Positions 1-64,000 of a DNA stretch of 64,000 nt are shown here, piece by piece. Positions within the stretch are counted from its first letter, which is position 1. Every line of letters starts with the position of its first letter. The translations under genes were made by a program, and so were the position numbers. Below the pieces are notes generated by a model. That model was not told the origin of the DNA. It did not search any database and saw only the letters and a program-made list of their open reading frames with translations. This stretch comes from Obrimoposthia wandeli (taxonomy: Eukaryota). The stretch covers positions 3,658,001 to 3,722,000 of the forward strand of contig CDROCS010000506.1 of the NCBI GenBank assembly GCA_977020255.1. Direction: 5' to 3'.

Positions 1-996
1 GCTCAGAATAGAGCGCAAACCTTCACCCGGCCTTCTGGTAATGGAACCTATACAACGGCTGCGGGTGATACGCCGCTTGATGATACTTTTAAAGATACCC
101 GCGTTGCCCTTAGTACCCAATATCAACAACAATTAAATCGCCTATGGTTATACTCTGGTGGTGCAAACGTGTCTAAAGAATACGATTACCTTGCGTTATC
201 TATTAACAGTGCGCTAGCACGTGATTTTAATAATCGTAATACTACAGCGTCGTTCGGTGTTGCTTATGCCTACGATACTATTGAGCCTGAAGGCGGTATT
301 CCTAATCCAGGCGTGCCTGTCGATGATTCTGATAATCGCTTAGAAGACAGTGAGACAAAGCAAACCCTAGATCTACTTTTGGGGTTAACGCAAGTGATTA
401 ACCGCCAGACACTAATGCAATTAAACTATTCGATTAGTGATGTCAGTGGTTATCAAACTGACCCGTTTAAAATATTGTCTGTGGTTGATAGCGACGGTTG
501 GGCAAATGATTATGTGTATGAAAGCCGCCCTGACCAGCGAACCAAACAAAGCCTATTTTGGCGCACCAAATATAACCTGCAACCATCTGGGCAAGTATTC
601 GATGTCAGCTATCGCTATTTTTGGGATGATTGGGGTATGGCTTCACACACCATCGACAGTAAATGGCGGATGCCGCTGGCGAACAGCCACTTTATAGAAC
701 CGCATATCCGTTATTATAATCAACAAGCAGCAGACTTCTATCAGGTTTATCTTGATGAAGGCCAGCCAATACCAGAATACATGACTGCTGACTATCGCTT
801 AGGCGAATTACAAACCTATACCGTAGGGCTGAAATATGGCTTTCCGATTGCCGGTAATGAATTCAGCGTGCGACTTGAATATTACCTGACTCAAGTATCG
901 GGTGATGAATCATTAGCTAAAGGGGCGGGGATGACGGGCGTTGATCTGTATCCAGACAAAAGCGCGGTTATGTTGCAGAGTTTCTATCGCTTCTAA
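1..996 (+). CDS. DUF3570 family outer-membrane beta-barrel protein (5' partial; frame is open from position 1)
   Basis: Frame 1 reads AQNRAQTFTRPSGNGTYTTAAGDTPLDDTFKDTR into the ORF 169..996; motifs DPFK, YRYFWDDWG and SSDYRL-like TADYRL; C-terminal Phe; lies upstream of apbE as is typical for this family. Confidence 0.75.
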   Translation, partial: AQNRAQTFTRPSGNGTYTTAAGDTPLDDTFKDTRVALSTQYQQQLNRLWLYSGGANVSKEYDYLALSINSALARDFNNRNTTASFGVAYAYDTIEPEGGIPNPGVPVDDSDNRLEDSETKQTLDLLLGLTQVINRQTLMQLNYSISDVSGYQTDPFKILSVVDSDGWANDYVYESRPDQRTKQSLFWRTKYNLQPSGQVFDVSYRYFWDDWGMASHTIDSKWRMPLANSHFIEPHIRYYNQQAADFYQVYLDEGQPIPEYMTADYRLGELQTYTVGLKYGFPIAGNEFSVRLEYYLTQVSGDESLAKGAGMTGVDLYPDKSAVMLQSFYRF

Positions 997-1024
997 TATA
1001 GTAAGAATGTAAGAGGGATGTAGT

Positions 1025-1924
1025 TTGGGTAAAGCTTATAACTTAACGCGACAAGCTGATTACTGGCTCGGTGAATTCGCTGTCATGGCGAGTACCTGTC
1101 AGATATTGTTAGATGATGTGAGTGCCGCGCAAGCGGATCATCTTGTTGCGCTAGCCTATGCAGAAGCAAAACGTATTGAAGTTAAATACAGTCGCTTTCG
1201 TGATGATAATGTTATTGCTCGCCTCAATCATGCTAATGGTAGAACTGTACAGCTTGATGACGAAACGGTGCAGTTGATTAATTTAGCTGATTTATGTTTT
1301 AAACTCAGTGATGGTTTATTTGATATCAGCTCTGGAGTATTAGGCAAGATCTGGCATTTTAAGCAACAAACACAGCTACCGAGTGATGCCGATATTAGCG
1401 CTTTATTACCGAGTATCGGTTGGCAACAAGCGCAATGGCAAGCACCTTTATTAACCTTACCAGCAGGCATGAGAATTGACCTTGGCGGTATTGGCAAAGA
1501 GTACGCCGTCGATAAAGTCGCGCAGCTATTACAAAATGAAATGCAATCACAGCAAATCAATAGTGCATTTTTAGTTAACTTTGGTGGTGACATTTACGCC
1601 AATAAATTACGTCGTGATGGCGCTGCTTGGCAAGTCGCTATTGAAGACCCACAACATCTTGGCGCAAGTAAACTCATAGTGAATTTAACCCAAGGTGGAT
1701 TAGCGAGTAGCGGTGACAGCCAGCGTTTCATTGATGTTGGTGGTCAGCGTTATAGCCACATCTTAAACCCTCAAACAGGTTATCCCGTTGTTGGTGGCCC
1801 ACCTCAAGTTACTGTGTATGCCCAAAACTGTGTACAAGCGGGGATGCTGGCAACCATCGCGTTATTACAAGGTGAATTCGCTGAAGACTTCTTGAAAGCG
1901 CAAGATTGCCGTTATTGGTTATGA
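1025..1924 (+). CDS. apbE: FAD:protein FMN transferase (ApbE); true start may be the ATG at 1086
   Basis: Motifs DLGGIGKEYAVD, NFGGD, ASSGD, SHILNPQTGYP. Confidence 0.9.
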   Translation: MGKAYNLTRQADYWLGEFAVMASTCQILLDDVSAAQADHLVALAYAEAKRIEVKYSRFRDDNVIARLNHANGRTVQLDDETVQLINLADLCFKLSDGLFDISSGVLGKIWHFKQQTQLPSDADISALLPSIGWQQAQWQAPLLTLPAGMRIDLGGIGKEYAVDKVAQLLQNEMQSQQINSAFLVNFGGDIYANKLRRDGAAWQVAIEDPQHLGASKLIVNLTQGGLASSGDSQRFIDVGGQRYSHILNPQTGYPVVGGPPQVTVYAQNCVQAGMLATIALLQGEFAEDFLKAQDCRYWL

Positions 1925-1973
1925 CTCAATACTAATGAGGTTATTTATAACGAGACTCTTTATAACGACCAAA

Positions 1974-2927
1974 TCAAACTTGGTTTTGTGGTGTACCCGC
2001 CACGAACTGTTCGATATTATTAATTAACTGATCCACCAAGGTTTGAATCGCTGAGTCCGATCCCCAAGCTACATGCGGCGTTAAAATCAGATTTGGTAAA
2101 TGGGCATTCGCGATCAATGGATTACTGTCATCAGCTGGCTCTTGGGTAAATACATCCACACCCGCACCGGCAATTTGTTGATTAAGTAATGCATCAACCA
2201 AGGCATCTTCATCAACTAATCCACCGCGACCTGCGTTAATTAATATGCTGGTATTTTTCATCAATTTTAATTCGTCACTGCCGATGAGATTATGCGTCAG
2301 CTCTGCAAGTGGGCAATGTACTGTTAGTACATCTGCTTGTGCTAAAACGTCTGTAAATGGACTGTAACCTGTGCGGCATGTTTTAGCGCCTTTACGCTCT
2401 GCAAAAATGACCTTCATACCCAAGGCTTTAGCCAAAACTGCAACGGCATTACCTAAACCGCCTTTACCTATAACGCCTAATGTTGAACCGGCGATGTCAG
2501 AAATCGGGTGACTAAAGAAACAGAACTGTTTTTGCTGCTGCCACACACCCGCTTGAATATCTTGATGATAGCCGACTAGATTACGCTTCAATGCAAACAT
2601 CATCGCTAATACATGTTCTGGCACGGAATTAGTGGCGTATCCTTGAATATTACTGACGATAATATTGTGTTGGCGACAATAGTCTAAATCAACATTGTTG
2701 GTGCCTGTTGCCGCGATGGCGATCATTTTTAATTGTGAGCACTGACTTAATACCTGCGCATCTAAAATGACTTTATTGGTAATGACAATAGTTGCACTTT
2801 GCAGGCGTTCAATCACTTGATCACTTGTTGTCGTCGCATATTCTTGCCATTGACATTCAACACTCGGTTGAGGGATGGTTATATGTTCAGGGATTGTAGC
2901 GCGGTCGAGAAAGACAATATTTTCCAT
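1974..2927 (-). CDS. D-2-hydroxyacid dehydrogenase (glycerate dehydrogenase-like)
   Basis: Rossmann GKGGLG, HCPL, NAGRGGLVDE, DVFTQEP, LTPHVAW. Confidence 0.9.
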   Translation of the reverse strand: MENIVFLDRATIPEHITIPQPSVECQWQEYATTTSDQVIERLQSATIVITNKVILDAQVLSQCSQLKMIAIAATGTNNVDLDYCRQHNIIVSNIQGYATNSVPEHVLAMMFALKRNLVGYHQDIQAGVWQQQKQFCFFSHPISDIAGSTLGVIGKGGLGNAVAVLAKALGMKVIFAERKGAKTCRTGYSPFTDVLAQADVLTVHCPLAELTHNLIGSDELKLMKNTSILINAGRGGLVDEDALVDALLNQQIAGAGVDVFTQEPADDSNPLIANAHLPNLILTPHVAWGSDSAIQTLVDQLINNIEQFVAGTPQNQV

Positions 2928-2977
2928 GCAAGTAAATCCATTTTTAAGTTAATGCTGAAAGTCGGCCTAAATATCGC

Positions 2978-3006
2978 TTGCGATAATTTTAACAGACTGG
3001 TACTTT
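2978..3006 (+). promoter_or_regulatory. sigma70 promoter with extended -10 for the trp leader/trpS
   Basis: TTGCGA (2978-2983), 17 bp spacer, TGG-TACTTT (3001-3006); predicted +1 falls at about 3013. Confidence 0.55.
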
Positions 3007-3012
3007 GAATTA

Positions 3013-3072
3013 ATGAAATTAAACCTTATTTTTACGCTTATCACAACATCTTGGTGGCACTCTCTTCTATAA
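3013..3072 (+). CDS. Trp leader peptide MKLNLIFTLITTSWWHSLL (not in the ORF track)
   Basis: ATG 3013, tandem TGG TGG at 3052-3057, TAA 3070-3072; directly upstream of a tryptophanyl-tRNA synthetase gene. Confidence 0.8.
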   Translation: MKLNLIFTLITTSWWHSLL

Positions 3073-3166
3073 GAGCGGTGTTGAATACTTTTGTTCACAG
3101 ATCGCCGGATGGCAGCTGATGAATAAAACGTAAGTATGTCTCCGGTAGTTTATTTTGGAGATATAC
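3058..3166 (+). promoter_or_regulatory. Attenuator with alternative hairpins; the last hairpin sequesters the trpS Shine-Dalgarno
   Basis: GTATGTCTCC (3134-3143) pairs with GGAGATATAC (3157-3166); the competing CCGGATGGCA (3105-3114) pairs with TGTCTCCGG (3137-3145). Confidence 0.65.
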
Positions 3167-3167
3167 A

Positions 3168-4238
3168 ATGAAAAAAAATCAATCAATAGCTTTAAACCAA
3201 GCATCTAATTTAGCCACAAATACCGATATTAAAGAAAAAATCCTCACTGGCGATCGCGCTACGGGCTCTCTACACCTTGGCCATTATGTTGGTTCATTAC
3301 AACAGCGCGTTAAGCTACAGCATCAATATCAGCAAACGATCTTAGTCGCAGACATGCAGGGGCTTACTGATAATGGCCATAATCCGCAAAAAGTATCATC
3401 AAACATTCTTAATGTTGTTGCTGATTATCTTGCCGCAGGCATCGATCCATTAAAAACCACGATCTGTTTACAATCAGGGATCCCTGCACTAGCTGAGCTA
3501 ACGATGTATTATTCAAACTTAGTGTCTATTTCCCGTTTAGAACGTAATCCAACGGTTAAAAATGAGATCAAAAGTAAATCATTTGGCCGATCTATTCCTG
3601 CTGGTTTTTTAACATATCCAATTAGTCAGGCGGCAGACATTACTGCATTTAAAGCTACGTTAATACCTGTGGGTGAAGATCAGTTACCTATGTTGGAACA
3701 GACCAATGAGATCGTCAGAAGATTAAACCATATTGCCCAGCAAGACATTTTAGTTGAATGTAAGCCATTATTAAGTAAGGTTTCACGTTTACCGAGTGTC
3801 GACGGTAAAAGCAAAATGTCTAAATCGATGGGCAATACCATCATGCTAAGTTCAAGTGAAAAAGATATCCGTAAAGCGGTGAAAGCCATGTATACAGATC
3901 CGGATCATTTACGTGTGTGTGACCCAGGGAAAGTCGAAGGCAATGTGGTATTTACGTATTTAGATGCATTCCATCAAGATCAAGGCTATGTAGCGAATTT
4001 AAAAGCGCAATATTCTGCTGGTGGTTTAGGTGATGGCAGCGTTAAGAAGATCTTAGAAGAATGTTTACAAGATCTACTAAAGCCAATTCGTCAGCGCCGA
4101 GAAGAATTCATCGCAGATCGAACACAGCTAATTGCGATCTTGAAAGCAGGAACTGAACGCTCTCAAGATGAGTCTAATGAGGTATTACGTCAGGTGAAAA
4201 GTGCCTTTGGGTTAAATCTGTTTTATAAGGATAATTAA
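3168..4238 (+). CDS. trpS: Tryptophan--tRNA ligase (TrpRS II / trpS2 type)
   Basis: TGDRATGSLHLGH (HIGH-type), YPISQAADI, PVGEDQ, KMSKS. Confidence 0.95.
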   Translation: MKKNQSIALNQASNLATNTDIKEKILTGDRATGSLHLGHYVGSLQQRVKLQHQYQQTILVADMQGLTDNGHNPQKVSSNILNVVADYLAAGIDPLKTTICLQSGIPALAELTMYYSNLVSISRLERNPTVKNEIKSKSFGRSIPAGFLTYPISQAADITAFKATLIPVGEDQLPMLEQTNEIVRRLNHIAQQDILVECKPLLSKVSRLPSVDGKSKMSKSMGNTIMLSSSEKDIRKAVKAMYTDPDHLRVCDPGKVEGNVVFTYLDAFHQDQGYVANLKAQYSAGGLGDGSVKKILEECLQDLLKPIRQRREEFIADRTQLIAILKAGTERSQDESNEVLRQVKSAFGLNLFYKDN

Positions 4239-4240
4239 AC

Positions 4241-4552
4241 ATGCATAATATTTTTGATTCAATCCCCGCAGATCTAAGTAACGAGATATTTGAAGATCTC
4301 GTTAGCAGTGACAAAGTTAAAATAGAACGCATTATTTCAAAAGGGCACACCTCTCCAGATTTTGGCTGGTATGACCAAGAGCAGAATGAGTGGGTGATTG
4401 TTATTGCTGGTAGCGCTGTTATCGGTTTTGATGACAAGCCCTCTGCGACGCTTAAAGCGGGTGATTACCTGAATATTCCTGCACACCAAAAACACAAAGT
4501 GGCGTGGACAGATCCAAATGTTGAAACTATCTGGTTAGCAGTGCATTATTGA
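4241..4552 (+). CDS. Cupin domain protein
   Basis: Cupin motifs WYDQEQNEWVIVIAG and GDYLNIPAHQKHKV. Confidence 0.8.
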   Translation: MHNIFDSIPADLSNEIFEDLVSSDKVKIERIISKGHTSPDFGWYDQEQNEWVIVIAGSAVIGFDDKPSATLKAGDYLNIPAHQKHKVAWTDPNVETIWLAVHY

Positions 4553-4604
4553 AGGCTACGTTATAATTAACCAGCTGTATAGAACACTAGTAAAGGGAAC
4601 TGAA

Positions 4605-5063
4605 ATGGAAATTCGAATTGATGATTTAACAGGCCCTGAAGTGGCGCAGTTATTACAAGAACACCATCAAGACATGCTTGATCATACGCCTGCTGAAAGT
4701 GTGCATTCGTTAGATATTAGCGGACTACAATCGCCAGAGGTGACGTTTTGGAGTGCATGGATTGATGGCGATCTTGCAGGTTGTGGTGCGATAAAAGTGA
4801 TTGAGGCTGGACATGCTGAGCTAAAATCAATGCGCACATCGAGTACGCATTTACGACAAGGGGTGGCTCAGCGGTTACTGACGTATATTTTAGCTGCGGT
4901 CAAAGCCCAAGGTATAACAACCATCAGCTTAGAAACTGGTACGCCAGATTCATTCATACCAGCTCAAAAGCTATATCGAGATTTTGGTTTTAAGGAGTGC
5001 GAACCGTTTGCTAACTACAGCGAAGATCCGTACAGCTTATATATGACGAAAAAAATCGATTGA
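4605..5063 (+). CDS. GNAT N-acetyltransferase (YedL-like)
   Basis: ELKSMRT, RQGVA acetyl-CoA motif, LETG, LYRDFGF. Confidence 0.85.
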   Translation: MEIRIDDLTGPEVAQLLQEHHQDMLDHTPAESVHSLDISGLQSPEVTFWSAWIDGDLAGCGAIKVIEAGHAELKSMRTSSTHLRQGVAQRLLTYILAAVKAQGITTISLETGTPDSFIPAQKLYRDFGFKECEPFANYSEDPYSLYMTKKID

Positions 5064-5091
5064 GTATCTACTCGACTTAATCATAGTTTTA

Positions 5092-5763
5092 CTAAACCGT
5101 GCTTTCACTCAATACCATCACGCCGTCAAGCAAGTTGTAGATGATCGCACTTGATACCGTCATAAACAGTAAACCGGTAACCAAGTTGATTGCAGGTGCG
5201 GCTTTTTGTACGCGCGTTTGTACCGCTGGTTTTGATAAAATTAACGCGATAAATACAAACCATATTAGTGACAGTACTAACATGATAACGGTTGCGACTA
5301 ATTTCGTCATAAGGCTCACATCTGGCGTGATCATCGCCGAAAATAAGACGATGAAAAACACCATACATTTCGGATTTAATAAGTTAGTCCAAAGCCCTTG
5401 CATGAAACCTTGTGTTGGCGTTAATTTATTTAATTTTAGTTGGTTACCATCGACAGATACTCTCGCCTTCCAATGTTGGATTGCGCCTTTTACTGCGCCA
5501 AAGCCCATCCATGCTAAGTAACTTGCCCCCATCATTTGTACGATAATATACAATGTTTGTGAGCTCTTAATAATTAGACTCACGCCAGTCAAACTCAAAA
5601 TAGTATGAATTAAAATAGCAATCGAGATACCTACTGCGGATGCGATAGCGGTGTTGCGAGATTCTTGGCTAGCCAGTTTGACCACCAAAGCAAAGTCTGG
5701 ACCAGGGCTGGCTAATGCGACAGCGTGGATAATAGCGAGAGATAACAGTAGTTCGATGTTCAT
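5092..5763 (-). CDS. LysE family amino-acid exporter
   Basis: SPGPDF, GASYLAWMG, NLLNPK; several hydrophobic segments. Confidence 0.9.
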   Translation of the reverse strand: MNIELLLSLAIIHAVALASPGPDFALVVKLASQESRNTAIASAVGISIAILIHTILSLTGVSLIIKSSQTLYIIVQMMGASYLAWMGFGAVKGAIQHWKARVSVDGNQLKLNKLTPTQGFMQGLWTNLLNPKCMVFFIVLFSAMITPDVSLMTKLVATVIMLVLSLIWFVFIALILSKPAVQTRVQKAAPAINLVTGLLFMTVSSAIIYNLLDGVMVLSESTV

Positions 5764-5850
5764 TGGTAAACCTTAATATAGTGATTATGTCGCTATATTG
5801 CAGTGTAAAATAGAATCGTTATAGGAAAAAATTGCAGTGAAAGGTTAAAT

Positions 5851-6693
5851 CTACAGCACTCGACGCTGAAAGTGAGATGGGGTAATGAGGTAAGCATTTT
5901 TAAAGGCTTTATTAAAATGGCTTTGATCAAAAAAACCAACTTGATGGGCGACATCAGATAGGTTTCCGCCTTTCATTAACGCTTTCTTCGCATATTCCAA
6001 ACGCACTCGTTTCAAATAAGCGTGGGGTGTCATGCCCATTGATTGTTTGAACTGACGTAAAAACTGAAATTTACTGAGATCCAGATTTTGTGCTAATTCA
6101 TCTAATTGAAATGATTGGCTTGGTTCATCATGAAACAAAGCTCTGATGTAGTTTAACTGCTGGGTCGAAAGCTTTTTTGTTGAGGAATATTGTTGTACAG
6201 GTATTCCACCATTATGGATAAATAGTTCGGTGATAAAAGCCATCATGGTGGTTTCAATCTGCAATTTTGCACTGCTAACTTGTTCCGTCGTTAACAGTTG
6301 ATGTAAATGCAAAAATGCATTTGATAGTACCGCATTGTTAACTAAAGGCGCGTTAAAGAAGGTTTCTGATTGATTCATTTCTCGGCTAATATCATTAACA
6401 TAATCAACAGGTAATGCCATTACATGGGATTTATAACCGCCAAGGGTGATATTGTCGCCGTTATGCGCTTCATCTGGATTTAAGGTAGAGATAAAACCGG
6501 GCGCAAGGTGATAGACCTTACCTTGGTGGATATATTGTTGGCAGCCGCTGGTGACAATACCAATATGGTAATCAAGATGCACATGGCGCTCGAAAGAAAA
6601 TTTTTCAAAATTCGCCGAGCTGAGCTCAATATTAGGCAAGATAGGGTTGTGCCAATATTCAATTTTCTCTATTTTTTTCCCATCGGCACTCAT
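5851..6693 (-). CDS. AraC family transcriptional regulator (cupin sensor)
   Basis: N-terminal RHVH/NPDEAH cupin; C-terminal double HTH ending GFFDQSHFNKAFK. Confidence 0.9.
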   Translation of the reverse strand: MSADGKKIEKIEYWHNPILPNIELSSANFEKFSFERHVHLDYHIGIVTSGCQQYIHQGKVYHLAPGFISTLNPDEAHNGDNITLGGYKSHVMALPVDYVNDISREMNQSETFFNAPLVNNAVLSNAFLHLHQLLTTEQVSSAKLQIETTMMAFITELFIHNGGIPVQQYSSTKKLSTQQLNYIRALFHDEPSQSFQLDELAQNLDLSKFQFLRQFKQSMGMTPHAYLKRVRLEYAKKALMKGGNLSDVAHQVGFFDQSHFNKAFKNAYLITPSHFQRRVL

Positions 6694-6903
6694 CTACACG
6701 CTCATATTTTTAGATATACGGTCTTCATTTACACGAACTAAGCCATTAACTACCTATGTTAACAGCTAGTGGTCACTTGATTATAGTAAATAATTGCACA
6801 GTATTTTTGGGATGATTATCTGAACAGCAAAATATCATGCTTACTATTCGGACGTTATTTCATGACCATATGTGTATTGTTACCTACAAAGATGTAAGTT
6901 TGA

Positions 6904-6919
6904 TGTGACACGTGTTGCA
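6904..6919 (+). promoter_or_regulatory. Possible CRP site upstream of the amino-acid transporter
   Basis: TGTGA-cacgtg-TTGCA versus consensus TGTGA-N6-TCACA. Confidence 0.3.
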
Positions 6920-7062
6920 TTATGGTTAACAATACTTTACATCGTTATAAACCCTATGTATTGTCCTTGTCACTGGTTTTGATGCTTTATGTAGTTAAGG
7001 TATCTATGTTTTAGTTATAAACCAGATAAATACACTAGACTCTGCATCTCAAGGATTTATAC

Positions 7063-8343
7063 GTGTTAAATATTAAAAGTAGTCAATCTCATTCTCAATC
7101 TAATTTATCTTCTCATTCTAGTTCAGCGCCTTCTAGTTGGAACGCCCATGATACCAAGTGGACGCTCAGTTTATTTGGTACTGCTGTAGGGGCTGGCATA
7201 CTGTTCTTACCTATCAACATTGGTGCTGGTGGATTTTGGCCACTTATTATTATGGCTCTGCTTGCTGGCCCGATGACTTTCTTAGCACACAGAGGTTTAT
7301 CTCGATTCGTACTTTCTTCTAAGCATCCTGAAGCTGACTTTACCGATGTGGTTGAGGAGCACTTTGGCCCTAACGCTGGTCGTATTATCTCTGTGCTTTA
7401 TTTTCTCTCTATTTATCCTATCTTACTGATTTATGGTGTTGGCTTAACTAATACGGTCGATAGCTTTATCGTTAATCAGCTTGGCTTTGCATCACCATCT
7501 CGTGTGTTGCTATCAGGTGTATTGGTTGCGGGTATGGTCGGTGTGATGATGGGCGGAGAAAAATTAGTACTCAAAGCGTTTGAGATAATCGTGTATCCAT
7601 TGGTGCTTATACTGGCTGGTCTATCAATCTATATGATCCAAGATTGGCAATTGCCAGACGTATCAATGGCGACGGATATGGCTGAATTTTCGCGTACATT
7701 ATGGTTAGCGGTACCTGTTACTGTATTTGCGTTTAGCCATGCGGCGGCTATTTCTAGCTTTACGACGGCGCAAAAGCGTCATTACGGTAAACAAGCAGGG
7801 GTTAAATCAGAACAGATCTTGAAACGTACCTCGATCATGCTTATTTCGTTTGTGGTATTTTTTGTTTTTTCTTGTGTGTTTAGCCTAACGCCAGCGCAGT
7901 TGCTAGAAGCTAAAATACAAAATATATCTGTTTTATCGTATCTTGCAAATGTGAAAGATAACGCCTTGATTGCTTCTTTAGGTCCTTTAATCGCTTTCAT
8001 TGCAATTACATCATCATTCTTTGGGCATTTCTTAGGGGCCCGAGAAGGTCTAAATGGCCTAATACGTAAACAAGTTAACATGAAACCTGCGGCGATAAAT
8101 AAGCTGACTATTTTTATATTGTTTACTAGTATCTGGGCTGTTTCAGTGATGAATCCAAGTATTTTAAATATGATGGAAATGTTTTCTGGACCCGTTATTG
8201 CGATGATTTTGTTTGTGATGCCTATGTATGCGATACATAAAGTCGAAGCTTTGGCTCAATACCGTGGCGCGTTAAGTAATATCTTCGTGATGACGATGGG
8301 GTTGATTGCCATCTCAGCGTTAATATTTAACGTGTTCTTATAA
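7063..8343 (+). CDS. HAAAP family serine/threonine-type amino acid:H+ symporter (SdaC/TdcC-like)
   Basis: LFGTAVGAGILFLP, FAFSH, SFFGHFLGAREG; about 11 TM segments. Confidence 0.9.
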   Translation: MLNIKSSQSHSQSNLSSHSSSAPSSWNAHDTKWTLSLFGTAVGAGILFLPINIGAGGFWPLIIMALLAGPMTFLAHRGLSRFVLSSKHPEADFTDVVEEHFGPNAGRIISVLYFLSIYPILLIYGVGLTNTVDSFIVNQLGFASPSRVLLSGVLVAGMVGVMMGGEKLVLKAFEIIVYPLVLILAGLSIYMIQDWQLPDVSMATDMAEFSRTLWLAVPVTVFAFSHAAAISSFTTAQKRHYGKQAGVKSEQILKRTSIMLISFVVFFVFSCVFSLTPAQLLEAKIQNISVLSYLANVKDNALIASLGPLIAFIAITSSFFGHFLGAREGLNGLIRKQVNMKPAAINKLTIFILFTSIWAVSVMNPSILNMMEMFSGPVIAMILFVMPMYAIHKVEALAQYRGALSNIFVMTMGLIAISALIFNVFL

Positions 8344-8390
8344 AAGTATGACGGAATAATAAAAGAAGGGAATGTCAGTTTCTTGAAGGG

Positions 8391-8440
8391 GACTCAATTG
8401 CATATGTGTAAATGACACAGGCAATTGAGTCTTCGTTTCT
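8391..8440 (+). terminator. Long hairpin/intrinsic terminator between convergent genes
   Basis: GACTCAATTGC (8391-8401) / GCAATTGAGTC (8421-8431) with an inner TGTGT/ACACA stem, followed by a T-rich tract. Confidence 0.65.
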
Positions 8441-8469
8441 TTATTGTTACAAGCTATTACTACAAGCGA

Positions 8470-9198
8470 TTATGACGTAGCTTGAATATTCGCTAAACGT
8501 GGTAACTTGCCTTTTAACGCGGTGATATGCAATGTCTTGTTAGACAGATAATCATTCAGTCCATTGTTACGTAATAGACATGCAGGGCAATCGCCACAAC
8601 CTTTCCCAACAACACCGTTATAACAAGTCAGTGATTGGTGCGTCACAAAATCAAGTTCATCATGCAAGTCTGCAAGTGCCCATGTTTCTGCTTTGTTTAA
8701 CCACATTAATGGTGTTTCAAATTTAAACTCTTTCGCCATGCCTAAGTTACAAGCTTGGTTAATCGATTTGATAAATTCATCACGACAATCAGGGTAGCCA
8801 GAGAAATCTGTTTCACATACGCCAGTGATAACCGTGTTAGCACCAACTTGGTAAGCATAGATGCTCGCCAGTGTCATGAAAATGATATTACGACCAGGGA
8901 CAAAAGAATTCGGTAAGCCATTATCCATTAATTCGTGAGATACCGAGATGTCGTCACGTGTTAACGAGCTAATTGCGAGTTCACCAAGCACATCAGCATT
9001 AATGATTTTATGATTTTTAACACCGAAATAAGCCGCTGTTTTCTTCGCTACCTCGATTTCTTGGCTATGACGTTGGCCATAATCAAAGGTAATACAGTCT
9101 ACACTGTCATAACGTTGCAGTGCATCGACTAAACAAGTAGTGCTATCTTGACCACCACTGAATACTAATACGGCTTTGTTTGCTGTCTGCTGTGACAT
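8470..9198 (-). CDS. queC: 7-cyano-7-deazaguanine synthase
   Basis: [22 protein letters not shown], zinc ligands [13 protein letters not shown]. Confidence 0.95.
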
Positions 9199-9460
9199 TT
9201 TTTGTCCTTATATCTATCATAGTAATGCCTTAATGAGGCGATAATAGCACAAGTATATTCAAACACGGCTAAATCGGTGGTTAAAGTCGCTTAAACAATT
9301 GCCTGTCACTGGTTAAAAAAAAACGTAGTAATAGCAACTAGGCAGAATTGATTTGTTTCGGTAGAATGTATAACTGCTGTATATAAACATAGTATATAGC
9401 GATCACGTTTATGTATAAGTTAGCGTTTGCTGGCTTTCTGTTTTATTGGTAAGTATAAGC

Positions 9461-10075
9461 ATGTCAAATAATACTGAAAATACGCAATTAAAGCCGAAGG
9501 ACCCCGGTTTACAAATTATATTAGAAGCAGAGCAGGGCAGTCCTTTTTCGCAACTTGCTGCGGCTGATATGTGCTATGCGCGAAGCCATTTCGATGATGC
9601 TTTTTATTGGTACAGCATTGCAGTGCGTTCATTTACCAGCAACCCGACGGCTTACTCAGCAGAAGTGATTAAGTACGAAGTGTCTGCCGCAGAATGTAAC
9701 CTTGCAGGCATGTTCTTTAATGGCTTAGGGACAGACACAGATAAAATTCAAGCATTTAAATTGTACGCTGAGGCCGCGCGTAAACGTTACGTTAAAGCCC
9801 AAGTACAATTAGGTATGATGTATGTGTACGCTGAAGGTATTCAGCAGCATTACGGTTTAGGTTATGCTTGGCTTAACGCGGCACAACTTAACGGCGAAGA
9901 TCGTAAAGATATTAAAAAAGTACTGAAAATGATCGAAACTAAAATGGATAGTAAAGCGCTGGATAACGCGCGTAAAATGTCAGAACAGTGGATTGACGAA
10001 GCTATTTTAGAAAGACTTACGCAGCGTAAGAAAACCCGTTTCTCTTTCATCAGTAATTGGTTTAAAAAATCGTAA
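9461..10075 (+). CDS. Sel1-like repeat protein
   Basis: AECNLAGMFFNGLG and AQVQLGMMYVYAEG Sel1 repeats; ATG 9461 preferred over TTG 9446. Confidence 0.75.
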   Translation: MSNNTENTQLKPKDPGLQIILEAEQGSPFSQLAAADMCYARSHFDDAFYWYSIAVRSFTSNPTAYSAEVIKYEVSAAECNLAGMFFNGLGTDTDKIQAFKLYAEAARKRYVKAQVQLGMMYVYAEGIQQHYGLGYAWLNAAQLNGEDRKDIKKVLKMIETKMDSKALDNARKMSEQWIDEAILERLTQRKKTRFSFISNWFKKS

Positions 10076-10150
10076 TCAATTAATTTTCTCGCTTTAGCTG
10101 TGAAATTATCTCCATTCTTCTAAACTTAAGTTATCTGTAATGATAAATAG

Positions 10151-10354
10151 GTGATGAAGATGGATTTAAGTAATTTTGAACAAATGGATACAGCGATTTT
10201 ACTTAGTATTGTTAATGAAAAACTGCGCTTAGAATGCCCTGATTTACATGATCTTTCTGCAAGTTATGATATGCCATCCGAAGCCCTCGCGGATAAACTC
10301 GATACCTTAGGTTATCACTACGACACAAAAACTAATCAGTTTAAAAGCTTTTAA
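10151..10354 (+). CDS. DUF4250 family small protein
   Basis: MDLSNFEQMDTAILLSIVNEKLR...LGYHYD...NQF pattern. Confidence 0.7.
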   Translation: MMKMDLSNFEQMDTAILLSIVNEKLRLECPDLHDLSASYDMPSEALADKLDTLGYHYDTKTNQFKSF

Positions 10355-10469
10355 CGCTGCAGTAATCGTTTGCATTTTACTATTGCTAAAACCCTCCTTA
10401 TACTGGCTGCATACTATTTAATAACAATCGTTAAAAAACAGTCAAAACAACAGCCAATATGGAGGGCGC

Positions 10470-11246
10470 ATGTTTAAAAAAATCTTACCTTTAGCGGTAT
10501 TATCATCTTTAATTGTTGGGTGCACAGCATCGCCAACAGGCCGTAATCAAGTGTTATTGTATTCATCTGGTGACATGACACAATTGGGCGCGCAATCATT
10601 CGAACAAATCAAACAGCAAGAAAAAATCAACACAGATCCTAAGGTGAACAATTACGTGCAATGTATCGCTGATACGCTGACGCACTATGTCGATCAATCG
10701 ACTCACTGGGAAGTCATTGTTTTTGATAGCCCACAAGTGAACGCCTTTGCCCTACCGGGTGGTCATATCGGCGTATATACCGGACTATTAAAAGTCGCTA
10801 AAACACCGTCTCAACTTGCCGCGGTAATGGGTCATGAGATCGTGCATGTAACCGCAAATCACAGCAACGAACGTTTATCACAATCTAAGATCACAGGTCT
10901 TGGTTTACAAGTGACAGACTACGCCTTACAAGATCAAGCTTATAAAGACACGGCGATGCAAGCGTTAGGCTTAGGCATTCAATATGGTGTGGCATTACCG
11001 TATGGCCGAACTCAAGAATCGGAAGCGGATATTGTCGGTTTAGAGTTAATGGCGAAAGCTGGTTTCGATCCTCAAGAAAGTGTGGCGTTATGGCAAAATA
11101 TGGCTGCAGCATCAGGCGGAAATCAACCACCTGAATTACTATCGACACATCCATCACACGATACCCGGATTAAAGATTTACGTAAGGCTATTGCTAAGTT
11201 ACCAGCAGAATATCGTCAGCCAAGAGAACTGAGCTGCACGTATTAA
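10470..11246 (+). CDS. M48 family zinc metallopeptidase lipoprotein
   Basis: Lipobox LIVGC, NAFALPGG, HEIVH zinc motif, ESEAD, STHP. Confidence 0.9.
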   Translation: MFKKILPLAVLSSLIVGCTASPTGRNQVLLYSSGDMTQLGAQSFEQIKQQEKINTDPKVNNYVQCIADTLTHYVDQSTHWEVIVFDSPQVNAFALPGGHIGVYTGLLKVAKTPSQLAAVMGHEIVHVTANHSNERLSQSKITGLGLQVTDYALQDQAYKDTAMQALGLGIQYGVALPYGRTQESEADIVGLELMAKAGFDPQESVALWQNMAAASGGNQPPELLSTHPSHDTRIKDLRKAIAKLPAEYRQPRELSCTY

Positions 11247-11299
11247 TTGCAGTTAATTAATGGCTGTAATAAACAAGACAGTAATACAAATTGGTAATA

Positions 11300-11348
11300 A
11301 AAAGGGCGCTCATATATCTACTTAACCTAGTTATATGAGCGCCCTTTT
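11300..11348. terminator. Bidirectional intrinsic terminator
   Basis: 17-bp stem AAAAGGGCGCTCATATA / TATATGAGCGCCCTTTT between convergent genes. Confidence 0.8.
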
Positions 11349-11397
11349 GTATTTTAAAGTGACGTTAATGTTGCTTTAGTTCTACTCTATGTGCGTA

Positions 11398-12753
11398 TTA
11401 CCATGTTTGATAACGCTTCGCGGCATGTTGCTGGCGTTGTATTAATTGTTGTTTACGTTGCTCTGTAGTGAACATTGGAATGTCGGCAGGTAAATGCTGA
11501 CGCAACTCACTGAGTTTAACAACGGTTGTTTCTGGTGTTGTCGAAGTAATTACCTTGTCATCAACGCCACTTTGAATACGTAACATCAATACACCCGTTG
11601 GCGTGCTGCTGGTATCAACCCAATCTTGGATACCGGGATCTTTTGGTGATGCTACGATGTAATAATAACCATCCGCACTCTTATATGCTTGGGCTTTGCC
11701 ATTGCGACCCCAAGAAACACTGCTTTGTGTGTTTACCCAGTCTGGTGATGCAGCCCAATAATTCATGGTATGCAGACCATTATAGTCAGATTCAATTTCC
11801 GGTAGTTTAATGATCATTGCTTCATCGTCTTGCAGATCATAATGACCTAGGCTGTTATATTGCCCTAGAATGCCGATATCACCTGTTGGACGGAATGAAA
11901 TCAAGGTGTTCTCTGGTAACCATGAAATTCTATCGGCAAAATCGGGCCAAAATGTACCTTGGCGTTTTACCATTGATGTTGCATTGTGGATACGCTCTGT
12001 TAATGCAGCTGCGCTGTAAGGTTTGCTTGTAACGCCTTCGGAACCAATGCGCTTAATAGTAATGTTACCCGCTGACTCGGTATTCCAATTAGCGTGAGTA
12101 TGACGAGATATAACAATCAAGTCTTGTTGTTGCTGTGGTAATTCCATCCAGTTGCCCGGTACTTTGTTCTTACTTAGGGTGACGCTAAAATCACCGTCAG
12201 CATCAAATGTCATCTGGTTATCATCAAGAACTGAAACCGCACCTTGTGGGTTTGCCGCTTCAAATAATTCTAGTAAGAAGTCTGCTGTGGTACCGCGATT
12301 ACCTGTGATGATATAGACATTTTCACCGTCTTTATTACTGACATTAGCGGCGCGATAATAAGTGTCTGGATTATCAATACCAATGCGTTTACCGGGATCA
12401 AGTAGGTTACGGAAATGTGGGTAGCTACCATCACCACCTGAGATCGCACCACTCATCGCAGCATTGGTGATTGCAGATAAGAGTTCATAAGCTTCAATGC
12501 GATGTTGTGGGTCGCGCTGGTAAATACTGCTGTCACGGAACTGTTGTTCGACATCACCAAGGGTGGCGTAAAGTTCAGCCCAGGCTTGTTCGAGTGCTTG
12601 TTGATCGGCAACTTCACTTTGTGATGGAGTATCAGTAGTGTTGGCACATGCAGTGAGCAGTCCTGCAAGTAATAAACTACTAACCATTTTAGTATATCGA
12701 CGGCTAATCAAATTCGTTAGTATTTGTTTGAATCGCATAGTGTTGAGTAACAT
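11398..12753 (-). CDS. DUF1214-domain lipoprotein of unknown function
   Basis: Lipobox LLTAC; GIDNPDTYY, GNRGT and DGDFSVTLS...GNWMEL motifs. Confidence 0.65.
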   Translation of the reverse strand: MLLNTMRFKQILTNLISRRYTKMVSSLLLAGLLTACANTTDTPSQSEVADQQALEQAWAELYATLGDVEQQFRDSSIYQRDPQHRIEAYELLSAITNAAMSGAISGGDGSYPHFRNLLDPGKRIGIDNPDTYYRAANVSNKDGENVYIITGNRGTTADFLLELFEAANPQGAVSVLDDNQMTFDADGDFSVTLSKNKVPGNWMELPQQQQDLIVISRHTHANWNTESAGNITIKRIGSEGVTSKPYSAAALTERIHNATSMVKRQGTFWPDFADRISWLPENTLISFRPTGDIGILGQYNSLGHYDLQDDEAMIIKLPEIESDYNGLHTMNYWAASPDWVNTQSSVSWGRNGKAQAYKSADGYYYIVASPKDPGIQDWVDTSSTPTGVLMLRIQSGVDDKVITSTTPETTVVKLSELRQHLPADIPMFTTEQRKQQLIQRQQHAAKRYQTW

Positions 12754-12867
12754 AGGGTAAATGATCCTATTTTTTCACTTAAGAAATATAATTATGATTT
12801 ACTACAGGCCTGTTTCCATACAGTATTTAGCTATAGTGGTATGTGTTATTGGGTACAAAGATTAGTG

Positions 12868-12904
12868 CAACAAGTTATCAAATGTGTAAATTGATAACTT
12901 GTTG
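12868..12904. repeat. Perfect 14-bp inverted repeat between the Omp85-like and DUF1214 genes
   Basis: CAACAAGTTATCAA-atgtgtaaa-TTGATAACTTGTTG; no U-tract follows. Confidence 0.7.
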
Positions 12905-12925
12905 ATTCGATGTATAGGTACAGTA

Positions 12926-14335
12926 TTAAAAAGCTTCTGTGAAATTAAAGTAGAAACCGTTACCGAACTCACTCATGCCTAAATCTAAACGAATGTTCAT
13001 TTTTGGTTGGATCTGATAACGATAACCAACACCATAACTGACGAATAGATCATCAGACAGTGTCTTTACGCTCTCACCGACACCACCAATACCAGACCAT
13101 AACGTCATGCCGTGATTAGACGGTAATCCATTAGCGCGGCTAAAGGTATGACGCCATTCAACCGTTGTTTCAAAGGCTGTGTTATCAATAAATTGACCTT
13201 TGAAAATCCCACGCATTGAATTGGCACCACCCAAGGTTGCAAGGTCATAAAAAGGTACATCGCCTTTCGTTGCTTGGAACTGGGTAAAGCTAGCAATCGT
13301 ATTGGTTGGGTTAAAGCTGTAATAAGATCGGAACTCGAAATTCGCTTTGTAATAATCACTGTCAGAGCCAATTTTTTCATTAAAATTTAAATAATTGGCT
13401 TTAAAATAAAGACCTTCTTTGGCATTCACAGCAAAATCACGCGAATCATATTCCAGCACTAAACCTAAACCCAATGTAAACGGCTTGTCGGCATAATCCT
13501 GAAAATCTTGGTCTGCTAAGATGTAATCTGATTGCTCTGTTACTTTCACGTAGTTCATTTCAGCGTTGGCACCAAAATACCAATCACCGAAGAAACGATA
13601 AGCAAGGCTACCAATATATTCACCACGATTAGCGTCATATGTGGTGTCTTCGCCCATTTCTACTGTTGAGCCTTTGTCATAACCAACCCCAAAGTATTGT
13701 GATGATTGCTGGCCAAAATTGACGACACCTTCGTATTTAGAATTATTTTGGTTGAAGAAGATGTTTTGTTTTGATTGAAAACCATAACCCATGCTGCCAT
13801 TACTCGGGAAATTGACCATCATAAACCCAGTGATACTTGAGCGTTGTAAATCAATGTCGTTACGGTCTGTGGTAAAAGAATATAAACCACCCCCGGCCAA
13901 TAAGGCGCCTTGTTCAGGCGTATAAGCTGGGCCACCGAGGAGACTAAACATGCTATCGCCATTTTTTTCACGTAATGGTTTGATGGCGTAATCGAGATCT
14001 TCAGCGTATTGGCTCAATACGGCTTGCTCTTCGCTGTCTTCTGCATGATCAGCTAAGTGACTGGTATAAGTCTGGGCATCATTATAATTGGCAATAATTT
14101 GCTGCACGTCATCTTCAGATTGATAGCGCGGTAATTCTGCGTACAAAGTGGGTAATTGGGTACGCTTTGCTGCAAGTAGGGTATCTGGCGATTGTGTTGT
14201 TAATTGAGTGGTTAAGCGTGTTTTTATTTCGCTTGCTGCTTGGCTTATCTCTTCAGTTGAAGGGATTGGATTTGTCGCACAACCTACAACGGAAGTGATA
14301 GAAAGTAATAATATCGTTGGATTATGCAATTTCAT
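12926..14335 (-). CDS. Omp85 (BamA/TamA)-superfamily outer-membrane barrel lipoprotein with no evident POTRA domains
   Basis: Lipobox VVGC; YDSRD, LGGANSMRG (lid-loop motif); SYGVGYRY, NIRLDLG; C-terminal FTEAF. Confidence 0.7.
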   Translation of the reverse strand: MKLHNPTILLLSITSVVGCATNPIPSTEEISQAASEIKTRLTTQLTTQSPDTLLAAKRTQLPTLYAELPRYQSEDDVQQIIANYNDAQTYTSHLADHAEDSEEQAVLSQYAEDLDYAIKPLREKNGDSMFSLLGGPAYTPEQGALLAGGGLYSFTTDRNDIDLQRSSITGFMMVNFPSNGSMGYGFQSKQNIFFNQNNSKYEGVVNFGQQSSQYFGVGYDKGSTVEMGEDTTYDANRGEYIGSLAYRFFGDWYFGANAEMNYVKVTEQSDYILADQDFQDYADKPFTLGLGLVLEYDSRDFAVNAKEGLYFKANYLNFNEKIGSDSDYYKANFEFRSYYSFNPTNTIASFTQFQATKGDVPFYDLATLGGANSMRGIFKGQFIDNTAFETTVEWRHTFSRANGLPSNHGMTLWSGIGGVGESVKTLSDDLFVSYGVGYRYQIQPKMNIRLDLGMSEFGNGFYFNFTEAF

Positions 14336-14454
14336 AATAACACCACTAAGAATTTTAGAGTGGCGATAATAATGCTTAGATAGCTACCAACATATATTGT
14401 TTATGAAAAAAAATCGCTAAACGAAATATTTTAAAAACCTTTATTGTTTCGATG

Positions 14455-15246
14455 TCAGTTTTTATACCGATTTCGTTTTATAAGCTTATTTTTAATTACA
14501 TTTACCACGGTGAGTGGGTGATTAGTACTCTTATCAATCAATTGCTGAATATCTTCAGGGCTTATTTCGGTGTAGCCATCGTGCGCCATGAAAATTTTAG
14601 TGATGTTGAGTTGTAATAATTTGTTTAATGATTGCTTGTAAGCATCGGGCTGATAAATGGGGAAGGGCGAGGCAAACTTATTACGCAGTTTTAAGATCAT
14701 ATCACCGACATACATCTGCTGTGTAGGTTGGTGTAAAAATGATAAATCACGGTCGGTATGCCCTGGGGTGAAATGTACCATCCACTCATCAAACTCTGGT
14801 ACTGGGGTTTGATCATGTAAAATAATGTCAGGTTTAAGATGCGGGTGATAATAAATATTCTGCCATTTCTTACCCTTACGGCGCGCAACATATAACGCTA
14901 GCATGACATCAATGGCATGTGCCACACGGCCTTTGAAACCTTGATACCACTGTTTTTCAAAACTTACGGATGCAATGTTACAGCCAAACTGCTTACGCAA
15001 TAAATGCGCGCCGCCGGCGTGGTCGGGGTGCATATGCGATACCAATACTAGCTTTAAGTCGCTGATGTCACGTTGCAGCGTGTCAGTAATGAAGGTTTTT
15101 ATCACTGGTACATCACATCGGCAGCCACCATCAAGTAACAATAGCTTGTCTGGATATTCGACTAACAAAATAGTTTGAATATAACCTTTAATATGATGTA
15201 TCTGCATGCACGCGACTTCTTTTAAAGTATTTAGTTGTTCGATCAT
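14455..15246 (-). CDS. MBL-fold metallo-hydrolase (start may be the ATG at 15207)
   Basis: SHMHPDHAGG, TPGHT, GD and AHDG motifs. Confidence 0.85.
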   Translation of the reverse strand: MIEQLNTLKEVACMQIHHIKGYIQTILLVEYPDKLLLLDGGCRCDVPVIKTFITDTLQRDISDLKLVLVSHMHPDHAGGAHLLRKQFGCNIASVSFEKQWYQGFKGRVAHAIDVMLALYVARRKGKKWQNIYYHPHLKPDIILHDQTPVPEFDEWMVHFTPGHTDRDLSFLHQPTQQMYVGDMILKLRNKFASPFPIYQPDAYKQSLNKLLQLNITKIFMAHDGYTEISPEDIQQLIDKSTNHPLTVVNVIKNKLIKRNRYKN

Positions 15247-15319
15247 TCTCGCACAGTTTTACGCCGATAAACCCTATGTGATGTTAAATTTTTGTAACTT
15301 AAACAAATTTAAATAAAAC

Positions 15320-15339
15320 TACTGGCAGTAAAACCAGTA
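15320..15339. promoter_or_regulatory. Candidate LexA (SOS) box overlapping the putative sbcDC -35
   Basis: TACTG-GCAGTAAAAC-CAGTA fits CTG-N10-CAG; -35-like CTGGCA at 15322-15327 and -10-like TACACT at 15346-15351. Confidence 0.45.
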
Positions 15340-15390
15340 TTTATCTACACTAGCGATAGCTTTCCTTTACCGCTAGGACCCCCACGTCAC

Positions 15391-16653
15391 ATGAAAATAT
15401 TGCATACCTCAGATTGGCACCTTGGCCAGCATTTCATTACTAAAAGTCGCGCTAACGAACACAGTTGTTTTATGGCTTGGTTACTTGAGCAAGTAGAATT
15501 TCACCAAGTTGATGCAGTTATTGTCGCGGGTGATATTTTTGATACTGGCACGCCGCCAAGTTATGCACGTGAGTTATATAACGGCTTTGTTGTTGCGATG
15601 AGTAAGGTCAACTGTCAGTTAATTATTCTAGCGGGTAATCATGATTCGGTCGCAACACTGAATGAATCTAAACAGTTATTGTCACAGCTTAATACCCAAG
15701 TCATTTCCAGTGTATCGCTCGATTTAGACCAGCAAGTATTGGAACTTAAAAACCGGCAAGGTCAATTGGGTGCATTGTTGTGTGCCGTGCCGTTTGTACG
15801 CCCTCGCGATGTTATGCAAAGTGAAGCATGGCAGTCTGGCACTGAAAAACAGCAGCGTTTAGGTGCGGCGATCACTGAGCATTACGCCAACTTATATAAA
15901 CTGGCCGAGCAAAAGCGTGATGAGCACAATAATGACGAAAATAATGAAAAAAATAGCTCAGTACCGATTATCGCTACTGGTCACTTAACAGCACTCGGTG
16001 TATCGGTGACAGAATCAGTGCGTGACATTTACATTGGTACACTCGAAGCATTCCCAGCGAATCAATTCCCTGCGGCAGACTATATTGCCCTTGGTCATAT
16101 TCATCGCGCGCAAAAAGTCGCTAAATCAGAACATATCCGTTACAGCGGCTCGCCAATCCCACTAAGCTTTGATGAAGTGAAACAGCAAAAGAGCGTTAAC
16201 TTGGTGAATTTTGTTGATGGTAAGTTCGATTCTGTGATGGAATTGACGATCCCACGCTTTCAACCTATGCAGGCGATTAAAGGTAATTTGGAAAGCATTG
16301 AAGCGCAATTAGCCGATTTCAAAAACCATACCGACCCATTACCAGTGTGGTTAAGCATTGAAGTGCAAGAACAAGACTATCTTACTGACTTACAAACTCG
16401 TATTGAAGCCATGACTACAGACCTGCCTGTGGAAGTATTACAAGTACGCCGTGCACGCAAAGACAGAGAACAGCATTTGCATAGTGAAGTGAAAGAAACC
16501 TTATCAGAACTGTCGGTGAATGATGTGTTCGCACGCTGCTTACAAGGTGTTGAATTTACCACTGACGCGGAAATAGCGCGTAAATCACGTATCGAATTAG
16601 CTTTTAAACAAATTGTAGAGCAAGTCGAGCATGCAACGCAGGAGGAAAAATAA
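15391..16653 (+). CDS. sbcD: Exonuclease SbcCD subunit D
   Basis: HTSDWHLG, AGDIFD, GNHDS, GHL, YIALGHIH, RYSGSP. Confidence 0.97.
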   Translation: MKILHTSDWHLGQHFITKSRANEHSCFMAWLLEQVEFHQVDAVIVAGDIFDTGTPPSYARELYNGFVVAMSKVNCQLIILAGNHDSVATLNESKQLLSQLNTQVISSVSLDLDQQVLELKNRQGQLGALLCAVPFVRPRDVMQSEAWQSGTEKQQRLGAAITEHYANLYKLAEQKRDEHNNDENNEKNSSVPIIATGHLTALGVSVTESVRDIYIGTLEAFPANQFPAADYIALGHIHRAQKVAKSEHIRYSGSPIPLSFDEVKQQKSVNLVNFVDGKFDSVMELTIPRFQPMQAIKGNLESIEAQLADFKNHTDPLPVWLSIEVQEQDYLTDLQTRIEAMTTDLPVEVLQVRRARKDREQHLHSEVKETLSELSVNDVFARCLQGVEFTTDAEIARKSRIELAFKQIVEQVEHATQEEK

Positions 16654-19600
16654 TGAAGATTAAACGTCTTTCCTTTAAAAATATTAACTCGTTAAAAGGC
16701 GAGTGGCAGCTTAACTTCGACCAAGAACCATTTTTAAGTAATGGCTTGTTTGCTATTACAGGACCAACGGGCGCGGGTAAAACCACCATTCTTGATGCGA
16801 TTTGTTTGGCTTTGTATCACGAGACACCACGTCTAGCGATATCGAAATCTCAGAATGAGGTTATGACGCGTAATACCGCGGAGTGTGCAGCCGAAGTCGA
16901 ATTTGAAGTACAAGGTAAAGGTTACCGTGCGAGCTGGAGTCAGCGCCGTGCTAAAAACAGTGCGCAGGGCAACTTACAAGAAATGAAAGTAGAATTGGCG
17001 GAAGTGGTGTCGGGTGACATTCTTGCTAGCCAAGTTAAATTGAAAAAGCAGCTGGTGGCAGAAATAACCGGTTTAGATTTTTCACGTTTTCGTAAATCTA
17101 TGCTGTTATCACAAGGTGAATTTGCGGCATTTTTAAATGCCCCAGCTAACGATCGCGCGGAATTATTAGAAGAACTGACAGGCACTGAAATTTATGGTCA
17201 GATCTCGCAAGCAGTATTTGAAAGCCATAATGTCGCGAAAGCAGAATTAGATAAATTACGTGCCAAAGCCGATGGTGTGAACTTATTAAACGACGAGCAG
17301 CGCAGTGAAATTGCCGCAGAGCAAACTCAAGTTAGCGAACAAGTAACGGCATTAACTCAGCAGCAAACAGTGCTACAGCAACAAAAGCAATGGCGCGTAG
17401 AGTTAGAACAAGCAGAGCAAGGTGTTAGTCAGTCGCAAAGCAGTTTAACCACTGCAGAACAGGATACGACAGCGCAACAGCCTGAATTGGATAAGTTAGA
17501 GAAAGCCGAACCTGCTGAAGCATTACGCTTGCCGTTCACGCATTTAAACCAAGCGAACAGTAAATTAGCAGAGTTAGACAAACAGCAACAGGCATTACAG
17601 CTAGTAGTGGCGTCAGCGCAAAGTGCCGTGACAGTTAACCAAGACCAAAGTAAAGTAACTCAAGCACAGTTAGATGATGTTAAGCAGCAAAGCCAAGCGC
17701 AAGAAACTTTAATAAATGAGCAGATCATGCCATTGGATAATGATTGCGCTCAGCTAACAAAAGAGTTACAGCAATGTCAGTCATTACAGCAGCAACAGAA
17801 TAGCGAACAGCAAACGACGCAGCAGCAATTAGCTAAGTTAACGCAAACCGCGCAGCAAGCCCAAAAAACGGTTAATGATTGCCAGGCATATCAACAGCAG
17901 CACAGTAAAGATGCTGAGCTGAGTACACGCTTGCCGTTATGGCAAAGCCAGATCCAGCAATGTAACCAACAGCAACAACACTTAGCGGTATTAAATCAGC
18001 AAGTGGCTGACAACCAAGCGCTGTTAAAGCAAAGCCAAACTTCGCAACAACAATTGTCGACTTCTGTTATGGCAAATAGTGAGCGTCAGCAGTCGGTGAA
18101 CGATGCGGTTAATCAGGCGCAGCAGCAAGTCACGGACTTGTTAGCGGGTGATGATTTAGCAGCGCTTGAGAATGTGTTTAGTCAGCAATCACGCGCGCAA
18201 AGTATTGTGGATCAGTTGTCCGGTTTACAGCAGCGTTATATTAGCGAGTCGCAAGAGTTTGAAGCTAATCGCGCTAACATTAGCGCATTAGAGCAACAGC
18301 TTGTAGGCGTTAACGTTGAGATCGCAGCAAAACGCGACCTGTTTAAAGCCAAGAAACAAGAATTCAACGATGTTCAGCGTTTATTAGAACAAGAACAAAA
18401 AATTGCCAGCTTAGAACAATTACGCAGTCAGCTTGAAGTCGGGCAAGCGTGTCAATTATGTGGTTCAACAGATCATCCGCTGATTGCTGAATATCAGCAG
18501 ATTGGTGAATCGCCAACAGCGCAGCGTAAAGGGCAATTAGAGCTAGCGTTAAAGCAAATTGAAACCGAGGGTGGGGATCTTAAAAGTCAGCTGCAAGTTA
18601 CAAATACCAAGCTAGATAACCTCAACAATCGTAATACGACCTTACAACCGCAGTTAGACTCGTTGATTACCCAATGGCAATCTTACAATCAACAGCTTAA
18701 TGCCAACCTTGTTATTACTGATAGCGCGAGTACGCAGGTATTTGTGCAGCAGCAAGCACAGCAATTAGCGCAATTGTCACAACGCATCCAAAGTTTAAAA
18801 GCCGCAACTGTACAATTACAGCAAGCGCAGCAAGCATTGGTTGAATTTGATAAGCACAGTGCACAACTGCAACATCAAATTGAGTTAGTGAATCGTGACT
18901 TACAAGCAGCTCAAGATACTGAGCAAAAGCTATCAAGCGAAACGCAGCAACAAGGGCAGGTGCTAAGTGAGTTACAACAAGCATTAGCCAATAGCGTGAC
19001 TGAGTTAGGTTTATCATTGCCGCAATGGAGTCAACTCGACAACTGGTTAGCGCAATGCCATCAAGCAACGCAAACATGGGTACAGCAAGCACAGTTATTA
19101 CAGACTGCAAGTGAACAGTTCCTTACTGCAGACAGCCAATTAACGCCATTACGCGAGCAGCAAGTTAAGCTGGACGCGGTTATTGCGCAAAGCCTGACTA
19201 CGTTAACTAATCTGTCGGCGAGTTTGGCTGATAAACAGCAGCAACGTCAGCAGTTATTTGGTCAACGTAGTGTCGCTGATGCAAGGCAGGCGATGCAGCA
19301 GCTGTTAAATAGTGCCGAGCAAGCGCAGCAAGCAAGTACTACGCAAGCGACTGCATTATCGAATCAACTGCACGCGCAGCAAGGTGAGTTAACCACGTTA
19401 CAACAAGGTTTAGCGCAACAGCAGCAAGAATCGGTAGATTGCTTAGGCGTATGGCAACAAGCGCTAGCCGCGAGTCCATTTTCTACTGACGCTGAGTTTA
19501 ACCAAGCGTTGTTACCTCGTGATGAAAAGCAGCGATTATTGGCGCTTAAGTCGCAACTGACTGCTAACTTAACCCGTTGTCAGGCATTGTTTGAGAAAGC

Positions 19601-20324
19601 GAATGAAGGTTTATTAACACTGCAACAAGCACAAGTTACTGAGCTTGAACTGGCGACGATTATTGCGCAGTTAGATGCGATGACAGTCGAACTAAATCAA
19701 GCTTTACAACGTCAAGGTGAGTTGAAACAGCGCCTTGCTGATGATGCCGCCCGCAGTGCTGATTTAGCTGATTTCTATCAACAGATTAAAGATTGTGAAG
19801 CGGATTATGATGACAAAGCTTATCTGCAAAGTTTGATTGGTTCGAAAGACGGTAGCAAGTTCCGCCGCTTTGCGCAGGGCTTAACGCTGGATCATTTGGT
19901 CACCTTAGCCAATCAACAGTTAGACCGTTTACACAGCCGTTATCAGTTGCAACGTAAACTGGCCTCTGGCTCTGAAGCGCTGGCATTACAGGTCGTAGAT
20001 ACTTGGTTGGCCGATGCAGTACGTGATACCAAAACCTTATCAGGCGGTGAAAGTTTCTTGGTGAGCTTGGCATTAGCACTGGGCTTATCTGACTTGGTTA
20101 GCCACAAGACCAGCATTGATTCGTTATTTCTTGATGAAGGTTTCGGCACGCTCGATGCCGAGACATTAGACATCGCCTTGGATGCGCTAGATAACTTAAA
20201 TGCCTCAGGCAAGATGATTGGCGTCATTAGCCATGTTGAAGCATTAAAAGAACGTATTCCGGTGCAAGTTAAAGTGAACAAGGGTAGTGGTTTAGGGTTG
20301 AGCTCATTTGAAGTGGTGAGTTAG
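16653..20324 (+). CDS. sbcC: Exonuclease SbcCD subunit C (Rad50-like ATPase)
   Basis: Walker A GPTGAGKT, SQGEF, long Q-rich coiled coil, zinc hook CQLCG, LSGGE signature, FLDEGFG, ISH; start overlaps sbcD stop. Confidence 0.97.
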   Translation: MKIKRLSFKNINSLKGEWQLNFDQEPFLSNGLFAITGPTGAGKTTILDAICLALYHETPRLAISKSQNEVMTRNTAECAAEVEFEVQGKGYRASWSQRRAKNSAQGNLQEMKVELAEVVSGDILASQVKLKKQLVAEITGLDFSRFRKSMLLSQGEFAAFLNAPANDRAELLEELTGTEIYGQISQAVFESHNVAKAELDKLRAKADGVNLLNDEQRSEIAAEQTQVSEQVTALTQQQTVLQQQKQWRVELEQAEQGVSQSQSSLTTAEQDTTAQQPELDKLEKAEPAEALRLPFTHLNQANSKLAELDKQQQALQLVVASAQSAVTVNQDQSKVTQAQLDDVKQQSQAQETLINEQIMPLDNDCAQLTKELQQCQSLQQQQNSEQQTTQQQLAKLTQTAQQAQKTVNDCQAYQQQHSKDAELSTRLPLWQSQIQQCNQQQQHLAVLNQQVADNQALLKQSQTSQQQLSTSVMANSERQQSVNDAVNQAQQQVTDLLAGDDLAALENVFSQQSRAQSIVDQLSGLQQRYISESQEFEANRANISALEQQLVGVNVEIAAKRDLFKAKKQEFNDVQRLLEQEQKIASLEQLRSQLEVGQACQLCGSTDHPLIAEYQQIGESPTAQRKGQLELALKQIETEGGDLKSQLQVTNTKLDNLNNRNTTLQPQLDSLITQWQSYNQQLNANLVITDSASTQVFVQQQAQQLAQLSQRIQSLKAATVQLQQAQQALVEFDKHSAQLQHQIELVNRDLQAAQDTEQKLSSETQQQGQVLSELQQALANSVTELGLSLPQWSQLDNWLAQCHQATQTWVQQAQLLQTASEQFLTADSQLTPLREQQVKLDAVIAQSLTTLTNLSASLADKQQQRQQLFGQRSVADARQAMQQLLNSAEQAQQASTTQATALSNQLHAQQGELTTLQQGLAQQQQESVDCLGVWQQALAASPFSTDAEFNQALLPRDEKQRLLALKSQLTANLTRCQALFEKANEGLLTLQQAQVTELELATIIAQLDAMTVELNQALQRQGELKQRLADDAARSADLADFYQQIKDCEADYDDKAYLQSLIGSKDGSKFRRFAQGLTLDHLVTLANQQLDRLHSRYQLQRKLASGSEALALQVVDTWLADAVRDTKTLSGGESFLVSLALALGLSDLVSHKTSIDSLFLDEGFGTLDAETLDIALDALDNLNASGKMIGVISHVEALKERIPVQVKVNKGSGLGLSSFEVVS

Positions 20325-20386
20325 TTTTAGCGTGTATCTGTGAGTGATGAATTGAATGGCGATAGTCTGGTACTATCGCCATTTTT
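20247..20386 (+). repeat. Direct repeat copy 1: last 26 codons of sbcC plus terminator
   Basis: Aligns with 22931-23071. Confidence 0.92.
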
Positions 20387-20387
20387 T
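20355..20387 (+). terminator. sbcC intrinsic terminator
   Basis: AATGGCGATAG...CTATCGCCATT followed by TTTT. Confidence 0.8.
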
Positions 20388-20583
20388 CTGTTAATTTAGC
20401 TATATTTTTTTGTTGTATTTTAATTTAGAAAGTAATGCCTTAAATCCACGCAAAATTCATGTCAAATTGTTCCTAGTTTAATTTAAGTAACTTCAGCATT
20501 ATGCAAGAGTTATCAACTTTAAGGGATTTTATAGTGGTATGGATGCAATAGATAACGAATCTTATTTTAAGGCATAATAAAAA

Positions 20584-21192
20584 ATGAAAAAACAATTAGT
20601 ACCAATTTTATTAACTGGATTATTAGCAGCAACGGCACATGCTGAGGTTTATCTCGGTGGTAGTATTGGCCAAGCTCAATTTAAAAATATTGATTTTAGC
20701 GCTGATGCACCAGGCTATTCTGGTTCACAAAGCTATGACTTAGATGAAAGTAGTCTTGCTGGCAGTATTTTCGGTGGCTATAATTTTAATCGTTATATCG
20801 CAGTGGAAGCTACTTTAGGCGGTTTTGATGCCATTGATAAGGATAAATTTTCAATCGGCGATATGATGTATTTTGCAGTGCAACCTAAACTTTCTTTGCC
20901 TGTAACATCAAATTTTAACATTTTCGCAAAAGCTGGCCTAGCTTATGTCAATGCTGAAACAATTGTAAGTAATTCTGTCGTTGGGTTAGCCGGTAACACA
21001 ACTGTTAGTGATACTGTTATTACTGGGATGCTTGGTCTTGGGGCTGAATATGCAATTAATGATCGCGTTAGTTTGAGAGCATCATGGGACTATATGCGCC
21101 CTGAATTTGAATTAGCTAACGTTGCTGGTGCAAGTCTTACTGCTGAACCAGATATGTCTATTTTTTCAGTTGGTATGAGTTACAACTTCTAA
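20584..21192 (+). CDS. OmpA-like 8-stranded outer-membrane beta-barrel (porin family)
   Basis: Signal peptide ending AHA; FGGYNFN, FAKAG, GLGAEY; C-terminal SVGMSYNF. Confidence 0.85.
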   Translation: MKKQLVPILLTGLLAATAHAEVYLGGSIGQAQFKNIDFSADAPGYSGSQSYDLDESSLAGSIFGGYNFNRYIAVEATLGGFDAIDKDKFSIGDMMYFAVQPKLSLPVTSNFNIFAKAGLAYVNAETIVSNSVVGLAGNTTVSDTVITGMLGLGAEYAINDRVSLRASWDYMRPEFELANVAGASLTAEPDMSIFSVGMSYNF

Positions 21193-21205
21193 TCCTAGCT
21201 ATTTT

Positions 21206-21230
21206 AGAGCACTCTAGCATAGAGTGCTCT
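21206..21230 (+). other. Stable hairpin with no U-tract between the omp and sgrR-like genes
   Basis: AGAGCACTCT-agcat-AGAGTGCTCT. Confidence 0.6.
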
Positions 21231-21267
21231 GTGCTATTATGTATAGCAGTAATTAATCAGCTATGGT

Positions 21268-22926
21268 GTGTTTGTGAACGAATCAAATATACGAAGATTA
21301 AAATATCTTCTTAATAGATATGATCTTTATCAAACTTATTCTGTCGCGATTGATGAGCTGGAAGATATACTTTCATCTTCAAGACGGAATATATCGAATA
21401 TAATGAAAAACCTATCTGAGCTTGATTGGATTGAATGGATACCAGCAGTAGGACGAAGTAATACCAATAAGTTGCTGATAAAGTGCAGCTTACAGCAAGC
21501 CATTTCACAATCAATCCGTAATGAACTTTCCCAAGGACGTTTTACACTAATTACCAAGCTACTCAAGACTTACGGGCTTGTAACCGTTAAAGCGTTAGCC
21601 GAAGCAACAGAGCTGCAAAACCAATTGAATGAATTGAACAATCAATTACTTATCGCAGAATACCCTTGGATTGATGAACTTGATCCTGTAAAAACTTTTC
21701 GTTCGGCTGAATTACAAATTATAAAAAGCATCTATGACACTCTAATCAAACAGGATCATGAGGGTAACCTAGAAGCTAATATTGCCCACACTTGGGAAGC
21801 AGTGGATAACGAATTCACTTTTTGGATTAGGTCTGATATCAGTCGCCATGATGGTTTAATACTTTCAATTGAAGATGTCATTAACAGTCTTAAAAGCTTA
21901 TGTAATAGCAAGGGGCCTTTTGAATATATGTTTCAGCAGGTCGTAAGCATTACGAAGCTGTCTTCACAAAGTTTTAAAATTATTCTCAAGTCAGTTAATC
22001 CATTGTTTCTTTATGTATTATCTATGCCTAATGCATCCATCGTAATTAGAGATAAAATGAAGTCTGAAATGGAACGTCATGCCTATATCGGAACAGGACC
22101 ATTTCGAGTTCAATTTTGGAGTTCTGAAGTATTAACTTTACAACGCCATCAAAGCTATTTTTCTCAGAAGGCTTTATTACAACGGATCACGTTATCAACC
22201 CAAGGGCAAGACGTTGTTGATCAAATGAGTTTTAATCAACATGATGGTGTTATAGAAACACATTTTATTAATGCTTTTTCTTATCTTTCCCTACGCTATC
22301 GTGATAATGCTGGAGTTAGCAAAAATACACTAGAACAGTTAGCATATTATATTAATAGAGAGAAGAGTTACGTTGAATCAATGGTGGCTGTTAATGGAGT
22401 TAGTTTCCAGCATGCGGATAAGCTACCGTGTGAGGTCCCTATCTTGAACGGTGAAATAGTGCTGGCGGAACCGGTATGGACAATACCTTACTTAAAGGAT
22501 GTTTCGGAGTGGCTACATCAAACTATCCGTTCTACAGGGTTAGATTTGAAGCTAGTCACATTACAAAATATTAGCGATCCCAGTTCGGTCAGTCATTTAG
22601 CGGATGTTCTTTTTATAGAAAATTTAATTGAGGAACCTGTTGAATATGGAATATATGAGTGGCTTTTGACTGCTTCTGGCCTGTGTTTTGCGTTCACACC
22701 TGCAGATTTTGAACTGCATCTTATAGAAATTGAAAGGGCTGTATCTTTAACTTCGTCGTTACAAGCTCTGCTTAAAGTTGAAAGAAATTTATATGATGAT
22801 TTTTACTGTATTCCTTTATTTTGGGGGAAGGAAGAAATTACACGAACCCAGCAAGTTCAAGGAATACAAGTGCGTAAAACAGGTTATAGTGATTTTGATA
22901 AACTGTGGATATCGAAACCAGGCTGA
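21268..22926 (+). CDS. SgrR-family transcriptional regulator (N-terminal HTH plus family-5 solute-binding domain)
   Basis: SSSRRN..WIEWIPAVGRSN SgrR-type N-terminus; DPV..R.AELQI...YDTL; GTGPFRV SBP_bac_5 motif. Confidence 0.8.
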   Translation: MFVNESNIRRLKYLLNRYDLYQTYSVAIDELEDILSSSRRNISNIMKNLSELDWIEWIPAVGRSNTNKLLIKCSLQQAISQSIRNELSQGRFTLITKLLKTYGLVTVKALAEATELQNQLNELNNQLLIAEYPWIDELDPVKTFRSAELQIIKSIYDTLIKQDHEGNLEANIAHTWEAVDNEFTFWIRSDISRHDGLILSIEDVINSLKSLCNSKGPFEYMFQQVVSITKLSSQSFKIILKSVNPLFLYVLSMPNASIVIRDKMKSEMERHAYIGTGPFRVQFWSSEVLTLQRHQSYFSQKALLQRITLSTQGQDVVDQMSFNQHDGVIETHFINAFSYLSLRYRDNAGVSKNTLEQLAYYINREKSYVESMVAVNGVSFQHADKLPCEVPILNGEIVLAEPVWTIPYLKDVSEWLHQTIRSTGLDLKLVTLQNISDPSSVSHLADVLFIENLIEEPVEYGIYEWLLTASGLCFAFTPADFELHLIEIERAVSLTSSLQALLKVERNLYDDFYCIPLFWGKEEITRTQQVQGIQVRKTGYSDFDKLWISKPG

Positions 22927-22930
22927 AGCG

Positions 22931-23071
22931 AAAGAACGTATTCCAGTGCAAGTTAAAGTGAACAAAGGTAGTGGTTTAGGGCTAAGTTCATTTGAAGTTG
23001 TGAGCTAGTTTTAGCGTGTATCTGTGAGTGATGAATTGAATGGCGATAGGCTTGGTACTATCGCCATTTTT
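22931..23071 (+). repeat. Direct repeat copy 2: orphan sbcC 3' end (KERIPVQVKVNKGSGLGLSSFEVVS*) plus terminator
   Basis: Same peptide as the sbcC C-terminus with 7 synonymous nucleotide differences; the following ~41 nt are identical. Confidence 0.92.
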
Positions 23072-23162
23072 GTATTTGGACTGAAATTGTTTATTTAACA
23101 TATTGTTATTGTAAGTCGAGATTGATATTTTATGGGTGTATTGCTTTGATCTAGAGGAAAAA

Positions 23163-23543
23163 ATGGATATTTTGATCGAACAAGAAATTGCGTTACACCA
23201 GTATGAAACTAGGCAAAGCAAGGCTGATATTGCTCGGCTAATGCATGATGATTTTAGAGAAGTTGGAGAATCAGGAGTTAGTTACGATCTCCAATCGATC
23301 ATTGAAATGATGGGTAATGAGCAACCATCGAATGGCGTTATTCACTCTCAAAATTATGAATGTATTCCGCTTGAAGCATCAGTTCAATTACTGTTATATA
23401 AATCAGCGACAGTTGATGAGTTAGGTAAAAAAAGCCACTTTGCTAAGCGTTCATCTATCTGGGTATTAAATGGAACACAATGGCAATTGAAGTATCATCA
23501 AGGTACTGCTTGTGAGCCGTTTGAATTGATAACTCAACAATGA
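23163..23543 (+). CDS. DUF4440 / NTF2-like small protein
   Basis: LMHDDFREVGESG...RSSIW...WQLKYHQGT; GAGG SD before ATG 23163. Confidence 0.8.
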   Translation: MDILIEQEIALHQYETRQSKADIARLMHDDFREVGESGVSYDLQSIIEMMGNEQPSNGVIHSQNYECIPLEASVQLLLYKSATVDELGKKSHFAKRSSIWVLNGTQWQLKYHQGTACEPFELITQQ

Positions 23544-23602
23544 ACAAATTTGCATAATATACGATTTAACTTAATGCAGTGCAGTGCAAATCAGAGGCTC
23601 TC

Positions 23603-24106
23603 ATGGAAGAACAATCTCAAAAGTATCTCGATACATACCTTAATTCTTTAAGTGATATTGAGCGTCAACAGTATCAATCATTCAGTAGCGACTACTTTTG
23701 TGGCGACGAGCACAACGCTAATTTATGTGCAGAGCTAATCCGTATAGGACAAAAGACGGCTACTTGTAGTTTGAGCCATTGGTATGATTCGGGTGAAGAA
23801 CCTATGCCGACTGTCGGGCATCTACAAGTTGTTGTTGATTGGCACGGTAAACCGATATGTATTATCGAAATAGATTCCGTTGAACGCTGTCAGTACAACG
23901 AGGTTACGGCTGAGTTTGCTCATGCTGAAGGCGAGGGTGATCGCTCACTGGCATGGTGGCGTAAAGCGCATTGGAACTTCTTCGCAAAAGAATGTACTGA
24001 ATTGGCCATAGAACCTAATAATGAGATGATGCTGGTATTAGAGCGCTTTCATGTTGTCTATGATCTAGATAATGCCACTCAACAAGCTATACGGACAATT
24101 ATATAA
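23603..24106 (+). CDS. ASCH domain protein
   Basis: GQKTATCS, AEGEGDRSLAWWRKAH; GAGG SD before ATG 23603. Confidence 0.85.
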   Translation: MEEQSQKYLDTYLNSLSDIERQQYQSFSSDYFCGDEHNANLCAELIRIGQKTATCSLSHWYDSGEEPMPTVGHLQVVVDWHGKPICIIEIDSVERCQYNEVTAEFAHAEGEGDRSLAWWRKAHWNFFAKECTELAIEPNNEMMLVLERFHVVYDLDNATQQAIRTII

Positions 24107-24114
24107 TATAAATA

Positions 24115-24142
24115 ACATCATATAAATTACATCATATAAATT
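24115..24142 (+). repeat. Tandem 14-bp repeat (2 copies)
   Basis: ACATCATATAAATT x2 in an intergenic spacer. Confidence 0.8.
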
Positions 24143-24166
24143 ACAGTTAACACGGAGGTTTATCTC

Positions 24167-24730
24167 ATGGGAAAGCAATTTTCTGAACTATCAAATAAGC
24201 ATATTGAGTTTATTGAACAACAGCAGATCTATTTTGTAGGCACGGCTGCTGATACAGGTAACGTTAATTTATCCCCTAAAGGTGGAGACTCACTACGTGT
24301 TATTAGCCCAACAAAGATCGCATGGCTTAACTTAACGGGCAGTGGTAATGAGTCGGCTTCCCATGTAATTATAAATCCAAGAATGACCTTGATGTTCTGT
24401 GCCTTTGAAGGCTCACCATTAATACTCCGCACTTATGGTGAAGCTAAAGTGCTGCATAACAAAGATGCTGATTGGGAAACTTATTCTCCTTTATTTCCTG
24501 AGAGTGTTGCCGCTCGTCAGATTTTTGTTTTGGATATTAACTTGGTTCAATCTTCGTGTGGTATGTCAGTACCTTACTTTAAATATGATGAAGACCGAGA
24601 CGATTTAGCAAAATGGTCTGAGCGACAAGGGCAAGAAAACATCGAAAATTATTGGTTTAAAAAGAACCAAAAAAGTATCGATGGATTTGAGAGTGAAATC
24701 GTAGAACGAACAGGTATCGATAACCGTTAA
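24167..24730 (+). CDS. Pyridoxamine 5'-phosphate oxidase family FMN-binding protein
   Basis: FFV/YFVGTA, NLSPKG, TGSGNE, SSCGMSVP. Confidence 0.85.
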   Translation: MGKQFSELSNKHIEFIEQQQIYFVGTAADTGNVNLSPKGGDSLRVISPTKIAWLNLTGSGNESASHVIINPRMTLMFCAFEGSPLILRTYGEAKVLHNKDADWETYSPLFPESVAARQIFVLDINLVQSSCGMSVPYFKYDEDRDDLAKWSERQGQENIENYWFKKNQKSIDGFESEIVERTGIDNR

Positions 24731-24966
24731 AGCTTAAACTCTGACATTCTGCAGGAACGAGATGGTGTGCTTGTCTTATTGATGCGAAGAGCTGTGCTAT
24801 ATCAGCACATCTGACTTCTCAATATTCCAGTTGTATTTAGTTATACTTTATTGGTATGTTTGATTGAAGTGCGTAACGATGACTGGTTGATAAACAGGGC
24901 TTTTTACGGGCTTAGTAATCTATAATCATGAGCGAATTTGCTTGAGCATTTATATGGAGGTACTCA

Positions 24967-25215
24967 ATGTTAACATTTCATTTTTATGTAAAAGAAGGCA
25001 CTGTCGTACACTTGGACATAAACAACCCGATATTTTTAATTGAAAAAGAACAGCTTGTTGCACAAGGTTTTGAGCGTGTCGGAGATGTTGTTCGAGCGAA
25101 TAATTCAGAGGAGGCATTCGAAAAGTTTAAACATATCCATTTAGATGAGCTTGGTCAGTTTGCTGGCGCTCATATCGTAACAGCCCTTATCGGTTCTTTG
25201 ACGAATTTTAGATGA
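24967..25215 (+). CDS. Hypothetical protein (82 aa)
   Basis: GGAGG SD; stop overlaps the ogt start (ATGA). Confidence 0.6.
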   Translation: MLTFHFYVKEGTVVHLDINNPIFLIEKEQLVAQGFERVGDVVRANNSEEAFEKFKHIHLDELGQFAGAHIVTALIGSLTNFR

Positions 25216-25727
25216 TGAATCAAATTAATATTCAATACTTCAAACACCCTTACGCCGAATTTGTACTTGGTTCATATGACGGTAAACTTTGTCTGTGTGA
25301 TTTTCGCTACCGAAAAATGAGAGAGTCTGTTGATAACCGTATTCAGCGTGGCCTTAATGCGAGATTTGTCGAACAAAATGATGCTGTTTTAACGGATACT
25401 AAAACACAGCTTGAAGAGTATTTCTTAGGTGAACGTAGTGTATTTGATATGCCACTATTATTGGTGGGCACAGACTTTCAAAAGGCTGTGTGGGATAAGT
25501 TAGCCAAGGTGAAATATGGTGAAACTGCGACCTATTTGGATTTAGCTGTGGCTATTGATAACAAAAGTGCAGTGAGAGCAGTAGGCAGTGCCAATGGTGA
25601 AAATGGATTAGCTATTATCATTCCTTGTCATCGTATTATTGGCAGCAAGGGTGAACTCGTTGGTTATGGTGGTGGTTTGTCGTTAAAGAAACGCCTGTTA
25701 GAACTAGAGCAAAACCTATTTATTTGA
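25212..25727 (+). CDS. ogt: Methylated-DNA--protein-cysteine methyltransferase
   Basis: GTDFQKAVW, RAVGSAN, active site PCHR, YGGG. Confidence 0.9.
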   Translation: MMNQINIQYFKHPYAEFVLGSYDGKLCLCDFRYRKMRESVDNRIQRGLNARFVEQNDAVLTDTKTQLEEYFLGERSVFDMPLLLVGTDFQKAVWDKLAKVKYGETATYLDLAVAIDNKSAVRAVGSANGENGLAIIIPCHRIIGSKGELVGYGGGLSLKKRLLELEQNLFI

Positions 25728-25745
25728 TATAGCGATGAGTACATA

Positions 25746-25964
25746 ATGAAACAGCAATTAAGAAACAAAATAATCGATGTGTGTAATAAGAAAATAGCCA
25801 GTAAAGGCGATACTGTCGGCCTTTCATTTTATGCTTTTTTCGCCAATAAAAATGATGATCCTGAGTTGCTAATGGAAGCGGCTACATGGTGGATCCAAAC
25901 TCATGAGTTAGACCACTTTGTTAAAGCCGTTGTTATTAAAAAGATGATCGAAGACGGGCTATAA
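25746..25964 (+). CDS. Conserved small protein (DUF6500-like)
   Basis: VGLSFYAFFANKNDDPELLMEAATWWI motif. Confidence 0.6.
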   Translation: MKQQLRNKIIDVCNKKIASKGDTVGLSFYAFFANKNDDPELLMEAATWWIQTHELDHFVKAVVIKKMIEDGL

Positions 25965-25998
25965 AGACCAAACTGAACCGTATAAACAAGGGCGTAAT

Positions 25999-26475
25999 AT
26001 GTCTGGAACGAGTAAGAACTTACTTAAGAAGAGAGTCCCGCCGCCACTTGTAGCGGGGCTATTTGGTTTTGCGATGTGGGTTCTCTCATTCGTCGTGCCT
26101 AGCATCGAAATAAATGCTGTTGTGCGTTTGCCGTTATCAGCATTGGTTATTGTGGCGGGTATATTTTTTTGTCTTGCTGGTGTGATCTCTTTTCGCAGGG
26201 CTAAAACAACGGTTAATCCTTTAAAACCAGAAACCACAACAGCATTGGTAAACACCGGCGTTTACGCAATATCACGTAACCCTATGTATGTTGGTTTCGC
26301 GCTATTTTTAGTCGCTTGGGCGGTTTATCTATCCTCTCCTTTACTCGTCATCGGCGTTGTTGGTTTTGTCGTTTACATGAATCAATTCCAGATTGAGCCG
26401 GAAGAATTGGCGCTGAAAGATATATTCGGGACAGAATTTACTCGTTATCAGGAAAACGTACGCCGTTGGTTGTGA
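25999..26475 (+). CDS. Isoprenylcysteine carboxyl methyltransferase family membrane protein
   Basis: TTVNP, GVYAISRNPMYVG, PEE, FG.EF..Y...VRRWL. Confidence 0.85.
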   Translation: MSGTSKNLLKKRVPPPLVAGLFGFAMWVLSFVVPSIEINAVVRLPLSALVIVAGIFFCLAGVISFRRAKTTVNPLKPETTTALVNTGVYAISRNPMYVGFALFLVAWAVYLSSPLLVIGVVGFVVYMNQFQIEPEELALKDIFGTEFTRYQENVRRWL

Positions 26476-26586
26476 GTTATTGGCATTAACCATTACAATC
26501 AGCTTTTACAATTCGACAAGCTTTCTACTGGCCTGCTGTGTTTATCAAACATCAGGGCAAACTCAATTCCGTATAGGAGAATACAA

Positions 26587-26955
26587 ATGATTGGATATGT
26601 AATATTAGGATCACAAAATATCGACGTTTCGCGTTATTTTTACGGTTCGTTAATGAAGATGATGGATGCGGAAAAAGTAGCTGATTCGAAAACATTTTTA
26701 GCTTGGAGTTTTGGTGAAGGTAAACCTATGCTCGCAATCGGTAATCCCTTCGATGGTGAAGATGCAAGTTATGGTAATGGTACTATGGTTGCGCTTAGTG
26801 TGTCTTCGACAGAAGAAGTCGATAAGCTGCATAAAAAAGCATTAACTTTGGGTGGACAAAATGAAGGTGATCCTGGTCTGCGTTCTGGTGGCTACTATTG
26901 TGCTTATTTTAGAGACCTGGATGGCAACAAGTTGAATTTCCATTGCAAGCCTTAG
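26587..26955 (+). CDS. VOC/glyoxalase family protein
   Basis: GNGTMVAL, EGDPGLR, AYFRDLDGNKL. Confidence 0.85.
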   Translation: MIGYVILGSQNIDVSRYFYGSLMKMMDAEKVADSKTFLAWSFGEGKPMLAIGNPFDGEDASYGNGTMVALSVSSTEEVDKLHKKALTLGGQNEGDPGLRSGGYYCAYFRDLDGNKLNFHCKP

Positions 26956-26998
26956 GTTTGTAAGCATAAATTTAAAAATACGATTTTAAGGATAAGCA

Positions 26999-27388
26999 AT
27001 GTATCAGGATGTCGCCCAAATTATCTTTATTAGAGGTTCTCAGGTACTGCTTGCTTATCGTCAAAATACTGAATTTCTCGACCAGCAGTGGAGCTTACCT
27101 GGTGGTCGAATAGAAATCGGTGAAACGCCAAAGGTGAGTGCGCTGCGCGAGTCATTCGAAGAAGTGGGCGTTGAACCTATTAGCCTCAACTTCTTAATTC
27201 AATTTCCAGATCCTAATGTCGCTTGTCAGCATCACGTTTATGTATGTGATGATTGGCAAGGTGAGCTTATTAATGCAGAACCGCACTTGTGCCGTGAAGT
27301 GAGTTGGTTCGATATTGAAACCATGCCTAGCATTTGTGCACCGACCATACCGCCGATAATCGCTGCACTAAAACGGTATTTAGCGTGA
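26999..27388 (+). CDS. NUDIX hydrolase
   Basis: Nudix box GGRIEIGETPKVSALRESFEEVG. Confidence 0.9.
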   Translation: MYQDVAQIIFIRGSQVLLAYRQNTEFLDQQWSLPGGRIEIGETPKVSALRESFEEVGVEPISLNFLIQFPDPNVACQHHVYVCDDWQGELINAEPHLCREVSWFDIETMPSICAPTIPPIIAALKRYLA

Positions 27389-27981
27389 ATATCGCATTCT
27401 TTGATTTCGATGGCACGATCACCAATGAAGATTGTTTCACCGCATTTATCTTTTACGCTACACCGAAATCGCGCTTGATTGTGGGCATGATCTTGCTTTC
27501 ACCTGTGATCTTATTACACAAGTTAGGGCAATATCCAGCAGCGAAAATAAGACCGTTATTAGCTAAGTGCGCGTTTTGGAATCGCAGGGAAGCACTGGTA
27601 TTTAATCTTGGCGAGCAGTTTGTAAGTGAATATTTACCATCAGTATTGAGAACGAATGCAATGGCGCGTATTGAATGGCACAAAGCACGAGGCGATAAAG
27701 TCGTGGTGGTGTCTGCGTCACTTAATCCTTATCTTTCCTATTGGTGTAAAACACATGGATTAGATTTGATATGCAGTGAACTGGAATCAAAGCAGGCTGT
27801 GTTGACCGGTAATTATATGCAAGGGGATTGTGGTGGTGAAAATAAAGTCAGACGAATCAATCAACAATTCGATTTAACTGACTTTGATATCGTTCACGCG
27901 TATGGCGACACCGACGAAGATTTACCCATGTTAGCGCTTGCTGACATAAAGTTTTATCAATGGTGTGAAATACTTGGTTGA
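27385..27981 (+). CDS. HAD-IB family phosphatase
   Basis: FFDFDGT, VVSAS, AYGDTDED; GTG start overlaps the NUDIX stop. Confidence 0.85.
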   Translation: MNIAFFDFDGTITNEDCFTAFIFYATPKSRLIVGMILLSPVILLHKLGQYPAAKIRPLLAKCAFWNRREALVFNLGEQFVSEYLPSVLRTNAMARIEWHKARGDKVVVVSASLNPYLSYWCKTHGLDLICSELESKQAVLTGNYMQGDCGGENKVRRINQQFDLTDFDIVHAYGDTDEDLPMLALADIKFYQWCEILG

Positions 27982-28766
27982 TAATGATGAGCAACGAGTC
28001 CATTTTGCACTGCAAATTTAATGAGATCTGTCTGAGATGATAAATTTAGCACGTTTAGCATGAGATATTTATGTGATTCAATGGTGCGATGACTCAGCGT
28101 TAACGCTTTCGCACACTCTTTGGCTGTCATTCCTGTTGCAAGTAAGCTGAGCACTTCTTTTTGACGCGGACTTAACAGTGATGCTGCGTTGTTTGGGGTC
28201 TCTTTGCTCGACAAATGTCGTGAAAGTTTAGAGAATTGCCAATAAACAGCCCACATTTCGGCAAGTGATTTTATCAGAATTACTTGATTGTGCGTTAAAG
28301 GCTGGGCGTCTTCACCAAAGCGGCTCATCGAAAGCGCTCCCCATTTCTTGCCATGGATCTTTAACGGTAAAATCGTATGCCAACGAACCCCATTGTTATA
28401 GAGCGTTTTGAGAACGCCATTCTTTTGGGTGCTTAGCTGTTCTGCACTAAAGTGAATGGGAATTTGTGCGTGCAGCATTTTTAAATAACCTTCAATACCT
28501 AACCTATCCATCGATATTAGCGCGTTGTCTATCGTGTGAGGCCCTTTGCTTGCCACGCCGATAAATTTAAGTTCTGTATCTGTGCTGGTGGCTTCTTCTC
28601 CCAGTGATTTGTCATTTTGATAAAGAGACATTCGACCCAGCTTAAACAAGTCAAGCGCTTGGGTGGCAAGCCTATTCCAATGTTTTTCAAAATTATCAGG
28701 GTCGCAAGTTATTAATGACGATTGTTCGATCAAGAGTTGTTCAAATGATGTAATTGATTTTGTCAT
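27957..28766 (-). CDS. LuxR-family regulator with a GAF-like N-terminal sensor
   Basis: C-terminal LSPRQKEVLSLLATG...LSHRTIESHK HTH; no receiver Asp motif seen; divergent from the sulfatase. Confidence 0.8.
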   Translation of the reverse strand: MTKSITSFEQLLIEQSSLITCDPDNFEKHWNRLATQALDLFKLGRMSLYQNDKSLGEEATSTDTELKFIGVASKGPHTIDNALISMDRLGIEGYLKMLHAQIPIHFSAEQLSTQKNGVLKTLYNNGVRWHTILPLKIHGKKWGALSMSRFGEDAQPLTHNQVILIKSLAEMWAVYWQFSKLSRHLSSKETPNNAASLLSPRQKEVLSLLATGMTAKECAKALTLSHRTIESHKYLMLNVLNLSSQTDLIKFAVQNGLVAHHYQPSISHH

Positions 28767-28953
28767 TAATATAGCCTTAATAATTGTTTATTTTATGCCC
28801 CCGATATTACAACTCCTCTTATTTTGTTAGTAGTAGTAAAAACACTAGTTTATTTACTTTAGCAGCCCTCCATTGCCTTGTTTGAAAGATTATCGGTACT
28901 GAAATTGATTCAGGTCAACTTAGCTCACACAAATGATTAGTCGTTCTATTTGG

Positions 28954-28971
28954 TACAGTAGTTTTACGGTA
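28954..28971. promoter_or_regulatory. Imperfect 18-bp palindrome upstream of sulfatase 1 (candidate operator)
   Basis: TACAGTAGTTTTACGGTA (6 of 9 pairs); a related TAGTAGTAAAAACACTA lies at 28831-28847. Confidence 0.3.
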
Positions 28972-29040
28972 TTCAATAAATGATTACATCGCATAATTGC
29001 CCCGTTAATTAAAGTTCTTAACTAATAATGGGTACATAAA

Positions 29041-30621
29041 ATGTTAAAACGTAAAACATTACTTCAGCTTTGTATTGGTGCTGCTTTAGCTACCACAGCT
29101 ACAGCTAGTTTCGCGACCACAGATACCAGTCGACCAAATATCCTTGCCATTTGGGGCGATGATATCGGTATTGATAACCTGAGCGCATACACACAAGGTC
29201 AAGCAGGTCACTGGACACCAAATATCGATCGTATTGCTAACGAAGGTGCGTTATTTACCGATTTCTATGGTGAAAACTCTTGTACAGCAGGTCGCTCTGC
29301 ATTCATCACGGGTCAGCACCCAATGCGTACTGGTCTTACTAAAGTGGGCATTCCTGGTGCTGCAGAAGGTATGCGCGCTGAAGATCCAACGCTAGCAGTC
29401 ATGCTTAAAGATAAAGGTTATGTTACTGGCCAGTTTGGTAAAAACCACCTTGGTGATCGTGATGACCAACTACCAACTGAACATGGTTTTGATGAGTTTT
29501 TTGGTAACCTTTACCACTTAAATGCTGAAGAAGAACCTGAGAATGCTGATTACCCTAAAGGTGCGGCATTCAAGAAGAGATTCGGTCCACGCGGCGTGAT
29601 CCATTCATATGCTGACGGTCGTATCGAAGATACCGGTTCGCTAACGCGTAAGCGTATGGAAACGGTAGACGAAGAATTCTTAGACGCAGCACTTAAATTT
29701 ATCGACAAAGCACACAAAGAGAAAAAGCCTTTCTTCGTTTGGTTTAACTCAACACGTATGCATGTTTGGACTCACCTGAAAGAGGACTCTAAAGGACTTT
29801 CTAAACGTGGTGGTTTATACGGTGACGGATTAGTTGAACATGACAACATGGTTGGCCAACTACTCGACAAACTCGATGACCTAAAGATTGCCGATAACAC
29901 GATTGTTTCTTATACCACTGATAACGGTGCAGAAAAATTTACTTGGCCTGATGGTGCAACAGCACGTTACCGCGGTGAGAAAAACTCAACGTGGGAAGGG
30001 GGCTTCCGTGTTCCAGCTATGATCCGTTGGACGGGTAAAATCCCTGCAGGTCAAGTGGTGAACGAAATCGGTGCACATAATGATTGGATCCCAACATTCA
30101 TGGCTGCGGTTGGTGATGACTCTATCGTTGCTGATTTGAAAAAAGGTAAAACCCTTAACGGCAAAGAATACAAAGTACACCTAGATGGTTACAACCTGTT
30201 AGATAAACTGAAAGAAGGTAAAAGTACGACTGCCGATGACAACACAGATTGGCCGCGTAAAACCTTCTTCTACGTGACGGATGGCGGTTCAGTGTCTGGC
30301 GTGCGTATCGGTGACTGGAAAGTACTTTACTCAGTACAAGAATGTACAGGCTTTGCAGTTTGGCAGTGTCCGATGAAAGAACTTCGTGTTCCTTATATCT
30401 TCAACCTGCGCCAAGACCCGTATGAAAGTGCAATGTTAACGTCTGGTACTTATGAAAGTTGGATGTTCGATCGTATTCCATATGTGTATATGGGCGCAGC
30501 TGCAACAGGCCAATGGTTACAAACATTTGTTGAATTCCCACCACGCCAAGTACCTGGCTCGTTCTCTATCGATAAGATCGTAGAGAAAATGAATATCTGG
30601 GAAAATGCACAATACAAATAA
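29041..30621 (+). CDS. Secreted formylglycine-dependent arylsulfatase (paralog 1)
   Basis: Sec signal peptide; WGDDIG; SCTAGR (CxAxR FGly motif); GKNHLG; TDNG. Confidence 0.92.
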   Translation: MLKRKTLLQLCIGAALATTATASFATTDTSRPNILAIWGDDIGIDNLSAYTQGQAGHWTPNIDRIANEGALFTDFYGENSCTAGRSAFITGQHPMRTGLTKVGIPGAAEGMRAEDPTLAVMLKDKGYVTGQFGKNHLGDRDDQLPTEHGFDEFFGNLYHLNAEEEPENADYPKGAAFKKRFGPRGVIHSYADGRIEDTGSLTRKRMETVDEEFLDAALKFIDKAHKEKKPFFVWFNSTRMHVWTHLKEDSKGLSKRGGLYGDGLVEHDNMVGQLLDKLDDLKIADNTIVSYTTDNGAEKFTWPDGATARYRGEKNSTWEGGFRVPAMIRWTGKIPAGQVVNEIGAHNDWIPTFMAAVGDDSIVADLKKGKTLNGKEYKVHLDGYNLLDKLKEGKSTTADDNTDWPRKTFFYVTDGGSVSGVRIGDWKVLYSVQECTGFAVWQCPMKELRVPYIFNLRQDPYESAMLTSGTYESWMFDRIPYVYMGAAATGQWLQTFVEFPPRQVPGSFSIDKIVEKMNIWENAQYK

Positions 30622-30660
30622 ACAATTGGAATGATTGTTAATTAAAGCATTTGTAAACAA

Positions 30661-30698
30661 GGAAGTTACATCTGGTTATACCGGGTGTAGCTCCTTTT
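30661..30698 (+). terminator. Intrinsic terminator after sulfatase 1
   Basis: GGAAGTTACATCTGG-ttata-CCGGGTGTAGCTCC-TTTT. Confidence 0.7.
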
Positions 30699-30764
30699 GG
30701 TTTTTAAAACCATCAATATTAATAGTCTAAATACTGTTTTTTTACAGTTCAGGTAGTGAGTGAT

Positions 30765-32057
30765 ATGAGTAATAATCAAATTCGCCAACACAATGGCAAA
30801 CCTCAGCAACGCATGAATGTGATGACCAAACCTATTGGGCCTGCATGTAACATTGATTGCACATATTGTTATTATTTAAGTAAGCAACAGCTGCTTGATT
30901 ATGACAAAGGTTGTAAACCTACAATGAATCCTGAAATGTTAGAGCGCTATATCCGCACTTACATTGAACAGCAAAATTTCCCTGAGATTGTATTTCACTG
31001 GCAAGGTGGTGAACCTACATTACTAGGGGTTAAATTTTTCCGTGAAGTGGTTAAATTACAAAAAAAATATTGCCCACCTGGCGTGACTATTGAGAACGAT
31101 TTACAAACCAACGGTATTTTACTTGATGATGAGTGGGGTAAGTTCCTCGCTAAAAATAACTTTTTGGTCGGTATTAGTATTGATGGACCAGAGATGATCC
31201 ATAACACTTATCGTACTAACCGTGCTGGTCGTGGCACGTTCAAGCAAACGATGAAAGGTGTTGATATTTTGCATAAATATAATATTAGCTTTGCGACTTT
31301 AACCTGCGTTAACAATGTCTCTGGTGCTGAGCCATTAGCGGTTTATCGTTTTTTACGTGATGTTGTTCGCTCATCACAGATGCAGTTTATTCCGATTGTC
31401 GAGGCTAAAAGTTTTCGTGATACGGCACCACAGCATTGGGACGAGTCGGAAATACAATTTCAAGGTGCGCCTGAAACAGACCCTAGCCATCCTAATTCAG
31501 TAGTCGAAGCTTGGTGTGTATCAGCTGGGCAGTGGGGTGACTTTTTATCCACCATTTTTGATGAATGGCTGAACGAAGACATTGGTAAGATTAATGTACC
31601 TTATTTTGAGGCCGCGATTGAAGCTTGGATGGGGCGTGTTAATCCATTATGTACGCTCGGTCCTATGTGCGGTAAAGGTTTAGCCATTGAAGCCAATGGT
31701 GATGTGTTTGCTTGTGATCACTATGTTTATCCTGATTTTAAATTAGGCAATATTGAGCAGGATGATCTGCAAGACATGCAGTTTTCCGAAAAACAGCAAG
31801 CGTTTGGTTATGCTAAAGAGAGCACCTTACCGGATCAATGTCGTCAATGTGATTATCAATTTGCGTGTTTTGGTGAATGTCCTAAAAATAGATTGCTAAA
31901 AACCCTGCAAGGACAGAAAGGACTGAATTATTTATGCGCTGGTTGGAATAAATTTTTCCGCCACATAGACCCTTACATTACCTTAGTCGTGAACACCATG
32001 GGTCACAAGGTTTATAAGAAGATTAATAGTCAAGCAATGCAGCTTAAATTAAAGTAA
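30765..32057 (+). CDS. Anaerobic sulfatase maturase (radical SAM/SPASM); start may be GTG 30756
   Basis: CNIDCTYC, WQGGEP, SIDG, SPASM cysteines C..CG...CDH and CRQC....CFGECP. Confidence 0.93.
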   Translation: MSNNQIRQHNGKPQQRMNVMTKPIGPACNIDCTYCYYLSKQQLLDYDKGCKPTMNPEMLERYIRTYIEQQNFPEIVFHWQGGEPTLLGVKFFREVVKLQKKYCPPGVTIENDLQTNGILLDDEWGKFLAKNNFLVGISIDGPEMIHNTYRTNRAGRGTFKQTMKGVDILHKYNISFATLTCVNNVSGAEPLAVYRFLRDVVRSSQMQFIPIVEAKSFRDTAPQHWDESEIQFQGAPETDPSHPNSVVEAWCVSAGQWGDFLSTIFDEWLNEDIGKINVPYFEAAIEAWMGRVNPLCTLGPMCGKGLAIEANGDVFACDHYVYPDFKLGNIEQDDLQDMQFSEKQQAFGYAKESTLPDQCRQCDYQFACFGECPKNRLLKTLQGQKGLNYLCAGWNKFFRHIDPYITLVVNTMGHKVYKKINSQAMQLKLK

Positions 32058-32064
32058 TAAGGTA

Positions 32065-32649
32065 ATGATGATGAAATATATCAAAGGTCAATTTTTTACG
32101 GTATTGCAGAGAGCATTGTTAAGCGCGGTGCTTAGTGTTATCAGTTTTCAGGCGATGGCGGTTGAATCGAAGATAGCAACCGTGTTCCCGGATGAACAAG
32201 TACAACCCATGGTTAAAAATGCTTATGCGGAAATGAGCCGTCGCTACACGTTATTTGCAGAGTTATTCAATCTTTGCCAACAGAAACCCAATGCAGAGGA
32301 TTGCCAAAAACCTTATGAGCAAGCGAAGCAAAACTACACGGTGGCGTCCTCTATTTACAACTCCATTGAAATGACATTGGTGCCTGCATTCATTGAACTT
32401 GAAACGCCATTAATGAGTTTGGTTGAGTTAAATAAAGCGTTAACCGAACTTGGCTATATGGATACAGAATTGGCTGATGATCAGATTTCGAGCGTGGCAT
32501 TAATACCTTATATTAATCAGTGGCAGGTAAAAAATAATCTACCGGTCACGGATAAAATTTATTTATTACACACTTATCTTATCAGTGCCAATGCCATGCA
32601 AGCTACGCCAGATCTACAGCACAAATTACCACGTAAGCAGCAAAGTTAG
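32065..32649 (+). CDS. Exported hypothetical protein with a degenerate peptidoglycan-binding-like C-terminus
   Basis: Signal peptide ending AMA; LTELGY...INQWQVKNNLPVT. Confidence 0.55.
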   Translation: MMMKYIKGQFFTVLQRALLSAVLSVISFQAMAVESKIATVFPDEQVQPMVKNAYAEMSRRYTLFAELFNLCQQKPNAEDCQKPYEQAKQNYTVASSIYNSIEMTLVPAFIELETPLMSLVELNKALTELGYMDTELADDQISSVALIPYINQWQVKNNLPVTDKIYLLHTYLISANAMQATPDLQHKLPRKQQS

Positions 32650-32657
32650 GGTAAGTT

Positions 32658-33650
32658 ATGACATTATTTCGATTTATTGTATTTGTCTTTATTGCCAGCG
32701 TGTTCACCTTACAAAGTGTACAAGCTGAATCAACAACATTGGAAACGCGTCTAAGTGATGAGAAATACATCGCTGAGATGTCGCAAAATTTAGAACTGCA
32801 GCTTGCTGTTCGTGTTCAAGCCGTGATTGAACTTGGGCAGTTCAGTGGTGCGAATGCTTTAATTGCCATTGCGAGAGCAAGCCGAGCAGATCAATATGAA
32901 CTTAGATTAGCGGCGATTGAGGCGGTTCGATTTTGGAGTGTGAAAGCGCGATGGGATGTTGTTTCCCCTTTAGTTATGGATGAAGACACAAGTGTTCAAG
33001 CGGCTGCAGGTAATGTACTTGTTTCTTTGTGGGGGGAGTTAAATACAGATCAGCAAGCTTATTTACAACCTGCGATAGACCAGTATATAGCAGCGCTTAA
33101 GCAAATGCCGATGAGGTTTGAGATCGCGCTTGAATTAGCGAATGTTTACCGTTACCAGCAACAATTTATAGCGGCGGAACAAGCTTACAAAGTACTGATT
33201 AAGCAATACCCAAAACAAGCGCAAGGGTACCTACAACTCAGTGAGCTCTATCGTCAAAATAACACTGAAGGCTTAGCGAATGAGACGCTAATTCAAGGTA
33301 TTGCAGCAAACCCACAATCGGCTGCGCTTTATTATGCCCAAGGCCTTAGCTATTATCGACAAGGTGATCTGCAACAAGCTGAAATTGAATTACGCCGTGC
33401 AATAGATAATGAACCAAATAATGGTCGTTATGCGTATACGTTAGCAGTCATGATTAACACTGCGCAACCAACTAAAGCCCTAACGCTCTATCAGCAAGCG
33501 TATGACAATACAGGATCTCCGCAGTATTTGTATGCGCTGTGCGAAAACTACATTGGACAAGGACATAATGTACAAGCGAGTCAATGTATCGGAAAATTAA
33601 AGCAAGTAGCCCCTGAAAATATTGTTAAGCAATTGACGGATAAGCTATAA
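32658..33650 (+). CDS. Exported HEAT-repeat + TPR protein
   Basis: Signal peptide; VRVQAVIELG and LRLAAIEA HEAT-like repeats; multiple TPRs (ALYYAQGLSYYRQG...EPNNGRY). Confidence 0.75.
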   Translation: MTLFRFIVFVFIASVFTLQSVQAESTTLETRLSDEKYIAEMSQNLELQLAVRVQAVIELGQFSGANALIAIARASRADQYELRLAAIEAVRFWSVKARWDVVSPLVMDEDTSVQAAAGNVLVSLWGELNTDQQAYLQPAIDQYIAALKQMPMRFEIALELANVYRYQQQFIAAEQAYKVLIKQYPKQAQGYLQLSELYRQNNTEGLANETLIQGIAANPQSAALYYAQGLSYYRQGDLQQAEIELRRAIDNEPNNGRYAYTLAVMINTAQPTKALTLYQQAYDNTGSPQYLYALCENYIGQGHNVQASQCIGKLKQVAPENIVKQLTDKL

Positions 33651-33855
33651 CCACTAATGACTAACTTAAGGTATAGCTTTAGTGGGTACATATGATGTGC
33701 AGTTAATGGCGATGACATGCGTTTATTTATATGCCGTGTTTGAACAGAAATAACACGGCTTTACGGATCAAACTTCAGCATTACTCGCCTTTTTTATTCT
33801 TTTACTTTACACTTATTTCAAATTTATACTCCCTCGTAAAACAAAGGAAAAAAAC

Positions 33856-34134
33856 ATGGCTCAAGCAACAGCACGACACATTTTAGTAGACGACGAAGCA
33901 AAATGTAATGAACTTAAAGCACTTATCGAAGCAGGTACTGATTTCGCTGAAGTTGCTAAGCAAAATTCAAATTGCCCATCAGGCGCTCAAGGCGGTGATT
34001 TAGGTAAGTTTGGTCCTGGTATGATGGTTCCAGAATTCGATAAAGTTGTATTCTCTGCGCCAATCAATGTAGTTCAAGGTCCAGTGAAAACACAATTCGG
34101 TTATCATTTATTAGAAGTTACAAGCCGTAGCTAA
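33856..34134 (+). CDS. ppiC: Peptidyl-prolyl cis-trans isomerase C (parvulin)
   Basis: ARHILV, SNCPSGAQGGDLG, GPVKTQFGYH. Confidence 0.97.
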   Translation: MAQATARHILVDDEAKCNELKALIEAGTDFAEVAKQNSNCPSGAQGGDLGKFGPGMMVPEFDKVVFSAPINVVQGPVKTQFGYHLLEVTSRS

Positions 34135-34312
34135 TAATGATTTGATGTTTCTCGCATCCCCTGTGATGCGAGGGATTCCCCCTATGTAAACTAGTCTGAA
34201 ATAACTCTGCAATACCCACAGAATAACCCTTATCATAACCCCAAGTTAGCACTCTCATAGCCAGTAATAATCCTCACGATATAATATAATTGACAGATTA
34301 ATATAATTTTTG

Positions 34313-34341
34313 TTGACAAAAAATCAAATCGGGATTAAATT
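34313..34341 (+). promoter_or_regulatory. sigma70 promoter giving a ~170-nt leader to the NhaC-family gene
   Basis: TTGACA (34313-34318), 17 bp, TAAATT (34336-34341). Confidence 0.55.
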
Positions 34342-34517
34342 CCGCTCGATGTTTTCACGACCCTGTCCCAAGCAGTGTAAACAAGCGCCAGCAACCTCCT
34401 ACCCGCTGGTGTTTTGCGCATGTAAAGCAGCATTAAACTCAGATAAAAACACCTGTTCCATTTGAGTCTTTTAATTTACTTAGCCGTTTTGGCTCTATTT
34501 TAGAAGGATCTTAAAGC

Positions 34518-35900
34518 ATGTCAGAAGCGACAGCCTTAAGTCTTATTCCACCAGTGGTGGTTTTGGTGTTAGCCGTTGTATTACGACGTCCTATCCTTTC
34601 GTTGGTTATTGGTTCATTTGTCGGACTCATGTTAATTGAGTCTACGAGTGCGTTGACCAGTTTTTCTGCGATATCTCTCTCTGTGATGACAGATGAGACT
34701 ATCGGTTGGCTTATTTTAGTCTGCGGTGGTTTTGGTGCCCTCATTGCGTTACTCGTGAAAACGGGTGGTTCGATGGCATTTGGCCGCTATGCGATGAAAT
34801 TTGCCAAAGGGCCTAAATCGTCTTTGTTAATGACATTTTTATTAGGCGTCGCTATTTTTATCGACGACTATTTAAACGCATTAACGGTTGGTTCGACGAT
34901 GAAACGCGTGACTGATAAGTTTAAAGTGTCACGCGAAATGCTAGCTTATGTTGTTGATTCTACTGCTGCACCTATTTGTGTATTAGTACCTTTATCGACC
35001 TGGGCGGTGTTTTTCGGCGGTTTACTTGTCGACAATGGTATTGCTGCTGAAGGGCAGGGCATCGCGGTTTATATGGACGCTATTCCTTATATGTTATACG
35101 CGTGGCTTTCGGTGATCATGGTGGTATTAGTGATTGTCGGTATCGTGCCTGAATTTGGTCCAATGAAGAAAGCACAATTAGCGGCAGCGCAAGGTGTACC
35201 AGCTTTGGTTCAAGTTGATTTAGGCGAGATCCAAACCTCGGATGAATACGCGCTTAAAGCCATTGAGGATGAATTTAAGCATGCTGACGACACGGGTAAG
35301 TTACATAACTTTGTTGTGCCTATTCTTTTGTTAGTTGGCTTTACTGTGTATTTTGACATTGATGTTTTAATGGGGTTGTTAGCGACATTAGCTATTACAT
35401 TGCCGTTTTATGCAGTGCAAAAAATAATGCCATTGGCTGAAATGATGGAGCAAATGATTGATGGTTTTAAATCTATGTTACCAGCGATTTGCACCGTTAT
35501 AGCTGCTTTTATTTTTAAAGATGTGAGCGATCAATTACTGTTGTCACAATATGTAATTGAGAATTTAACGCCATTTATGACACCGAAATTATTACCAGCA
35601 GTGGTATTTTTATCTATGTCTATATTAGCGTTTGTTACTGGTTCTAGCTGGGGTATTTTTGCCGTCTCTATTCCAATTGTAATGCCGTTAGCACAATCGC
35701 TGAATGCGGATATTCCGTTAGTGATTGGTGCGTTATTATCGGCATCATCATTTGGTAGTCAGGCTTGTTTTTACTCTGACTCGACGGTATTAGCCGCACA
35801 AGGTTCTGATTGCAACTTGATGAGCCACGCTATAACACAATTACCTTATACGTTAATTGCTGCTGCTATTACGTTTGTCGGATTTATCTGGCTTGCTTAG
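34518..35900 (+). CDS. NhaC-family Na+-coupled transporter (probably amino acid/organic solute)
   Basis: IFIDDYLN, VDSTAAP, TGSSWG, SDST motifs; about 12 TM segments. Confidence 0.85.
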   Translation: MSEATALSLIPPVVVLVLAVVLRRPILSLVIGSFVGLMLIESTSALTSFSAISLSVMTDETIGWLILVCGGFGALIALLVKTGGSMAFGRYAMKFAKGPKSSLLMTFLLGVAIFIDDYLNALTVGSTMKRVTDKFKVSREMLAYVVDSTAAPICVLVPLSTWAVFFGGLLVDNGIAAEGQGIAVYMDAIPYMLYAWLSVIMVVLVIVGIVPEFGPMKKAQLAAAQGVPALVQVDLGEIQTSDEYALKAIEDEFKHADDTGKLHNFVVPILLLVGFTVYFDIDVLMGLLATLAITLPFYAVQKIMPLAEMMEQMIDGFKSMLPAICTVIAAFIFKDVSDQLLLSQYVIENLTPFMTPKLLPAVVFLSMSILAFVTGSSWGIFAVSIPIVMPLAQSLNADIPLVIGALLSASSFGSQACFYSDSTVLAAQGSDCNLMSHAITQLPYTLIAAAITFVGFIWLA

Positions 35901-35937
35901 TAGTCGATCGTAGTCTCGTTATCTAATATCGCTAATT

Positions 35938-35973
35938 AAAGGTGTCGTATGTTCGAATACGGCACCTTTTTTT
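35938..35973 (+). terminator. Intrinsic terminator
   Basis: AAAGGTGTCGTAT-gttcga-ATACGGCACC followed by a T-run. Confidence 0.8.
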
Positions 35974-36028
35974 AGATTGCACCCTCCTTATTTAATATCA
36001 TTAATTTACAATTATTGAGCGTTTAGCT

Positions 36029-38887
36029 ATGAAAAAATCTCTCTCTTTCAGAGCGTTTATCACCACTGTTTGTGTCTCTATCATTTTATTACTGAGCATT
36101 GTACTGATTCGAGTCAGTATTAATCATTCTCGTGAAGTCACAACCAGCCTTGCTGAAGATATAGTCGCAAGTCATGCCGAAGCGCTGACTGGTAGAATGG
36201 GCTTACTGGGTACGCCTTTGGCTACCTTGCTTGATACCTTAGCGTTTAACGACTTCGTTCATTCCACATTAGACGTTAAAGACCGTGTCTGGCTGGGAAC
36301 ATTAGCTAAAATATTGGCTAAAAGTCCGCATCTATCGACACTGTACTTTGGTGATGAAAATGGTAATTCCTTTGTGGTTAGCCCGATTTATGATACTCGT
36401 GTTCGACAGGGATTAGGCGCCCCTGAACATTCGGTTATCATGGTCGATTACAATCAATTTAGTGGCGATCGAACCCGTATTTTCTTTGATCGAAATATGT
36501 TTGTCATTACCGAATTTATTTATGATAACGATAATTATGATCCGCGAGTTAGGCCTTGGTTTATTGAAACCTTGGAAGGTGGCAATATTAATGTGACCGA
36601 ACCATATTACTTTTATTTCTCCGAACATTTTGGCATTACTTTTTCACGTCGTTCCCTTGATGGAAAAAGTGTTATAGCAGCCGATTTCACGCTTGATTCG
36701 CTTAACAATGTTATGACCGAAATGGCCTATTCAGCAGATTCTAAAATATACTTGTTTACGGCGAAAGAAAGCTTATTAGCAAGCAATCAAATAATTAAAG
36801 CAGATGACCCCACCAAAAAAGTAGAATTAAAAAACTTGGGATTAAAAGCGTTTATTCCAAATTTAAGTCATGTGAATAGAGTTGAGGGTGAAAGTCGCCG
36901 TATTAGCTGGGAAGGGCAAGAGTGGCAGTTAATCATTACCCCGATGGTGATGAGCGAATATGAAATTTTATATTTAGTGAATGTCGTCTCGTTAGAGTCG
37001 GTATTGGCGGATTCTAATAATTTTTATAATGACTTATTATTGATCTCTTTAGCCGTGGTGGTGTTATCACTATTTATTGTGATCATTGCGACTCGCCATG
37101 TGGTGCGCCCACTGACATTCTTAGTTAAATCTTTGAAAGATATACAGCGATTTAGCTTTAAAAGACGCCCATATAAAAGCTCTGGTATTACAGAGATAGA
37201 TCAAATAAATGAAACCATGTTGATGATGGAAGAAGTGCTATTTAACTTTATTAAAAATCTGAAACAGGTTGCGCGATCAACTGCGCCAGAAGAGATGTCA
37301 TCGTCTTTGGTATCGCAGGTTCAAGACATTTTAAAATCAGATGATTGTTTGCTGTTTACTAATTCCTTGCCGTCTCGGTCAGAGTTTTCATTAGCGGCGA
37401 AAATTGGTGATTATGGTCAGATGAATCTACAAGTATTATTCGATAGTAATCCGGCTGCTTTTGAACAATCGATATATGAGTTGAGCTCAAGTGAAATGAC
37501 ACGGTTGTCAACGCAGCACCACGCTGGTTTTATTATGCCGCTGTTTAATCGCAATAAGCAAAATACCGGTGCGTTGTTAATTTGTTTTAACGATAAGGTC
37601 GATGCTGATATTCGTGGACGGTTAGCATTTGTGCAAGAGTTTATCGGTTTTAACGAACTGGTCTTAGAACACTTGGAAGCAATAGAAGAACAAACGAATT
37701 TATTCCATGCGTTTGTGATGATGATAGCCAGTGCTGTTGACGTTAAGTCTGCTTATACCGGAGTGCACTGTAAACGCGTACCTGATATCACGCAGATGTT
37801 GGCGGAGAAGGTGGTGGCTGATAAGGGCGCATTTACCCATTTTGATATGGATAAAAAACAATTGGAAGAGTTGTTACTAGCGGCTTGGTTACATGATTGC
37901 GGTAAGGTATCAACACCAGATTTTATCATGGACAAATCGACTAAATTGGAAACGGTATATGACCGTATTCATGAGATCAGAATGCGCTATGAAGTACTGA
38001 AACGGGATGCCGAAATAGGGTATTTAGAATCTGTGCTTAAGGGTAATGATAAGCTAGAAGCGCAAGCACAATGTGAGCAGCTAAAACTAACGCTGGATCA
38101 TGAGTTTGCTTTTGTCGCAGAGTGTAATCTCGGCAGTGAATTTATGGCTGATGATAAAATTGCACGCTTGGAGCAACTGGCTCAACGTACTTGGTTACGT
38201 ACTTTACCTGATGATATAGGTATTTCTCACCAAGAAAAAGTGAAGAAAATAGCACAAATATTACCGGCTATTGAAACTGTTCTTACTAATAAAGTTGAAC
38301 ATTTATATGCCTGGGATGAGAAGAAGAAGTTGCAAGTTAATGGTCTGAGGGACTTTAAAATCAAGCAGCCAGAGTATCAATATAACCGTGGCGAGTTATA
38401 TAACTTAGGTATTAAAGCGGGGACGTTAACAGCGGAAGATCGCTACAACATTAATGAGCATATCGTGCAAACTTATATGATGCTAGATCAACTGCCATAC
38501 CCTGAGCATTTAAAGAATGTGCCGATTATTGCCGGTAGTCATCATGAGCGTATTGATGGTAAAGGTTATCCATTAGAGTTGGCTGGGGAAGAGATCCCGT
38601 TGCAAGGACGCATTATTGCTGTAGCAGATGTATTTGAAGCATTAACCGCATCGGATCGCCCGTACAAAGAGGCGAAGCCATTAAGTTTAGCACTTAAAAT
38701 TATGGCGAATATGGTAAAAGATAAACACTTGGATCGGGAATTATTTGACTTATTCCTAACGACAGGCGTATATAGTCAATACGCAGCCGAATATTTAACA
38801 TTGCAGCAGATTGATGTTGTTGATATTGATAGTATTCGTGGCATTTATCTTCCGACTATCGATGACGATTCATTGATCGCTAAGTAA
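36029..38887 (+). CDS. Membrane HD-GYP c-di-GMP phosphodiesterase (Cache + HAMP + GAF-like + HD-GYP)
   Basis: YDPRVRPWF Cache motif between TM helices; WLHDCGK; [11 protein letters not shown]; VADVFEALT. Confidence 0.9.
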
Positions 38888-38898
38888 AAGGTTACCAC

Positions 38899-39786
38899 TT
38901 GATTAACACCCATAAATTTACCCTCGCAGGCTGTTTAGCTATTCTATTATGGAGCACTATTGTTGGGCTTATTCGTAATGTAGCGGAGCAGCTTGGCCCC
39001 ATTGGTGGTGCAGCCATGATCTATACCGTCAGCTCGGTATTTCTGTGGGTGTTTTTAGGCGCGCCTAAGTTGAAACTTTTCCCGACCCGCTATCTGCTGA
39101 TTGGCGGTGGTTTGTTTGTGAGTTATGAAATTTGCTTGTCTTTAGCGCTGGGAATGGCGAACGATCGCACTCAAGCGGTAGAGATGGGCGTGATTAACTA
39201 TCTATGGCCTTCGTTAACTGTGTTAATGGCGGTGTTTATAAGCAATAAACCCGTGAATAAACTATTGTATCCTGCTATCGCGTTGTCGTTCTTTGGCGTT
39301 GCTTGGACGGTTGGCGGTGATGAAGGTATTTCGATTAGTCAGCTGACAAGTAATATCGCCACTAATCCTGCAAGCTATTCGATGGCCTTTTTTGGTGCCT
39401 TTATTTGGGCATTTTATTGTAATATCACCAAGAAACTCGCTAACGGTATGAATGGCATTACTTGGTTCTTTATCGGTACTGCAATTGCGCTGTGGATCAA
39501 ATATTTAATCAGTAATGAACCTGCGATGGAATTTACCACTGAGGCGACGTTTGATTTGTTACTTGCGGGTATTGTTATGGGCAGTGGTTACGCGTTGTGG
39601 AACATTGGTATTCTTGGGGGCAACATGGTGTTTTTGGCGACGTTGTCGTATTTTACGCCTATTCTATCGACATTCTTTTCGGCAATGATACTGAATATAG
39701 AATTGACGACCAAGTTTTGGCAAGGTGTGGTGATGGTAACCGTCGCCTCGTTAATATGTTGGTGGTTAACGCGAGAAAAGTCGTGA
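38899..39786 (+). CDS. yddG: Aromatic amino acid DMT exporter
   Basis: YEICLSLALG, NYLWP, LSYFTP; 10 TM segments; TTG start. Confidence 0.85.
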   Translation: MINTHKFTLAGCLAILLWSTIVGLIRNVAEQLGPIGGAAMIYTVSSVFLWVFLGAPKLKLFPTRYLLIGGGLFVSYEICLSLALGMANDRTQAVEMGVINYLWPSLTVLMAVFISNKPVNKLLYPAIALSFFGVAWTVGGDEGISISQLTSNIATNPASYSMAFFGAFIWAFYCNITKKLANGMNGITWFFIGTAIALWIKYLISNEPAMEFTTEATFDLLLAGIVMGSGYALWNIGILGGNMVFLATLSYFTPILSTFFSAMILNIELTTKFWQGVVMVTVASLICWWLTREKS

Positions 39787-39840
39787 TAGTATAAATATTG
39801 ATATGGGAAGATAAACATCACCTAAAGGGAGTTAGCATAG

Positions 39841-40146
39841 ATGATTACTTGTTATGTAAAGTATGTGATTGATGCATCGAAGGTTAGAGAGTTTGAAGAA
39901 TACGCTAAAATGTGGATACCGCTTGTTGAGACATTTGGCGGAAAACACAGTGGTTACTTCTTACCTTCAGAAGGGGCTAGCAATATCGCATTGGCTTTGT
40001 TTTCGTTTCCAAGTTTAGCGGCTTATGAAGAATATCGCCTTAAGTCAGTAGATGACGATGCATGTATTAAAGCGTTTCAATTTGCAGAAGATACTAACTG
40101 TATTGTGAGTTATGAACGTAGCTTTTTTAGACCAGTATTTAGTTAG
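39841..40146 (+). CDS. NIPSNAP family protein
   Basis: GYFLPSEGASNIALALFSFPSLAAYE.YR. Confidence 0.85.
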   Translation: MITCYVKYVIDASKVREFEEYAKMWIPLVETFGGKHSGYFLPSEGASNIALALFSFPSLAAYEEYRLKSVDDDACIKAFQFAEDTNCIVSYERSFFRPVFS

Positions 40147-40164
40147 TGGCACTGAGGAATTATA

Positions 40165-40662
40165 GTGATGCTACTGACCAAGCGGCTTAACTTACGTGCC
40201 TTTTCGCTATCTGATAAAGAGACTATTATTGGTCTATTATCAGATACGGATTTTATGGTCTATTCACCAACAGGGGTAATGACGCGTTCTCAAGCTGAAC
40301 GCCGTTTTAGCTCACTTCTAAGAGCATTTGAGGACAGTGGAATAGGCAAGTTTGCTGTGATTGAACGGTCAAGCGGTGAGCTTATTGGCTATTGTGGAAT
40401 AGAATTATTTGAATATGAGAATGCTGCCGAAGTAGAGTTGGGCTACCGCTTGAAGCTCTCGGCTAGAGGTAAAGGTTATGCATTTGAAGCAAGCAAAGCA
40501 GTATTAGAATTTGCTACAAAACTTGGCTATCAGCGAGTGTTTGCATTTACTGAACCTGATAATACCCCCTCTCAACACATCCTCATTAAATTGGCATTCA
40601 TGCTCCGTGAACAAGGTGTTCATCAAGGCATGGCAATCCAGTATTTTCAAAAGACTCTCTAG
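40165..40662 (+). CDS. GNAT acetyltransferase (RimJ/RimL type)
   Basis: TKRLNLR, ELGYRL..RGKGYA.EA, N.PSQ. Confidence 0.85.
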   Translation: MMLLTKRLNLRAFSLSDKETIIGLLSDTDFMVYSPTGVMTRSQAERRFSSLLRAFEDSGIGKFAVIERSSGELIGYCGIELFEYENAAEVELGYRLKLSARGKGYAFEASKAVLEFATKLGYQRVFAFTEPDNTPSQHILIKLAFMLREQGVHQGMAIQYFQKTL

Positions 40663-40723
40663 CCATCTCTGCCGTATAAGTGCAAGGATGATGAACGTTT
40701 GAATATCACTGTTATGTATAAAC

Positions 40724-41998
40724 CTACCGTTTATTATTTACATCATATGGCTTATTAACCCATTGATCTCGACCTAACGATTTTGCTTCATAGAGGGCGT
40801 CATCAGCTGTCTTAACTATGTTCTTAATCGTCGGTTCATTAAGCGCTGTCGAGAGTGTCGCGCCTATACTGCAGGTTATCTTGATATCAGGTTGTTTTGG
40901 TATGTTAACGTGTCTGACACTATCTAGTACGCGCTGTACTGTTTTTTCTAATTCATCGTTTGATACATTTTTTAAAATAATTGCAAACTCTTCCCCACCA
41001 ATGCGCGCATGAAAATCGTTACCTTCCGGTAGTATTGCTGAAACTGCATTTACCACAGCAACTAAACATTCATCGCCCACATCATGGCCGTATTGATCAT
41101 TAATTTGTTTAAAGTGGTCTAAATCATAAATGATGATTGCGAGTGGCAGGCTATTAGCACATTTTTGATTGATGATATTATCACTGAATTCTTCATATGA
41201 ACGACGGTTGGCAATTAATGTCAGCGAATCTGTATACGCCATTTCATTTAATATAGTTGTACGTATTTTTACTTTTCGGTCTAATTCTTGAGATTGACGG
41301 TGAGTTCGTTTGAGGGTGATAAACATACCCAATAAACTGATAACCGAAAATGCCATGAAGATAATATAAGAATAGCGAACGAGAGTAGCTAGCCCATCAT
41401 TACCGCCCTCTAGAGGCACTGTCACATCAATTGCACCACGCATATCACCTACTTGCCAATCTTTTTTAGGGCTATTGGGGTGATAGTTATGACAATTCAC
41501 ACAGCTTGTTTCCATGTAGATAGCTTCTGCATGGCGTAATACTGGGGTTCCGCCGAGTTCTTCTATACGCTCAAACACAGGTGTTGAAGTACTTAACACT
41601 GCGAGTGCATCACGTTGAAATTTATCTTGAGGGCCGCCTGTTAGTGCTCTGCTTTTAAATGGGTATTTACTGTAGGTGTGAATAATAATACCGGCTTCAC
41701 GGTTTGATACCTTTTCACCAAGCTCAATGGCAAATGTTGCGGGGTTTGGTATTGATAGTGGTTTACCATGATATAACGTTTCAACGGTAATATCTGGATG
41801 TAAGCTTATTTGTGCTATGTCTGCGCTATATGATACTCGAGCTTGGTTAACGGTTGTTGCGATGACCTCAGCCGTGCGGCTTGCTAGTAGTGTCGTGGTC
41901 GAATTTTGAAATTTTTGAACGGCAAATAATGAAATACTAGCCATAAGCATAAAGATAACACTGAAAAAAGCGATAGCGTGAGTTTGAGTTATCTTCAT
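40724..41998 (-). CDS. Diguanylate cyclase with a periplasmic DUF3365 heme-c sensor
   Basis: CVNCH in ..DWQVGDMRGAIDV context; DLDHFKQINDQYGH; GGEEF. Confidence 0.9.
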   Translation of the reverse strand: MKITQTHAIAFFSVIFMLMASISLFAVQKFQNSTTTLLASRTAEVIATTVNQARVSYSADIAQISLHPDITVETLYHGKPLSIPNPATFAIELGEKVSNREAGIIIHTYSKYPFKSRALTGGPQDKFQRDALAVLSTSTPVFERIEELGGTPVLRHAEAIYMETSCVNCHNYHPNSPKKDWQVGDMRGAIDVTVPLEGGNDGLATLVRYSYIIFMAFSVISLLGMFITLKRTHRQSQELDRKVKIRTTILNEMAYTDSLTLIANRRSYEEFSDNIINQKCANSLPLAIIIYDLDHFKQINDQYGHDVGDECLVAVVNAVSAILPEGNDFHARIGGEEFAIILKNVSNDELEKTVQRVLDSVRHVNIPKQPDIKITCSIGATLSTALNEPTIKNIVKTADDALYEAKSLGRDQWVNKPYDVNNKR

Positions 41999-42294
41999 TT
42001 TAATACCATTACCAAGATTAGGGTTATTTTTTAGGTAAGGATAATAGATTCAATGGTAAATTATCGAATAGATTAGAGATAGGGTGACGGACAGCACAGT
42101 TATATTGCGCCTTAGCGAATTATTATAAAGTATGTTGTGGTAACTTAAATGAATGATATGGCTATACATATACCATTTAAAAATAATGCTATATGTATAG
42201 TTATAATTAATTTTGAATTTTAGCCTGTTTTTGCAGTCTAAACTCAATGTGCATTTAAATGATGAATTAAGATTGAGTGAGGAGTGGCGATAAA

Positions 42295-42735
42295 ATGAGA
42301 ACAATCGGTAATATAATCTGGTTTCTGTTTGGTGGTGCGGTCATGGGATTGGCATGGGTACTATTTGGCGTATTAGCGTTTGTTAGTATTGTCGGGATCC
42401 CGTGGGGGCGATCTTGTTTTGTTATTGCAGGTTTTTCTTTTTTCCCGTTTGGTAAAGAAGCTATCTATCGTGATGAGCTAACACGCGCTGAAGATATAGG
42501 TACTGGTAGTTTTGGTTTTGTTGGTAACGCGCTGTGGTTTATCTTTGCGGGTGTGTGGCTAGCACTTGGTCATGTGGCGTCTGCGATAGCTTGTTTCGTG
42601 ACTATTATTGGTATTCCGTTTGCATTACAACATCTGAAGCTAGCGGTTATCTCGCTTGCCCCAATAGGACAAACGATTGTAGATAAAGACGTTGCGGCAA
42701 TGGCGCGTTATAAGAACAACAAATTTAAGCTGTAA
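42295..42735 (+). CDS. yccF: YccF-family inner membrane protein
   Basis: MRTIGNIIWFLFGG; IIGIPFA.QH.KLA..L.P.G. Confidence 0.85.
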   Translation: MRTIGNIIWFLFGGAVMGLAWVLFGVLAFVSIVGIPWGRSCFVIAGFSFFPFGKEAIYRDELTRAEDIGTGSFGFVGNALWFIFAGVWLALGHVASAIACFVTIIGIPFALQHLKLAVISLAPIGQTIVDKDVAAMARYKNNKFKL

Positions 42736-42744
42736 ATTTAAAGC

Positions 42745-43983
42745 TTAAGCCGTGCGCAGTGCAAGGCATTTAAACGCTTCACTGTCTTGATCTGCTTTAA
42801 CACAGACACTCAGTAAATCATCAATAAAGTGCAGGAATGCACGATACTCAATTTGCTTCACTTGTGCTTGTTGTGTCTCAGTGAGCATATGGTACATAGT
42901 CGCAGCACCAAAATCGCCAAAGATGATATTCGCATCGACATCAAACAAGGTGTTGTGGGCGTATAAATCACCATGGCACACTTGATTGTCGTGTAAATGG
43001 GTAAACACTTCATCCATCTGTGAAACCATCTTGTCTATTTGCGTAATAGACAACGTAAAGTCAGTAGGGAAGGTATCACGCGTACAGCTATTAAAGCACG
43101 GTGGTAGTCCTAGGTTTGCATAGTGAGCGGGGATCAAGTTCATGATCAGCGCTAAGTAACCGTCTTCTTTTACTTGTGCTAATGATTGCACTAAGCTCGG
43201 GTGGTTACCGACTTTCAAACAAGCTTGTAACTCATCTTCAGGATAACCATCACTGGTTACTTCGCCTTTAAATACTTTTACTGCTATCTCGTCTGGGAAC
43301 TCAGTTTGTTGTTCATTCCAAACAGCTTTTGAGATCACGCCTGATGCGCCTTGGCCAAGTACGTTTTGTAATGTATAGCTTGATGAGGCTAACTGCGGCA
43401 CGCTATCAATCGATACATTAGTTTGGCTAAATGGATTACCGGAAAATGCAAACCAAGCCAGTTTAGGTAAATCCAACAGCTGCTCAGGGCATTCAGTTAG
43501 GCGGTTCGCTGAAATACGTACTAGCTCTAGGTTATGACATTGAGACATGGTCTGTGGTAACTCAGTCAAACAGTTACCTGCGAGCGCTAGTTTTTGTAAA
43601 CGCGGGCGCTCACCTAATGAGTCTGGTAATACTTCAAGGCGGTTATCCGTTAAGATCAACCAGCGTAATTTCAATGGTAATGAAGTTTCCGGTACTTGGT
43701 TAATTTGGTTTGATTTAAAGCCAACCATTTCTAGATTTGGGCATTGGCCAAGTACTTCAGGTAATGTGACAAATTGATTGTTTGAGGCAAACAAGATCTT
43801 TAACTTTGTTAACTGGATTATCTCTTCTGGCAGCGTTGTTAACTGGTTATTTGATAAATCGAGGATCTCTAAGCTGTCAGCCAATGACAAGATTTCGAGT
43901 GGAAAGGTTGTTAGGTTTTCAGATAAAGTTAAGCGCTTAATACCTGTTAATTCACCCGATTTTAGCTGAGATAGAGTCTGCAA
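42745..43983 (-). CDS. Leucine-rich-repeat + protein-kinase-like fusion
   Basis: LxxLxLxxNxL repeats; LGQGASG, AVKVFK, HGDLYAHN, DFG. Confidence 0.85.
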   Translation of the reverse strand: MQTLSQLKSGELTGIKRLTLSENLTTFPLEILSLADSLEILDLSNNQLTTLPEEIIQLTKLKILFASNNQFVTLPEVLGQCPNLEMVGFKSNQINQVPETSLPLKLRWLILTDNRLEVLPDSLGERPRLQKLALAGNCLTELPQTMSQCHNLELVRISANRLTECPEQLLDLPKLAWFAFSGNPFSQTNVSIDSVPQLASSSYTLQNVLGQGASGVISKAVWNEQQTEFPDEIAVKVFKGEVTSDGYPEDELQACLKVGNHPSLVQSLAQVKEDGYLALIMNLIPAHYANLGLPPCFNSCTRDTFPTDFTLSITQIDKMVSQMDEVFTHLHDNQVCHGDLYAHNTLFDVDANIIFGDFGAATMYHMLTETQQAQVKQIEYRAFLHFIDDLLSVCVKADQDSEAFKCLALRTA

Positions 43984-44054
43984 AATAAATTAGCCCGTTA
44001 TTAGAATGATATAAATCCGGGCTAGTTTACGCGAAAATGGAGCAAAAAGGGGGA

Positions 44055-44891
44055 TTAACCACTTAGCTGTGCTTCATTATCGTTACGTTTTGCTACTTTA
44101 TGGCCATCTTCAGTGCACCCTGATTTCCAATAACTGCTGATATAGAGGTTGTCTTTATCGACAGCTTTTTCATTTCTGAAGTATTGGCGTAATGCGCGCA
44201 TGGTTGAAAATTCACAAGCACACCACACTGATACGACACCTGATAACCAGTTTAAGCTTTGTACTTGACTGGCAAGATCGGTATCCGTTGAATTCGCAAT
44301 CACCCAAACAACTTCTATGCCATCTGGTTTGATTAAAGTTTGCTTGTCATCTGTATGGTTAATTTCAACAACGGCATAACCTGTGGCTGCCTGAGGGAGC
44401 TTTTTGAGTTGCGCCGCTAACGCAGGTAGCGCAGTCATGTCTGCCACTAAAAAGTACCAGTCAACGTTTAAATTTATCGGTTTTATTTCCCCTGGACCTG
44501 CAATTGAGATGGTATCGCCAATGCGCGCTGATTGCGACCATGCAGCAGCAAAACCACCGTGTTCACTTACAGTGTGATCAATAACCCTGTCATCAATAGC
44601 TGTTTTATTAATAACGCAGTGCTCATGGCGTACAAAGTCGACATCCAATTGATCGAGTGATCGGCGTAAATGGCGGATGGTATAAGTACGCATTTTAGGG
44701 CGGCTATCTGCCGGTAATTGTGAAATGTCAGTATCACCATTTTCAGTAAACAGGAGCTTAATATAGCCACCTTCAGCATCTGCAGGAAAGTGAGATAAAT
44801 CGTCTGCTTGAAAGCTAATTCGTTGCATGTTTGGTGTTAACTGCTGACTGTCTATTACTGTTAGTAATCTGCTATTTGGCTTCTTACTCAT
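44055..44891 (-). CDS. Siderophore-interacting protein (ViuB/FhuF-like ferric reductase, SIP family)
   Basis: RTYTIR, VDFVRH, AGPG, DMTALPA, YWKSG. Confidence 0.9.
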   Translation of the reverse strand: MSKKPNSRLLTVIDSQQLTPNMQRISFQADDLSHFPADAEGGYIKLLFTENGDTDISQLPADSRPKMRTYTIRHLRRSLDQLDVDFVRHEHCVINKTAIDDRVIDHTVSEHGGFAAAWSQSARIGDTISIAGPGEIKPINLNVDWYFLVADMTALPALAAQLKKLPQAATGYAVVEINHTDDKQTLIKPDGIEVVWVIANSTDTDLASQVQSLNWLSGVVSVWCACEFSTMRALRQYFRNEKAVDKDNLYISSYWKSGCTEDGHKVAKRNDNEAQLSG

Positions 44892-44950
44892 GGTGACTCC
44901 TTAATGCTTAATTGTGAGTTCTTAGTTTTTAGCTATTAATCGTTAGGTAG

Positions 44951-45712
44951 TTATTGCCCGTAGTACATGCAAATACGCTTACCGTTGATTTCGTGAATAT
45001 CAAACTCGGTATCATAAATAGCCGACAATACATCTTTGGTAATGATTTCGGAGACGGTACCGTTGGCAACAACCTTGCCTTTCTTTAGCGCAACAATGTT
45101 ATCGGAATAACAAGAGGCAAAGTTAATGTCGTGGATCACGATCACCACTGCTTTACCTAACTCATGGGCTAAGGTTTTAATGTTTTTCATTATTTGTAAT
45201 GAATGTTTAATATCTAAGTTATTCAGTGGCTCATCTAAAAACACATAGTCAGTATCTTGTGCCACAACCATGGCTATAAAAGCTAACTGACGTTGACCGC
45301 CACTGAGTTCATCAAGGTATTTGTTTTCAATTGGGGTTAAATCTAAATAGCCAATTGCTTTGTCTATGATCTCATTATCGTTAGCGGTCAGTTTGCCCTG
45401 GCTATAAGGATAGCGCCCAAAAGCCACTAATTCTCGTACTGTAAAGCGCATATTGAGATTGTTAGATTGGCGCAGCACGGCTAACTTTTTCGCTAATGCT
45501 TTCGTATCCCAATCCAATACATCTTGGTTATCGATAATCACTGTACCACTATCTTTATTTAATAAACGGCATGCCATCGACAGTACGGTACTTTTGCCTG
45601 CGCCATTGGGGCCAATAATAGAAGTGACTTGGCCTTTAATGAATGAAGCTGAAGCTTGATCGACAACTTTATGATTGCCAAAGGCTTTAGATAAATTAGT
45701 TAATGAAATCAT
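44951..45712 (-). CDS. vctC: Iron-siderophore ABC transporter ATPase (VctC-like)
   Basis: GPNGAGKS, LSGGQRQ, FLDEPLNNLD, IHDIN. Confidence 0.85.
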   Translation of the reverse strand: MISLTNLSKAFGNHKVVDQASASFIKGQVTSIIGPNGAGKSTVLSMACRLLNKDSGTVIIDNQDVLDWDTKALAKKLAVLRQSNNLNMRFTVRELVAFGRYPYSQGKLTANDNEIIDKAIGYLDLTPIENKYLDELSGGQRQLAFIAMVVAQDTDYVFLDEPLNNLDIKHSLQIMKNIKTLAHELGKAVVIVIHDINFASCYSDNIVALKKGKVVANGTVSEIITKDVLSAIYDTEFDIHEINGKRICMYYGQ

Positions 45713-45777
45713 GCTGTTTGCATCCTGGCTGTTCTAGTAAGTTGTAAGTAATTAATCATAAGTAGTTAATCGCCAAT

Positions 45778-46734
45778 CTATTGAATTTTTTGTCGAACAA
45801 GCAGCGATAAAAAGTACAAACCGCCAACAAAGTTAATGACAACACTCAAGGTGGTTGAAAAGCTAAAGACATTCTCGATGATCCATTGCCCTGATAACAG
45901 CATCGACATCGCCATTAAACTACTCGCGATGAGCAATGTTTTATGACGGTAAGTATGGAAAAATTCTCTAGTTAAATTAGCCACCAGTAAACCAAAGAAC
46001 ATGACTGGGCCAACCAAGGCTGTTGATAACGAGATCATGATAGCGACCAGTATCAATACTTGTTTAGTGACGCGGCGAGTATCAACACCTAGACTGATAG
46101 CATTGTCATTGTCTAACCAAAACACATCCAATACCGGTGCGAGCTTAAACAGTAAGGCGCTGACCACAAGCAATGGCACAACGCATAAATACACCAATTC
46201 TTGATTCACATTGTTAAAACTGGCAAATATACTTGACTGAATTGTAAAAAAGTCATTAGGATCAACTAGCATCATAAAAAATGATGACACATTATCAAAC
46301 AGTTGGCCGAAGATAACCCCGAGTAGTAATAACGTGATGACGTTACCTTCACCATTATTACTGCGGAAATAAAAGCTAAACAGCAATAACGAAAAGCCCA
46401 CCATGATAGAAACCGATAAAACAAAGTTAATAAACGGATTTAATAGTAATACGCTGAAGCCACCAAAGATAACCACCACCAACACTTGGGTCAGTAAATA
46501 CAAGCCATCGAAGCCCATAATACTGGGCGTTAAAATACGATTATGGGTAATGGTTTGAAACACTAGTGATGATTGGGCAATGGCAATACTGGCGATGATC
46601 ATAGCTAATACTTTTGGCACACGACGTGATAAAAAGTACTCATAATTTGCAGCATCTAAGCCAACGCCGATGAATAGAAACGTGAAGAGTACCGTGATTA
46701 CCGCCAGTCCGGTGAGTTTCATTGCATCAGACAT
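45778..46734 (-). CDS. vctG: Iron-siderophore ABC permease (VctG-like, FecCD family)
   Basis: FQTITHNRILTPSIMG, GP..FFGL..ANL. Confidence 0.8.
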   Translation of the reverse strand: MSDAMKLTGLAVITVLFTFLFIGVGLDAANYEYFLSRRVPKVLAMIIASIAIAQSSLVFQTITHNRILTPSIMGFDGLYLLTQVLVVVIFGGFSVLLLNPFINFVLSVSIMVGFSLLLFSFYFRSNNGEGNVITLLLLGVIFGQLFDNVSSFFMMLVDPNDFFTIQSSIFASFNNVNQELVYLCVVPLLVVSALLFKLAPVLDVFWLDNDNAISLGVDTRRVTKQVLILVAIMISLSTALVGPVMFFGLLVANLTREFFHTYRHKTLLIASSLMAMSMLLSGQWIIENVFSFSTTLSVVINFVGGLYFLSLLVRQKIQ

Positions 46735-47674
46735 TTTTCTTCCCCTTTACAATGAAGAAGATAAATACCACACCACCTAATATGCTGATGATCATTGAAA
46801 TAGGGATCTCGTAAGGGAAGATGATCACGCGACCAACAACATCACAAAGTAAAATTAAAATAGCACCAATAATAGCCGTTAGTGGAATATTCTTACGCAA
46901 ATTATCACCATAAAATTGCGCCACTAAATTGGGTACTATCAAGCCTAAGAAAGGTAATTGTCCGACAATCATGACCACAGATGCAGACATAATCGATACA
47001 AGTATGATGCCGATGAAGAGTATTTGTTTGTAATTCAAACCAATATTGGTGGCGAAATCTTTACCCATACCTACGGCAGATAAGCGGGTTGCATACCAAT
47101 AGCTGATGACGGAGATAGGCAGGGCGATATAAAGTAACTCGTAATTTCCCTGTAAGATACTGGCAAAATTAGCCACCTTCCAAGTTGATAAGTTTTGTAT
47201 GGCATCATATTTATAAGCGATAAATGTGGCAGCAGAAGACACTACATTACCAAAAATAATACCGATGAGCGGAACGTAAATGGCGTTTTTAAATTGGATC
47301 CGATGGATAAATTGAATAAATAGCAGGGTCCCCGCAATCGCCATTCCAAATATCAGTAATAAGCTATCACCATGACCAAGGAATACTAGGCTTAAGACAT
47401 AGCCGAGCATGGCACATTCAATCGTGCCTGAGGTTGATGGTGATGCAAATCTATTTTGACTGATTTGCTGCATAATCAAACCTGCAATACTCAGCCCTGC
47501 ACCTGATAATAAAATGGCCAATAGGCGGGGTAATCGACTGATTAATAGTAGCTCTATCGCATCAGTATCGCCAGCTAAAATAGCCGCTAAAGAGAGATCT
47601 GCGACACCGATAAATACCGATGCGATACTGAGAATGACAAGTAAAAACAATAACTTTTTCAAGGTAAGCCTCAA
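46727..47674 (-). CDS. vctD: Iron-siderophore ABC permease (VctD-like)
   Basis: SRLPR, MQQISQNRFASP, PFLGLIVPN. Confidence 0.8.
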   Translation of the reverse strand: MRLTLKKLLFLLVILSIASVFIGVADLSLAAILAGDTDAIELLLISRLPRLLAILLSGAGLSIAGLIMQQISQNRFASPSTSGTIECAMLGYVLSLVFLGHGDSLLLIFGMAIAGTLLFIQFIHRIQFKNAIYVPLIGIIFGNVVSSAATFIAYKYDAIQNLSTWKVANFASILQGNYELLYIALPISVISYWYATRLSAVGMGKDFATNIGLNYKQILFIGIILVSIMSASVVMIVGQLPFLGLIVPNLVAQFYGDNLRKNIPLTAIIGAILILLCDVVGRVIIFPYEIPISMIISILGGVVFIFFIVKGKKNV

Positions 47675-48580
47675 TTACAGTGCGCGTGATTGCTGCATAT
47701 CTTCAATCATTTGGTCGGTTGCTGTAACACCTGACAGAGCAATATACCAAGCGTTAATATCTAGGTAATTGAGTTTATCGTTTTTGTACGCTTTGGTTGA
47801 TTTAACTAATGGATTAGCGAATTCTTCACGGGTACGGCTCTTGTCTTTATTAATCAATTTGTCTTTGTCGATGATGAAGAGGTTAGCTGGATTAACGTTA
47901 CTAATAAATTCATATGAAATCAGATCACCATGACGAGACTCTTTAATATTAGGCACCGCTTCTTGGAAACCGAAATCACGATAAATGGCAGAGAAACGTG
48001 ATAGTGCACCAAATGTAGTGATATTACCGCCAGCGCTCATTACTGTTAATGCTTTAACGTCATTGGTTTTATTGTAAGCTGCAATTTCAGTGATCTTAGC
48101 GTCAACACTGGCGATTTTAGCTTCTACTTTTGGTTGGATTTCAAAGATATCACCAAGCATACGCCATTGTTGTTGAGTGCTCTGCCAATAGCCCTCTGAT
48201 TCTGGTGCGAACATGACTGTAGGGGCTATTTTTGATAGTTCTTTATAAGATTCGACAGCGCGAGAGCCGATGATGATCACATCTGGTTTTTGCATGTAAA
48301 TAGTTTCAAAATCAGGTTCGTTTAAGCTACCTGAAGACGCGAATTCTTTACTTTGATATTTCAATAAATAGTCAGGCATCGTTGTCGCTTTACTTAATGC
48401 CACAGGCTTAATACCAAAATAATCTAACGCATCTAATGTACCAGTGCCAATCACGACAACACGCTGAGGGTTAGTCTCTAATGTGGTTTTACCTAATTGA
48501 TGGGTAACTGTGATGGTGTCTGATAAAGCGTTGGCTGAAAATAATAATCCAAAGAAAGTAGCTACAACTGATAGTTTCAT
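47675..48580 (-). CDS. vctP: Periplasmic siderophore-binding protein (VctP-like)
   Basis: Signal peptide from ATG 48580; GSLNEPDFE, SRFSAIY, SHG-like RHGDLISYEF. Confidence 0.8.
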   Translation of the reverse strand: MKLSVVATFFGLLFSANALSDTITVTHQLGKTTLETNPQRVVVIGTGTLDALDYFGIKPVALSKATTMPDYLLKYQSKEFASSGSLNEPDFETIYMQKPDVIIIGSRAVESYKELSKIAPTVMFAPESEGYWQSTQQQWRMLGDIFEIQPKVEAKIASVDAKITEIAAYNKTNDVKALTVMSAGGNITTFGALSRFSAIYRDFGFQEAVPNIKESRHGDLISYEFISNVNPANLFIIDKDKLINKDKSRTREEFANPLVKSTKAYKNDKLNYLDINAWYIALSGVTATDQMIEDMQQSRAL

Positions 48581-48595
48581 ACTATTATAAATCCA

Positions 48596-48614
48596 AATGA
48601 TAATTGTTCGTATT
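48596..48614. promoter_or_regulatory. Fur box
   Basis: AATGATAATTGTTCGTATT matches 14 of 18 defined positions of AATGATAAT-N-ATTATCATT; 16 bp upstream of the siderophore operon. Confidence 0.7.
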
Positions 48615-48847
48615 CTTATATCATATAGTAAAACAAACCCCAATGACTAGCAAATAATAGGTAAAGAATGTAAATCAAAAAATGTAATGTAAAGCACTGT
48701 AAATTAACGTCATTTAGTGTTTGTGTATGTTGGTTTTAGCGGTGTGTTGTTAACAGTAATGTGAAGAAAGTAAAGGACGTATTACGGCCATAATAACTGT
48801 GCTATCTTAAATTTGTTGTTTTAACGCTTTAATTTTACGAGGTATTT

Positions 48848-49234
48848 ATGAGTTCTAACACCCAGACTCAAGTCCACAACTTAATGAACCAACAGGGTAA
48901 TGATATAAGTAATAGCCACGATAGTTATCATGCCCATTTTTATTTTGATGAGTCATCGTTAGCATTATCGACTGTATTACGAACCACTATTCGTGATGAA
49001 CTTGGCTTAGAAGTCGGTAATTTAAATACCCGGTTGGTGGGACCTCATCCACAATGGAGCTTTTCAGCAACATTTAGCCACGATGATTTTGCTGCTTTCG
49101 TCCCTTGGGTTAAAGCCAATAGGCAGGACCTGACTGTGTTGATACATGCCGTGACTGGCGATGATTTAATTGACCATACCGAGCATGTACATTGGTTGGG
49201 AACACCGATTAAACTTGATCTATCAGGCTTTTAA
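48848..49234 (+). CDS. DOPA 4,5-dioxygenase family protein
   Basis: YHAHFYF, GPHPQWS, VLIH..TGDD..DH...WLG. Confidence 0.85.
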   Translation: MSSNTQTQVHNLMNQQGNDISNSHDSYHAHFYFDESSLALSTVLRTTIRDELGLEVGNLNTRLVGPHPQWSFSATFSHDDFAAFVPWVKANRQDLTVLIHAVTGDDLIDHTEHVHWLGTPIKLDLSGF

Positions 49235-49308
49235 CACAAGCCTTTTAATACCGCTCTTTGAGTTCTGGTATGTGAAAATAGCCCTTTAAATCTCGGTGAG
49301 CACCGAGA

Positions 49309-49674
49309 TTATTTCTGCACTAACCAGTTGATGCCTGAAATATGTTTAGGGCCTTCTAAATCAACTAAAATCTCGGTCGGATCGTCGGGATTAATTTTGA
49401 TTGGAAATGCGTTTTTTGGTGCAAGTCTTGGCTCTAGTCCTGCACTCGGGTAAATATCGTCTTGATCTAGAGTGCCATTGTAAAGTTTATGATCATATGA
49501 ATAAGCAATATCAATGAGCACATCATTGTAATCATCATATTCTTGGCTGATCACAATGGCATTTGATGGTGTCCAATCATCTGCGCCACTAAAAACAAAA
49601 AAATACACCGCTGCCATCATTACAATAAAAGAGATTAATGCGGGTTTATTCTGTATTTCAATTCTTTCCGACAT
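49309..49674 (-). CDS. Membrane-anchored hypothetical protein (DUF3592-like)
   Basis: One N-terminal TM; YSYD..LYNG and IKINPDDP motifs. Confidence 0.5.
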   Translation of the reverse strand: MSERIEIQNKPALISFIVMMAAVYFFVFSGADDWTPSNAIVISQEYDDYNDVLIDIAYSYDHKLYNGTLDQDDIYPSAGLEPRLAPKNAFPIKINPDDPTEILVDLEGPKHISGINWLVQK

Positions 49675-49911
49675 ACTGTTACAACTTCCTACTGTTTATT
49701 GACCATATAAAATATAGCGGGATAATATATGGAAACAGCTCCTAACACTATTGAATTATAACTTCTTTTTTTCTGCTGAATTTATAATTAAAATGCTGAT
49801 TCGTAACAACTGTACTACATTAGTTAACATTGATTGATCATATTATTCAATAACAAAAGCCAAAATGACATTCAATATTTAATTGTGTTTATAACATGGA
49901 GTACAGATAAC

Positions 49912-51456
49912 ATGGTTACTACAATGCAGAAAAGGTTAAGGCTGCTTTCATTTGCAGCCTTGGGGTTGGCGTCGCTTAATCTAAGTGCAGCTGAAAAACC
50001 GAATATTCTGGTTATTTGGGGGGATGATATTGGCCAGTCAAATGTCAGTGCTTATACCTTTGGTTTAATGGGCTATAAAACACCGAGTATTGATAGTATT
50101 GCGAAAGAAGGCATGATGTTTACCGATTACTATGCTGAGCAATCTTGTACCGCGGGTCGTTCAACGTTTATTACTGGCCAAAGTGTATTGCGTACAGGCT
50201 TAAGTAAAGTTGGTTTACCTGGTGCTGACGTTGGTTTGCAAGCATCGGACGCCACGATTGCTGAAATCCTTAAACCTATGGGTTATGCAACAGGTCAATT
50301 TGGTAAAAATCACCTTGGTGATCAAGATAAATTCTTGCCAACTGCACACGGTTTTGATGAGTTCTTTGGTAATTTATATCACTTAAATGCTGAAGAAGAA
50401 CCTGAGAATATTGATTATCCGAAAGATCCTGAATTCCGTAAAAAATTCGGCCCTCGTGGTGTTATTCATTCTTATGCAGATGGAAAAATTGAAGATACAG
50501 GTCCATTAACTAAAAAACGCATGGAAACAATTGATGATGAAAGCATCGTTGCAGCCATGAAGTTTATGGATAAATCAGTAAAAGCCAAAAAACCATTCTT
50601 TGTTTGGTGGAATGCAACACGTATGCATTTCCGTACTCATATCCAACCTTCACAGCAAGGTCAATCTAACTTAAGTAATTATGCTGATGGTATGATTGAA
50701 CATGATAAACATGTTGGTACATTATTGAAGAAAGTCGATGATCTAGGTATTAAAGATAATACGATCGTGTTCTATTCTACAGATAACGGCCCACACATGA
50801 ACAGCTGGCCTGATGCCGGTGCAACGCCTTTCCGTGGCGAGAAAAATACTAACTGGGAAGGTGCTTATCGTGTTCCCGCTATGGTTCGCTGGCCGGGCAA
50901 AATTAAAGCTGGTGAAGTGTCTAACGAGATCATGCATCACATGGACTGGTTACCAACGTTTGCAGCAGCCGCTGGTGATTCAGATGTGAAAGCGAAACTA
51001 TTGAAAGGTCATAAAGCTGGCCCTAAGAAGTTTAAAAATCATTTAGACGGTTACAACTTCTTACCTTACCTAACGGGTAAATCAGAAACTGCACCACGTA
51101 AAGAAATCTTTTACTTCACTGATGATGGTGATTTAGCTGCATTACGTTATAACAACTGGAAAGCGGTGTTCATGGAGCAGCGTGTTCAAGGTACGATGCA
51201 AATCTGGTCTGAACCGTTTGTGACATTACGTTTACCTAAATTGTTTAACTTACGTATGGACCCATACGAAACTGCAGATATTACGTCTAATACATACTAC
51301 GACTGGTTATTAGACCATGCGTACATGTTTGTGCCTGCACAAGCGTATGTTGGTGATTTCTTAAAAACATTCCAAGAGTTCCCTCCTAGTCAAAAAGCGG
51401 CAAGTTTCAGCTTAGATCAGGTAATGGAAAAACTACAAGAAAGTCACAATAAATAA
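49912..51456 (+). CDS. Secreted formylglycine-dependent arylsulfatase (paralog 2)
   Basis: GGAG SD before ATG 49912; signal peptide; WGDDIG; SCTAGR; long stretches identical to paralog 1 (HGFDEFFGNLYHLNAEEEPEN, FGPRGVIHSYADG). Confidence 0.92.
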   Translation: MVTTMQKRLRLLSFAALGLASLNLSAAEKPNILVIWGDDIGQSNVSAYTFGLMGYKTPSIDSIAKEGMMFTDYYAEQSCTAGRSTFITGQSVLRTGLSKVGLPGADVGLQASDATIAEILKPMGYATGQFGKNHLGDQDKFLPTAHGFDEFFGNLYHLNAEEEPENIDYPKDPEFRKKFGPRGVIHSYADGKIEDTGPLTKKRMETIDDESIVAAMKFMDKSVKAKKPFFVWWNATRMHFRTHIQPSQQGQSNLSNYADGMIEHDKHVGTLLKKVDDLGIKDNTIVFYSTDNGPHMNSWPDAGATPFRGEKNTNWEGAYRVPAMVRWPGKIKAGEVSNEIMHHMDWLPTFAAAAGDSDVKAKLLKGHKAGPKKFKNHLDGYNFLPYLTGKSETAPRKEIFYFTDDGDLAALRYNNWKAVFMEQRVQGTMQIWSEPFVTLRLPKLFNLRMDPYETADITSNTYYDWLLDHAYMFVPAQAYVGDFLKTFQEFPPSQKAASFSLDQVMEKLQESHNK

Positions 51457-51469
51457 GTAATATCATGTT

Positions 51470-51498
51470 AAAGGGCGCATTGGCGCCCTTTATTTTTT
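51470..51498 (+). terminator. Intrinsic terminator/attenuating hairpin between the sulfatase and moxR
   Basis: AAAGGGCGC-attg-GCGCCCTTT-ATTTTTT. Confidence 0.7.
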
Positions 51499-51573
51499 AT
51501 GCTTATTTATATTAGTGAGCGATAAAAAATAACACATACTCAATCCAATCTCAGTCATATCAGTGGTGTCATT

Positions 51574-52551
51574 ATGGATAAACAAGCAGTCTATACGCAG
51601 CTTGAGCTACTTAAAAATGGATTACAATCGCAGGTATTAGGGCAAGCAGATATAGTCAAAGGTTTGTTAGTTGCCTTACTTGCCGATGGTCATGTGCTGC
51701 TGGAAGGTTTACCTGGTACGGCGAAAACTCGTAGTGTTAAAGCGTTATCTGAATTGTTAGGGCTAAGCCAAGGACGAGTGCAATTTACCCCGGACTTATT
51801 GCCTTCTGATGTGATTGGGTATGAGTCCCTATCTGTGAACAATGGTCAGCAAATTGATTTTAACCCGGGACCTGTATTTAACAGTGTGTTGTTGGCGGAT
51901 GAGATCAATCGTGCGCCGCCTAAAGTACAGTCAGCACTGTTAGAGGCGATGGAAGAACGACAAGTGACCGTCGGCAATACCAGCCATAAGATGCAGCCTG
52001 TATTTATGGTCATGGCAACGCAAAACCCCATAGAACAAGAAGGTACTTATCCATTACCTGAAGCGCAAATGGACCGTTTTCTGTTTAAGCTTATCTTAGA
52101 CTATCCCGACCATGACACTGAACTGGCTATCATTCGTTTAGTGCGAGGACAAAACAAACAAAAAAGTATGCAATTAACGCCATTAGATAACGCTGAGGCA
52201 TTCATTTTAACAGCGCGTGATTTAGTGGATGAAGTATATATTTCTGAAAATATTGAGCAGTATATTGTTTCGCTGGTGATGGCAACACGTGATCCAACTA
52301 TCACAAATAATGAACAGCTAGCCGAACTTATTCGTGTTGGTGCGAGCCCTAGAGCAAGTATTGCGTTGGATAAAGCGGCTCGTGCCCACGCATTATTGTC
52401 AGGCCGTGATTTTGTTGACCCAGATGATGTAAGAGCTGTGGCTGTACCAGTATTGAATCATCGGATCACGCTCAGTTATAACGCGGTAGCCTTGGGTAAA
52501 TCAGCATCGCAAGTCGTGATTGATTTGATTAAAGCGACGCCGGTGCTTTAG
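51574..52551 (+). CDS. moxR: MoxR-family AAA+ ATPase
   Basis: GLPGTAKT, QFTPDLLPSD, DEINRA, ATQNPIEQEGTYPLPEAQMDRF, GASPRA. Confidence 0.95.
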   Translation: MDKQAVYTQLELLKNGLQSQVLGQADIVKGLLVALLADGHVLLEGLPGTAKTRSVKALSELLGLSQGRVQFTPDLLPSDVIGYESLSVNNGQQIDFNPGPVFNSVLLADEINRAPPKVQSALLEAMEERQVTVGNTSHKMQPVFMVMATQNPIEQEGTYPLPEAQMDRFLFKLILDYPDHDTELAIIRLVRGQNKQKSMQLTPLDNAEAFILTARDLVDEVYISENIEQYIVSLVMATRDPTITNNEQLAELIRVGASPRASIALDKAARAHALLSGRDFVDPDDVRAVAVPVLNHRITLSYNAVALGKSASQVVIDLIKATPVL

Positions 52552-52564
52552 GAGGCGCATAGCA

Positions 52565-53485
52565 ATGGATGATGCGCGGATTTACACTAATCTAGCCAGG
52601 TTAATCGCATTAAAGCAATATGCGGTGAAAATACGCTTGAGTGCCAGTTATCGGCCTGCAGGCATGCTATCTGGACAGCATGCCTCACGCCTGCGTGGTA
52701 GTGGTTTAAATTTTGAAGAATTAAGACAATATCAAGATGGGGATAATATTCGCCAAATTGATTCACGTACCAGTGCTCGTCTAGGTAAACCTTATGTGCG
52801 TATTTATTCTGAAGAAACAGACCGTCCCGTATCGATAGTAGTTGATCAGCGCCTGTCTATGTTTTTTGGTAGTGTCGATAAAACGAAATCAGTGGTTGCT
52901 GCAGAGGTGGCGGCTTTATTTGCATGGATGGCACATTCAGCAGGCGACAGAGTGGGTGGTTTGGTGATCGCAGATAAAATTCACCAAATCAGCACTAAGC
53001 GTACCAGCCGAGGTGTACTGCAATTGTTAGAAACGATAGTGACAGCAAATAATCAATTGTCACTTGATCCGGTAAAAGCATCAAACAACCCCCAATCGTC
53101 TATTTTCAGTCAACTCAAGCCTTGGCTATCAAGCTTAAATAATCAAAGTGTCGTGATTCTAATTACTGATATTGAAGGTCTTGCAGAAGATGATATTAAT
53201 GAATTAGAGGTGATACATCACAAGGCTAATGTTCTGTTATTTATCGTACAAGATCCGTTGGAAGTCGATATTAGTCGGGCTCATGGCCTGAGCGTTTCAC
53301 AAGGACAACAGCAGATAAATATTCAAGCAAATAGTGACAGTCAGAATAAGTTTGACCAGTTATATCAAGCTAAGTTACAGCGATTAGAAAAAGCATTGGT
53401 GGCGAGCACTTTACCGATTGGATTAGTTAATACGACTGACCCGGTTGATTTGCAAATAGCGACATTATTACAGGGACATAAATAA
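52565..53485 (+). CDS. DUF58 protein (degenerate VWA)
   Basis: GLNFEELRQYQDGDNIRQID, VDQRLSMFFGS, GDRVG. Confidence 0.9.
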   Translation: MDDARIYTNLARLIALKQYAVKIRLSASYRPAGMLSGQHASRLRGSGLNFEELRQYQDGDNIRQIDSRTSARLGKPYVRIYSEETDRPVSIVVDQRLSMFFGSVDKTKSVVAAEVAALFAWMAHSAGDRVGGLVIADKIHQISTKRTSRGVLQLLETIVTANNQLSLDPVKASNNPQSSIFSQLKPWLSSLNNQSVVILITDIEGLAEDDINELEVIHHKANVLLFIVQDPLEVDISRAHGLSVSQGQQQINIQANSDSQNKFDQLYQAKLQRLEKALVASTLPIGLVNTTDPVDLQIATLLQGHK

Positions 53486-53994
53486 TGAATTCGTTGCAGC
53501 AACTGGTAGGACTGATATTACCCCAGCATGTGAGCTGGTGGCCATTAGCGCCTGGTTGGTACGTATTGATGATGTTGGTTGTACTTGTGTTAGGTATCTT
53601 TATTTACCATAAGCGTAAGCATTATATTAACAATGCCTATCGACGTAATGCATTATCACAGCTGCAGTTGTTATCAATGCAGGATGCGACGCAGATGTTA
53701 GGTATCTTACAGCATGCACTTAGCCATGCACTTAACTATACACTTAACCATGCTCTTAATGATGCGCTTAGTCATACTACTGCACAGCAGGTTGAATTAC
53801 AGGAGGAGACATTTCTAGTAAGTCTAAACAAAGGCACCGATAGTGTGTCTTTTACTCATGTTGATTGGCAGTTATTAAACCAATTGGCTTTTCAGCAGGC
53901 AGATAAAATTAACTGTAATGATGATGAATTCGCTACCTTGAAAACGAAGTGCCAGCAATGGCTACAGGGGCATCATTATGAACATCACACTTGA
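53485..53994 (+). CDS. DUF4381 membrane protein
   Basis: LP..VSWWPLAPGW, one TM, YRR.AL; carries an internal 12-nt tandem repeat. Confidence 0.85.
   Translation: MNSLQQLVGLILPQHVSWWPLAPGWYVLMMLVVLVLGIFIYHKRKHYINNAYRRNALSQLQLLSMQDATQMLGILQHALSHALNYTLNHALNDALSHTTAQQVELQEETFLVSLNKGTDSVSFTHVDWQLLNQLAFQQADKINCNDDEFATLKTKCQQWLQGHHYEHHT
53713..53772 (+). repeat. Imperfect 12-nt tandem repeat x5 (HALS/HALN/YTLN/HALN/DALS)
   Basis: catgcacttagc catgcacttaac tatacacttaac catgctcttaat gatgcgcttagt. Confidence 0.8.
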
Positions 53995-54988
53995 GTACCC
54001 TTGGTTACTATTGCTATTAGTATTACCTTATTTTATTCATCGTTTTTTACCTGCATATATGCAGCCGAGTGTGTCGATTTATATCCCATTCTTTCAGCGT
54101 GTCGTCGCTGCCACAGGTCAAACTCCTAACGCTGGGGCTGTTGCACATCAACGTCAGCTTATTCAGTCTATTGCGTTGATTTTATTTTGGGTTGGATTGA
54201 TATTCAGCTTAGCTCGGCCGGTCTTATTAGGTGAAGTCCAGATCACGGAGAAAACGGGTCGTGACTTGATGATCGCAGTCGATTTATCGCAATCGATGGA
54301 ACAAAAAGATTACTTTATGGCGGGTGATGACCAGCAGGCTATTTCAAGAATTGATGCGCTTAAAGCAGTACTAAGTGCATTTTCAAAGGAAAGAGCTGGC
54401 GATCGTCTGGGATTGATTGTGTTTGGATCTGGTGCGTATTTACAAGTCCCTTTCACTGACGATCTACAATTATGGTTAAATTTACTCAATGACATGGATA
54501 CTCAGATGGCAGGGCCTGCCACCGCGATTGGTGATGCTATTGGCTTATCTATTCGTGCATTTGAGCAATCTAATTCGACCCAACGTTTGTTACTGCTGGT
54601 GACTGATGGTAGTGATACCAACTCACGGCTTGATGCTGTTGATGCAGCTCGTGTCGCGGCAACCGATGGTATAAAAATTTATACCTTAGGGTTGGGCGAT
54701 CCTGAAACAGAAGGTGATGATAAAGTCGATTTTACCAGCCTTGAGAAGATCGCGAGTGTCAGTAATGGGGCGAGTTATGTCGCTGCAGATAGTGATAGTT
54801 TACAAAAGGTGTTAGCTGATATTAATAATATCGCGCCTGCTAATTATGAACAGCAGCACTTTCAGCCTAAAACCGATCTATACCCTTGGTTGATGGGGCC
54901 ATTGTTAATTTTTTATGTGCTTGTTTGGGGCTTTCTAACGATACAGACTTATTGGAAAAATAGCAGAAGAGGCAAATATGTTGAGTGA
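53978..54988 (+). CDS. BatA-like membrane VWA protein
   Basis: MIDAS DLSQS, GDRLGLIVFG, TAIGDAIG, LVTDG. Confidence 0.88.
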   Translation: MNITLEYPWLLLLLVLPYFIHRFLPAYMQPSVSIYIPFFQRVVAATGQTPNAGAVAHQRQLIQSIALILFWVGLIFSLARPVLLGEVQITEKTGRDLMIAVDLSQSMEQKDYFMAGDDQQAISRIDALKAVLSAFSKERAGDRLGLIVFGSGAYLQVPFTDDLQLWLNLLNDMDTQMAGPATAIGDAIGLSIRAFEQSNSTQRLLLLVTDGSDTNSRLDAVDAARVAATDGIKIYTLGLGDPETEGDDKVDFTSLEKIASVSNGASYVAADSDSLQKVLADINNIAPANYEQQHFQPKTDLYPWLMGPLLIFYVLVWGFLTIQTYWKNSRRGKYVE

Positions 54989-56540
54989 TCTCCAGTTTGT
55001 TCAACCGTTATGGTTGCTGTTATTTTTACCCATTTCACTCTTGTTATTTTTGTTGTGGCGTAGCCGTATTCAGGCCGTCGCGTTGGCTGGACAAGGTATT
55101 GTGGCTAGCCATCTGGCGCGTGTATTTTCATTACAGGGTAATAAAAAAGCCAGTTTAAAACCTATTCTGCTCGCTCTCATTGGCACGAGTTTTGTTATTA
55201 TTGCCATCGCAGGGCCGCAAATACAGTTGGCTGGCGATGAGAAAATAAATGCGCCGCTTATTATTGCATTAGACCTGTCCATATCGATGGAAAATGAAAA
55301 TCAGTCTGGTGTTTCTAATTTACAGCGGGGTAAATTAATTACCGATCAACTATTGCAGCAAGGATTCAATCGTCCCGTGTCATTACTTGCGTTTGCGGGT
55401 AGTAGCCATCAAGTTTTACCTGTTTCAGAACAGTTAAAATTATTGCGTTTGTACCTAGGTTATTTAGCGCCCTCGGTCATGCCTGAAGAAGGGGATGATC
55501 TTAATCAGTTATTACTGGAAGTTAATCGGATTAAAGACGGACAGCAATTTGGTTATGACTTATTAATTATCAGTGATGGTTTTAGTGTCAACGTGGCTGA
55601 TTTTAACCAGGCTAAAAAAGCCAATAATGTGTTACTTGTTGCCTTAACGGACACTGCCGTGCAGCAAGCTAAATCACTAGATATAGCCGTATTAACGGGT
55701 AAATACTTAGACAGTGCAGACAGTAGTCTTTACTTGCGATTAACCGATCTTGCAGAGAACCATCGTGCTGGAGATCAAGTACTGACCAGTATAGGTTACT
55801 GGTTATTGTATCCCGTGTTATTGATGGCGTTGTATTTCTTCCGACGTGGTTTTAACTTGCACTGGGCTGCGGTAATCGTACTCGTTGTGAACTTGAGCCC
55901 AAATACTGCAGAGGCTGCTTTTATTGATTGGTGGATGACGGCCGATCAACAAGGGGCTTATTATTTTAATCAACAAGACTACAAAGAAGCTGCGATACGT
56001 TTTCAAGATCCGAGTTGGCAAGCTGCGGCTTATGTCTATGCGAAGGATTATCGTAAAGCGGCGGCTATTTATGAACAGCAAGATGATTTGACAGGGTTAT
56101 TTAATTTAGCTGTGACCAACAGCGAAGGGCGTAATTATCATCGGTCGCAAAAGTTGTATCAATTATTATTAGAAATTGAACCTGATAACGCTGATGCATT
56201 AAATAACCTACGTATTATTACCGCGTTGATCGAAGAGATTAAGCTCACAGCTGAAAACCAACAAGAAGAAAAACCGCCCAGTGAGAATGCTGATTCAGAG
56301 GATATGGTCGATGAGCAATTGGCTGCAGAACGTGAACAAATAGGCAAGGTAACGCTTGAATTAGAAACGCTTTCGCTAGATGAACTACTGGGTAGTGAAC
56401 AGAAAAAGCAGCAATGGTTACGTGATATAAGTCGTGATCCTAAGTTATTTTTAGGGGCGAAGTTTCAAGCACAATATAATAAAAAGTTTAATAAAAAGCA
56501 TAATAAACAATTAGACACTACAGGTGGTGTGAATGAATAG
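54978..56540 (+). CDS. BatB/BatC-like VWA + TPR membrane protein
   Basis: MIDAS DLSIS, LLAFAGS, LIISDG; C-terminal TPRs (WQAAAYVYAKDY..AA). Confidence 0.82.
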   Translation: MLSDLQFVQPLWLLLFLPISLLLFLLWRSRIQAVALAGQGIVASHLARVFSLQGNKKASLKPILLALIGTSFVIIAIAGPQIQLAGDEKINAPLIIALDLSISMENENQSGVSNLQRGKLITDQLLQQGFNRPVSLLAFAGSSHQVLPVSEQLKLLRLYLGYLAPSVMPEEGDDLNQLLLEVNRIKDGQQFGYDLLIISDGFSVNVADFNQAKKANNVLLVALTDTAVQQAKSLDIAVLTGKYLDSADSSLYLRLTDLAENHRAGDQVLTSIGYWLLYPVLLMALYFFRRGFNLHWAAVIVLVVNLSPNTAEAAFIDWWMTADQQGAYYFNQQDYKEAAIRFQDPSWQAAAYVYAKDYRKAAAIYEQQDDLTGLFNLAVTNSEGRNYHRSQKLYQLLLEIEPDNADALNNLRIITALIEEIKLTAENQQEEKPPSENADSEDMVDEQLAAEREQIGKVTLELETLSLDELLGSEQKKQQWLRDISRDPKLFLGAKFQAQYNKKFNKKHNKQLDTTGGVNE

Positions 56541-57666
56541 ATTCATCATCCTTCTTTGCATTGTACCGCATCTGCTATGGGCGAAAAGTATACCTGCTGA
56601 AAAGCAATCTCAAGCAGCAGTGATCACGTCAACGATTAATGAATATCATCCAGTGGTTGGGCAAAAGGTAACGATAAACTATTTGCTTGCGGTGAAAGGG
56701 TATTTTAATGGCGCAACACGATTTCAATTACCTTCTTTATCCAAAGCACGTTTGGCACAAACATCCCAATTTGCCATTAATGGTAGCACTGTCATGGACG
56801 GTGACAAATATGCGACTCAGCTTTGGCAAATAGACGTATACCCAGAGCATAGCGGTTTACTCGAATTACCGGCTTTGAGTTTCAATGTTAAATATAATGG
56901 CGCTGAAGGTGATAATCATGTGGCTCAATTGCGCAGTGAAAACTTAGCCGTATTTGCTTATGTGCCTGAACCTTTAAAACAAATTAAAAAATATATCGTG
57001 TCTAGCGATGTGCAGCTTACTCAACGTTGGTCTGAACCGCAGACGAGTTATCAAGTAGGGGATATCATTCAGCGAGAGATCACGATTAAAGCCGCTGATA
57101 TAAAGAGTATCCAAATACCGGCAATCAAGTTTCCTATTGTTGATGGTATACAAATCAATGCCCAAGAGCCAAAGCTTGATGATCAAAGTAATCGTGGAGA
57201 GCAAACCGGATCAATAAAGCAAACGATCACTTATGTCATCAAACAGGCTGGTGATTATCAGCTTGGCGGTGAACCGTTAAATTGGTGGCATCTCGAAAAA
57301 GGTTTACAGCAAAGTTACTTTGAAGAAAATACTATCAAGGTATCTGGTTTTAGCCCTCTGCAAAAAAAACGCTTAATTATCATCAGCACCGTTATTCTAT
57401 TATTGTTATTTAGCTATTTAAAATATCGAAAAATGCCACCCAGTCTTAATTCCCAGCTTAAAAAATCGTTAAAAAACAAACAGTGGCCACGGTTTATCGC
57501 TTTGCTTTACCAAAAAGCAGATCTACATGCTAATTTGGGGTTATTGAAAGAAAATCAAAATAGTGAAACCGTCGCGCAGTTATTTGAAACGTCTTATCAA
57601 GCACCGGCCAAAACAGCTGGAAAAGATAAGTTCAGCGCCTGCAAATTAAAAGAATTAATCAAATGA
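56533..57666 (+). CDS. BatD-like protein
   Basis: Signal peptide, Ig-like repeats, VGD.IQR.ITI, WW, C-terminal TM; standard position in the Bat gene order. Confidence 0.78.
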   Translation: MNRFIILLCIVPHLLWAKSIPAEKQSQAAVITSTINEYHPVVGQKVTINYLLAVKGYFNGATRFQLPSLSKARLAQTSQFAINGSTVMDGDKYATQLWQIDVYPEHSGLLELPALSFNVKYNGAEGDNHVAQLRSENLAVFAYVPEPLKQIKKYIVSSDVQLTQRWSEPQTSYQVGDIIQREITIKAADIKSIQIPAIKFPIVDGIQINAQEPKLDDQSNRGEQTGSIKQTITYVIKQAGDYQLGGEPLNWWHLEKGLQQSYFEENTIKVSGFSPLQKKRLIIISTVILLLLFSYLKYRKMPPSLNSQLKKSLKNKQWPRFIALLYQKADLHANLGLLKENQNSETVAQLFETSYQAPAKTAGKDKFSACKLKELIK

Positions 57667-59846
57667 GTTATTTAATGCCTTTAATCATGTTGTTGTTCAA
57701 CTTAATTTTATTCTCGTTAAGCCCTGTTGTGCTTGCCCAGCCCAGTTATATGGTTAATGAAAACTATGTGGGTAACGATACTTGTATTGATTGCCATCAA
57801 AGTGAAGTGGCAAGTTGGAAGCCGTCTCATCACGCCAACTCTATGCAGCCAGCTAGCGACAAAAGTGTACTTGGGAATTTTAATAACATTCGCTTTGAGT
57901 CTAAAGACGGCTGGACTATTTTCAATCAAGACCAAGCGGGTTATTACATTGAAACTGGGCAGACAGGTCAAAAAGGCCGGCGCTATGAAGTGCCTTACGT
58001 ATTTGCTTATACACCTTTACAGCAAATATTGGTTGATATTGGTAAGGGGCGCTTACAAGCATACCCTGTGGCTTGGGATTCTCGAGATAAAGAAGAAGGA
58101 GGCCAACGTTGGTACAGCCTTTATGAAGACACGCATACACCAGGTACTCCTTTTAATTGGCAGGGGCAGTTTAACAATTGGAACGCCCGTTGCGCTGAGT
58201 GTCACTCCACGGATCTAAAGCGTGGCTATGATGTCGAAAAAGACAGTTACAACACGACATTTAGTGAAGTAAATGTCAGTTGTGAAGCTTGCCACGGACC
58301 AGCTGAAAAACATATCAACTTAACCAAAGCGCAGCAAGGCTCAGTTGCCAATTCAGGCTTTAAAAACAAGCAGTATAAAAAGTTGGATTGGATATTCCAA
58401 GATGGGAAGAATACTGCCGAGGTACTTCAAGGCAAACCCGTTTCTATTGACCATGGCCAACCAGACCAATGCGCAGCATGCCATAGTCGACGTGCATCAT
58501 TAACTGATGGCAATGATCCAAGTGAGTTTACTCAGCACTATATTCCGCGTTTGGCACTACCTGAGCTATATTACAGTGATGGACAAATTCAGGATGAAGT
58601 ATACGTTTATGGTTCATTCAGTCAAAGCAAGATGGCGGCTGCTGGTGTGACTTGCAGTAATTGCCACGATCCCCATTCTGGTAAGGTGCTAACACTAGAT
58701 AATAACCTGTGTGCGCAGTGTCATGTGCCAAGCAAGTTTGATACACCTGAGCATACACTGCATGATTCAGGATCACCCGGTGGCCAATGTATTGACTGCC
58801 ACATGCCTGAAAAACGTTACATGGGCGTCGATGATCGTCGTGATCATGCTTTCCGTATTCCGAATCCTTGGGTGAGCGAAAAACTAGGCACACCGGATGT
58901 ATGTTTAGACTGCCACCAAGATAAGAATAGCCAATGGTCACAAGGCCAGTTAAAGAGTAGAAAAGCTGACGTATTTGGTCAATACGACGATATCGGTAGC
59001 GCGTTAGTCCTAAATGCAGAAAATCCGCCACAAGGGCAAGCTAATATCGCGAAACTGGTGGTTGATGAAAGCCAACCTGCAATGCGCCGTGCTGTATTAC
59101 TTGGTCATCTTGATATGACTAAAATGGAAAATATGCAGATCTTGAATGAGGCGGCTAACTCTTCTGAAAGTTTAGTTAAGTTAGGTGTTATTGCTGTTTT
59201 AGAGCGATCTTCACAACAGTTACAATTGCAAGTTGGCTTTGGTCTATTGTATGACGAACATAAAAATGTACGTCTGCAAGCGATTAAATTGCTGGCCCCT
59301 GCATTTCGCCGAGAGCTACCTGAAAAAGCGCAAAAACCAATGCAAGATGCTTTGATGGAAGCGGTCACGACTTATCAAAAGCAACAGGATTTATTATCAG
59401 CACAAATTGCGCTGGCAGACCTCGCTTATAAAGTAGGGGATCTTGAACAAGCGCAGGTGCAGTATTTAAATGCAGTAAGGATCCAGCCCAGCTTTTTACC
59501 AAGTAAGCTTAACCTCGCGAGTGTCTATCGTGAAACCAGCCAGTTAGATAAAGCCCGTGTGTTACTCGAAGAGATATTAGTGGTTGAGCCAAAGCACGCG
59601 ATGGCCTTACATAACTTAGGGTTGATATATGTCGTTAAACGAAACTGGCCTCAAGCCTTGGATGCGCTGATTAAAGCCAAGCAGATTGAACCTGATAATG
59701 CGCGTTTCTCTTTTGTCTATGTATTAGCTTTGGAAGCGAGTGGGAATTATAAGGAAGCGTTACTTCAGGTCGATATGCTGGAACAACGCACACCAGGTGA
59801 TCCCGCGTTAAAACAATTACGAGAGCGGTTACAAAGCCTGCTATAA
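57663..59846 (+). CDS. Octaheme c-type cytochrome fused to HEAT and TPR repeats
   Basis: Eight CxxCH motifs (CIDCH, CAECH, CEACH, CAACH, CSNCH, CAQCH, CIDCH, CLDCH) followed by HEAT-like and TPR repeats. Confidence 0.88.
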   Translation: MSYLMPLIMLLFNLILFSLSPVVLAQPSYMVNENYVGNDTCIDCHQSEVASWKPSHHANSMQPASDKSVLGNFNNIRFESKDGWTIFNQDQAGYYIETGQTGQKGRRYEVPYVFAYTPLQQILVDIGKGRLQAYPVAWDSRDKEEGGQRWYSLYEDTHTPGTPFNWQGQFNNWNARCAECHSTDLKRGYDVEKDSYNTTFSEVNVSCEACHGPAEKHINLTKAQQGSVANSGFKNKQYKKLDWIFQDGKNTAEVLQGKPVSIDHGQPDQCAACHSRRASLTDGNDPSEFTQHYIPRLALPELYYSDGQIQDEVYVYGSFSQSKMAAAGVTCSNCHDPHSGKVLTLDNNLCAQCHVPSKFDTPEHTLHDSGSPGGQCIDCHMPEKRYMGVDDRRDHAFRIPNPWVSEKLGTPDVCLDCHQDKNSQWSQGQLKSRKADVFGQYDDIGSALVLNAENPPQGQANIAKLVVDESQPAMRRAVLLGHLDMTKMENMQILNEAANSSESLVKLGVIAVLERSSQQLQLQVGFGLLYDEHKNVRLQAIKLLAPAFRRELPEKAQKPMQDALMEAVTTYQKQQDLLSAQIALADLAYKVGDLEQAQVQYLNAVRIQPSFLPSKLNLASVYRETSQLDKARVLLEEILVVEPKHAMALHNLGLIYVVKRNWPQALDALIKAKQIEPDNARFSFVYVLALEASGNYKEALLQVDMLEQRTPGDPALKQLRERLQSLL

Positions 59847-59895
59847 AAAAACTATAAAGCCAACTATAAAACCAAGTGAAATAAATGGAGTTGAT

Positions 59896-61608
59896 ATGGT
59901 TTCTAAAAAGATGCAAAAAACAATAACTACGATTGCTTGTCTGCTCGTTACGACAGCGTCGGGAAGTGTACTTGCCAAACCGCAAGGACAACCTAAGTTA
60001 GTACTGCAAATAACGGTAGATGCGTTGCGTGGTGATTTACCAACGCGGTTTTTAGGAAAAATGGAGAAGGGTGGTTTTCGCTATCTACTAGAAGAAGGCG
60101 TTGTATACAACAATGCCCATTATCAGCATGCTAATACTGAAACCATTGTCGGTCATAGCTCTCTAGCGACTGGCGCGCCACCCTCTGTGCACGGTATGGT
60201 CGGTAATGTGTGGTTTGATCGTAAGCTTGATCGCGTCGTTTATAATATTGAAGATGAGGATTACCATCTATTAGGCAGCGGTGGCGTAGATAAAAATACC
60301 GAAATAGACTCAACGCAAAAAGCAGCAAAGGGGGATGGGCGCTCACCATTACCGCTATTATCAAGTACGTTAAGTGATGAGATATATACCGCTTTTAATG
60401 GTAAGTCGAAAGTCTTTGGGGTCTCAGTTAAAGACCGTGCGGCGGTTTCTCTGGCTGGTCAATACGGTAAGGCTCTGTGGTTTTCTAAGTCCACTAAGCA
60501 GTTTGTAAGCAGTGACTACTATTATAAAAATTATCCTGAATGGGTCAATAACTGGAATCAACTTAACAAAGCGGATCAATTCGATCAGCAAAGTTGGTCG
60601 CTTATGTTTGAAGAGCAGGACTACTTATTTTCAAATGAAAAACAGGTTAACTACAAAACTGATTTAGCAGGTTTTGGTCAACGTTTTCCACACCCTTACG
60701 GTAAAGCATCGGGTAAATATTTTGGTACGCTGTTAACGCTTAGTCCTGCAGGTGATGAACTGACGTTAGACTTTGCTAAAACATTAATCGAACAAGAAAA
60801 AATTGGTCAGAATACGGTACCGGATTATCTATCTGTCAGTTTCTCTTCTACAGATTATGTCATTCATATGTTTGGTCCATCGAGTTTAGAGGCTGAGGAT
60901 AATATATTACGTCTAGACCGCACGTTGGCGGAGTTATTCCGTTATGTTGATGCTACGGTAGGGCTAGATAATACTTTGATTGTATTGTCGGCGGATCACG
61001 GCGCGGCTGATGCCCCTGGTTATTTGAATGAATTGGGTGCGAAAAAACCAAAATACTTCGATGAAAAGTTAATGGCGGATGCGGGCATTTATAAAGTATT
61101 AGAACAAAAGTTTGGCGTAGGTAAAGCACTCGTAAAACTTTACTCTAAACCTTATATTTACCTTGATCATAAAGTCATCAAAAGTAATAAACTTAAGCTT
61201 GAGGATGTGCAAGCAGTGCTCGCTAAGGAAATTGAAAAAATTAGTGGCGTTGAATATGCAGTGACAACAGAAGACATTAAGCATGGTCGTTTAGATGATC
61301 AACGTGTCTTACGTTTGGTCGCGAATAACTTTAACAAACAGCGCTCTGGTGATATCCATATTGTGTTTTCTCCGAATACCTTTATTAATGATTTTGATGG
61401 TTTAAAAGTCGCGTCGACTCATGGTTCGCCGTGGTCATATGATACGCATGTACCGATAATATTTGCTGGTATGGATATCGATGATAAGCAGGTAAGTCGC
61501 GCTGTCACGCCTTATGATATTGCGCCAACGATTGCTAACTATCTAGGGATCACTCAGCCAACAGGCACGACAGGTGAAGTATTAAAAGAAGTCGTTACCG
61601 ATGATTAG
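59896..61608 (+). CDS. PafA-type alkaline phosphatase superfamily protein
   Basis: ITVDALR, Thr nucleophile TETIVGH, SVKDR (Lys/Arg pair of PafA), DYVIH, SADHG, THGS; signal peptide. Confidence 0.85.
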   Translation: MVSKKMQKTITTIACLLVTTASGSVLAKPQGQPKLVLQITVDALRGDLPTRFLGKMEKGGFRYLLEEGVVYNNAHYQHANTETIVGHSSLATGAPPSVHGMVGNVWFDRKLDRVVYNIEDEDYHLLGSGGVDKNTEIDSTQKAAKGDGRSPLPLLSSTLSDEIYTAFNGKSKVFGVSVKDRAAVSLAGQYGKALWFSKSTKQFVSSDYYYKNYPEWVNNWNQLNKADQFDQQSWSLMFEEQDYLFSNEKQVNYKTDLAGFGQRFPHPYGKASGKYFGTLLTLSPAGDELTLDFAKTLIEQEKIGQNTVPDYLSVSFSSTDYVIHMFGPSSLEAEDNILRLDRTLAELFRYVDATVGLDNTLIVLSADHGAADAPGYLNELGAKKPKYFDEKLMADAGIYKVLEQKFGVGKALVKLYSKPYIYLDHKVIKSNKLKLEDVQAVLAKEIEKISGVEYAVTTEDIKHGRLDDQRVLRLVANNFNKQRSGDIHIVFSPNTFINDFDGLKVASTHGSPWSYDTHVPIIFAGMDIDDKQVSRAVTPYDIAPTIANYLGITQPTGTTGEVLKEVVTDD

Positions 61609-61624
61609 TATGGTCGATGCCGTG

Positions 61625-61655
61625 AATAATGAGCCTGCATATAGGCTCATTATTT
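61625..61655 (+). terminator. Terminator closing the Bat/cytochrome/phosphatase operon
   Basis: AATAATGAGCCT-gcatat-AGGCTCATTATT. Confidence 0.7.
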
Positions 61656-61766
61656 GTGCTATTTAGCATTAATATTTAAAGCAATATATTGAAACTAAAC
61701 CGCAAACAGCCTACCATCAAAATATCAACAAGACTTAAATCATAGATATTTAGAGAGAGTATACAT

Positions 61767-61973
61767 ATGCACAATGATGACCTTAAAGCGCTGTTAAACA
61801 ACATCCAATCTGCAGTAAATACTGATGCTGCCTCTGGTAGTAATGTAACAACTTACACATTATCAGATGAAGCGCTTACTGAAAAAGGACTTGATGCACT
61901 TGCTGAAAATTTAAAGGGCTACAAAGACGTTAGAATTGACGGTAGCAATTTAGTGCTGACTCACGCTGAATAA
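61767..61973 (+). CDS. Small acidic hypothetical protein (68 aa)
   Basis: AG-rich SD; followed by its own terminator (ACAGAGGCT/AGCCTCTGT, 61992-62016). Confidence 0.6.
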   Translation: MHNDDLKALLNNIQSAVNTDAASGSNVTTYTLSDEALTEKGLDALAENLKGYKDVRIDGSNLVLTHAE

Positions 61974-62248
61974 TAATATTATTTATCGTAAACAGAGGCT
62001 TGTTAACAGCCTCTGTATTTTCTTGTAAATTAGAACGACTTTTCTACTTCTGCATTAAATCTTAAAGTTAATACCCATCTCATACTATCCCCTTATTGCT
62101 TGGCCTACTTACAATTCGATACACTGCTGCCCATTAACAACATGTAAGACATTGACCTTGTTTGCGAGTGTTATTCTACTTTCTATCATGGTTAAAGTCG
62201 CAAGCATGGATCATGGCTACTAATGTAAAATAGAAAGGATTTAGGGAT

Positions 62249-62908
62249 ATGCAGAAGTTTATTGTGTTGATTGTCGCGGTCGCGTTTGTGAACCACTATA
62301 ACCCAAGCCTGTTTAATTTTATTTGGCAAAAAGATGGAGCGTTTAATGCCAGTGGCACCGCAAAAGCATTGTTGTTTGTGCATGACGAATGTGGTGCGCC
62401 TTGCAATACAGCATTAGAACACCTTAAAAGTAAGTCAATAAAGCCTGAAATCATCGATCTAAAAGATAATCCTGAAGGTAGAAAGCGGTTACAGCAGTTC
62501 GTTGACAGTTCGACGTTACCAGTATTGGTCGTGGGTAATAACATTTACAACGGCTTCAATGCGCGCAGCTATAATGAGTTTCTCTACGAAATCAAAGGCG
62601 ACAGTGTTTTTAGTTGGCGAGATAAACGTGTTTACAAGCAACATTTCGATGAGTTTAAGCAACCTAAAGTCGTTATTTATAGTCGTCGAGGTTGTAGTCG
62701 TTGCAGTGATCTACGTGATAGTTTTGATTCATATGGTATTGAATTTATTGAGTGGAATATTAATAACAATAGTGAAGCAAAAACCCGTCATAGTATCCTA
62801 GCACAAGCATACGGTGGCTCAAGTGATGCATTATTGTATGTAGGTACAAGAAGGATCGAGGCGTTCGAAGTTGGTGGTGTGTTGCAGGCAATAGAGGATT
62901 TGATGTGA
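62249..62908 (+). CDS. Membrane-anchored/exported tandem glutaredoxin-like protein
   Basis: N-terminal hydrophobic segment; CGAPC and TLPV (cis-Pro) in domain 1; GCSRC in domain 2. Confidence 0.7.
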   Translation: MQKFIVLIVAVAFVNHYNPSLFNFIWQKDGAFNASGTAKALLFVHDECGAPCNTALEHLKSKSIKPEIIDLKDNPEGRKRLQQFVDSSTLPVLVVGNNIYNGFNARSYNEFLYEIKGDSVFSWRDKRVYKQHFDEFKQPKVVIYSRRGCSRCSDLRDSFDSYGIEFIEWNINNNSEAKTRHSILAQAYGGSSDALLYVGTRRIEAFEVGGVLQAIEDLM

Positions 62909-62918
62909 TTTACTATTG

Positions 62919-63845
62919 TTAATGACCAGCTAGATACTTTGCCGTTATTTCATTCATAAAACTCAGCATTACTTTTAATCGTGGTGATGAACTTTTTTTA
63001 CTAGTGTATATGGCATAAATGGCTACGTTTGGGCTCACTTTTAGTGTGGGTGAAATTCGGACCAACTTCTCCTCGGCCACTAATTTTCGGCAATAAATAT
63101 CTGGTAATAAAGAAATACCTGCACCAGCGACGACAGTGTCACGAACCATCAATACATCTTCAAGTTGATTTGCAGTAGGGAAACTCACTGGATATTCATT
63201 TCCATCGGGAGTTGATGAGCTGAAGTTGGTAGGGTAGTTTTCTTGGGTATGATAATAACGTACATGTTTTTGTATTTCTAACCAACTAGCGTTTTCTAAC
63301 GCAGGGTAAGCGGCTAAATAGGCTGGAGAAGTCATCCAACAGAGTTCAATATCAGCAAGATGTTGTGCATAAAACCCTGAAGGCGCTAATGGACCAAGTT
63401 GAATGGCTAAATCTAACTTATCCTCATACAAATTTAAGGTTTGTGTTGTACTTTTCATATTTAAACGAATGTCTGGGAAACGGGTAACAAAGTCATTTAA
63501 GTGAGGTGTAATTATTTCTCGTGAAAATGCTAAGGTGACAGCGATATTTAATTCACCGACAGAACCTCTTTGACTGAGTTCTTCACCAGCAAGATTAACT
63601 TGTGCAATTAATGGTTGTAGTTGCGTATACAGCTGAATGCCCTCTGGTGTAAGGCGAAGATAGCGACTGTTTCGTTCTAGTAGTTTCATATTAAGCCGCT
63701 CTTCTAAGCGGGTTATTGCTCGGCTAACGCTTGATTTTTGTATGTTTAGGCGGAGTGCTGCTTTTGAAAAACTGTGACTTTCAGCGACGGCAATAAATAA
63801 AGGTAAGTCATTCAAATTCCAATTCATGGTAATCCTAAGTGTCAT
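62919..63845 (-). CDS. LysR-family transcriptional regulator
   Basis: FIAVAESHSFSKAA..L...KSSVSRAI..LEERL..LLERNSR HTH. Confidence 0.92.
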   Translation of the reverse strand: MTLRITMNWNLNDLPLFIAVAESHSFSKAALRLNIQKSSVSRAITRLEERLNMKLLERNSRYLRLTPEGIQLYTQLQPLIAQVNLAGEELSQRGSVGELNIAVTLAFSREIITPHLNDFVTRFPDIRLNMKSTTQTLNLYEDKLDLAIQLGPLAPSGFYAQHLADIELCWMTSPAYLAAYPALENASWLEIQKHVRYYHTQENYPTNFSSSTPDGNEYPVSFPTANQLEDVLMVRDTVVAGAGISLLPDIYCRKLVAEEKLVRISPTLKVSPNVAIYAIYTSKKSSSPRLKVMLSFMNEITAKYLAGH

Positions 63846-63941
63846 GCATAAATCAGCAATAATGATTCATTCGTTATTGAATTTTGCCAATATTCTGAGC
63901 AAAGCAGAGTTTATTCTAGCGATTTATCTGCATTAAGCAAA

Positions 63942-63978
63942 GTTGAAAATGCGCAACGCTGTGTTGCTTTATTGAGAC
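63942..63978. promoter_or_regulatory. Tandem LysR-type T-N11-A sites for a divergent gene beyond the window
   Basis: GTTGAAAATGCGCAAC (63942-63957) and GTTGCTTTATTGAGAC (63963-63978). Confidence 0.5.
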
Positions 63979-64000
63979 TATCAAGGTGATGATGAAATCG

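Follow-up and report, generated by a model that had tools for sequence, protein, structure and literature searches.

A conserved unit around an auxiliary trpS2 gene

The trpS2 gene of the Moritella locus is preceded by a short ORF with two adjacent Trp codons and by a series of overlapping RNA helices, and we consider it likely that these act together as a ribosome-mediated tryptophan attenuator controlling an auxiliary synthetase gene of the TrpRS II type. Judging by comparison of the loci, the unit made up of promoter, leader, hairpins and trpS2 is conserved and mobile in many bacteria. An earlier note on this DNA had proposed such a relay, an interpretation that the comparison of sequences largely supports and that withstood every refuting check open to such comparison; the ORF, promoter spacing, Trp codons and GGAG motif on which it was built are all present in the sequence. 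The features of the locus are listed below, with positions given in the window (the whole stretch of 64,000 nucleotides that was analysed).

2978..2983, forward strand: putative -35 element TTGCGA; a TTGnnn box 16-18 nt 5' of the -10 hexamer recurs in orthologues
2998..3006, forward strand: putative extended -10 element TGG TACTTT; hexamer at 3001-3006, 6 nt to the leader AUG, predicted +1 at 3013
3013..3072, forward strand: leader ORF of 19 codons, MKLNLIFTLITTSWWHSLL; regulatory Trp codons at 3052-3057
3057..3081, forward strand: hairpin A (segments 1:2), arms 3057-3066:3071-3081; the 5' arm begins in the second Trp codon and the leader stop lies at the loop
3075..3105, forward strand: helix B (segments 2:3), 3075-3079:3101-3105 closing an apical hairpin 3082-3088:3093-3097,3099; anti-C structure
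3086..3132, forward strand: hairpin C (segments 3:4), apex GCC-GGAU-GGC at 3104-3113; without U tract
3101..3149, forward strand: helix D (segments 4:5), core 3105-3114:3137-3145 and extension 3101-3104:3146-3149; captures the anti-SD strand
3134..3166, forward strand: hairpin E (segments 5:6), anti-SD strand 3134-3145:3155-3166, 12 bp burying the SD GGAG at 3157-3160
3168..4238, forward strand: trpS2, TrpRS II-type tryptophanyl-tRNA synthetase of 356 aa, with GGAG at 3157-3160; PDB 1yi8 match
4241..4552, forward strand: cupin gene, starting 2 nt past the trpS2 stop; seen only in Moritella

The trpS2 product matches TrpRS II of D. radiodurans (1yi8, 2a4m) with an E value of 1e-110, as against about 1e-32 for the enzymes of the E. 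coli/Vibrio type. A protein search for an origin in Deinococcus or Actinobacteria returned, among the matches listed, close proteobacterial relatives only. No further TrpRS gene was found in the 64-kb window; on plasmids of E. coli, Klebsiella and Shigella trpS2 is an extra copy by definition. The cupin gene is probably co-transcribed with trpS2.

Leader-bearing loci occur in Moritella, Paraglaciecola, Photobacterium and Pseudoalteromonas, on enterobacterial plasmids and in a betaproteobacterial genome bin, and the element is also found in marine genera (Aliivibrio fischeri and Shewanella baltica among them) and on IS-flanked plasmids of E. coli, Klebsiella, Shigella and Salmonella; its hosts include mesophiles. 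About 50 orthologous loci carry an ORF of 16-19 codons with Trp-Trp (WW) at codons 13-15, 3-4 codons ahead of the stop. The length is 16-19 codons in 48/52 loci, the first Trp is codon 13-14 in 46/52, and the distance from WW to the stop is 3-4 codons in 47/52; two leaders (L052 and L053) are 28-29 codons long and differ in geometry. Conservation of WW, which the earlier note had named as a check of its proposal, holds in 52 of the 53 orthologues with at least 58% protein identity and upstream DNA present on the contig, the lone exception (L028) having lost the entire leader. The peptide is otherwise unconserved: across lineages only WW is kept (SWWRS, RWWLPS, WWHSLL, WWRFI), and some lineages have Pro-containing tails such as WWLPS or WWRP.

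Leader ORF and putative promoter

The spacer between TTGCGA and TACTTT is 17 nt long (2984-3000), TGG being its last three bases. A consensus promoter scanner did not call this promoter, the site being below the scanner's 9-of-12 threshold, so the promoter call rests on conservation among orthologues: TAnnnT is found 6-10 nt before the leader AUG in 43/52 loci (at 6-7 nt in 35/52), and TGn in 37/52. The Moritella sequence has no SD-like purine run 5' of the leader ATG, and 45/52 loci are without an SD-like motif before the leader AUG, which does not fit a classical SD-led leader. With an extended -10 element abutting the AUG and no fitting SD, the leader mRNA is probably leaderless, starting at the leader AUG or within a few bases of it. 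Two loci have GUG, a poor codon for leaderless initiation, as the leader start codon.

In public assembled RNA contigs there are breaks at 2996-3035, which probably mark strain variants. One RNA run of unknown type has a contig beginning exactly at 3013; adjacent variant positions explain the break, and this contig start was not counted as evidence for the transcription start site. Two further candidates were discarded. A TrpR operator in the promoter would consist of a single GTACT half-site, recognized by eye and unconserved in orthologues, and other lineages have AAG or TTG in place of the ATG of a second mini-ORF at 3119, which makes the UGAA conserved at this place a structural feature.

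Alternative helices between the leader and the SD

The minimum-free-energy fold of the Moritella leader combines A, C and E (-41.3 kcal/mol, z -2.5). At -16.6 kcal/mol, hairpin E sequesters its SD more strongly than the corresponding duplex of any other of the 30 scorable SD-bearing genes of the window (median -5.9 kcal/mol). By this rank, and by the recurrence of the whole arrangement in about 50 orthologous loci, the features go beyond chance. Neither C (3132) nor E is followed by a U tract in the Moritella sequence, as the earlier note had remarked for E, and a terminator scan was empty. B and C are mutually exclusive, as both use 3101-3106, and B also competes with the 5' extension of D for 3101-3105, so that an ON state could not hold both fully; the six columns 3101-3106 have three alternative pairing partners. 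From the geometry of the sequence, 3057-3066 would be covered by a ribosome whose A site holds a Trp codon, and 3071-3081 by one at the stop codon.

All five pairings recur in the orthologues. When the loci are folded one by one, all of them form A, C and E, hairpin A reaching about -8 to -17 kcal/mol in 50/52 loci and the anti-SD:SD duplex (E) being found in 52/52. The arms of A co-change between lineages by eye (CAC/GUG, CGC/GCG, CUGCCUU/AAGGCGG, CGCCCC/GGGGCG). A and E were assessed by these per-sequence folds and their column pair counts were dropped, since the MAFFT alignment does not keep the helices in one register from clade to clade. Of the stems B to E, for which covariation had been suggested as a check, B, C and D show compensatory changes, and the E duplex recurs. 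In helix B, 88% of cells are paired versus 20-62% in slid controls, and at pair 36:88 there are 36 sequences with C-G and eight with U-A. The inner stem of C is 83% paired with compensatory changes at 5/6 pairs, and helix D is 85% paired with compensatory changes at 7/9. B, D and the inner stem of C all surpass their slid and shuffled controls, though related sequences inflate the covariation counts. D is matched by 0/500 shuffles and has a median z of about -4. Without guidance, RNAalifold recovers the core of D along with a pairing of the Trp codons (UGGUGGC) with segment 2.

Proposed mechanism and alternatives

In the mechanism that we propose, a ribosome would load on the mRNA's 5' end without an SD, as the promoter geometry suggests. 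When charged tRNA-Trp is plentiful, it would pass both Trp codons and cover segment 2 at the stop codon; hairpin C would form during its own transcription, hairpin A would form on release of the ribosome, and the anti-SD strand (segment 5) would pair with the SD in E, leaving trpS2 untranslated. When charged tRNA-Trp is scarce, the ribosome would stall at the Trp codons, covering segment 1. Segment 2 would then pair with segment 3 (B), breaking or preventing C, and the apex and 3' strand released from C would capture the anti-SD strand (D), such that the SD would emerge unpaired and trpS2 would be translated.

The order of these steps can be read from the relatives. In higher-GC relatives (enterobacterial-type loci, L055 and the betaproteobacterial L029; the U tract is seen in L029, L041-L051 and L055), C is a U-tailed terminator, and the Moritella hairpin C is homologous to these terminators. 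The U tract of the relatives fixes the logic as stalling, then B, then no C. With C serving there also as an intrinsic terminator, the relay would act on both transcription and translation. As the U tract is missing from Moritella, translational output alone would remain, via sequestration of the SD, and the direction of the switch would be that stalling opens it.

The earlier note had stalling lead through B and D to an open SD. Besides the U-tailed C of the relatives, the folding of growing transcripts agrees with this: the best fold of 3071-3106 is B (-9.9 kcal/mol) and that of 3071-3150 is B+D (-21.3 kcal/mol), which would be the ON state at a point where the SD has yet to be transcribed. 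At full-length equilibrium, by contrast, C+E stays best (-30.4 kcal/mol) in Moritella with segment 1 masked and the SD is closed, although the cost of opening it drops by 2.6 kcal/mol, from 11.1 to 8.5. Since masked-footprint equilibrium folding leaves the Moritella SD closed, a simple thermodynamic two-state model was set aside and a co-transcriptional model preferred. B+D being best before the SD is transcribed but C+E at equilibrium, the ON fold would be a kinetic trap, the choice between folds being made co-transcriptionally. Among the orthologous loci, masking segment 1 lowers the SD-opening cost in 38/52 and raises it in 7/52, and capturing segment 5 brings a greater energy gain when segment 2 is free in 29/49, the reverse being true of 10/49; in loci with a U-tailed C (L046-L054), segment 5 is captured only with segment 2 free. 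In several Photobacterium loci (P. phosphoreum clade) and others, D comes out best even without stalling, so predicted energies give no clean two-state switch.

This last observation would also suit a reversed logic, in which A and full-length D form the resting fold with the SD open, and stalling lets segment 2 take 3101-3105 from D, so that the released anti-SD strand closes the SD; under this logic trpS2 would be expressed while Trp-tRNA is abundant and be off in starvation. The unguided RNAalifold consensus, an A-like helix with D, points the same way, as do the overlap of B with the D extension at 3101-3105 and the seven loci in which masking raises the opening cost. We nevertheless hold it to be quite improbable, because B can only be an antiterminator where C is a U-tailed terminator, and transcripts that are read through yet translationally closed would be senseless; the 38 loci with a lowered opening cost, the behaviour of L046-L054 and the coexistence of B and D in the best fold of 3071-3150 in Moritella argue against it too. 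It is unlikely, though less far-fetched, that the main output in Moritella is still transcriptional, by premature termination at or after C (through Rho acting on the untranslated leader, or at a terminator of non-canonical type) with the SD hairpin as a back-up. The homology of C to true terminators would favour this, and an untranslated trpS2 message would, like untranslated messages in general, be exposed to Rho-dependent polarity, which is compatible with the relay as well; against it stand the missing U tracts and the empty terminator scan, a spacer that is A/U-rich rather than C-rich, and the unusual strength and conservation of E.

The constant distance between WW and the stop would agree also with an arrest peptide of the TnaC kind, one that stalls at its stop codon on sensing, within the exit tunnel, free tryptophan or a Trp analogue, as would the Pro-containing tails WWLPS and WWRP of some lineages. 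This is very doubtful: hairpin A, with its covarying arms, accounts for the fixed distance, no residues beyond WW are conserved across lineages, and nothing in the leader resembles the Trp/Asp/Pro spacing of TnaC. In a further reading the ORF is not translated: UGGUGGC pairs with segment 2 and could be conserved for structural reasons, WW being a by-product of that pairing. The RNA would then bind a protein or ligand, or the SD hairpin would respond to cold or heat; Moritella is cold-adapted and E temperature-sensitive in silico. But a frame of constant length with its start codon at the promoter persists in about 50 loci whose nucleotide and peptide sequences differ entirely, neither Rfam nor its T-box model gives a match, and the element is present in mesophiles and on enterobacterial plasmids, all of which makes an untranslated ORF highly improbable.

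Taking the attenuator as the preferred reading, a more far-reaching interpretation can be offered tentatively. The leaderless WW leader with its promoter, the relay of five helices and the gene for TrpRS II might together form a mobile, self-contained cassette providing an inducible back-up synthetase, switched on when charging of tRNA-Trp fails, including failure caused by natural TrpRS inhibitors such as indolmycin. The RNA might then be a two-state kinetic memory switch, in which transient B decides during transcription and full-length D holds the SD open after the leader ribosome leaves. Leaderless initiation might be a timing device that couples RNA polymerase to the first ribosome, in which case the fixed number of codons ahead of WW (13-14) would be explained. 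If the enzyme is insensitive to TrpRS inhibitors, the cassette would amount to an inducible resistance module.

Comparison with known attenuators

Control by leader-peptide attenuation belongs to textbook knowledge; the proteobacterial attenuators known to us have an SD-led leader and a terminator. As in the E. coli trpL and pheST attenuators, regulatory codons stand in tandem in a short ORF of the unit, hairpins 1:2, 2:3 and 3:4 exclude one another, the stop codon is placed so that the terminating ribosome masks segment 2 and, in the higher-GC relatives of the Moritella unit, the 3:4 hairpin is a U-tailed terminator. The unit differs from these attenuators in that the promoter abuts the leader AUG with no leader SD, that two added segments, 5 and 6, carry the relay on to the structural gene's SD, that the Moritella 3:4 hairpin is without a U tract, that the Rfam Trp leader does not match it, and that it controls a second, horizontally mobile synthetase and not a biosynthetic operon. 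The same sensor would be wired to translation through two extra RNA segments, with lineages differing in whether terminator output is kept or lost.

Rfam 15 gave no match, a permissive search of the window region returning noise only (E up to 10), and a gathering-score search of 20 related loci, including L029 and L049, found no known family, no T-box and no Trp leader. Absence from Rfam means that genome annotation misses both the small ORF and its regulation. No description of this conserved trpS2 unit was found in the literature.

Short leaderless ORFs with cognate codons ahead of a tRNA synthetase gene have nonetheless been described elsewhere. Attenuators of trpS are known from Streptomyces (PMC1262725); in S. 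lividans, trpS is preceded by the leaderless leader peptide TrpL2, of 13 codons with one Trp, and by hairpins without a U stretch (PMC8079986), and D. deserti has 14 predicted leaderless leader peptides before aminoacyl-tRNA synthetase genes (PMC4007540). The present unit resembles these in its short, probably leaderless ORF, in its target where Streptomyces trpS is concerned and, in the case of Deinococcus, in the TrpRS II type of its enzyme. Leaderless mRNAs are, however, routine in those bacteria, and no SD-sequestering relay has been described there. The earlier note had not recognized a leaderless, SD-sequestering leader of a gammaproteobacterial trpS as described; as leaderless leader peptides, including that of Streptomyces trpS, are already known, the novelty is limited to the Proteobacteria and to output through the SD alone, for both of which it holds. 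Leaderless mRNAs are rare in Gammaproteobacteria, and the start proposed here would add to them. The unit would also offer a compact natural system in which co-transcriptional RNA folding is coupled to a leaderless ribosome.

With the translational attenuators of ermC and cat the unit would have in common that a ribosome stalled on the leader (as we infer here) re-pairs downstream segments and frees the SD of the next gene without a terminator, the SD being buried in a hairpin of the resting fold, in this case E. The signal would differ, being tRNA-Trp charging at hungry codons instead of a drug and a nascent-peptide motif, and there are five helices rather than three, after a leader that is probably leaderless. 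In mycobacteria, leaderless short ORFs with runs of one codon, for cysteine, are reported to be amino-acid-responsive attenuators of downstream genes (bioRxiv 10.1101/834739); the unit would share that arrangement with them and differs in phylum, amino acid and target.

The leader ORF and its promoter

The region 5' of trpS2, the TrpRS II-type synthetase gene, contains the following elements (window positions):

2978-2983, TTGCGA, followed by a 17-nt spacer
3001-3006, TACTTT, with TGG directly 5' and the leader ATG 6 nt downstream
3013-3072, leader ORF, encoding MKLNLIFTLITTSWWHSLL
3052-3057, TGG TGG, the tandem Trp codons (WW)
3057-3081, hairpin A (segments 1:2)
3086-3132, long hairpin C (segments 3:4)
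3134-3145 with 3155-3166, helix E (segments 5:6, 12 bp), burying the SD
3157-3160, GGAG
3168-4238 (+), trpS2

The unannotated WW leader ORF that the earlier note had described upstream of trpS is thus present, as is its extended -10 with the 17-nt-spaced TTGCGA; the gap of only 6 nt between hexamer and ATG leaves no space for an SD, in line with the absence of one claimed there.

Of the 30 proteobacterial loci taken from the genome collection, 29 have a WW leader ahead of trpS2, as do 23/23 metagenome loci (at least 58% identity, upstream DNA on the contig). The ORF is 16-19 codons long in 48/52 loci, its first Trp is codon 13-14 in 46/52, and WW lies 3-4 codons from the stop in 47/52, while the peptide is otherwise unconserved (..SWWHSLL, ..SWWRSF, ..FWWRSS, ..RWWLPS, ..WWRP, ..WWRFI). 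A sequence-specific arrest peptide is disfavoured by this fixed length and WW position combined with a variable remainder, a pattern that argues for translation of the leader with the Trp codons as sensor. The leader start is AUG AA(A/U/C), Met-Lys or Met-Asn, in about 40 of 52 loci by our own count from the peptide lists (window 3013-3018), a preference that may help leaderless initiation or may stem from the initial transcribed sequence.

Alignment of the loci at the leader start codon brings three elements into register: a TTGnnn resembling a -35 box, a spacer of 16-18 nt and a TAnnnT hexamer. The hexamer ends 6-10 nt 5' of the AUG in 43/52 loci (35 of these 43 at 6-7 nt), an extended -10 TGn occurs in 37 of the 52, and TGGCAGGAT occupies the same -10 place in four further loci. 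No SD-like motif precedes the leader AUG in 45/52 loci. Given established promoter geometry, this register predicts a +1 at the A of the AUG or within a few bases. Assembled contigs of public RNA runs break at 2996-3035, coinciding with strain-variable positions. In metatranscriptomes of a close Moritella relative, contigs are interrupted both 5' and 3' of the promoter/leader start, with equal depth either side; one contig, from a run of unknown type, starts exactly at 3013. Strain variants are probably the cause of these breaks.

Several loci depart from the common arrangement. One Photobacterium genome bin (L018:2820-2891; L-numbers denote orthologous trpS2 loci) has CGA in place of the TAG leader stop, so that its ORF reads on through hairpin A and has 23 codons instead of 18. 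The leaders of L052:1322-1524 (..FWWRTTCGAGFVIQF) and L053:1294-1479 (near-identical, ..CWWRTTCGAVFVIQF) have 28-29 codons, with hairpin A inside the ORF and the stop just 5' of a terminator-like hairpin, a geometry unlike that of all other loci. Pseudoalteromonas sp. NBT06-2 (L028, 2700-3040) is a natural deletion variant with trpS2 and no leader; its homology to the neighbouring locus L027 begins only past the anti-SD strand (segment 5), so its SD is probably constitutively open. The WW leader is also absent from distant TrpRS II-type genes (L031, L032, L058-L113; 26-58% identity, mostly on gut or Firmicute-like contigs), and the 18 of these loci scanned gave no T-box at the Rfam gathering score.

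Alternative helices and their covariation

The MFE fold of 3013-3185 (-41.3 kcal/mol, z -2.5) combines A, C and E, and neither the sequence nor a terminator scan gives a U tract after C or E in the window; the earlier claims of these three helices, of a GGAG buried by E and of no U tract after it are borne out. At -16.6 kcal/mol (median -5.9), the SD-sequestering duplex of trpS2 is the strongest among 30 scorable SD-bearing window genes. Per-sequence folding finds all three OFF-state (SD closed) hairpins in every locus: A at about -8 to -17 kcal/mol in 50/52, its arm sequences changing together between lineages; C at -10 to -26 kcal/mol in 50/52, those of L052 and L053 being missed by the segmentation used; and E at -6 to -18 kcal/mol. 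Helix D (segments 4:5), in which the anti-SD strand pairs with the apex of C, is always in the same place, with energies of -17 to -24 kcal/mol for the majority of loci and, relative to shuffles, a median z near -4. In the Photobacterium phosphoreum/iliopiscarium clade (L017-L022) an extra hairpin, AUACGCC..GUAU, lies between C and the anti-SD strand, and the spacer is lengthened to 109-128 nt.

The pair counts for covariation come from a MAFFT alignment of 50 sequences fitted to no structure; they are inflated by relatedness, against which the slid controls guard in part only.

Covariation of helices B (segments 2:3), C and D (cells paired; slid control; compensatory; both-side changes observed against shuffled; shuffles reaching the observed value)
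D: 85%; 18-62%; 7/9; 46 against 16.7 ± 2.8; 0/500
B: 88%; 20-62%; 2/6; 12 against 4.6 ± 1.5; 0/500
C inner stem: 83%; 19-88% (the 88% from a -3 slide with only 144 countable cells); 5/6; 17 against 8.6 ± 2.2; 0/500

B pair 36:88 is C-G in 36 sequences and U-A in 8, the latter, by eye, in three separate clades. Unguided RNAalifold recovers the D core and pairs the Trp codons with segment 2. With WW kept in 52 loci and B, C and D covarying, the check on orthologous leaders suggested in the earlier note is passed for WW and for these three helices. The separate support for B, C and D gives six columns (window 3101-3106) three alternative, individually supported partners, the hallmark of a switching RNA.

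Direction of the proposed switch

The C hairpin of higher-GC lineages, a stem rich in G and C (AGCCGCC-GAAA-GGCGGCU) with a U-rich tail behind it, is a predicted standard intrinsic terminator. U-tailed C is found in the following loci:

L041-L051, L054, L057 and L055, enterobacterial-type
L029, a betaproteobacterial bin

There, a stall on segment 1 would free segment 2, B would form and C would be blocked, the same logic as in E. coli trpL. D and E are retained in these loci as well: the terminator loop together with its 3' strand (CCGAAAGG...) complements the anti-SD strand (CCUUUCGG), whose other partner is AAGGAG, and in folding of L046-L054 the anti-SD strand is captured only with segment 2 free. 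By homology, the Moritella relay (that of the window) would be OFF with A, C and E and ON (SD open) with B and D, so that the direction suggested earlier, from stall to B, D and an open SD and otherwise to C and E, finds support in these U-tailed relatives.

Even when segment 1 is masked in imitation of a ribosome stalled at the Trp codons, the full-length Moritella RNA adopts C+E at equilibrium (-30.4 kcal/mol), and masking lowers the SD-opening cost only from 11.1 to 8.5 kcal/mol; its effect has the same direction in 38/52 loci and the reverse in 7. Folds of the growing transcript are more telling.

Best folds of the growing Moritella transcript
3071-3106: B and its apical hairpin, -9.9 kcal/mol
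3071-3132: C, -14.7 kcal/mol
3071-3150 (SD untranscribed): B+D, identical to the proposed ON state, -21.3 kcal/mol

Without segment 2, D is better than C by only 1.6-3.3 kcal/mol, varying with fragment ends, and because this gain is small, C, formed first, should persist until E closes. We infer from these models that control would be co-transcriptional and kinetically trapped. Once the leader ribosome is gone, the SD may stay open through full-length D, the extension of which is in competition with B.

Comparison with known systems

Rfam 15 has no match to the leader in the window or related loci. Classical attenuators precede trpS in Streptomyces (PMC1262725), and leaderless leader peptides are known from S. 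lividans, where they lie 5' of synthetase genes including trpS and one of them lacks a U stretch (PMC8079986), as 14 predicted cases in D. deserti (PMC4007540) and as leaderless Cys ORFs in mycobacteria (bioRxiv 10.1101/834739). The novelty claimed earlier therefore stands only for Proteobacteria and for an output through the SD alone. A gammaproteobacterial trpS2 leader is not described in the literature searched, which lacks most subscription journals, so that earlier comparative-genomics accounts are possible. The enzyme may be a back-up TrpRS induced on falling tRNA-Trp charging, the analogue being the inducible indolmycin-resistant TrpRS of Streptomyces (cited in PMC5069768).

Relatives and mobility

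The trpS2 product belongs to the class I Trp/Tyr synthetases, and among solved structures Deinococcus radiodurans TrpRS II is by far the nearest to it (E 1e-110; about 1e-32 for E. coli and Vibrio-type enzymes). Its nearest relatives are from Moritella sp. Urea-trap-13 (97%) and M. dasanensis (96%), and the window DNA is, by sequence, Moritella. Proteins of 76-86% identity occur in Paraglaciecola, Photobacterium, Aliivibrio fischeri, Shewanella baltica, Marinomonas, Reinekea, Psychromonas and even a Desulfogranum, and copies of 62-64% identity, with leader, lie on IS26-, IS1- or Tn3-flanked plasmid segments of E. coli, Shigella, Klebsiella and Salmonella. The flanking 2-hydroxyacid dehydrogenase, cupin and GNAT genes are kept only within Moritella. 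With leader and trpS2 alone common to different genera, and with plasmid copies, the unit behaves as a mobile cassette, and such mobility would fit the back-up TrpRS idea.

In the window (4238-5063) the cupin gene starts 2 nt past the trpS2 stop and is followed by the GNAT acetyltransferase gene, a trio kept only in Moritella that may form one operon under the attenuator. The E. coli plasmids pB379_2 and pKTa005_5 (L114:1712-6973 and L115:1-4238) carry the leader-trpS2 cassette either flanked by IS26 and IS1 or adjoining a Tn3-like IS3000 transposase gene, and a 160-bp piece from upstream of the leader is also found beside fosA on another E. coli plasmid (match H2).

What the first reader, a model, noticed from the sequence alone, without database searches (positions are those of the whole stretch)
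20247..23071. Insert bracketed by two different alleles of the sbcC 3' end: footprint of integrase-free gene capture
Seen: the last 25 sense codons, the stop and the terminator of sbcC are repeated 2684 bp downstream. In the coding part there are 7 nucleotide differences and all are synonymous (CCG/CCA, AAG/AAA, TTG/CTA, AGC/AGT, GTG/GTT, AGT/AGC). The next ~41 non-coding nt are identical. At the junction copy 2 reads GCT GAA GCG AAA versus GTT GAA GCA TTA AAA, and the sgrR-like stop codon TGA lies inside the shared TGAAGC microhomology. Between the copies are only an OMP gene and an SgrR-like gene, with no integrase or transposase. Inference: synonymous-only divergence means both copies evolved as functional sbcC ends in different lineages. 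That fits homology-facilitated illegitimate recombination: a donor sbcC-omp-sgrR segment was anchored by homology in sbcC and joined at a microhomology into the recipient's own sbcC end. An eroded element using sbcC as attB is the alternative. The repeats could also allow RecA-mediated excision.
Basis: partly seen in the sequence, partly recalled or inferred. Interest (0 to 1): 0.7.

Follow-up and report, generated by a model that had tools for sequence, protein, structure and literature searches.

The report
Recombination scar behind sbcC holding foreign genes
In a Moritella chromosome, a two-gene module of Vibrio type sits right after the DNA-repair gene sbcC, between two slightly different natural versions of the sbcC tail, with no integrase; this is a clean scar of gene capture by recombination, a known kind of event rather than a new mechanism.

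Summary
Window 20247-20368 and 22931-23052 are a direct repeat 2684 nt apart. With one 1-nt gap the repeat runs to 20386/23071. Each copy holds the last 25 codons and stop of sbcC plus its terminator. All 7 coding differences are synonymous (chance 2e-4), followed by a 44-nt identical core. Only an OmpA-like barrel gene and an SgrR-family regulator gene lie between the copies.

The chromosome is Moritella-like. None of 13 Moritellaceae species has the cargo, and two of them show the empty site (sbcC then DUF4440). The cargo is a conserved adjacent gene pair of Vibrionaceae, about 65% identical in protein at best. An independent metagenome holds the structure at 99.85% identity.

Moritella sp. 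JT01 carries a second, independent scar behind sbcC. It has different cargo and a different breakpoint (-148 instead of -77), and again only synonymous differences. Both "parent" arrangements exist in sister species. No tyrosine recombinase lies near sbcC in 12 of 13 relatives, and this chromosome shows only XerC/XerD-like ones plus a fragment.

The best reading is a homology-anchored illegitimate join (HFIR type) between two lineages' versions of a strain-variable region. Not resolved: which copy is resident, whether a circle with a single crossover was the route, and whether TGAAGC was really used. This is a new member of a known kind, of moderate interest.

The parts
15391..16653 (+). sbcD (nuclease subunit)
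   Evidence: Pfam Metallophos + SbcD_C
16653..20324 (+). sbcC, intact at 1223 aa, the same length as in Moritella sp. PE36 and JT01
   Evidence: Pfam AAA_23 and SbcC_Walker_B; ORFs; 86% aa identity to the Moritella C-terminal part
20247..20386 (+). Copy 1 of the repeat. It comprises the functional sbcC tail (25 codons + TAG, 20247-20324), the identical core 20322-20365, and the terminator hairpin 20354-20384 with loop TCTGG followed by a T-run.
20387..20465 (.). Left junction zone. Similarity to copy 2 and to relatives ends after the T-run. Clear similarity to the Vibrio omp upstream region starts at about 20466.
20466..20583 (+). Upstream (regulatory) region of the omp gene, alignable with the Vibrio G154 locus. 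It came in with the cargo.
   Evidence: weak promoter-like site 20549-20578
20584..21192 (+). Cargo gene 1: OmpA-like 8-strand outer-membrane barrel, 202 aa
   Evidence: Pfam OmpA_membrane 6e-24; 65% aa identity to the Vibrio G154 gene at the same relative position; not found in 13 Moritellaceae
21205..21231 (+). 12-bp hairpin between the two cargo genes
21274..22926 (+). Cargo gene 2: SgrR-family regulator (SgrR_N + SBP_bac_5). The likely start is the GTG at 21274 (550 aa, as in its closest homologs); the mechanical ORF starts at 21268. The C-terminus is complete to the last residue, and the gene has no terminator of its own.
22924..22930 (+). Right joint. The stop codon TGA lies inside TGAAGC, followed by G, and sbcC-tail homology then begins. 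One Leu codon of sbcC is missing here.
22931..23071 (+). Copy 2 of the repeat. It comprises the orphan sbcC tail (22931-23008, reading frame still open, not attached to a gene), the identical core 23006-23049, and the terminator 23038-23069 with loop GGCTTGG. This loop is identical to that of relative G008 and 1 nt from that of G006. Copy 2 serves as the only terminator behind the SgrR-like gene.
23136..23543 (+). DUF4440 gene, the neighbour of sbcC in empty-site relatives G006 and G005

Best explanation
The structure is a recombination scar. It is not a mobile element and not a local duplication that diverged in place.

The stretch behind sbcC is a strain-variable string of small accessory genes in Moritella. 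DNA from another Moritella lineage, carrying a different version of this stretch, was recombined in. One side used ordinary RecA homology, and sbcC itself is the obvious long anchor. The other side was an illegitimate join that fell between the stop codon of the SgrR-like gene and position -77 of an sbcC tail. The result is two natural alleles of the sbcC tail and terminator in direct order around a 2.5-kb omp + SgrR-like module.

That module came originally from a Vibrio-like source, together with its own upstream region. The proximal allele keeps sbcC intact. The distal orphan now supplies the terminator for the SgrR-like gene.

Shown: the repeat, the synonymous-only divergence, the foreign origin of the cargo, the empty sites, the absence of recombinase genes, and a second scar in JT01 with another breakpoint.

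Inferred: the anchored-plus-illegitimate route, the intra-genus donor, and use of the 6-nt microhomology.

Not determined: whether the omp-SgrR side or the DUF4440 side was the incoming DNA.
For: - The repeat and the 7 of 7 synonymous differences are confirmed, p about 2e-4. If copy 2 had decayed in place, even 3-4 changes being all synonymous has p 0.006-0.02.
- The cargo is absent from 13 Moritellaceae (best 29% aa) and from non-Vibrio genomes in an order-wide sample of 401. It is present as an adjacent omp + SgrR-like pair in Vibrionaceae: 45 of 401 species have the regulator, and omp lies directly upstream in 19 of the 30 best loci. The best match is 64-65% aa for both genes. The omp upstream DNA is alignable with the Vibrio locus.
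- Empty sites exist in G006 and G005, and gene content behind sbcC varies in every species. Among near-identical strains in public runs, the ASCH gene is present or absent, and in one strain sbcC joins straight to ASCH.
- JT01 has a second scar. A 51-nt piece of sbcC (-148 to -98) plus the terminator lies 1.58 kb downstream, behind YtoQ-like and glyoxalase-like genes, and 4 of 4 internal differences are synonymous. G010 has sbcC-YtoQ-glyoxalase without a scar. G012 has sbcC followed directly by the giant ORF that follows the scar in JT01.
- The different breakpoints (-77 and -148) argue against a fixed att site.
- sbcCD is strongly mosaic between species, with 100% identical blocks next to 80% blocks, so recombination in this gene is frequent.
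- No tyrosine recombinase lies on the same contig or within 100 kb of sbcC in 12 of 13 relatives. Contig C506 shows only XerC/XerD-like hits plus a fragment, none of them in the window.
- HFIR and its proposed natural footprints of displaced 3' ends are documented (PMC3240628; PMC5361080; PMC2884548).
Against: - No conspecific empty-site genome was available, so no donor tract or crossover inside sbcC could be shown.
- Polarity is unresolved.
- In the E. coli conjugation study, HFIR gave deletions, and duplications of the homologous segment came from single crossovers with circular molecules. The left-anchored version therefore needs the heteroduplex to stop short of the end of homology.
- The 44-nt core is identical although the coding part differs by 9%. 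This could mark a later crossover or conversion rather than two intact alleles.
- TGAAGC fits only with an extra 3-nt deletion, and the chance level is 3-5%.
- One contig of run X2 shows a copy-2-type loop and tail on the proximal side of the insert, which the simple model does not predict.
Confidence: 0.5

Rival explanations
1. Campbell-type integration. A circular DNA molecule carried a fragment of a foreign sbcC tail (-77 to the terminator) plus omp and the SgrR-like gene. It could have been an excised or circularised chromosomal fragment, or a non-replicating plasmid. It recombined once with the resident sbcC tail inside the roughly 140-nt homology, probably in the 44-nt identical core. 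This duplicated the tail.
For: A duplication of exactly the shared segment around the insert is what single crossovers with circles produce. In E. coli, 56 of 60 recombinants were such duplications of 109-950 bp (PMC3240628). The 44-nt identical core lies between diverged coding letters and diverged loops, which is where a crossover would sit. Distant paralogues of the regulator lie on Vibrio megaplasmids.
Against: The homology is very short and only 93% identical. A circle made of Moritella sbcC tail plus Vibrio-type cargo must first arise. JT01 would need a second such circle with another end point. No plasmid or circle junction was seen in the runs.
Confidence: 0.2
2. One-step illegitimate insertion of the Vibrio-type DNA that duplicated about 140 nt of target, so the two copies were identical at birth. 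Ordinary homologous recombination with another strain later replaced the 3' part of sbcC up to the core, which gave copy 1 its different synonymous letters.
For: sbcCD is highly mosaic between species. All 7 coding differences lie left of a 44-nt identical core. A strain in run X2 has a copy-2-type loop and tail next to the insert, as expected if the copies were once identical there.
Against: It needs two events at each of two loci (the window and JT01). The loop and tail differences of copy 1 then need extra mutations: 2 events in a 6-nt loop and 3 in 4 nt. Target duplications of over 100 nt are not a usual product of illegitimate insertion.
Confidence: 0.12
3. Eroded site-specific element. 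An integrative element used the sbcC tail as attB and carried a surrogate tail, as prophage e14 does with icd and icdC. It later lost its integrase, leaving attL and attR around two cargo genes (a CIME-like remnant).
For: An insert between a gene's functional 3' end and an orphan copy that differs mostly by synonymous letters is exactly the e14/icd-icdC picture (PMC13626634). There is a 44-nt identical core.
Against: No recombinase gene lies in the insert, in the window, or apart from XerC/XerD-like hits on the whole contig. No integrase was found near sbcC in 12 of 13 relatives; the one exception is 25 kb away in G001. The JT01 scar has another boundary and ordinary Moritella cargo. The right end of the cargo is a gene's stop codon, not an element end. 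Serine recombinases and DDE transposases were not searched for genome-wide.
Confidence: 0.08
4. Assembly artefact. Two strains' sbcC tails were joined wrongly, or a free circle was inserted by the assembler.
For: The assembly is a mixed, metagenome-like one: 6912 contigs and many bacterial genomes, including a second Moritella-like sbcC on C5394. The k=31 contigs cannot phase across the 44-nt core.
Against: The contig is over 3.7 Mb. An independent metagenome has a single contig running from the core through loop 1, the insert and the copy-2 coding letters to the core. Depth is even across the stretch in X21. The right joint (SgrR stop to copy 2) is inside contigs in both runs.
Confidence: 0.03

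Closest known systems
Homology-facilitated illegitimate recombination (HFIR), shown experimentally in Acinetobacter baylyi, Streptococcus pneumoniae, Pseudomonas stutzeri and E. coli conjugation (PMC3240628; references listed in PMC5361080)
   Same: Foreign DNA enters without any recombinase of its own. One side is ordinary homology (here sbcC or the downstream genes). The other side is a join with little or no homology (0-6 nt here).
   Different: The experimental products are mostly insertion-deletions. Here the product carries a direct repeat of the anchor's end. No experiment or donor/recipient pair is available here, and the direction is unknown.
Displaced ('orphan') 3' ends in Rhs, CDI and T6SS effector-immunity loci, proposed to arise by HFIR (Kirchberger et al. 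2017, PMC5361080, and papers cited there)
   Same: A constant upstream gene part serves as the anchor. New downstream modules arrive and push the old 3' end further down, where it remains as an orphan fragment. There is no integrase.
   Different: Those are polymorphic toxin loci with variable 3' ends under diversifying selection. Here the gene is a housekeeping nuclease subunit whose two tails encode the same protein, and the cargo is an unrelated omp-regulator pair.
Prophage e14 in icd of E. coli K-12 (icd plus the icdC pseudogene; Hill et al. 1989, as described in PMC13626634)
   Same: An insert lies between a functional gene tail and an orphan copy of that tail, and the two differ mainly by synonymous letters. 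Recombination between the copies can remove the insert and leave an intact gene.
   Different: e14 is 15 kb and brings its own integrase and a fixed att site. Here the insert is 2.5 kb with two genes and no recombinase, and the second case in the genus has another breakpoint.
Single-crossover (Campbell-type) integration of circular DNA with duplication of the homologous segment (PMC3240628)
   Same: A direct repeat of exactly the shared segment brackets the inserted DNA.
   Different: No circular donor is known here, and the homology is only about 140 nt at 93% identity.

Membership tests
HFIR-type recombination scar | Long homology to the recipient on one side of the incoming DNA (the anchor) | tested here: met
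   The insert abuts sbcC (3.7 kb, shared by all Moritella at 72-91% nt) on the left and conserved small genes on the right.
HFIR-type recombination scar | The other side is joined at no homology or a few nt of microhomology | tested here: met
   The joint lies at 22924-22930, between the SgrR-like stop and sbcC -77. At most TGAAGC is shared, and only with a 3-nt gap. The chance of such a match is 3-5%.
HFIR-type recombination scar | A tract of donor alleles in the anchor, ending at a crossover | tested here: inconclusive
   The two tails are different alleles. A scan along sbcC against relatives 88% identical shows no breakpoint. No conspecific empty-site genome could be read.
HFIR-type recombination scar | Loss of recipient DNA between the anchor and the joint (the usual product) | tested here: inconclusive
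   In the left-anchored reading the product is a duplication, not a deletion. In the right-anchored reading the lost DNA is unknown (one search gives the expectation).
HFIR-type recombination scar | No site specificity: independent events have different joints | tested here: met
   The window joint is at -77 and the JT01 joint at -148 relative to the sbcC stop. This rests on two events only.
Site-specific integrative element (e14-like, or an integrase-less CIME remnant) | A recombinase gene in the element, or in related elements at the same site | tested here: not met
   No recombinase lies in the insert. PF00589 gives no hit in the window, and only XerC/XerD-like hits plus a fragment on C506. 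Nothing lies near sbcC in 12 of 13 relatives. Serine recombinases were not searched.
Site-specific integrative element (e14-like, or an integrase-less CIME remnant) | The same att boundaries in independent insertions | tested here: not met
   The boundaries are -77 in the window and -148 in JT01, with different cargo.
Site-specific integrative element (e14-like, or an integrase-less CIME remnant) | An identical core sequence in both flanking repeats | tested here: met
   The 44-nt core is identical at 20322-20365 and 23006-23049. This feature is also compatible with the other models.
Transposon or insertion sequence | A transposase gene, terminal inverted repeats and a short target duplication | tested here: not met
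   There is no transposase domain and there are no inverted repeats at the insert ends. The repeat is 122-141 nt and diverged.
Integron gene cassette | attC recombination sites between cassettes and an intI gene nearby | tested here: not met
   There is no repeated inter-gene element in 16-26 kb and no tyrosine recombinase in the window. attC structure models were not run.
SgrR-family regulator (cargo gene 2) | An N-terminal SgrR_N DNA-binding domain plus a family-5 solute-binding domain, about 550 aa | tested here: met
   Pfam PF12793 at 2.6e-14 and PF00496 at 2.5e-17. The protein aligns full-length with 550-557-aa Vibrio proteins.

The most novel reading that the evidence does not exclude
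The sbcC tail and terminator may be a recurrent landing pad. Moritella strains would repeatedly stack or swap accessory genes behind it through homology-anchored illegitimate joins, leaving displaced sbcC tails as in Rhs or T6SS orphan arrays, but at a housekeeping gene. The same integrase-free process may have made several other islets bracketed by duplicated gene ends in this chromosome, which has only XerC/XerD-like recombinases; earlier unverified notes describe such islets at nrdD and yfbR on this chromosome and at rnpB on another contig of the assembly. A further speculative twist is that SbcCD is itself a nuclease reported to suppress HFIR (Harms and Wackernagel 2008, cited in PMC8116780).
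Probability: 0.2. Interest if true: 0.6.

Novelty: new member of a known kind. Interest (0 to 1): 0.4.

Why it matters
Most accessory genes in bacterial chromosomes have no visible mobile element beside them, and natural scars that show how they got in are rare. Here the joint, both alleles of the anchor, the empty site, the foreign source of the cargo and a second independent event in the genus are all readable. This makes the locus a good natural test case for how often homology-anchored illegitimate recombination, as opposed to single crossovers with circles, builds variable regions. It also shows an inter-family transfer, from a Vibrio-type source to Moritella, of a regulator-porin pair complete with its control region. 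It does not reveal a new mechanism.

Tried and rejected
- A SNP-density scan along sbcD-sbcC against the four closest species was uninformative. Identity stayed at 80-95% throughout with no usable breakpoint.
- Polarising the 7 diagnostic letters with 13 species failed because the sites are homoplastic. There is only a slight lean towards copy 2 being clade-typical.
- A scan of JGI metagenome contigs for a 20-nt word of the core gave 4 hits, all chance matches with no sbcC context.
I therefore could not read the contigs of the identical Logan protein P0001 or the Vibrio aestuarianus neighbourhoods through that route.
The earlier notes on similar islets (nrdD and yfbR on C506, rnpB on another contig) could not be checked.
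- I looked for flanking repeats around the module in the best Vibrio locus and found none.
- Rfam and tRNA scans of the region gave nothing above threshold, so this is not a tRNA or sRNA attachment site.
- In-place divergence of a local duplication is rejected on the synonymous-only pattern.
- A transposon and an integron cassette are rejected for lack of their defining parts.
- The papers by de Vries and Wackernagel 2002 and Prudhomme et al. 2002 are not held in the library. Details of HFIR joints therefore rest on PMC3240628 and on citing papers.

Full report
**What is there**

The window is part of a contig of more than 3.7 Mb (C506) in a mixed assembly of 1.35 Gb. Its sbcC C-terminal part is 86% identical in protein to Moritella sp. 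PE36 and JT01, so the replicon is a Moritella-like chromosome.

The genes around the finding are as follows:
- sbcD, 15391-16653
- sbcC, 16653-20324, 1223 aa and intact
- an OmpA-like 8-strand barrel gene, 20584-21192
- an SgrR_N + SBP_bac_5 regulator gene, 21268-22926; alignment with homologs puts the likely start at the GTG at 21274, giving 550 aa
- a DUF4440 gene, 23136-23543

**The repeat**

The repeat finder gives 20247-20368 against 22931-23052: 122 nt, 93% identical, spacing 2684. With one 1-nt gap in the hairpin loop, the homology runs on to 20386/23071 (141 nt).

The first 78 nt are the last 25 codons and the stop of sbcC. The 7 differences are all synonymous. When the same number of transitions and transversions is placed at random, all are synonymous in only 0.019% of trials.

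Next come 44 identical nt: the stop codon plus 41 non-coding nt. The hairpin loop then differs (TCTGG against GGCTTGG), and the stem and T-run are identical again. Both copies fold as intrinsic terminators.

**Is it an assembly error?**

Run X21, probably the source, covers the stretch without differences except three letters at 23128-23135. Run X1, a marine metagenome from another study, has a 2700-nt contig covering 20336-23035 with 4 differences. That contig runs from the core through loop 1, the whole insert and the copy-2 coding letters to the core. X1 also has a 322-nt contig covering 20030-20351 with no differences.

These k-mer contigs necessarily break in the 44-nt core, so they do not phase the copies. 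Together with the multi-megabase contig, however, an artefact is unlikely.

**Where the cargo comes from**

I searched 13 Moritellaceae species. None has the insert at DNA level. The best protein matches to the regulator are 21-30% identical paralogues, and the barrel protein has no real match.

The closest regulator homologs are Vibrio proteins of 550-557 aa. The best, at 65%, are named Vibrio aestuarianus by their source. In a sample of 401 Vibrionaceae species, 45 have the regulator. In the 30 best loci the barrel gene lies directly upstream, in the same orientation, in 19. The best locus is 64-65% identical for both proteins.

A sample of 401 genomes from the whole order found the regulator only in those same Vibrionaceae genomes. 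In Vibrio the pair sits in at least six different neighbourhoods. Distant paralogues lie on megaplasmids.

About 120 nt upstream of the omp start is still alignable between the Moritella insert and the Vibrio locus, so the module arrived with its control region. The regulator's C-terminus matches its homologs to the last residue. The right end of the cargo is therefore its stop codon, and the orphan sbcC terminator is the only terminator behind it.

**The site**

Relatives G006 and G005 have the empty arrangement, with sbcC and its terminator followed directly by DUF4440. In every species the DNA behind sbcC is a different string of small, co-directional accessory genes: DUF4440, ASCH, Ogt-like, glyoxalase, NUDIX, YtoQ, and LysR with a choloylglycine-type hydrolase in G011.

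Near-identical strains in public runs also differ here:
- X2 has a strain in which the sbcC stop is followed after 30 nt by the ASCH gene.
- X1 has a strain lacking the ASCH gene.
- In X2 the insert is at roughly one seventh of the depth of sbcC.
- X4 holds a copy of the regulator gene only 94.7% identical.

The site is therefore a hotspot, and the module exists in more than one lineage.

**A second scar**

A self-comparison of each genome's sbcC end with its downstream DNA found one more case, in Moritella sp. JT01. A 51-nt piece of sbcC (-148 to -98) is fused at a TGGCG microhomology to a copy of the terminator. It lies 1.58 kb downstream of sbcC, behind YtoQ-like and glyoxalase-like genes. 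The four internal differences from the resident sbcC are all synonymous.

Sister species show both parent arrangements:
- G010, whose sbcC is 94.6% identical, has sbcC-YtoQ-glyoxalase without a scar.
- G012 has sbcC followed directly by the giant ORF that follows the scar in JT01. G010 lacks that ORF.

The process is therefore recurrent. It is not tied to one breakpoint, and it joins two naturally occurring versions of the variable region.

**Recombinases**

There are none in the insert. PF00589 finds only XerC/XerD-like genes and a fragment on the whole contig C506, and nothing in the window. In 12 of 13 relatives no tyrosine recombinase lies on the same contig or within 100 kb of sbcC. In G001 one lies about 25 kb downstream. 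Serine recombinases and DDE transposases were not searched genome-wide.

**Mechanism**

The synonymous-only pattern, seen twice, means that both tails evolved as working sbcC ends, so divergence in place is rejected. The scattered breakpoints, the lack of recombinases and the visible parent arrangements favour a homology-anchored illegitimate join of HFIR type. This agrees with the proposals made for displaced 3' ends in Rhs, CDI and T6SS loci (PMC5361080) and for small variable segments (PMC2884548).

Three things remain open.

1. Polarity. The same structure arises in two ways. Alternatively, the orphan tail with the DUF4440 side may have come in anchored on the right. The 7 letters compared with 13 species lean only slightly towards copy 2 being clade-typical. 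The scan along sbcC shows no breakpoint at this divergence.
2. Route. In the E. coli conjugation study, duplications of the homologous segment came from single crossovers with circles, and true HFIR gave deletions (PMC3240628). A Campbell-type route through the 44-nt core is therefore a serious rival.
3. Microhomology. TGAAGC fits only if the orphan also lost the following Leu codon, and such a match arises by chance in 3-5% of trials.

One X2 contig has a copy-2-type loop and tail next to the insert. This hints at conversion between the copies, or at copies that were once identical there. I could not follow it up.

**Comparison and verdict**

The picture of an insert between a working gene tail and an orphan tail that differs by synonymous letters is classical for prophage e14 in icd (PMC13626634). 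That element has its own integrase and a fixed site, and both features were tested here and not met.

The nearest known kind is the HFIR-type displaced 3' end. This case is a new member of that kind, at a housekeeping gene, with an inter-family cargo and a sister scar in the genus. It is a tidy natural example rather than a new mechanism.

The single read laying and sequencing-run runs were used.

Noticed in passing
L006 (Moritella sp. JT01) 11198-12852: A second sbcC-tail scar. A 51-nt piece of sbcC (-148 to -98) plus a terminator copy lies 1.58 kb behind sbcC, after YtoQ-like and glyoxalase-like genes. It carries an internal deletion at a TGGCG microhomology, and its differences from the resident sbcC are synonymous only.
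   Followed up: yes
L163 (G011) 7315-9400: In relative G011, a LysR-type regulator gene and a choloylglycine-hydrolase-family gene lie between the sbcC stop codon and a copy of the usual sbcC terminator. No part of the sbcC tail is duplicated there.
   Followed up: partly
window 20466-20583 and L171 6775-6900: The roughly 120 nt upstream of the omp gene is conserved between the Moritella insert and a Vibrio locus whose proteins are only 65% identical. It is a candidate operator or promoter for the adjacent SgrR-like regulator.
   Followed up: partly
window 23128-23135: Three letters within 8 nt, just before the DUF4440 gene, differ between the window and runs X21 and X4. X1 agrees with the window. 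This is a small strain-polymorphic cluster.
   Followed up: no
window 23528-24125 and 20326-23593: Public runs hold strains that lack the ASCH-domain gene (X1) and strains in which the sbcC stop joins almost directly to the ASCH gene (X2). This shows presence/absence variation of single small genes among near-identical strains.
   Followed up: partly
G000 contig C506 as a whole: The PF00589 search shows only XerC-like, XerD-like and one fragmentary tyrosine recombinase on this chromosome of more than 3.7 Mb. Earlier unverified notes of this scan nevertheless describe other islets bracketed by duplicated gene ends: nrdD just before the window and yfbR at about 0.98 Mb on C506, and rnpB on another contig of the assembly.
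   Followed up: no
G000 contigs C5394, C4771, C253: The assembly holds further bacterial genomes with their own sbcC, 80%, 74% and 70% identical at nucleotide level. There are 15 nrdD hits and about 100 integrase hits spread over many contigs. G000 therefore behaves like a metagenome or holobiont assembly rather than one organism.
   Followed up: partly
window 21205-21231: A perfect 12-bp hairpin lies between the omp stop and the SgrR-like start. It has no T-run and may be an attenuator or a processing site within the module.
   Followed up: no
L006 13070 onward and G012 C1 1617122-1619754: A giant ORF of more than 1500-2000 aa follows sbcC directly in G012 and follows the scar in JT01. It was not annotated here.
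   Followed up: no

What the first reader, a model, noticed from the sequence alone, without database searches (positions are those of the whole stretch)
49912..61608. Sulfatase - MoxR/DUF58/DUF4381/VWA/VWA-TPR/BatD - octaheme cytochrome - PafA: candidate envelope maturation machine for alkaline-phosphatase-superfamily enzymes
Seen: a complete Bat-type MoxR module has overlapping start/stop codons from DUF58 through to the cytochrome (overlaps at 53485, 53978-53994, 54978-54988, 56533-56540, 57663-57666). It is flanked by two exported metalloenzymes of the same superfamily, an FGly sulfatase in front (separated by a terminator-like hairpin) and a Thr-nucleophile PafA-type phosphatase behind, and closed by one terminator. 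Both VWA proteins keep DxSxS MIDAS motifs. Established: MoxR AAA+/VWA pairs act as chaperones, often for metal or cofactor insertion, and the clients of Bat-type modules (Bacteroides, Francisella, Leptospira) are unknown. Inference: here the clients are encoded in the operon. A cytoplasmic ATPase, coupled through membrane VWA/TPR/BatD proteins and a periplasmic multiheme redox partner, would fold, metallate or maintain the catalytic FGly of sulfatases/phosphatases after export. The hairpin would give a high enzyme-to-machinery ratio. I know of no functional description of this combination.
Basis: partly seen in the sequence, partly recalled or inferred. Interest (0 to 1): 0.78.

Follow-up and report, generated by a model that had tools for sequence, protein, structure and literature searches.

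The report
Sulfatase with dedicated MoxR-Bat helper genes
A Moritella-like marine bacterium keeps an exported sulfatase next to a MoxR/Bat membrane module and an eight-heme cytochrome, and the same neighbours recur across many bacteria, so the sulfatase is the first concrete candidate client for the poorly understood Bat operons.

Summary
Positions 49912-61608 encode a Cys-type (CTAGR) sulfatase, a strong terminator hairpin, MoxR, DUF58, DUF4381, BatA-like VWA, BatB-like VWA+TPR, BatD, a protein with 8 CXXCH motifs plus a HEAT/TPR half, and a PafA-like phosphatase. Start/stop overlaps run from DUF58 to the cytochrome.

- Seven of eight Bat modules of this clade, found through BatD or MoxR, adjoin an orthologous CTAGR sulfatase, in at least five gene orders.
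- The octaheme protein's only cross-phylum neighbour is that sulfatase.
- Its C-terminal half is homologous to a periplasmic HEAT/TPR protein that sits beside an anaerobic sulfatase maturase and a paralogous sulfatase 18 kb upstream in this window.
- PafA, or more often a secreted HAD phosphatase, travels with the sulfatase or cytochrome, not with Bat, so it is not shown to be a Bat client.

The closest tested precedent is MxaRSACKL, which inserts Ca2+ into periplasmic methanol dehydrogenase. My best reading is a sulfatase-dedicated MoxR/VWA maturation module, probably for Ca2+ loading. The cytochrome is a second sulfatase partner of unknown redox role.

Formylglycine chemistry by the cytochrome is only a possibility. 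It never sits beside FGE or anSME, but phylogeny explains much of that, and this genome has its own anSME.

The parts
49699..49726 (+). sigma-70-like promoter candidate upstream of the sulfatase (TTGACC-16-GATAAT)
   Evidence: 10 of 12 matches. This is a consensus match only. Such sites are no more frequent here than in shuffled sequence.
49912..51456 (+). Exported Cys-type S1 sulfatase (sulfatase-1), motif QSCTAGR
   Evidence: PF00884 at 9e-52. Best solved relative is arylsulfatase 7AJ0 at 2.4e-56. Orthologues are 57-84% identical. C79, R83, D38, D39, D291, N292, K132, H134 and K311 are invariant. It has a Sec-type signal peptide.
51469..51492 (+). Intrinsic-terminator-like hairpin (GGGCGC/GCGCCC stem plus U-run) between the sulfatase and moxR
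   Evidence: -17.1 kcal/mol, z = -3.2. The same hairpin follows the sulfatase stop in L081, L082, L084, L165, L167 and L168.
51574..52551 (+). MoxR AAA+ ATPase, cytoplasmic
   Evidence: AAA_3 at 2e-59 and AAA_lid_2. Walker B VLLADE, no TM segment.
52565..53485 (+). DUF58 protein, cytoplasmic, VWA-like without a DxSxS motif
   Evidence: PF01882 at 4e-29. No TM segment and no DxSxS.
53485..53994 (+). DUF4381 single-pass membrane protein
   Evidence: PF14316 at 1.6e-18. One TM-like segment at residues 22-40.
53978..54988 (+). BatA-like membrane VWA protein with MIDAS DLSQS
   Evidence: VWA at 6e-19. BatA model 1e-42, below its Leptospira-specific cut-off. Three TM-like segments and the MIDAS motif.
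54978..56540 (+). BatB-like membrane VWA protein with MIDAS DLSIS and a C-terminal TPR
   Evidence: Weak VWA_2 and TPR hits, BatA model 9e-11, MIDAS and TM segments.
56533..57666 (+). BatD family protein with a signal peptide and a C-terminal TM anchor
   Evidence: PF13584 at 23.4 bits, against a cut-off of 24.1. A 95%-identical protein is named BatD family. TM segments.
57663..59846 (+). Periplasmic octaheme c-type cytochrome (residues about 35-420) fused to a HEAT/TPR solenoid (about 423-727)
   Evidence: 8 CXXCH. AF2 model pLDDT 87.7, pTM 0.86. Nearest fold is OcwA 6I5B, remote. The C-terminal half is homologous to the stand-alone protein at 32658-33650.
59896..61608 (+). PafA-like alkaline phosphatase (NPP family), exported
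   Evidence: PF01663 at 2e-45. NF042991 at 468 bits, below its 650 cut-off. 3e-94 to PafA 5TJ3 with the Thr nucleophile aligned.
61624..61655 (+). AT-rich 14-bp hairpin right after PafA, a likely operon end
   Evidence: -24.8 kcal/mol for the 62-nt stretch, z = -4.8. The consensus scan did not flag it.
29041..30621 (+). Paralogous CTAGR sulfatase (sulfatase-2), 56% identical to sulfatase-1
30756..32057 (+). Anaerobic sulfatase-maturing enzyme (radical SAM/SPASM)
   Evidence: TIGR03942 at 474 bits, above its cut-off of 349. Pfam Radical_SAM plus SPASM.
32658..33650 (+). Periplasmic HEAT/TPR protein ('HTPR'), the stand-alone homologue of the cytochrome's C-terminal half
   Evidence: Signal peptide. 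hhalign 99.6%, E 1.3e-23 over 284 columns. 31% identical to the TPR gene next to the anSME in L166. Also present in L170 and L171.

Best explanation
The region is a functional gene neighbourhood built around a conserved, Sec-exported, Ca2+-site-bearing S1 sulfatase (motif CTAGR).

The MoxR-DUF58-DUF4381-BatA-BatB-BatD genes are a client-dedicated MoxR/VWA maturation module for that sulfatase. The cytoplasmic AAA+ ATPase and DUF58 would drive the membrane VWA/MIDAS proteins and BatD, which act on the newly exported apo-enzyme. The most likely task is loading the active-site Ca2+ or finishing folding. MxaR, S, A, C, K and L do this for periplasmic methanol dehydrogenase.

The octaheme-HEAT/TPR protein is a second, more widespread periplasmic partner of the same sulfatase. 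Its HEAT/TPR half probably docks the sulfatase. The job of its heme domain is open.

PafA here, and a secreted HAD phosphatase elsewhere, is a co-travelling hydrolase.

The terminator after the sulfatase keeps the enzyme abundant and the helpers scarce.

Shown: gene content, export signals, translational coupling, conserved linkage and the HTPR homology. Inferred: every biochemical step.
For: Linkage, anchored three ways:
1. Cytochrome-anchored (80 species genomes). An orthologous sulfatase (at least 600 bits, invariant QSCTAGR) lies within 10 kb in 17 loci. These span Gammaproteobacteria, Planctomycetota, Acidobacteriota and Myxococcota. It is the only cross-phylum neighbour. Bat lies beside the cytochrome in 5 loci, in different gene orders.
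2. Sulfatase-anchored (79 metagenome loci, many short). Partners are HAD about 20, FGE 17, anSME 3, cytochrome 6, Bat 5, PafA 4.
3. Bat-anchored. BatD relatives of 28-42% identity: 3 of 3 adjoin the sulfatase. MoxR relatives of 57-70% identity: 4 of 5, namely S. piezotolerans, Oceanicoccus, V. inusitatus and V. harveyi; Halioglobus does not.

On the sulfatase tree the Bat label needs at least 11 changes.

Other support:
- Precedent: deleting mxaR, S, A, C, K or L gives Ca2+-poor, inactive MDH that Ca2+ rescues in vitro (PMC12276312).
- The sulfatase metal ligands D38, D39, D291 and N292 are invariant.
- The sulfatase has a Sec signal, so it crosses unfolded.
- Start/stop overlaps are conserved in orthologous loci.
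- The post-sulfatase hairpin is conserved.
- HTPR homology.
Against: - No experiment bears on this module.
- Most sulfatase loci (about 90% of those sampled) and most cytochrome loci have no Bat nearby, so Bat cannot be obligatory, unless it is encoded elsewhere in those genomes.
- Published Bat phenotypes in Bacteroides, Leptospira, Francisella and Riemerella are general stress phenotypes in organisms not known for this sulfatase.
- One clade member, Halioglobus L172, has no sulfatase within 10 kb.
- Homology between MxaA/MxaK and DUF4381/BatD was not tested, so the Mxa analogy rests on the MoxR/DUF58/VWA core alone.
- The chance expectation for linkage is my estimate, not a computed null.
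Confidence: 0.5

Rival explanations
1. The octaheme domain is a periplasmic, heme-dependent maker or repairer of the catalytic formylglycine. It would stand in for anSME or FGE, with the HEAT/TPR half holding the sulfatase.
For: - Among 108 orthologous sulfatases, 30 have the cytochrome within 10 kb and 23 have FGE or anSME. None has both (Fisher p = 3.6e-4).
- Where the HEAT/TPR protein stands alone it sits next to an anSME (window 30756-33650, L166, L170, L171). Where it is fused to the octaheme domain there is no local anSME.
- Sister sulfatases L033_3792 (cytochrome) and L166_2971 (anSME/FGE) share Bat.
- Many invariant polar residues in the heme domain (R276, R277, D306, Q308, E312, R392, R393, D394) look more like an active site than a wire.
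- A third, unidentified maturation system is already inferred for E. coli (PMC6189696).
Against: - The exclusivity is largely two clades of the sulfatase tree. The phylogeny-aware test has only 1-3 informative contrasts (p at least 0.25).
- This genome has a genuine anSME 18 kb away, and CxAxR motifs are standard anSME substrates.
- 53 of 80 cytochrome loci have no sulfatase of any kind within 8 kb.
- No heme enzyme is known to make FGly.
- Whether any heme has an open coordination site could not be determined.
Confidence: 0.17
2. The cluster is a nutrient-scavenging island. Sulfatase plus phosphatase (PafA or HAD) strip a sulfated and/or phosphorylated, perhaps hydrophobic, substrate. The cytochrome oxidises or reduces the product. 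Bat is an envelope scaffold or stress module, not a maturation device.
For: - The secreted HAD-IB phosphatase is the sulfatase's commonest neighbour, and PafA replaces it in some loci.
- FadL-like Toluene_X porins sit beside the sulfatase in L166 and L169.
- OcwA, the nearest solved fold, is a multifunctional terminal reductase.
Against: - It does not explain why the cytochrome carries a domain that otherwise accompanies a sulfatase maturase.
- It does not explain why FGE or anSME occupy the equivalent neighbourhood.
- Sulfate, the sulfatase's product, is redox-inert in the periplasm.
- The Bat link is to the sulfatase itself across many gene orders.
Confidence: 0.18
3. The Bat module is a general 'aerotolerance'/envelope-stress system and its position next to hydrolases is incidental. 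Alternatively, the multiheme cytochrome rather than the sulfatase is its client.
For: - Bat phenotypes in the literature are stress-related.
- Bat genes also lie beside multiheme clusters in Tenderiales (10.1101/2022.05.06.490989).
- They lie near an MtrC-like cytochrome in Halioglobus L172.
- L035 has Bat-cytochrome without a sulfatase.
Against: - 7 of 8 Bat-anchored look-ups find the orthologous sulfatase adjacent. Three of them (L167, L168, L170) have no cytochrome, and neither does L171.
- The arrangements differ, which argues for selection on linkage.
Confidence: 0.12

Closest known systems
MxaRSACKL accessory genes of PQQ methanol dehydrogenase (MoxR/VWA Ca2+-insertion system)
   Same: - Both have a MoxR AAA+ ATPase, a DUF58-type protein and two membrane VWA proteins encoded beside a Sec-exported periplasmic Ca2+ enzyme.
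- Loss of the Mxa genes gives a Ca2+-poor, inactive enzyme that Ca2+ rescues (PMC12276312).
   Different: - The client here is an S1 sulfatase, not MDH.
- DUF4381 and BatD stand where MxaA and MxaK do, and their homology was not tested.
- There is an extra octaheme-HEAT/TPR partner.
- No functional data exist here.
Bacteroides/Leptospira/Francisella/Riemerella Bat (aerotolerance) operons
   Same: The gene set is MoxR, DUF58, a small membrane protein, BatA (VWA), BatB (VWA+TPR) and BatD, with MoxR first and the genes translationally coupled.
   Different: - No BatC or BatE here.
- The module is flanked by a conserved sulfatase and a cytochrome.
- Published Bat work names no client and reports stress phenotypes only.
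OcwA (6I5B) and the NrfA/octaheme multiheme cytochrome superfamily
   Same: Multiheme c-type fold. OcwA is the best sequence hit (1.2e-11) and the best fold hit (Foldseek E 1e-8, TM 0.48 on the target).
   Different: - 8 hemes, no CXXCK, 17% identity.
- It carries a 300-residue HEAT/TPR solenoid that OcwA and NrfA lack.
- NCBI's label 'nitrite reductase subunit c552' on homologues fails the NrfA tests.
Known sulfatase maturation systems: FGE (PF03781) and anSME (TIGR03942)
   Same: They occupy the same neighbourhood of the same sulfatase family. anSME comes with the stand-alone HEAT/TPR protein that is fused to the heme domain here.
   Different: - The cytochrome shares no domain with FGE or anSME.
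- It is periplasmic, whereas anSME is cytoplasmic.
- No FGly activity has been shown for it.
PafA (5TJ3) phosphate-insensitive alkaline phosphatase
   Same: NPP fold, aligned Thr nucleophile, similar length, exported.
   Different: It scores below NCBI's equivalog cut-off (468 against 650). It is encoded after a cytochrome, in a sulfatase neighbourhood.

Membership tests
Bat-type MoxR (MRP) operon | MoxR AAA_3 ATPase first, followed by a DUF58 protein | tested here: met
   PF07726 at 2e-59 and PF01882 at 4e-29.
Bat-type MoxR (MRP) operon | BatA and BatB: membrane VWA proteins with DxSxS MIDAS motifs, BatB with TPR | tested here: met
   VWA at 6e-19. MIDAS DLSQS and DLSIS, TM segments. The BatB VWA and TPR Pfam hits are weak.
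Bat-type MoxR (MRP) operon | BatD domain protein | tested here: inconclusive
   PF13584 at 23.4 bits against a cut-off of 24.1. A 95%-identical protein is named BatD family by NCBI.
Bat-type MoxR (MRP) operon | BatC (TPR) and BatE (TPR/SH3) genes as in B. fragilis | tested here: not met
   There are no such ORFs between 51574 and 59846. This matches other proteobacterial loci.
Bat-type MoxR (MRP) operon | Aerotolerance or stress phenotype | not testable with these tools
   Needs mutants.
MxaRSACKL-like metal-insertion system | MoxR + DUF58 + two VWA membrane proteins encoded beside a periplasmic Ca2+ enzyme | tested here: met
   The sulfatase metal ligands D38, D39, D291 and N292 are invariant. 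Linkage.
MxaRSACKL-like metal-insertion system | Homologues of MxaA and MxaK | not tested
MxaRSACKL-like metal-insertion system | Loss gives a metal-poor, inactive client that added Ca2+ rescues | not testable with these tools
   Shown experimentally only for MDH (PMC12276312).
S1 formylglycine-dependent sulfatase | PF00884 fold with a (C/S)-x-(P/A)-x-R motif and the metal and catalytic residues | tested here: met
   PF00884 at 9e-52. CTAGR is invariant in 23 high-scoring orthologues aligned with the window's sulfatase. Invariant residues.
NrfA cytochrome c552 nitrite reductase (the name NCBI gives to homologues) | Five hemes including a CXXCK active-site heme, and a full-length PF02335 match | tested here: not met
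   8 CXXCH and no CXXCK. PF02335 matches only profile positions 242-318 of 438.
PafA alkaline phosphatase (NF042991) | Score above NCBI's equivalog cut-off | tested here: not met
   468.5 bits against a cut-off of 650. It is still the best family, and 5TJ3 aligns over residues 32-567.
PafA alkaline phosphatase (NF042991) | NPP fold with a Thr nucleophile | tested here: met
   PF01663 at 2e-45. The nucleophile region aligns with 5TJ3.
anSME (TIGR03942), for the gene at 30756-32057 | Score above the equivalog cut-off, with radical SAM plus SPASM domains | tested here: met
   474 bits against a cut-off of 349. Pfam domains.
FGE (PF03781) | Any FGE-domain ORF in the 64-kb window | tested here: not met
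   phmmer with an FGE from L123 found nothing in the window's ORFs. The rest of the genome was not seen.

The most novel reading that the evidence does not exclude
The octaheme-HEAT/TPR family is a third, periplasmic, heme-dependent sulfatase-maturation enzyme. It would generate or repair formylglycine after export, replacing anSME or FGE. It would work with a MoxR/Bat Ca2+-loading module as a complete post-export assembly line for S1 sulfatases.
Probability: 0.15. Interest if true: 0.9.

Novelty: new variant of a known kind. Interest (0 to 1): 0.72.

Why it matters
Bat operons were described in 1999 and occur in many phyla, including pathogens, yet no client or mechanism is known for them. 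A clade whose members almost always sit beside one orthologous exported sulfatase turns this into a simple assay in culturable bacteria (Vibrio harveyi, Shewanella piezotolerans WP3, Aliivibrio logei, Moritella): does arylsulfatase activity or Ca2+ content fall when moxR or bat genes are removed?

A positive result would extend the MxaRSACKL principle, a MoxR/VWA module loading Ca2+ into a periplasmic enzyme, to a second and much more widespread enzyme class.

The work also defines a large uncharacterised cytochrome family: more than 6,000 homologues scored, at least 597 species genomes, and often mislabelled as nitrite reductase. It links this family to sulfatases. It also identifies a periplasmic HEAT/TPR protein that accompanies anSME.

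Marine and gut sulfatases are often hard to express in active form, so knowing their helper proteins has practical value.

Tried and rejected
- **NrfA identity of the cytochrome.** Rejected: no CXXCK, 8 hemes, only a partial PF02335 match.
- **Mutual exclusivity of the cytochrome and FGE/anSME as proof of equivalent function.** The raw Fisher test is significant. The tree shows one cytochrome-rich and one FGE-rich clade, and the independent-pairs test has no power. I keep it as a lead only.
- **'This genome has no other maturase'.** Rejected: an anSME lies at 30756-32057.
- **PafA as a Bat client.** Not supported. PafA-linked loci L001, L005, L088, L089, L102 and L111 lack Bat.
- **Other neighbours of the cytochrome** (GATase, glyoxalase, RdgC, ParE-like, YceI). 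These reflect lineage-specific synteny in Halieaceae and are not cross-phylum partners.
- **Pho box upstream of the sulfatase.** Reading 49660-49930 by eye showed no convincing tandem CTGTCAT repeats at 11-nt spacing. No scan was run.
- **A promoter between the hairpin and moxR.** The scan found no sigma-70-like site at 51493-51573.
- **Literature.** Searches for MoxR plus sulfatase, and for multiheme plus TPR plus sulfatase, found no description of the association. Subscription papers were not searched.
- **The large representative-protein search** was not used. The word search and family scans were enough.
- **Heme ligation and any open-site heme** could not be assessed, because the AF2 model has no hemes.

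Full report
**What is there**

- An S1 sulfatase lies at 49912-51456. It has a Sec-type signal and the motif CTAGR.
- A gap of 117 nt follows. It holds a 10-bp G+C-rich hairpin with a U-run at 51469-51492.
- Next come MoxR, DUF58, DUF4381, a BatA-like VWA protein (MIDAS DLSQS), a BatB-like VWA+TPR protein (MIDAS DLSIS) and BatD.
- A 727-residue protein follows, with a signal peptide, exactly eight CXXCH motifs and an all-helical C-terminal half.
- After a 49-nt gap comes a PafA-like phosphatase. It scores 3e-94 to PafA 5TJ3, with the Thr nucleophile aligned.

Genes from DUF58 to the cytochrome overlap by 1, 17, 11, 8 and 4 nt. A hairpin follows PafA at 61624-61655.

The window has no N. Its proteins are 95-98% identical to Moritella dasanensis proteins.

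**Is the neighbourhood conserved?** I anchored searches on three different genes.

1. *The cytochrome.* It belongs to a large family. More than 6,000 homologues were scored, and at least 597 species genomes carry it.
   - In the best 80 genome loci, unbiased clustering of neighbours found one family shared across phyla: an S1 sulfatase (27 loci within 8 kb, 12 directly adjacent).
   - In 17 loci it is a clear orthologue of the window's enzyme (at least 600 bits), with an invariant QSCTAGR motif and a signal peptide. These come from Gammaproteobacteria, Planctomycetota, Acidobacteriota and Myxococcota.
   - The other neighbours are lineage-specific synteny.
   - Bat modules adjoin the cytochrome in five loci, before or after it.
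   - Close relatives show sulfatase-cytochrome with no Bat (Motilimonas, Agarivorans, a Moritella MAG), or the window's order with a HAD phosphatase in place of PafA (Shewanella VB17).

2. *The sulfatase.* I analysed 79 of the 80 metagenome loci fetched; many are short. The partners within 6 kb were:
   - secreted HAD-IB phosphatase, about 20
   - FGE, 17
   - anSME, 3
   - the cytochrome, 6
   - Bat, 5
   - PafA, 4
   - none of these, 37

3. *Bat itself.*
   - BatD relatives of 42, 38 and 28% identity all lie in Bat modules next to the orthologous sulfatase.
   - MoxR relatives of 70, 60, 58 and 57% identity do too: S. piezotolerans WP3, V. inusitatus, Oceanicoccus and V. harveyi.
   - One MoxR relative at 59%, in Halioglobus, does not.

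That makes seven of eight Bat-anchored look-ups, in at least five gene orders. For a gene present in one to three copies in a genome of about 4 Mb, I estimate chance adjacency within 10 kb at about 1% or less. On the sulfatase tree the Bat label needs at least 11 changes.

**The hairpin**

A GGGCGC-N3-4-GCGCCC stem with a U-run follows the sulfatase stop in several genera. It appears in the window, Motilimonas, Agarivorans, three Shewanella-type loci and L165, whether moxR or the cytochrome comes next. No sigma-70-like site lies between it and moxR. This fits the idea that the helper genes are expressed by read-through at a lower level. It does not prove it.

**The cytochrome**

- AF2 gives a confident model (pLDDT 87.7, pTM 0.86). 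A beta-rich and multiheme part spans residues about 35-420, and a HEAT/TPR solenoid spans 423-727.
- The only solved relative of the heme part is OcwA, and it is remote.
- There is no CXXCK, so the 'nitrite reductase c552' label on homologues is wrong.

**A second sulfatase cluster in the same window**

The window holds a second cluster at 27957-33650:
- a LuxR-type regulator
- a paralogous CTAGR sulfatase, 56% identical to the first
- a bona fide anSME (TIGR03942, 474 bits)
- a secreted 194-residue protein
- a secreted 330-residue HEAT/TPR protein, which I call HTPR

HTPR aligns end to end with the cytochrome's C-terminal half (hhalign 99.6%, E 1e-23). By plain phmmer it hits 83 of 92 cytochrome ORFs and no other TPR protein in the loci. 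The same anSME-HTPR pair sits next to sulfatase and Bat in V. inusitatus, V. harveyi and L166.

So the cytochrome is an octaheme domain fused to a sulfatase-associated periplasmic module.

**How it most likely works**

The best experimental precedent is the Mxa system. MxaR (MoxR), MxaS (DUF58-type), MxaC and MxaL (VWA), with MxaA and MxaK, are each required for Ca2+ incorporation into periplasmic methanol dehydrogenase. The Ca2+-poor enzyme can be rescued in vitro (PMC12276312).

S1 sulfatases carry an active-site divalent metal, usually Ca2+ (established knowledge). Here the ligand positions are invariant, and the enzyme is exported unfolded by Sec.

I therefore read the Bat genes as a sulfatase-dedicated MoxR/VWA maturation module, most likely for metal loading. 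I give this 0.5. The linkage is shown. The chemistry is inferred.

**The formylglycine idea**

- Among 108 orthologous sulfatases, the cytochrome (30) and FGE or anSME (23) never share a neighbourhood (p = 3.6e-4).
- The pattern 'anSME plus HTPR' against 'octaheme fused to HTPR' is suggestive.
- However, the tree splits into a cytochrome-rich clade and an FGE-rich clade, leaving only 1-3 independent contrasts.
- This genome also has its own anSME.

I keep this as the novel case at about 0.15.

**PafA**

PafA recurs in nine loci, but mostly without Bat, and it alternates with the HAD phosphatase. It is a co-travelling hydrolase, not a demonstrated client.

**Novelty**

Searches of the held literature found no description of a MoxR/Bat-sulfatase or cytochrome-sulfatase association. 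A Tenderiales preprint notes batABD next to a multiheme cluster, in passing. MoxR/VWA maturation modules are a known kind. This client, this partner and this linkage appear to be new.

Noticed in passing
window 27957-33650: A second sulfatase cluster: a LuxR-type regulator (minus strand), a paralogous CTAGR sulfatase, a genuine anSME, a secreted 194-aa protein with no family, and a secreted HEAT/TPR protein homologous to the cytochrome's C-terminal half.
   Followed up: yes
L166:1636-2739 and L169:18732-19976: FadL-like (Toluene_X) outer-membrane channels sit beside the orthologous sulfatase in two unrelated loci. This hints at a hydrophobic sulfate-ester substrate.
   Followed up: no
Homologues P0004, P0008, P0009, P0011, P0012, P0014, P0018, P0019, P0052: NCBI names these octaheme-TPR proteins 'ammonia-forming cytochrome c nitrite reductase subunit c552'. 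The family has 8 CXXCH motifs and no CXXCK, so the name looks like a propagated misannotation.
   Followed up: partly
window 61767-61973: A 68-aa ORF with a Shine-Dalgarno-like lead and its own terminator (61992-62016) lies between the PafA hairpin and the glutaredoxin-like gene. It has no family match.
   Followed up: partly
window 42745-43983 (minus strand): An ORF combines leucine-rich repeats with a eukaryote-type protein kinase domain, which is unusual for a marine gammaproteobacterium. Nearby are an HD-GYP/dCache protein (36029-38887) and a GGDEF protein (40724-41998).
   Followed up: no
L084:12227-13240, L082:7018-8013, L171:16234-17235 and about 20 metagenome loci: A secreted HAD-IB-like phosphatase of about 335 aa is the commonest neighbour of this sulfatase family. 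It takes PafA's position in Shewanella VB17. Its substrate is unknown.
   Followed up: partly
L172:17683-20289 (minus strand): In Halioglobus the Bat module has no sulfatase nearby, but an 868-aa MtrC-like multiheme cytochrome lies 1.6 kb downstream. This echoes the Bat-multiheme proximity reported for Tenderiales.
   Followed up: no
window 16653-20324: A 1223-aa ORF lies in a stretch with raised G+C (0.44-0.46) and strong AT skew relative to its surroundings. I did not examine it.
   Followed up: no
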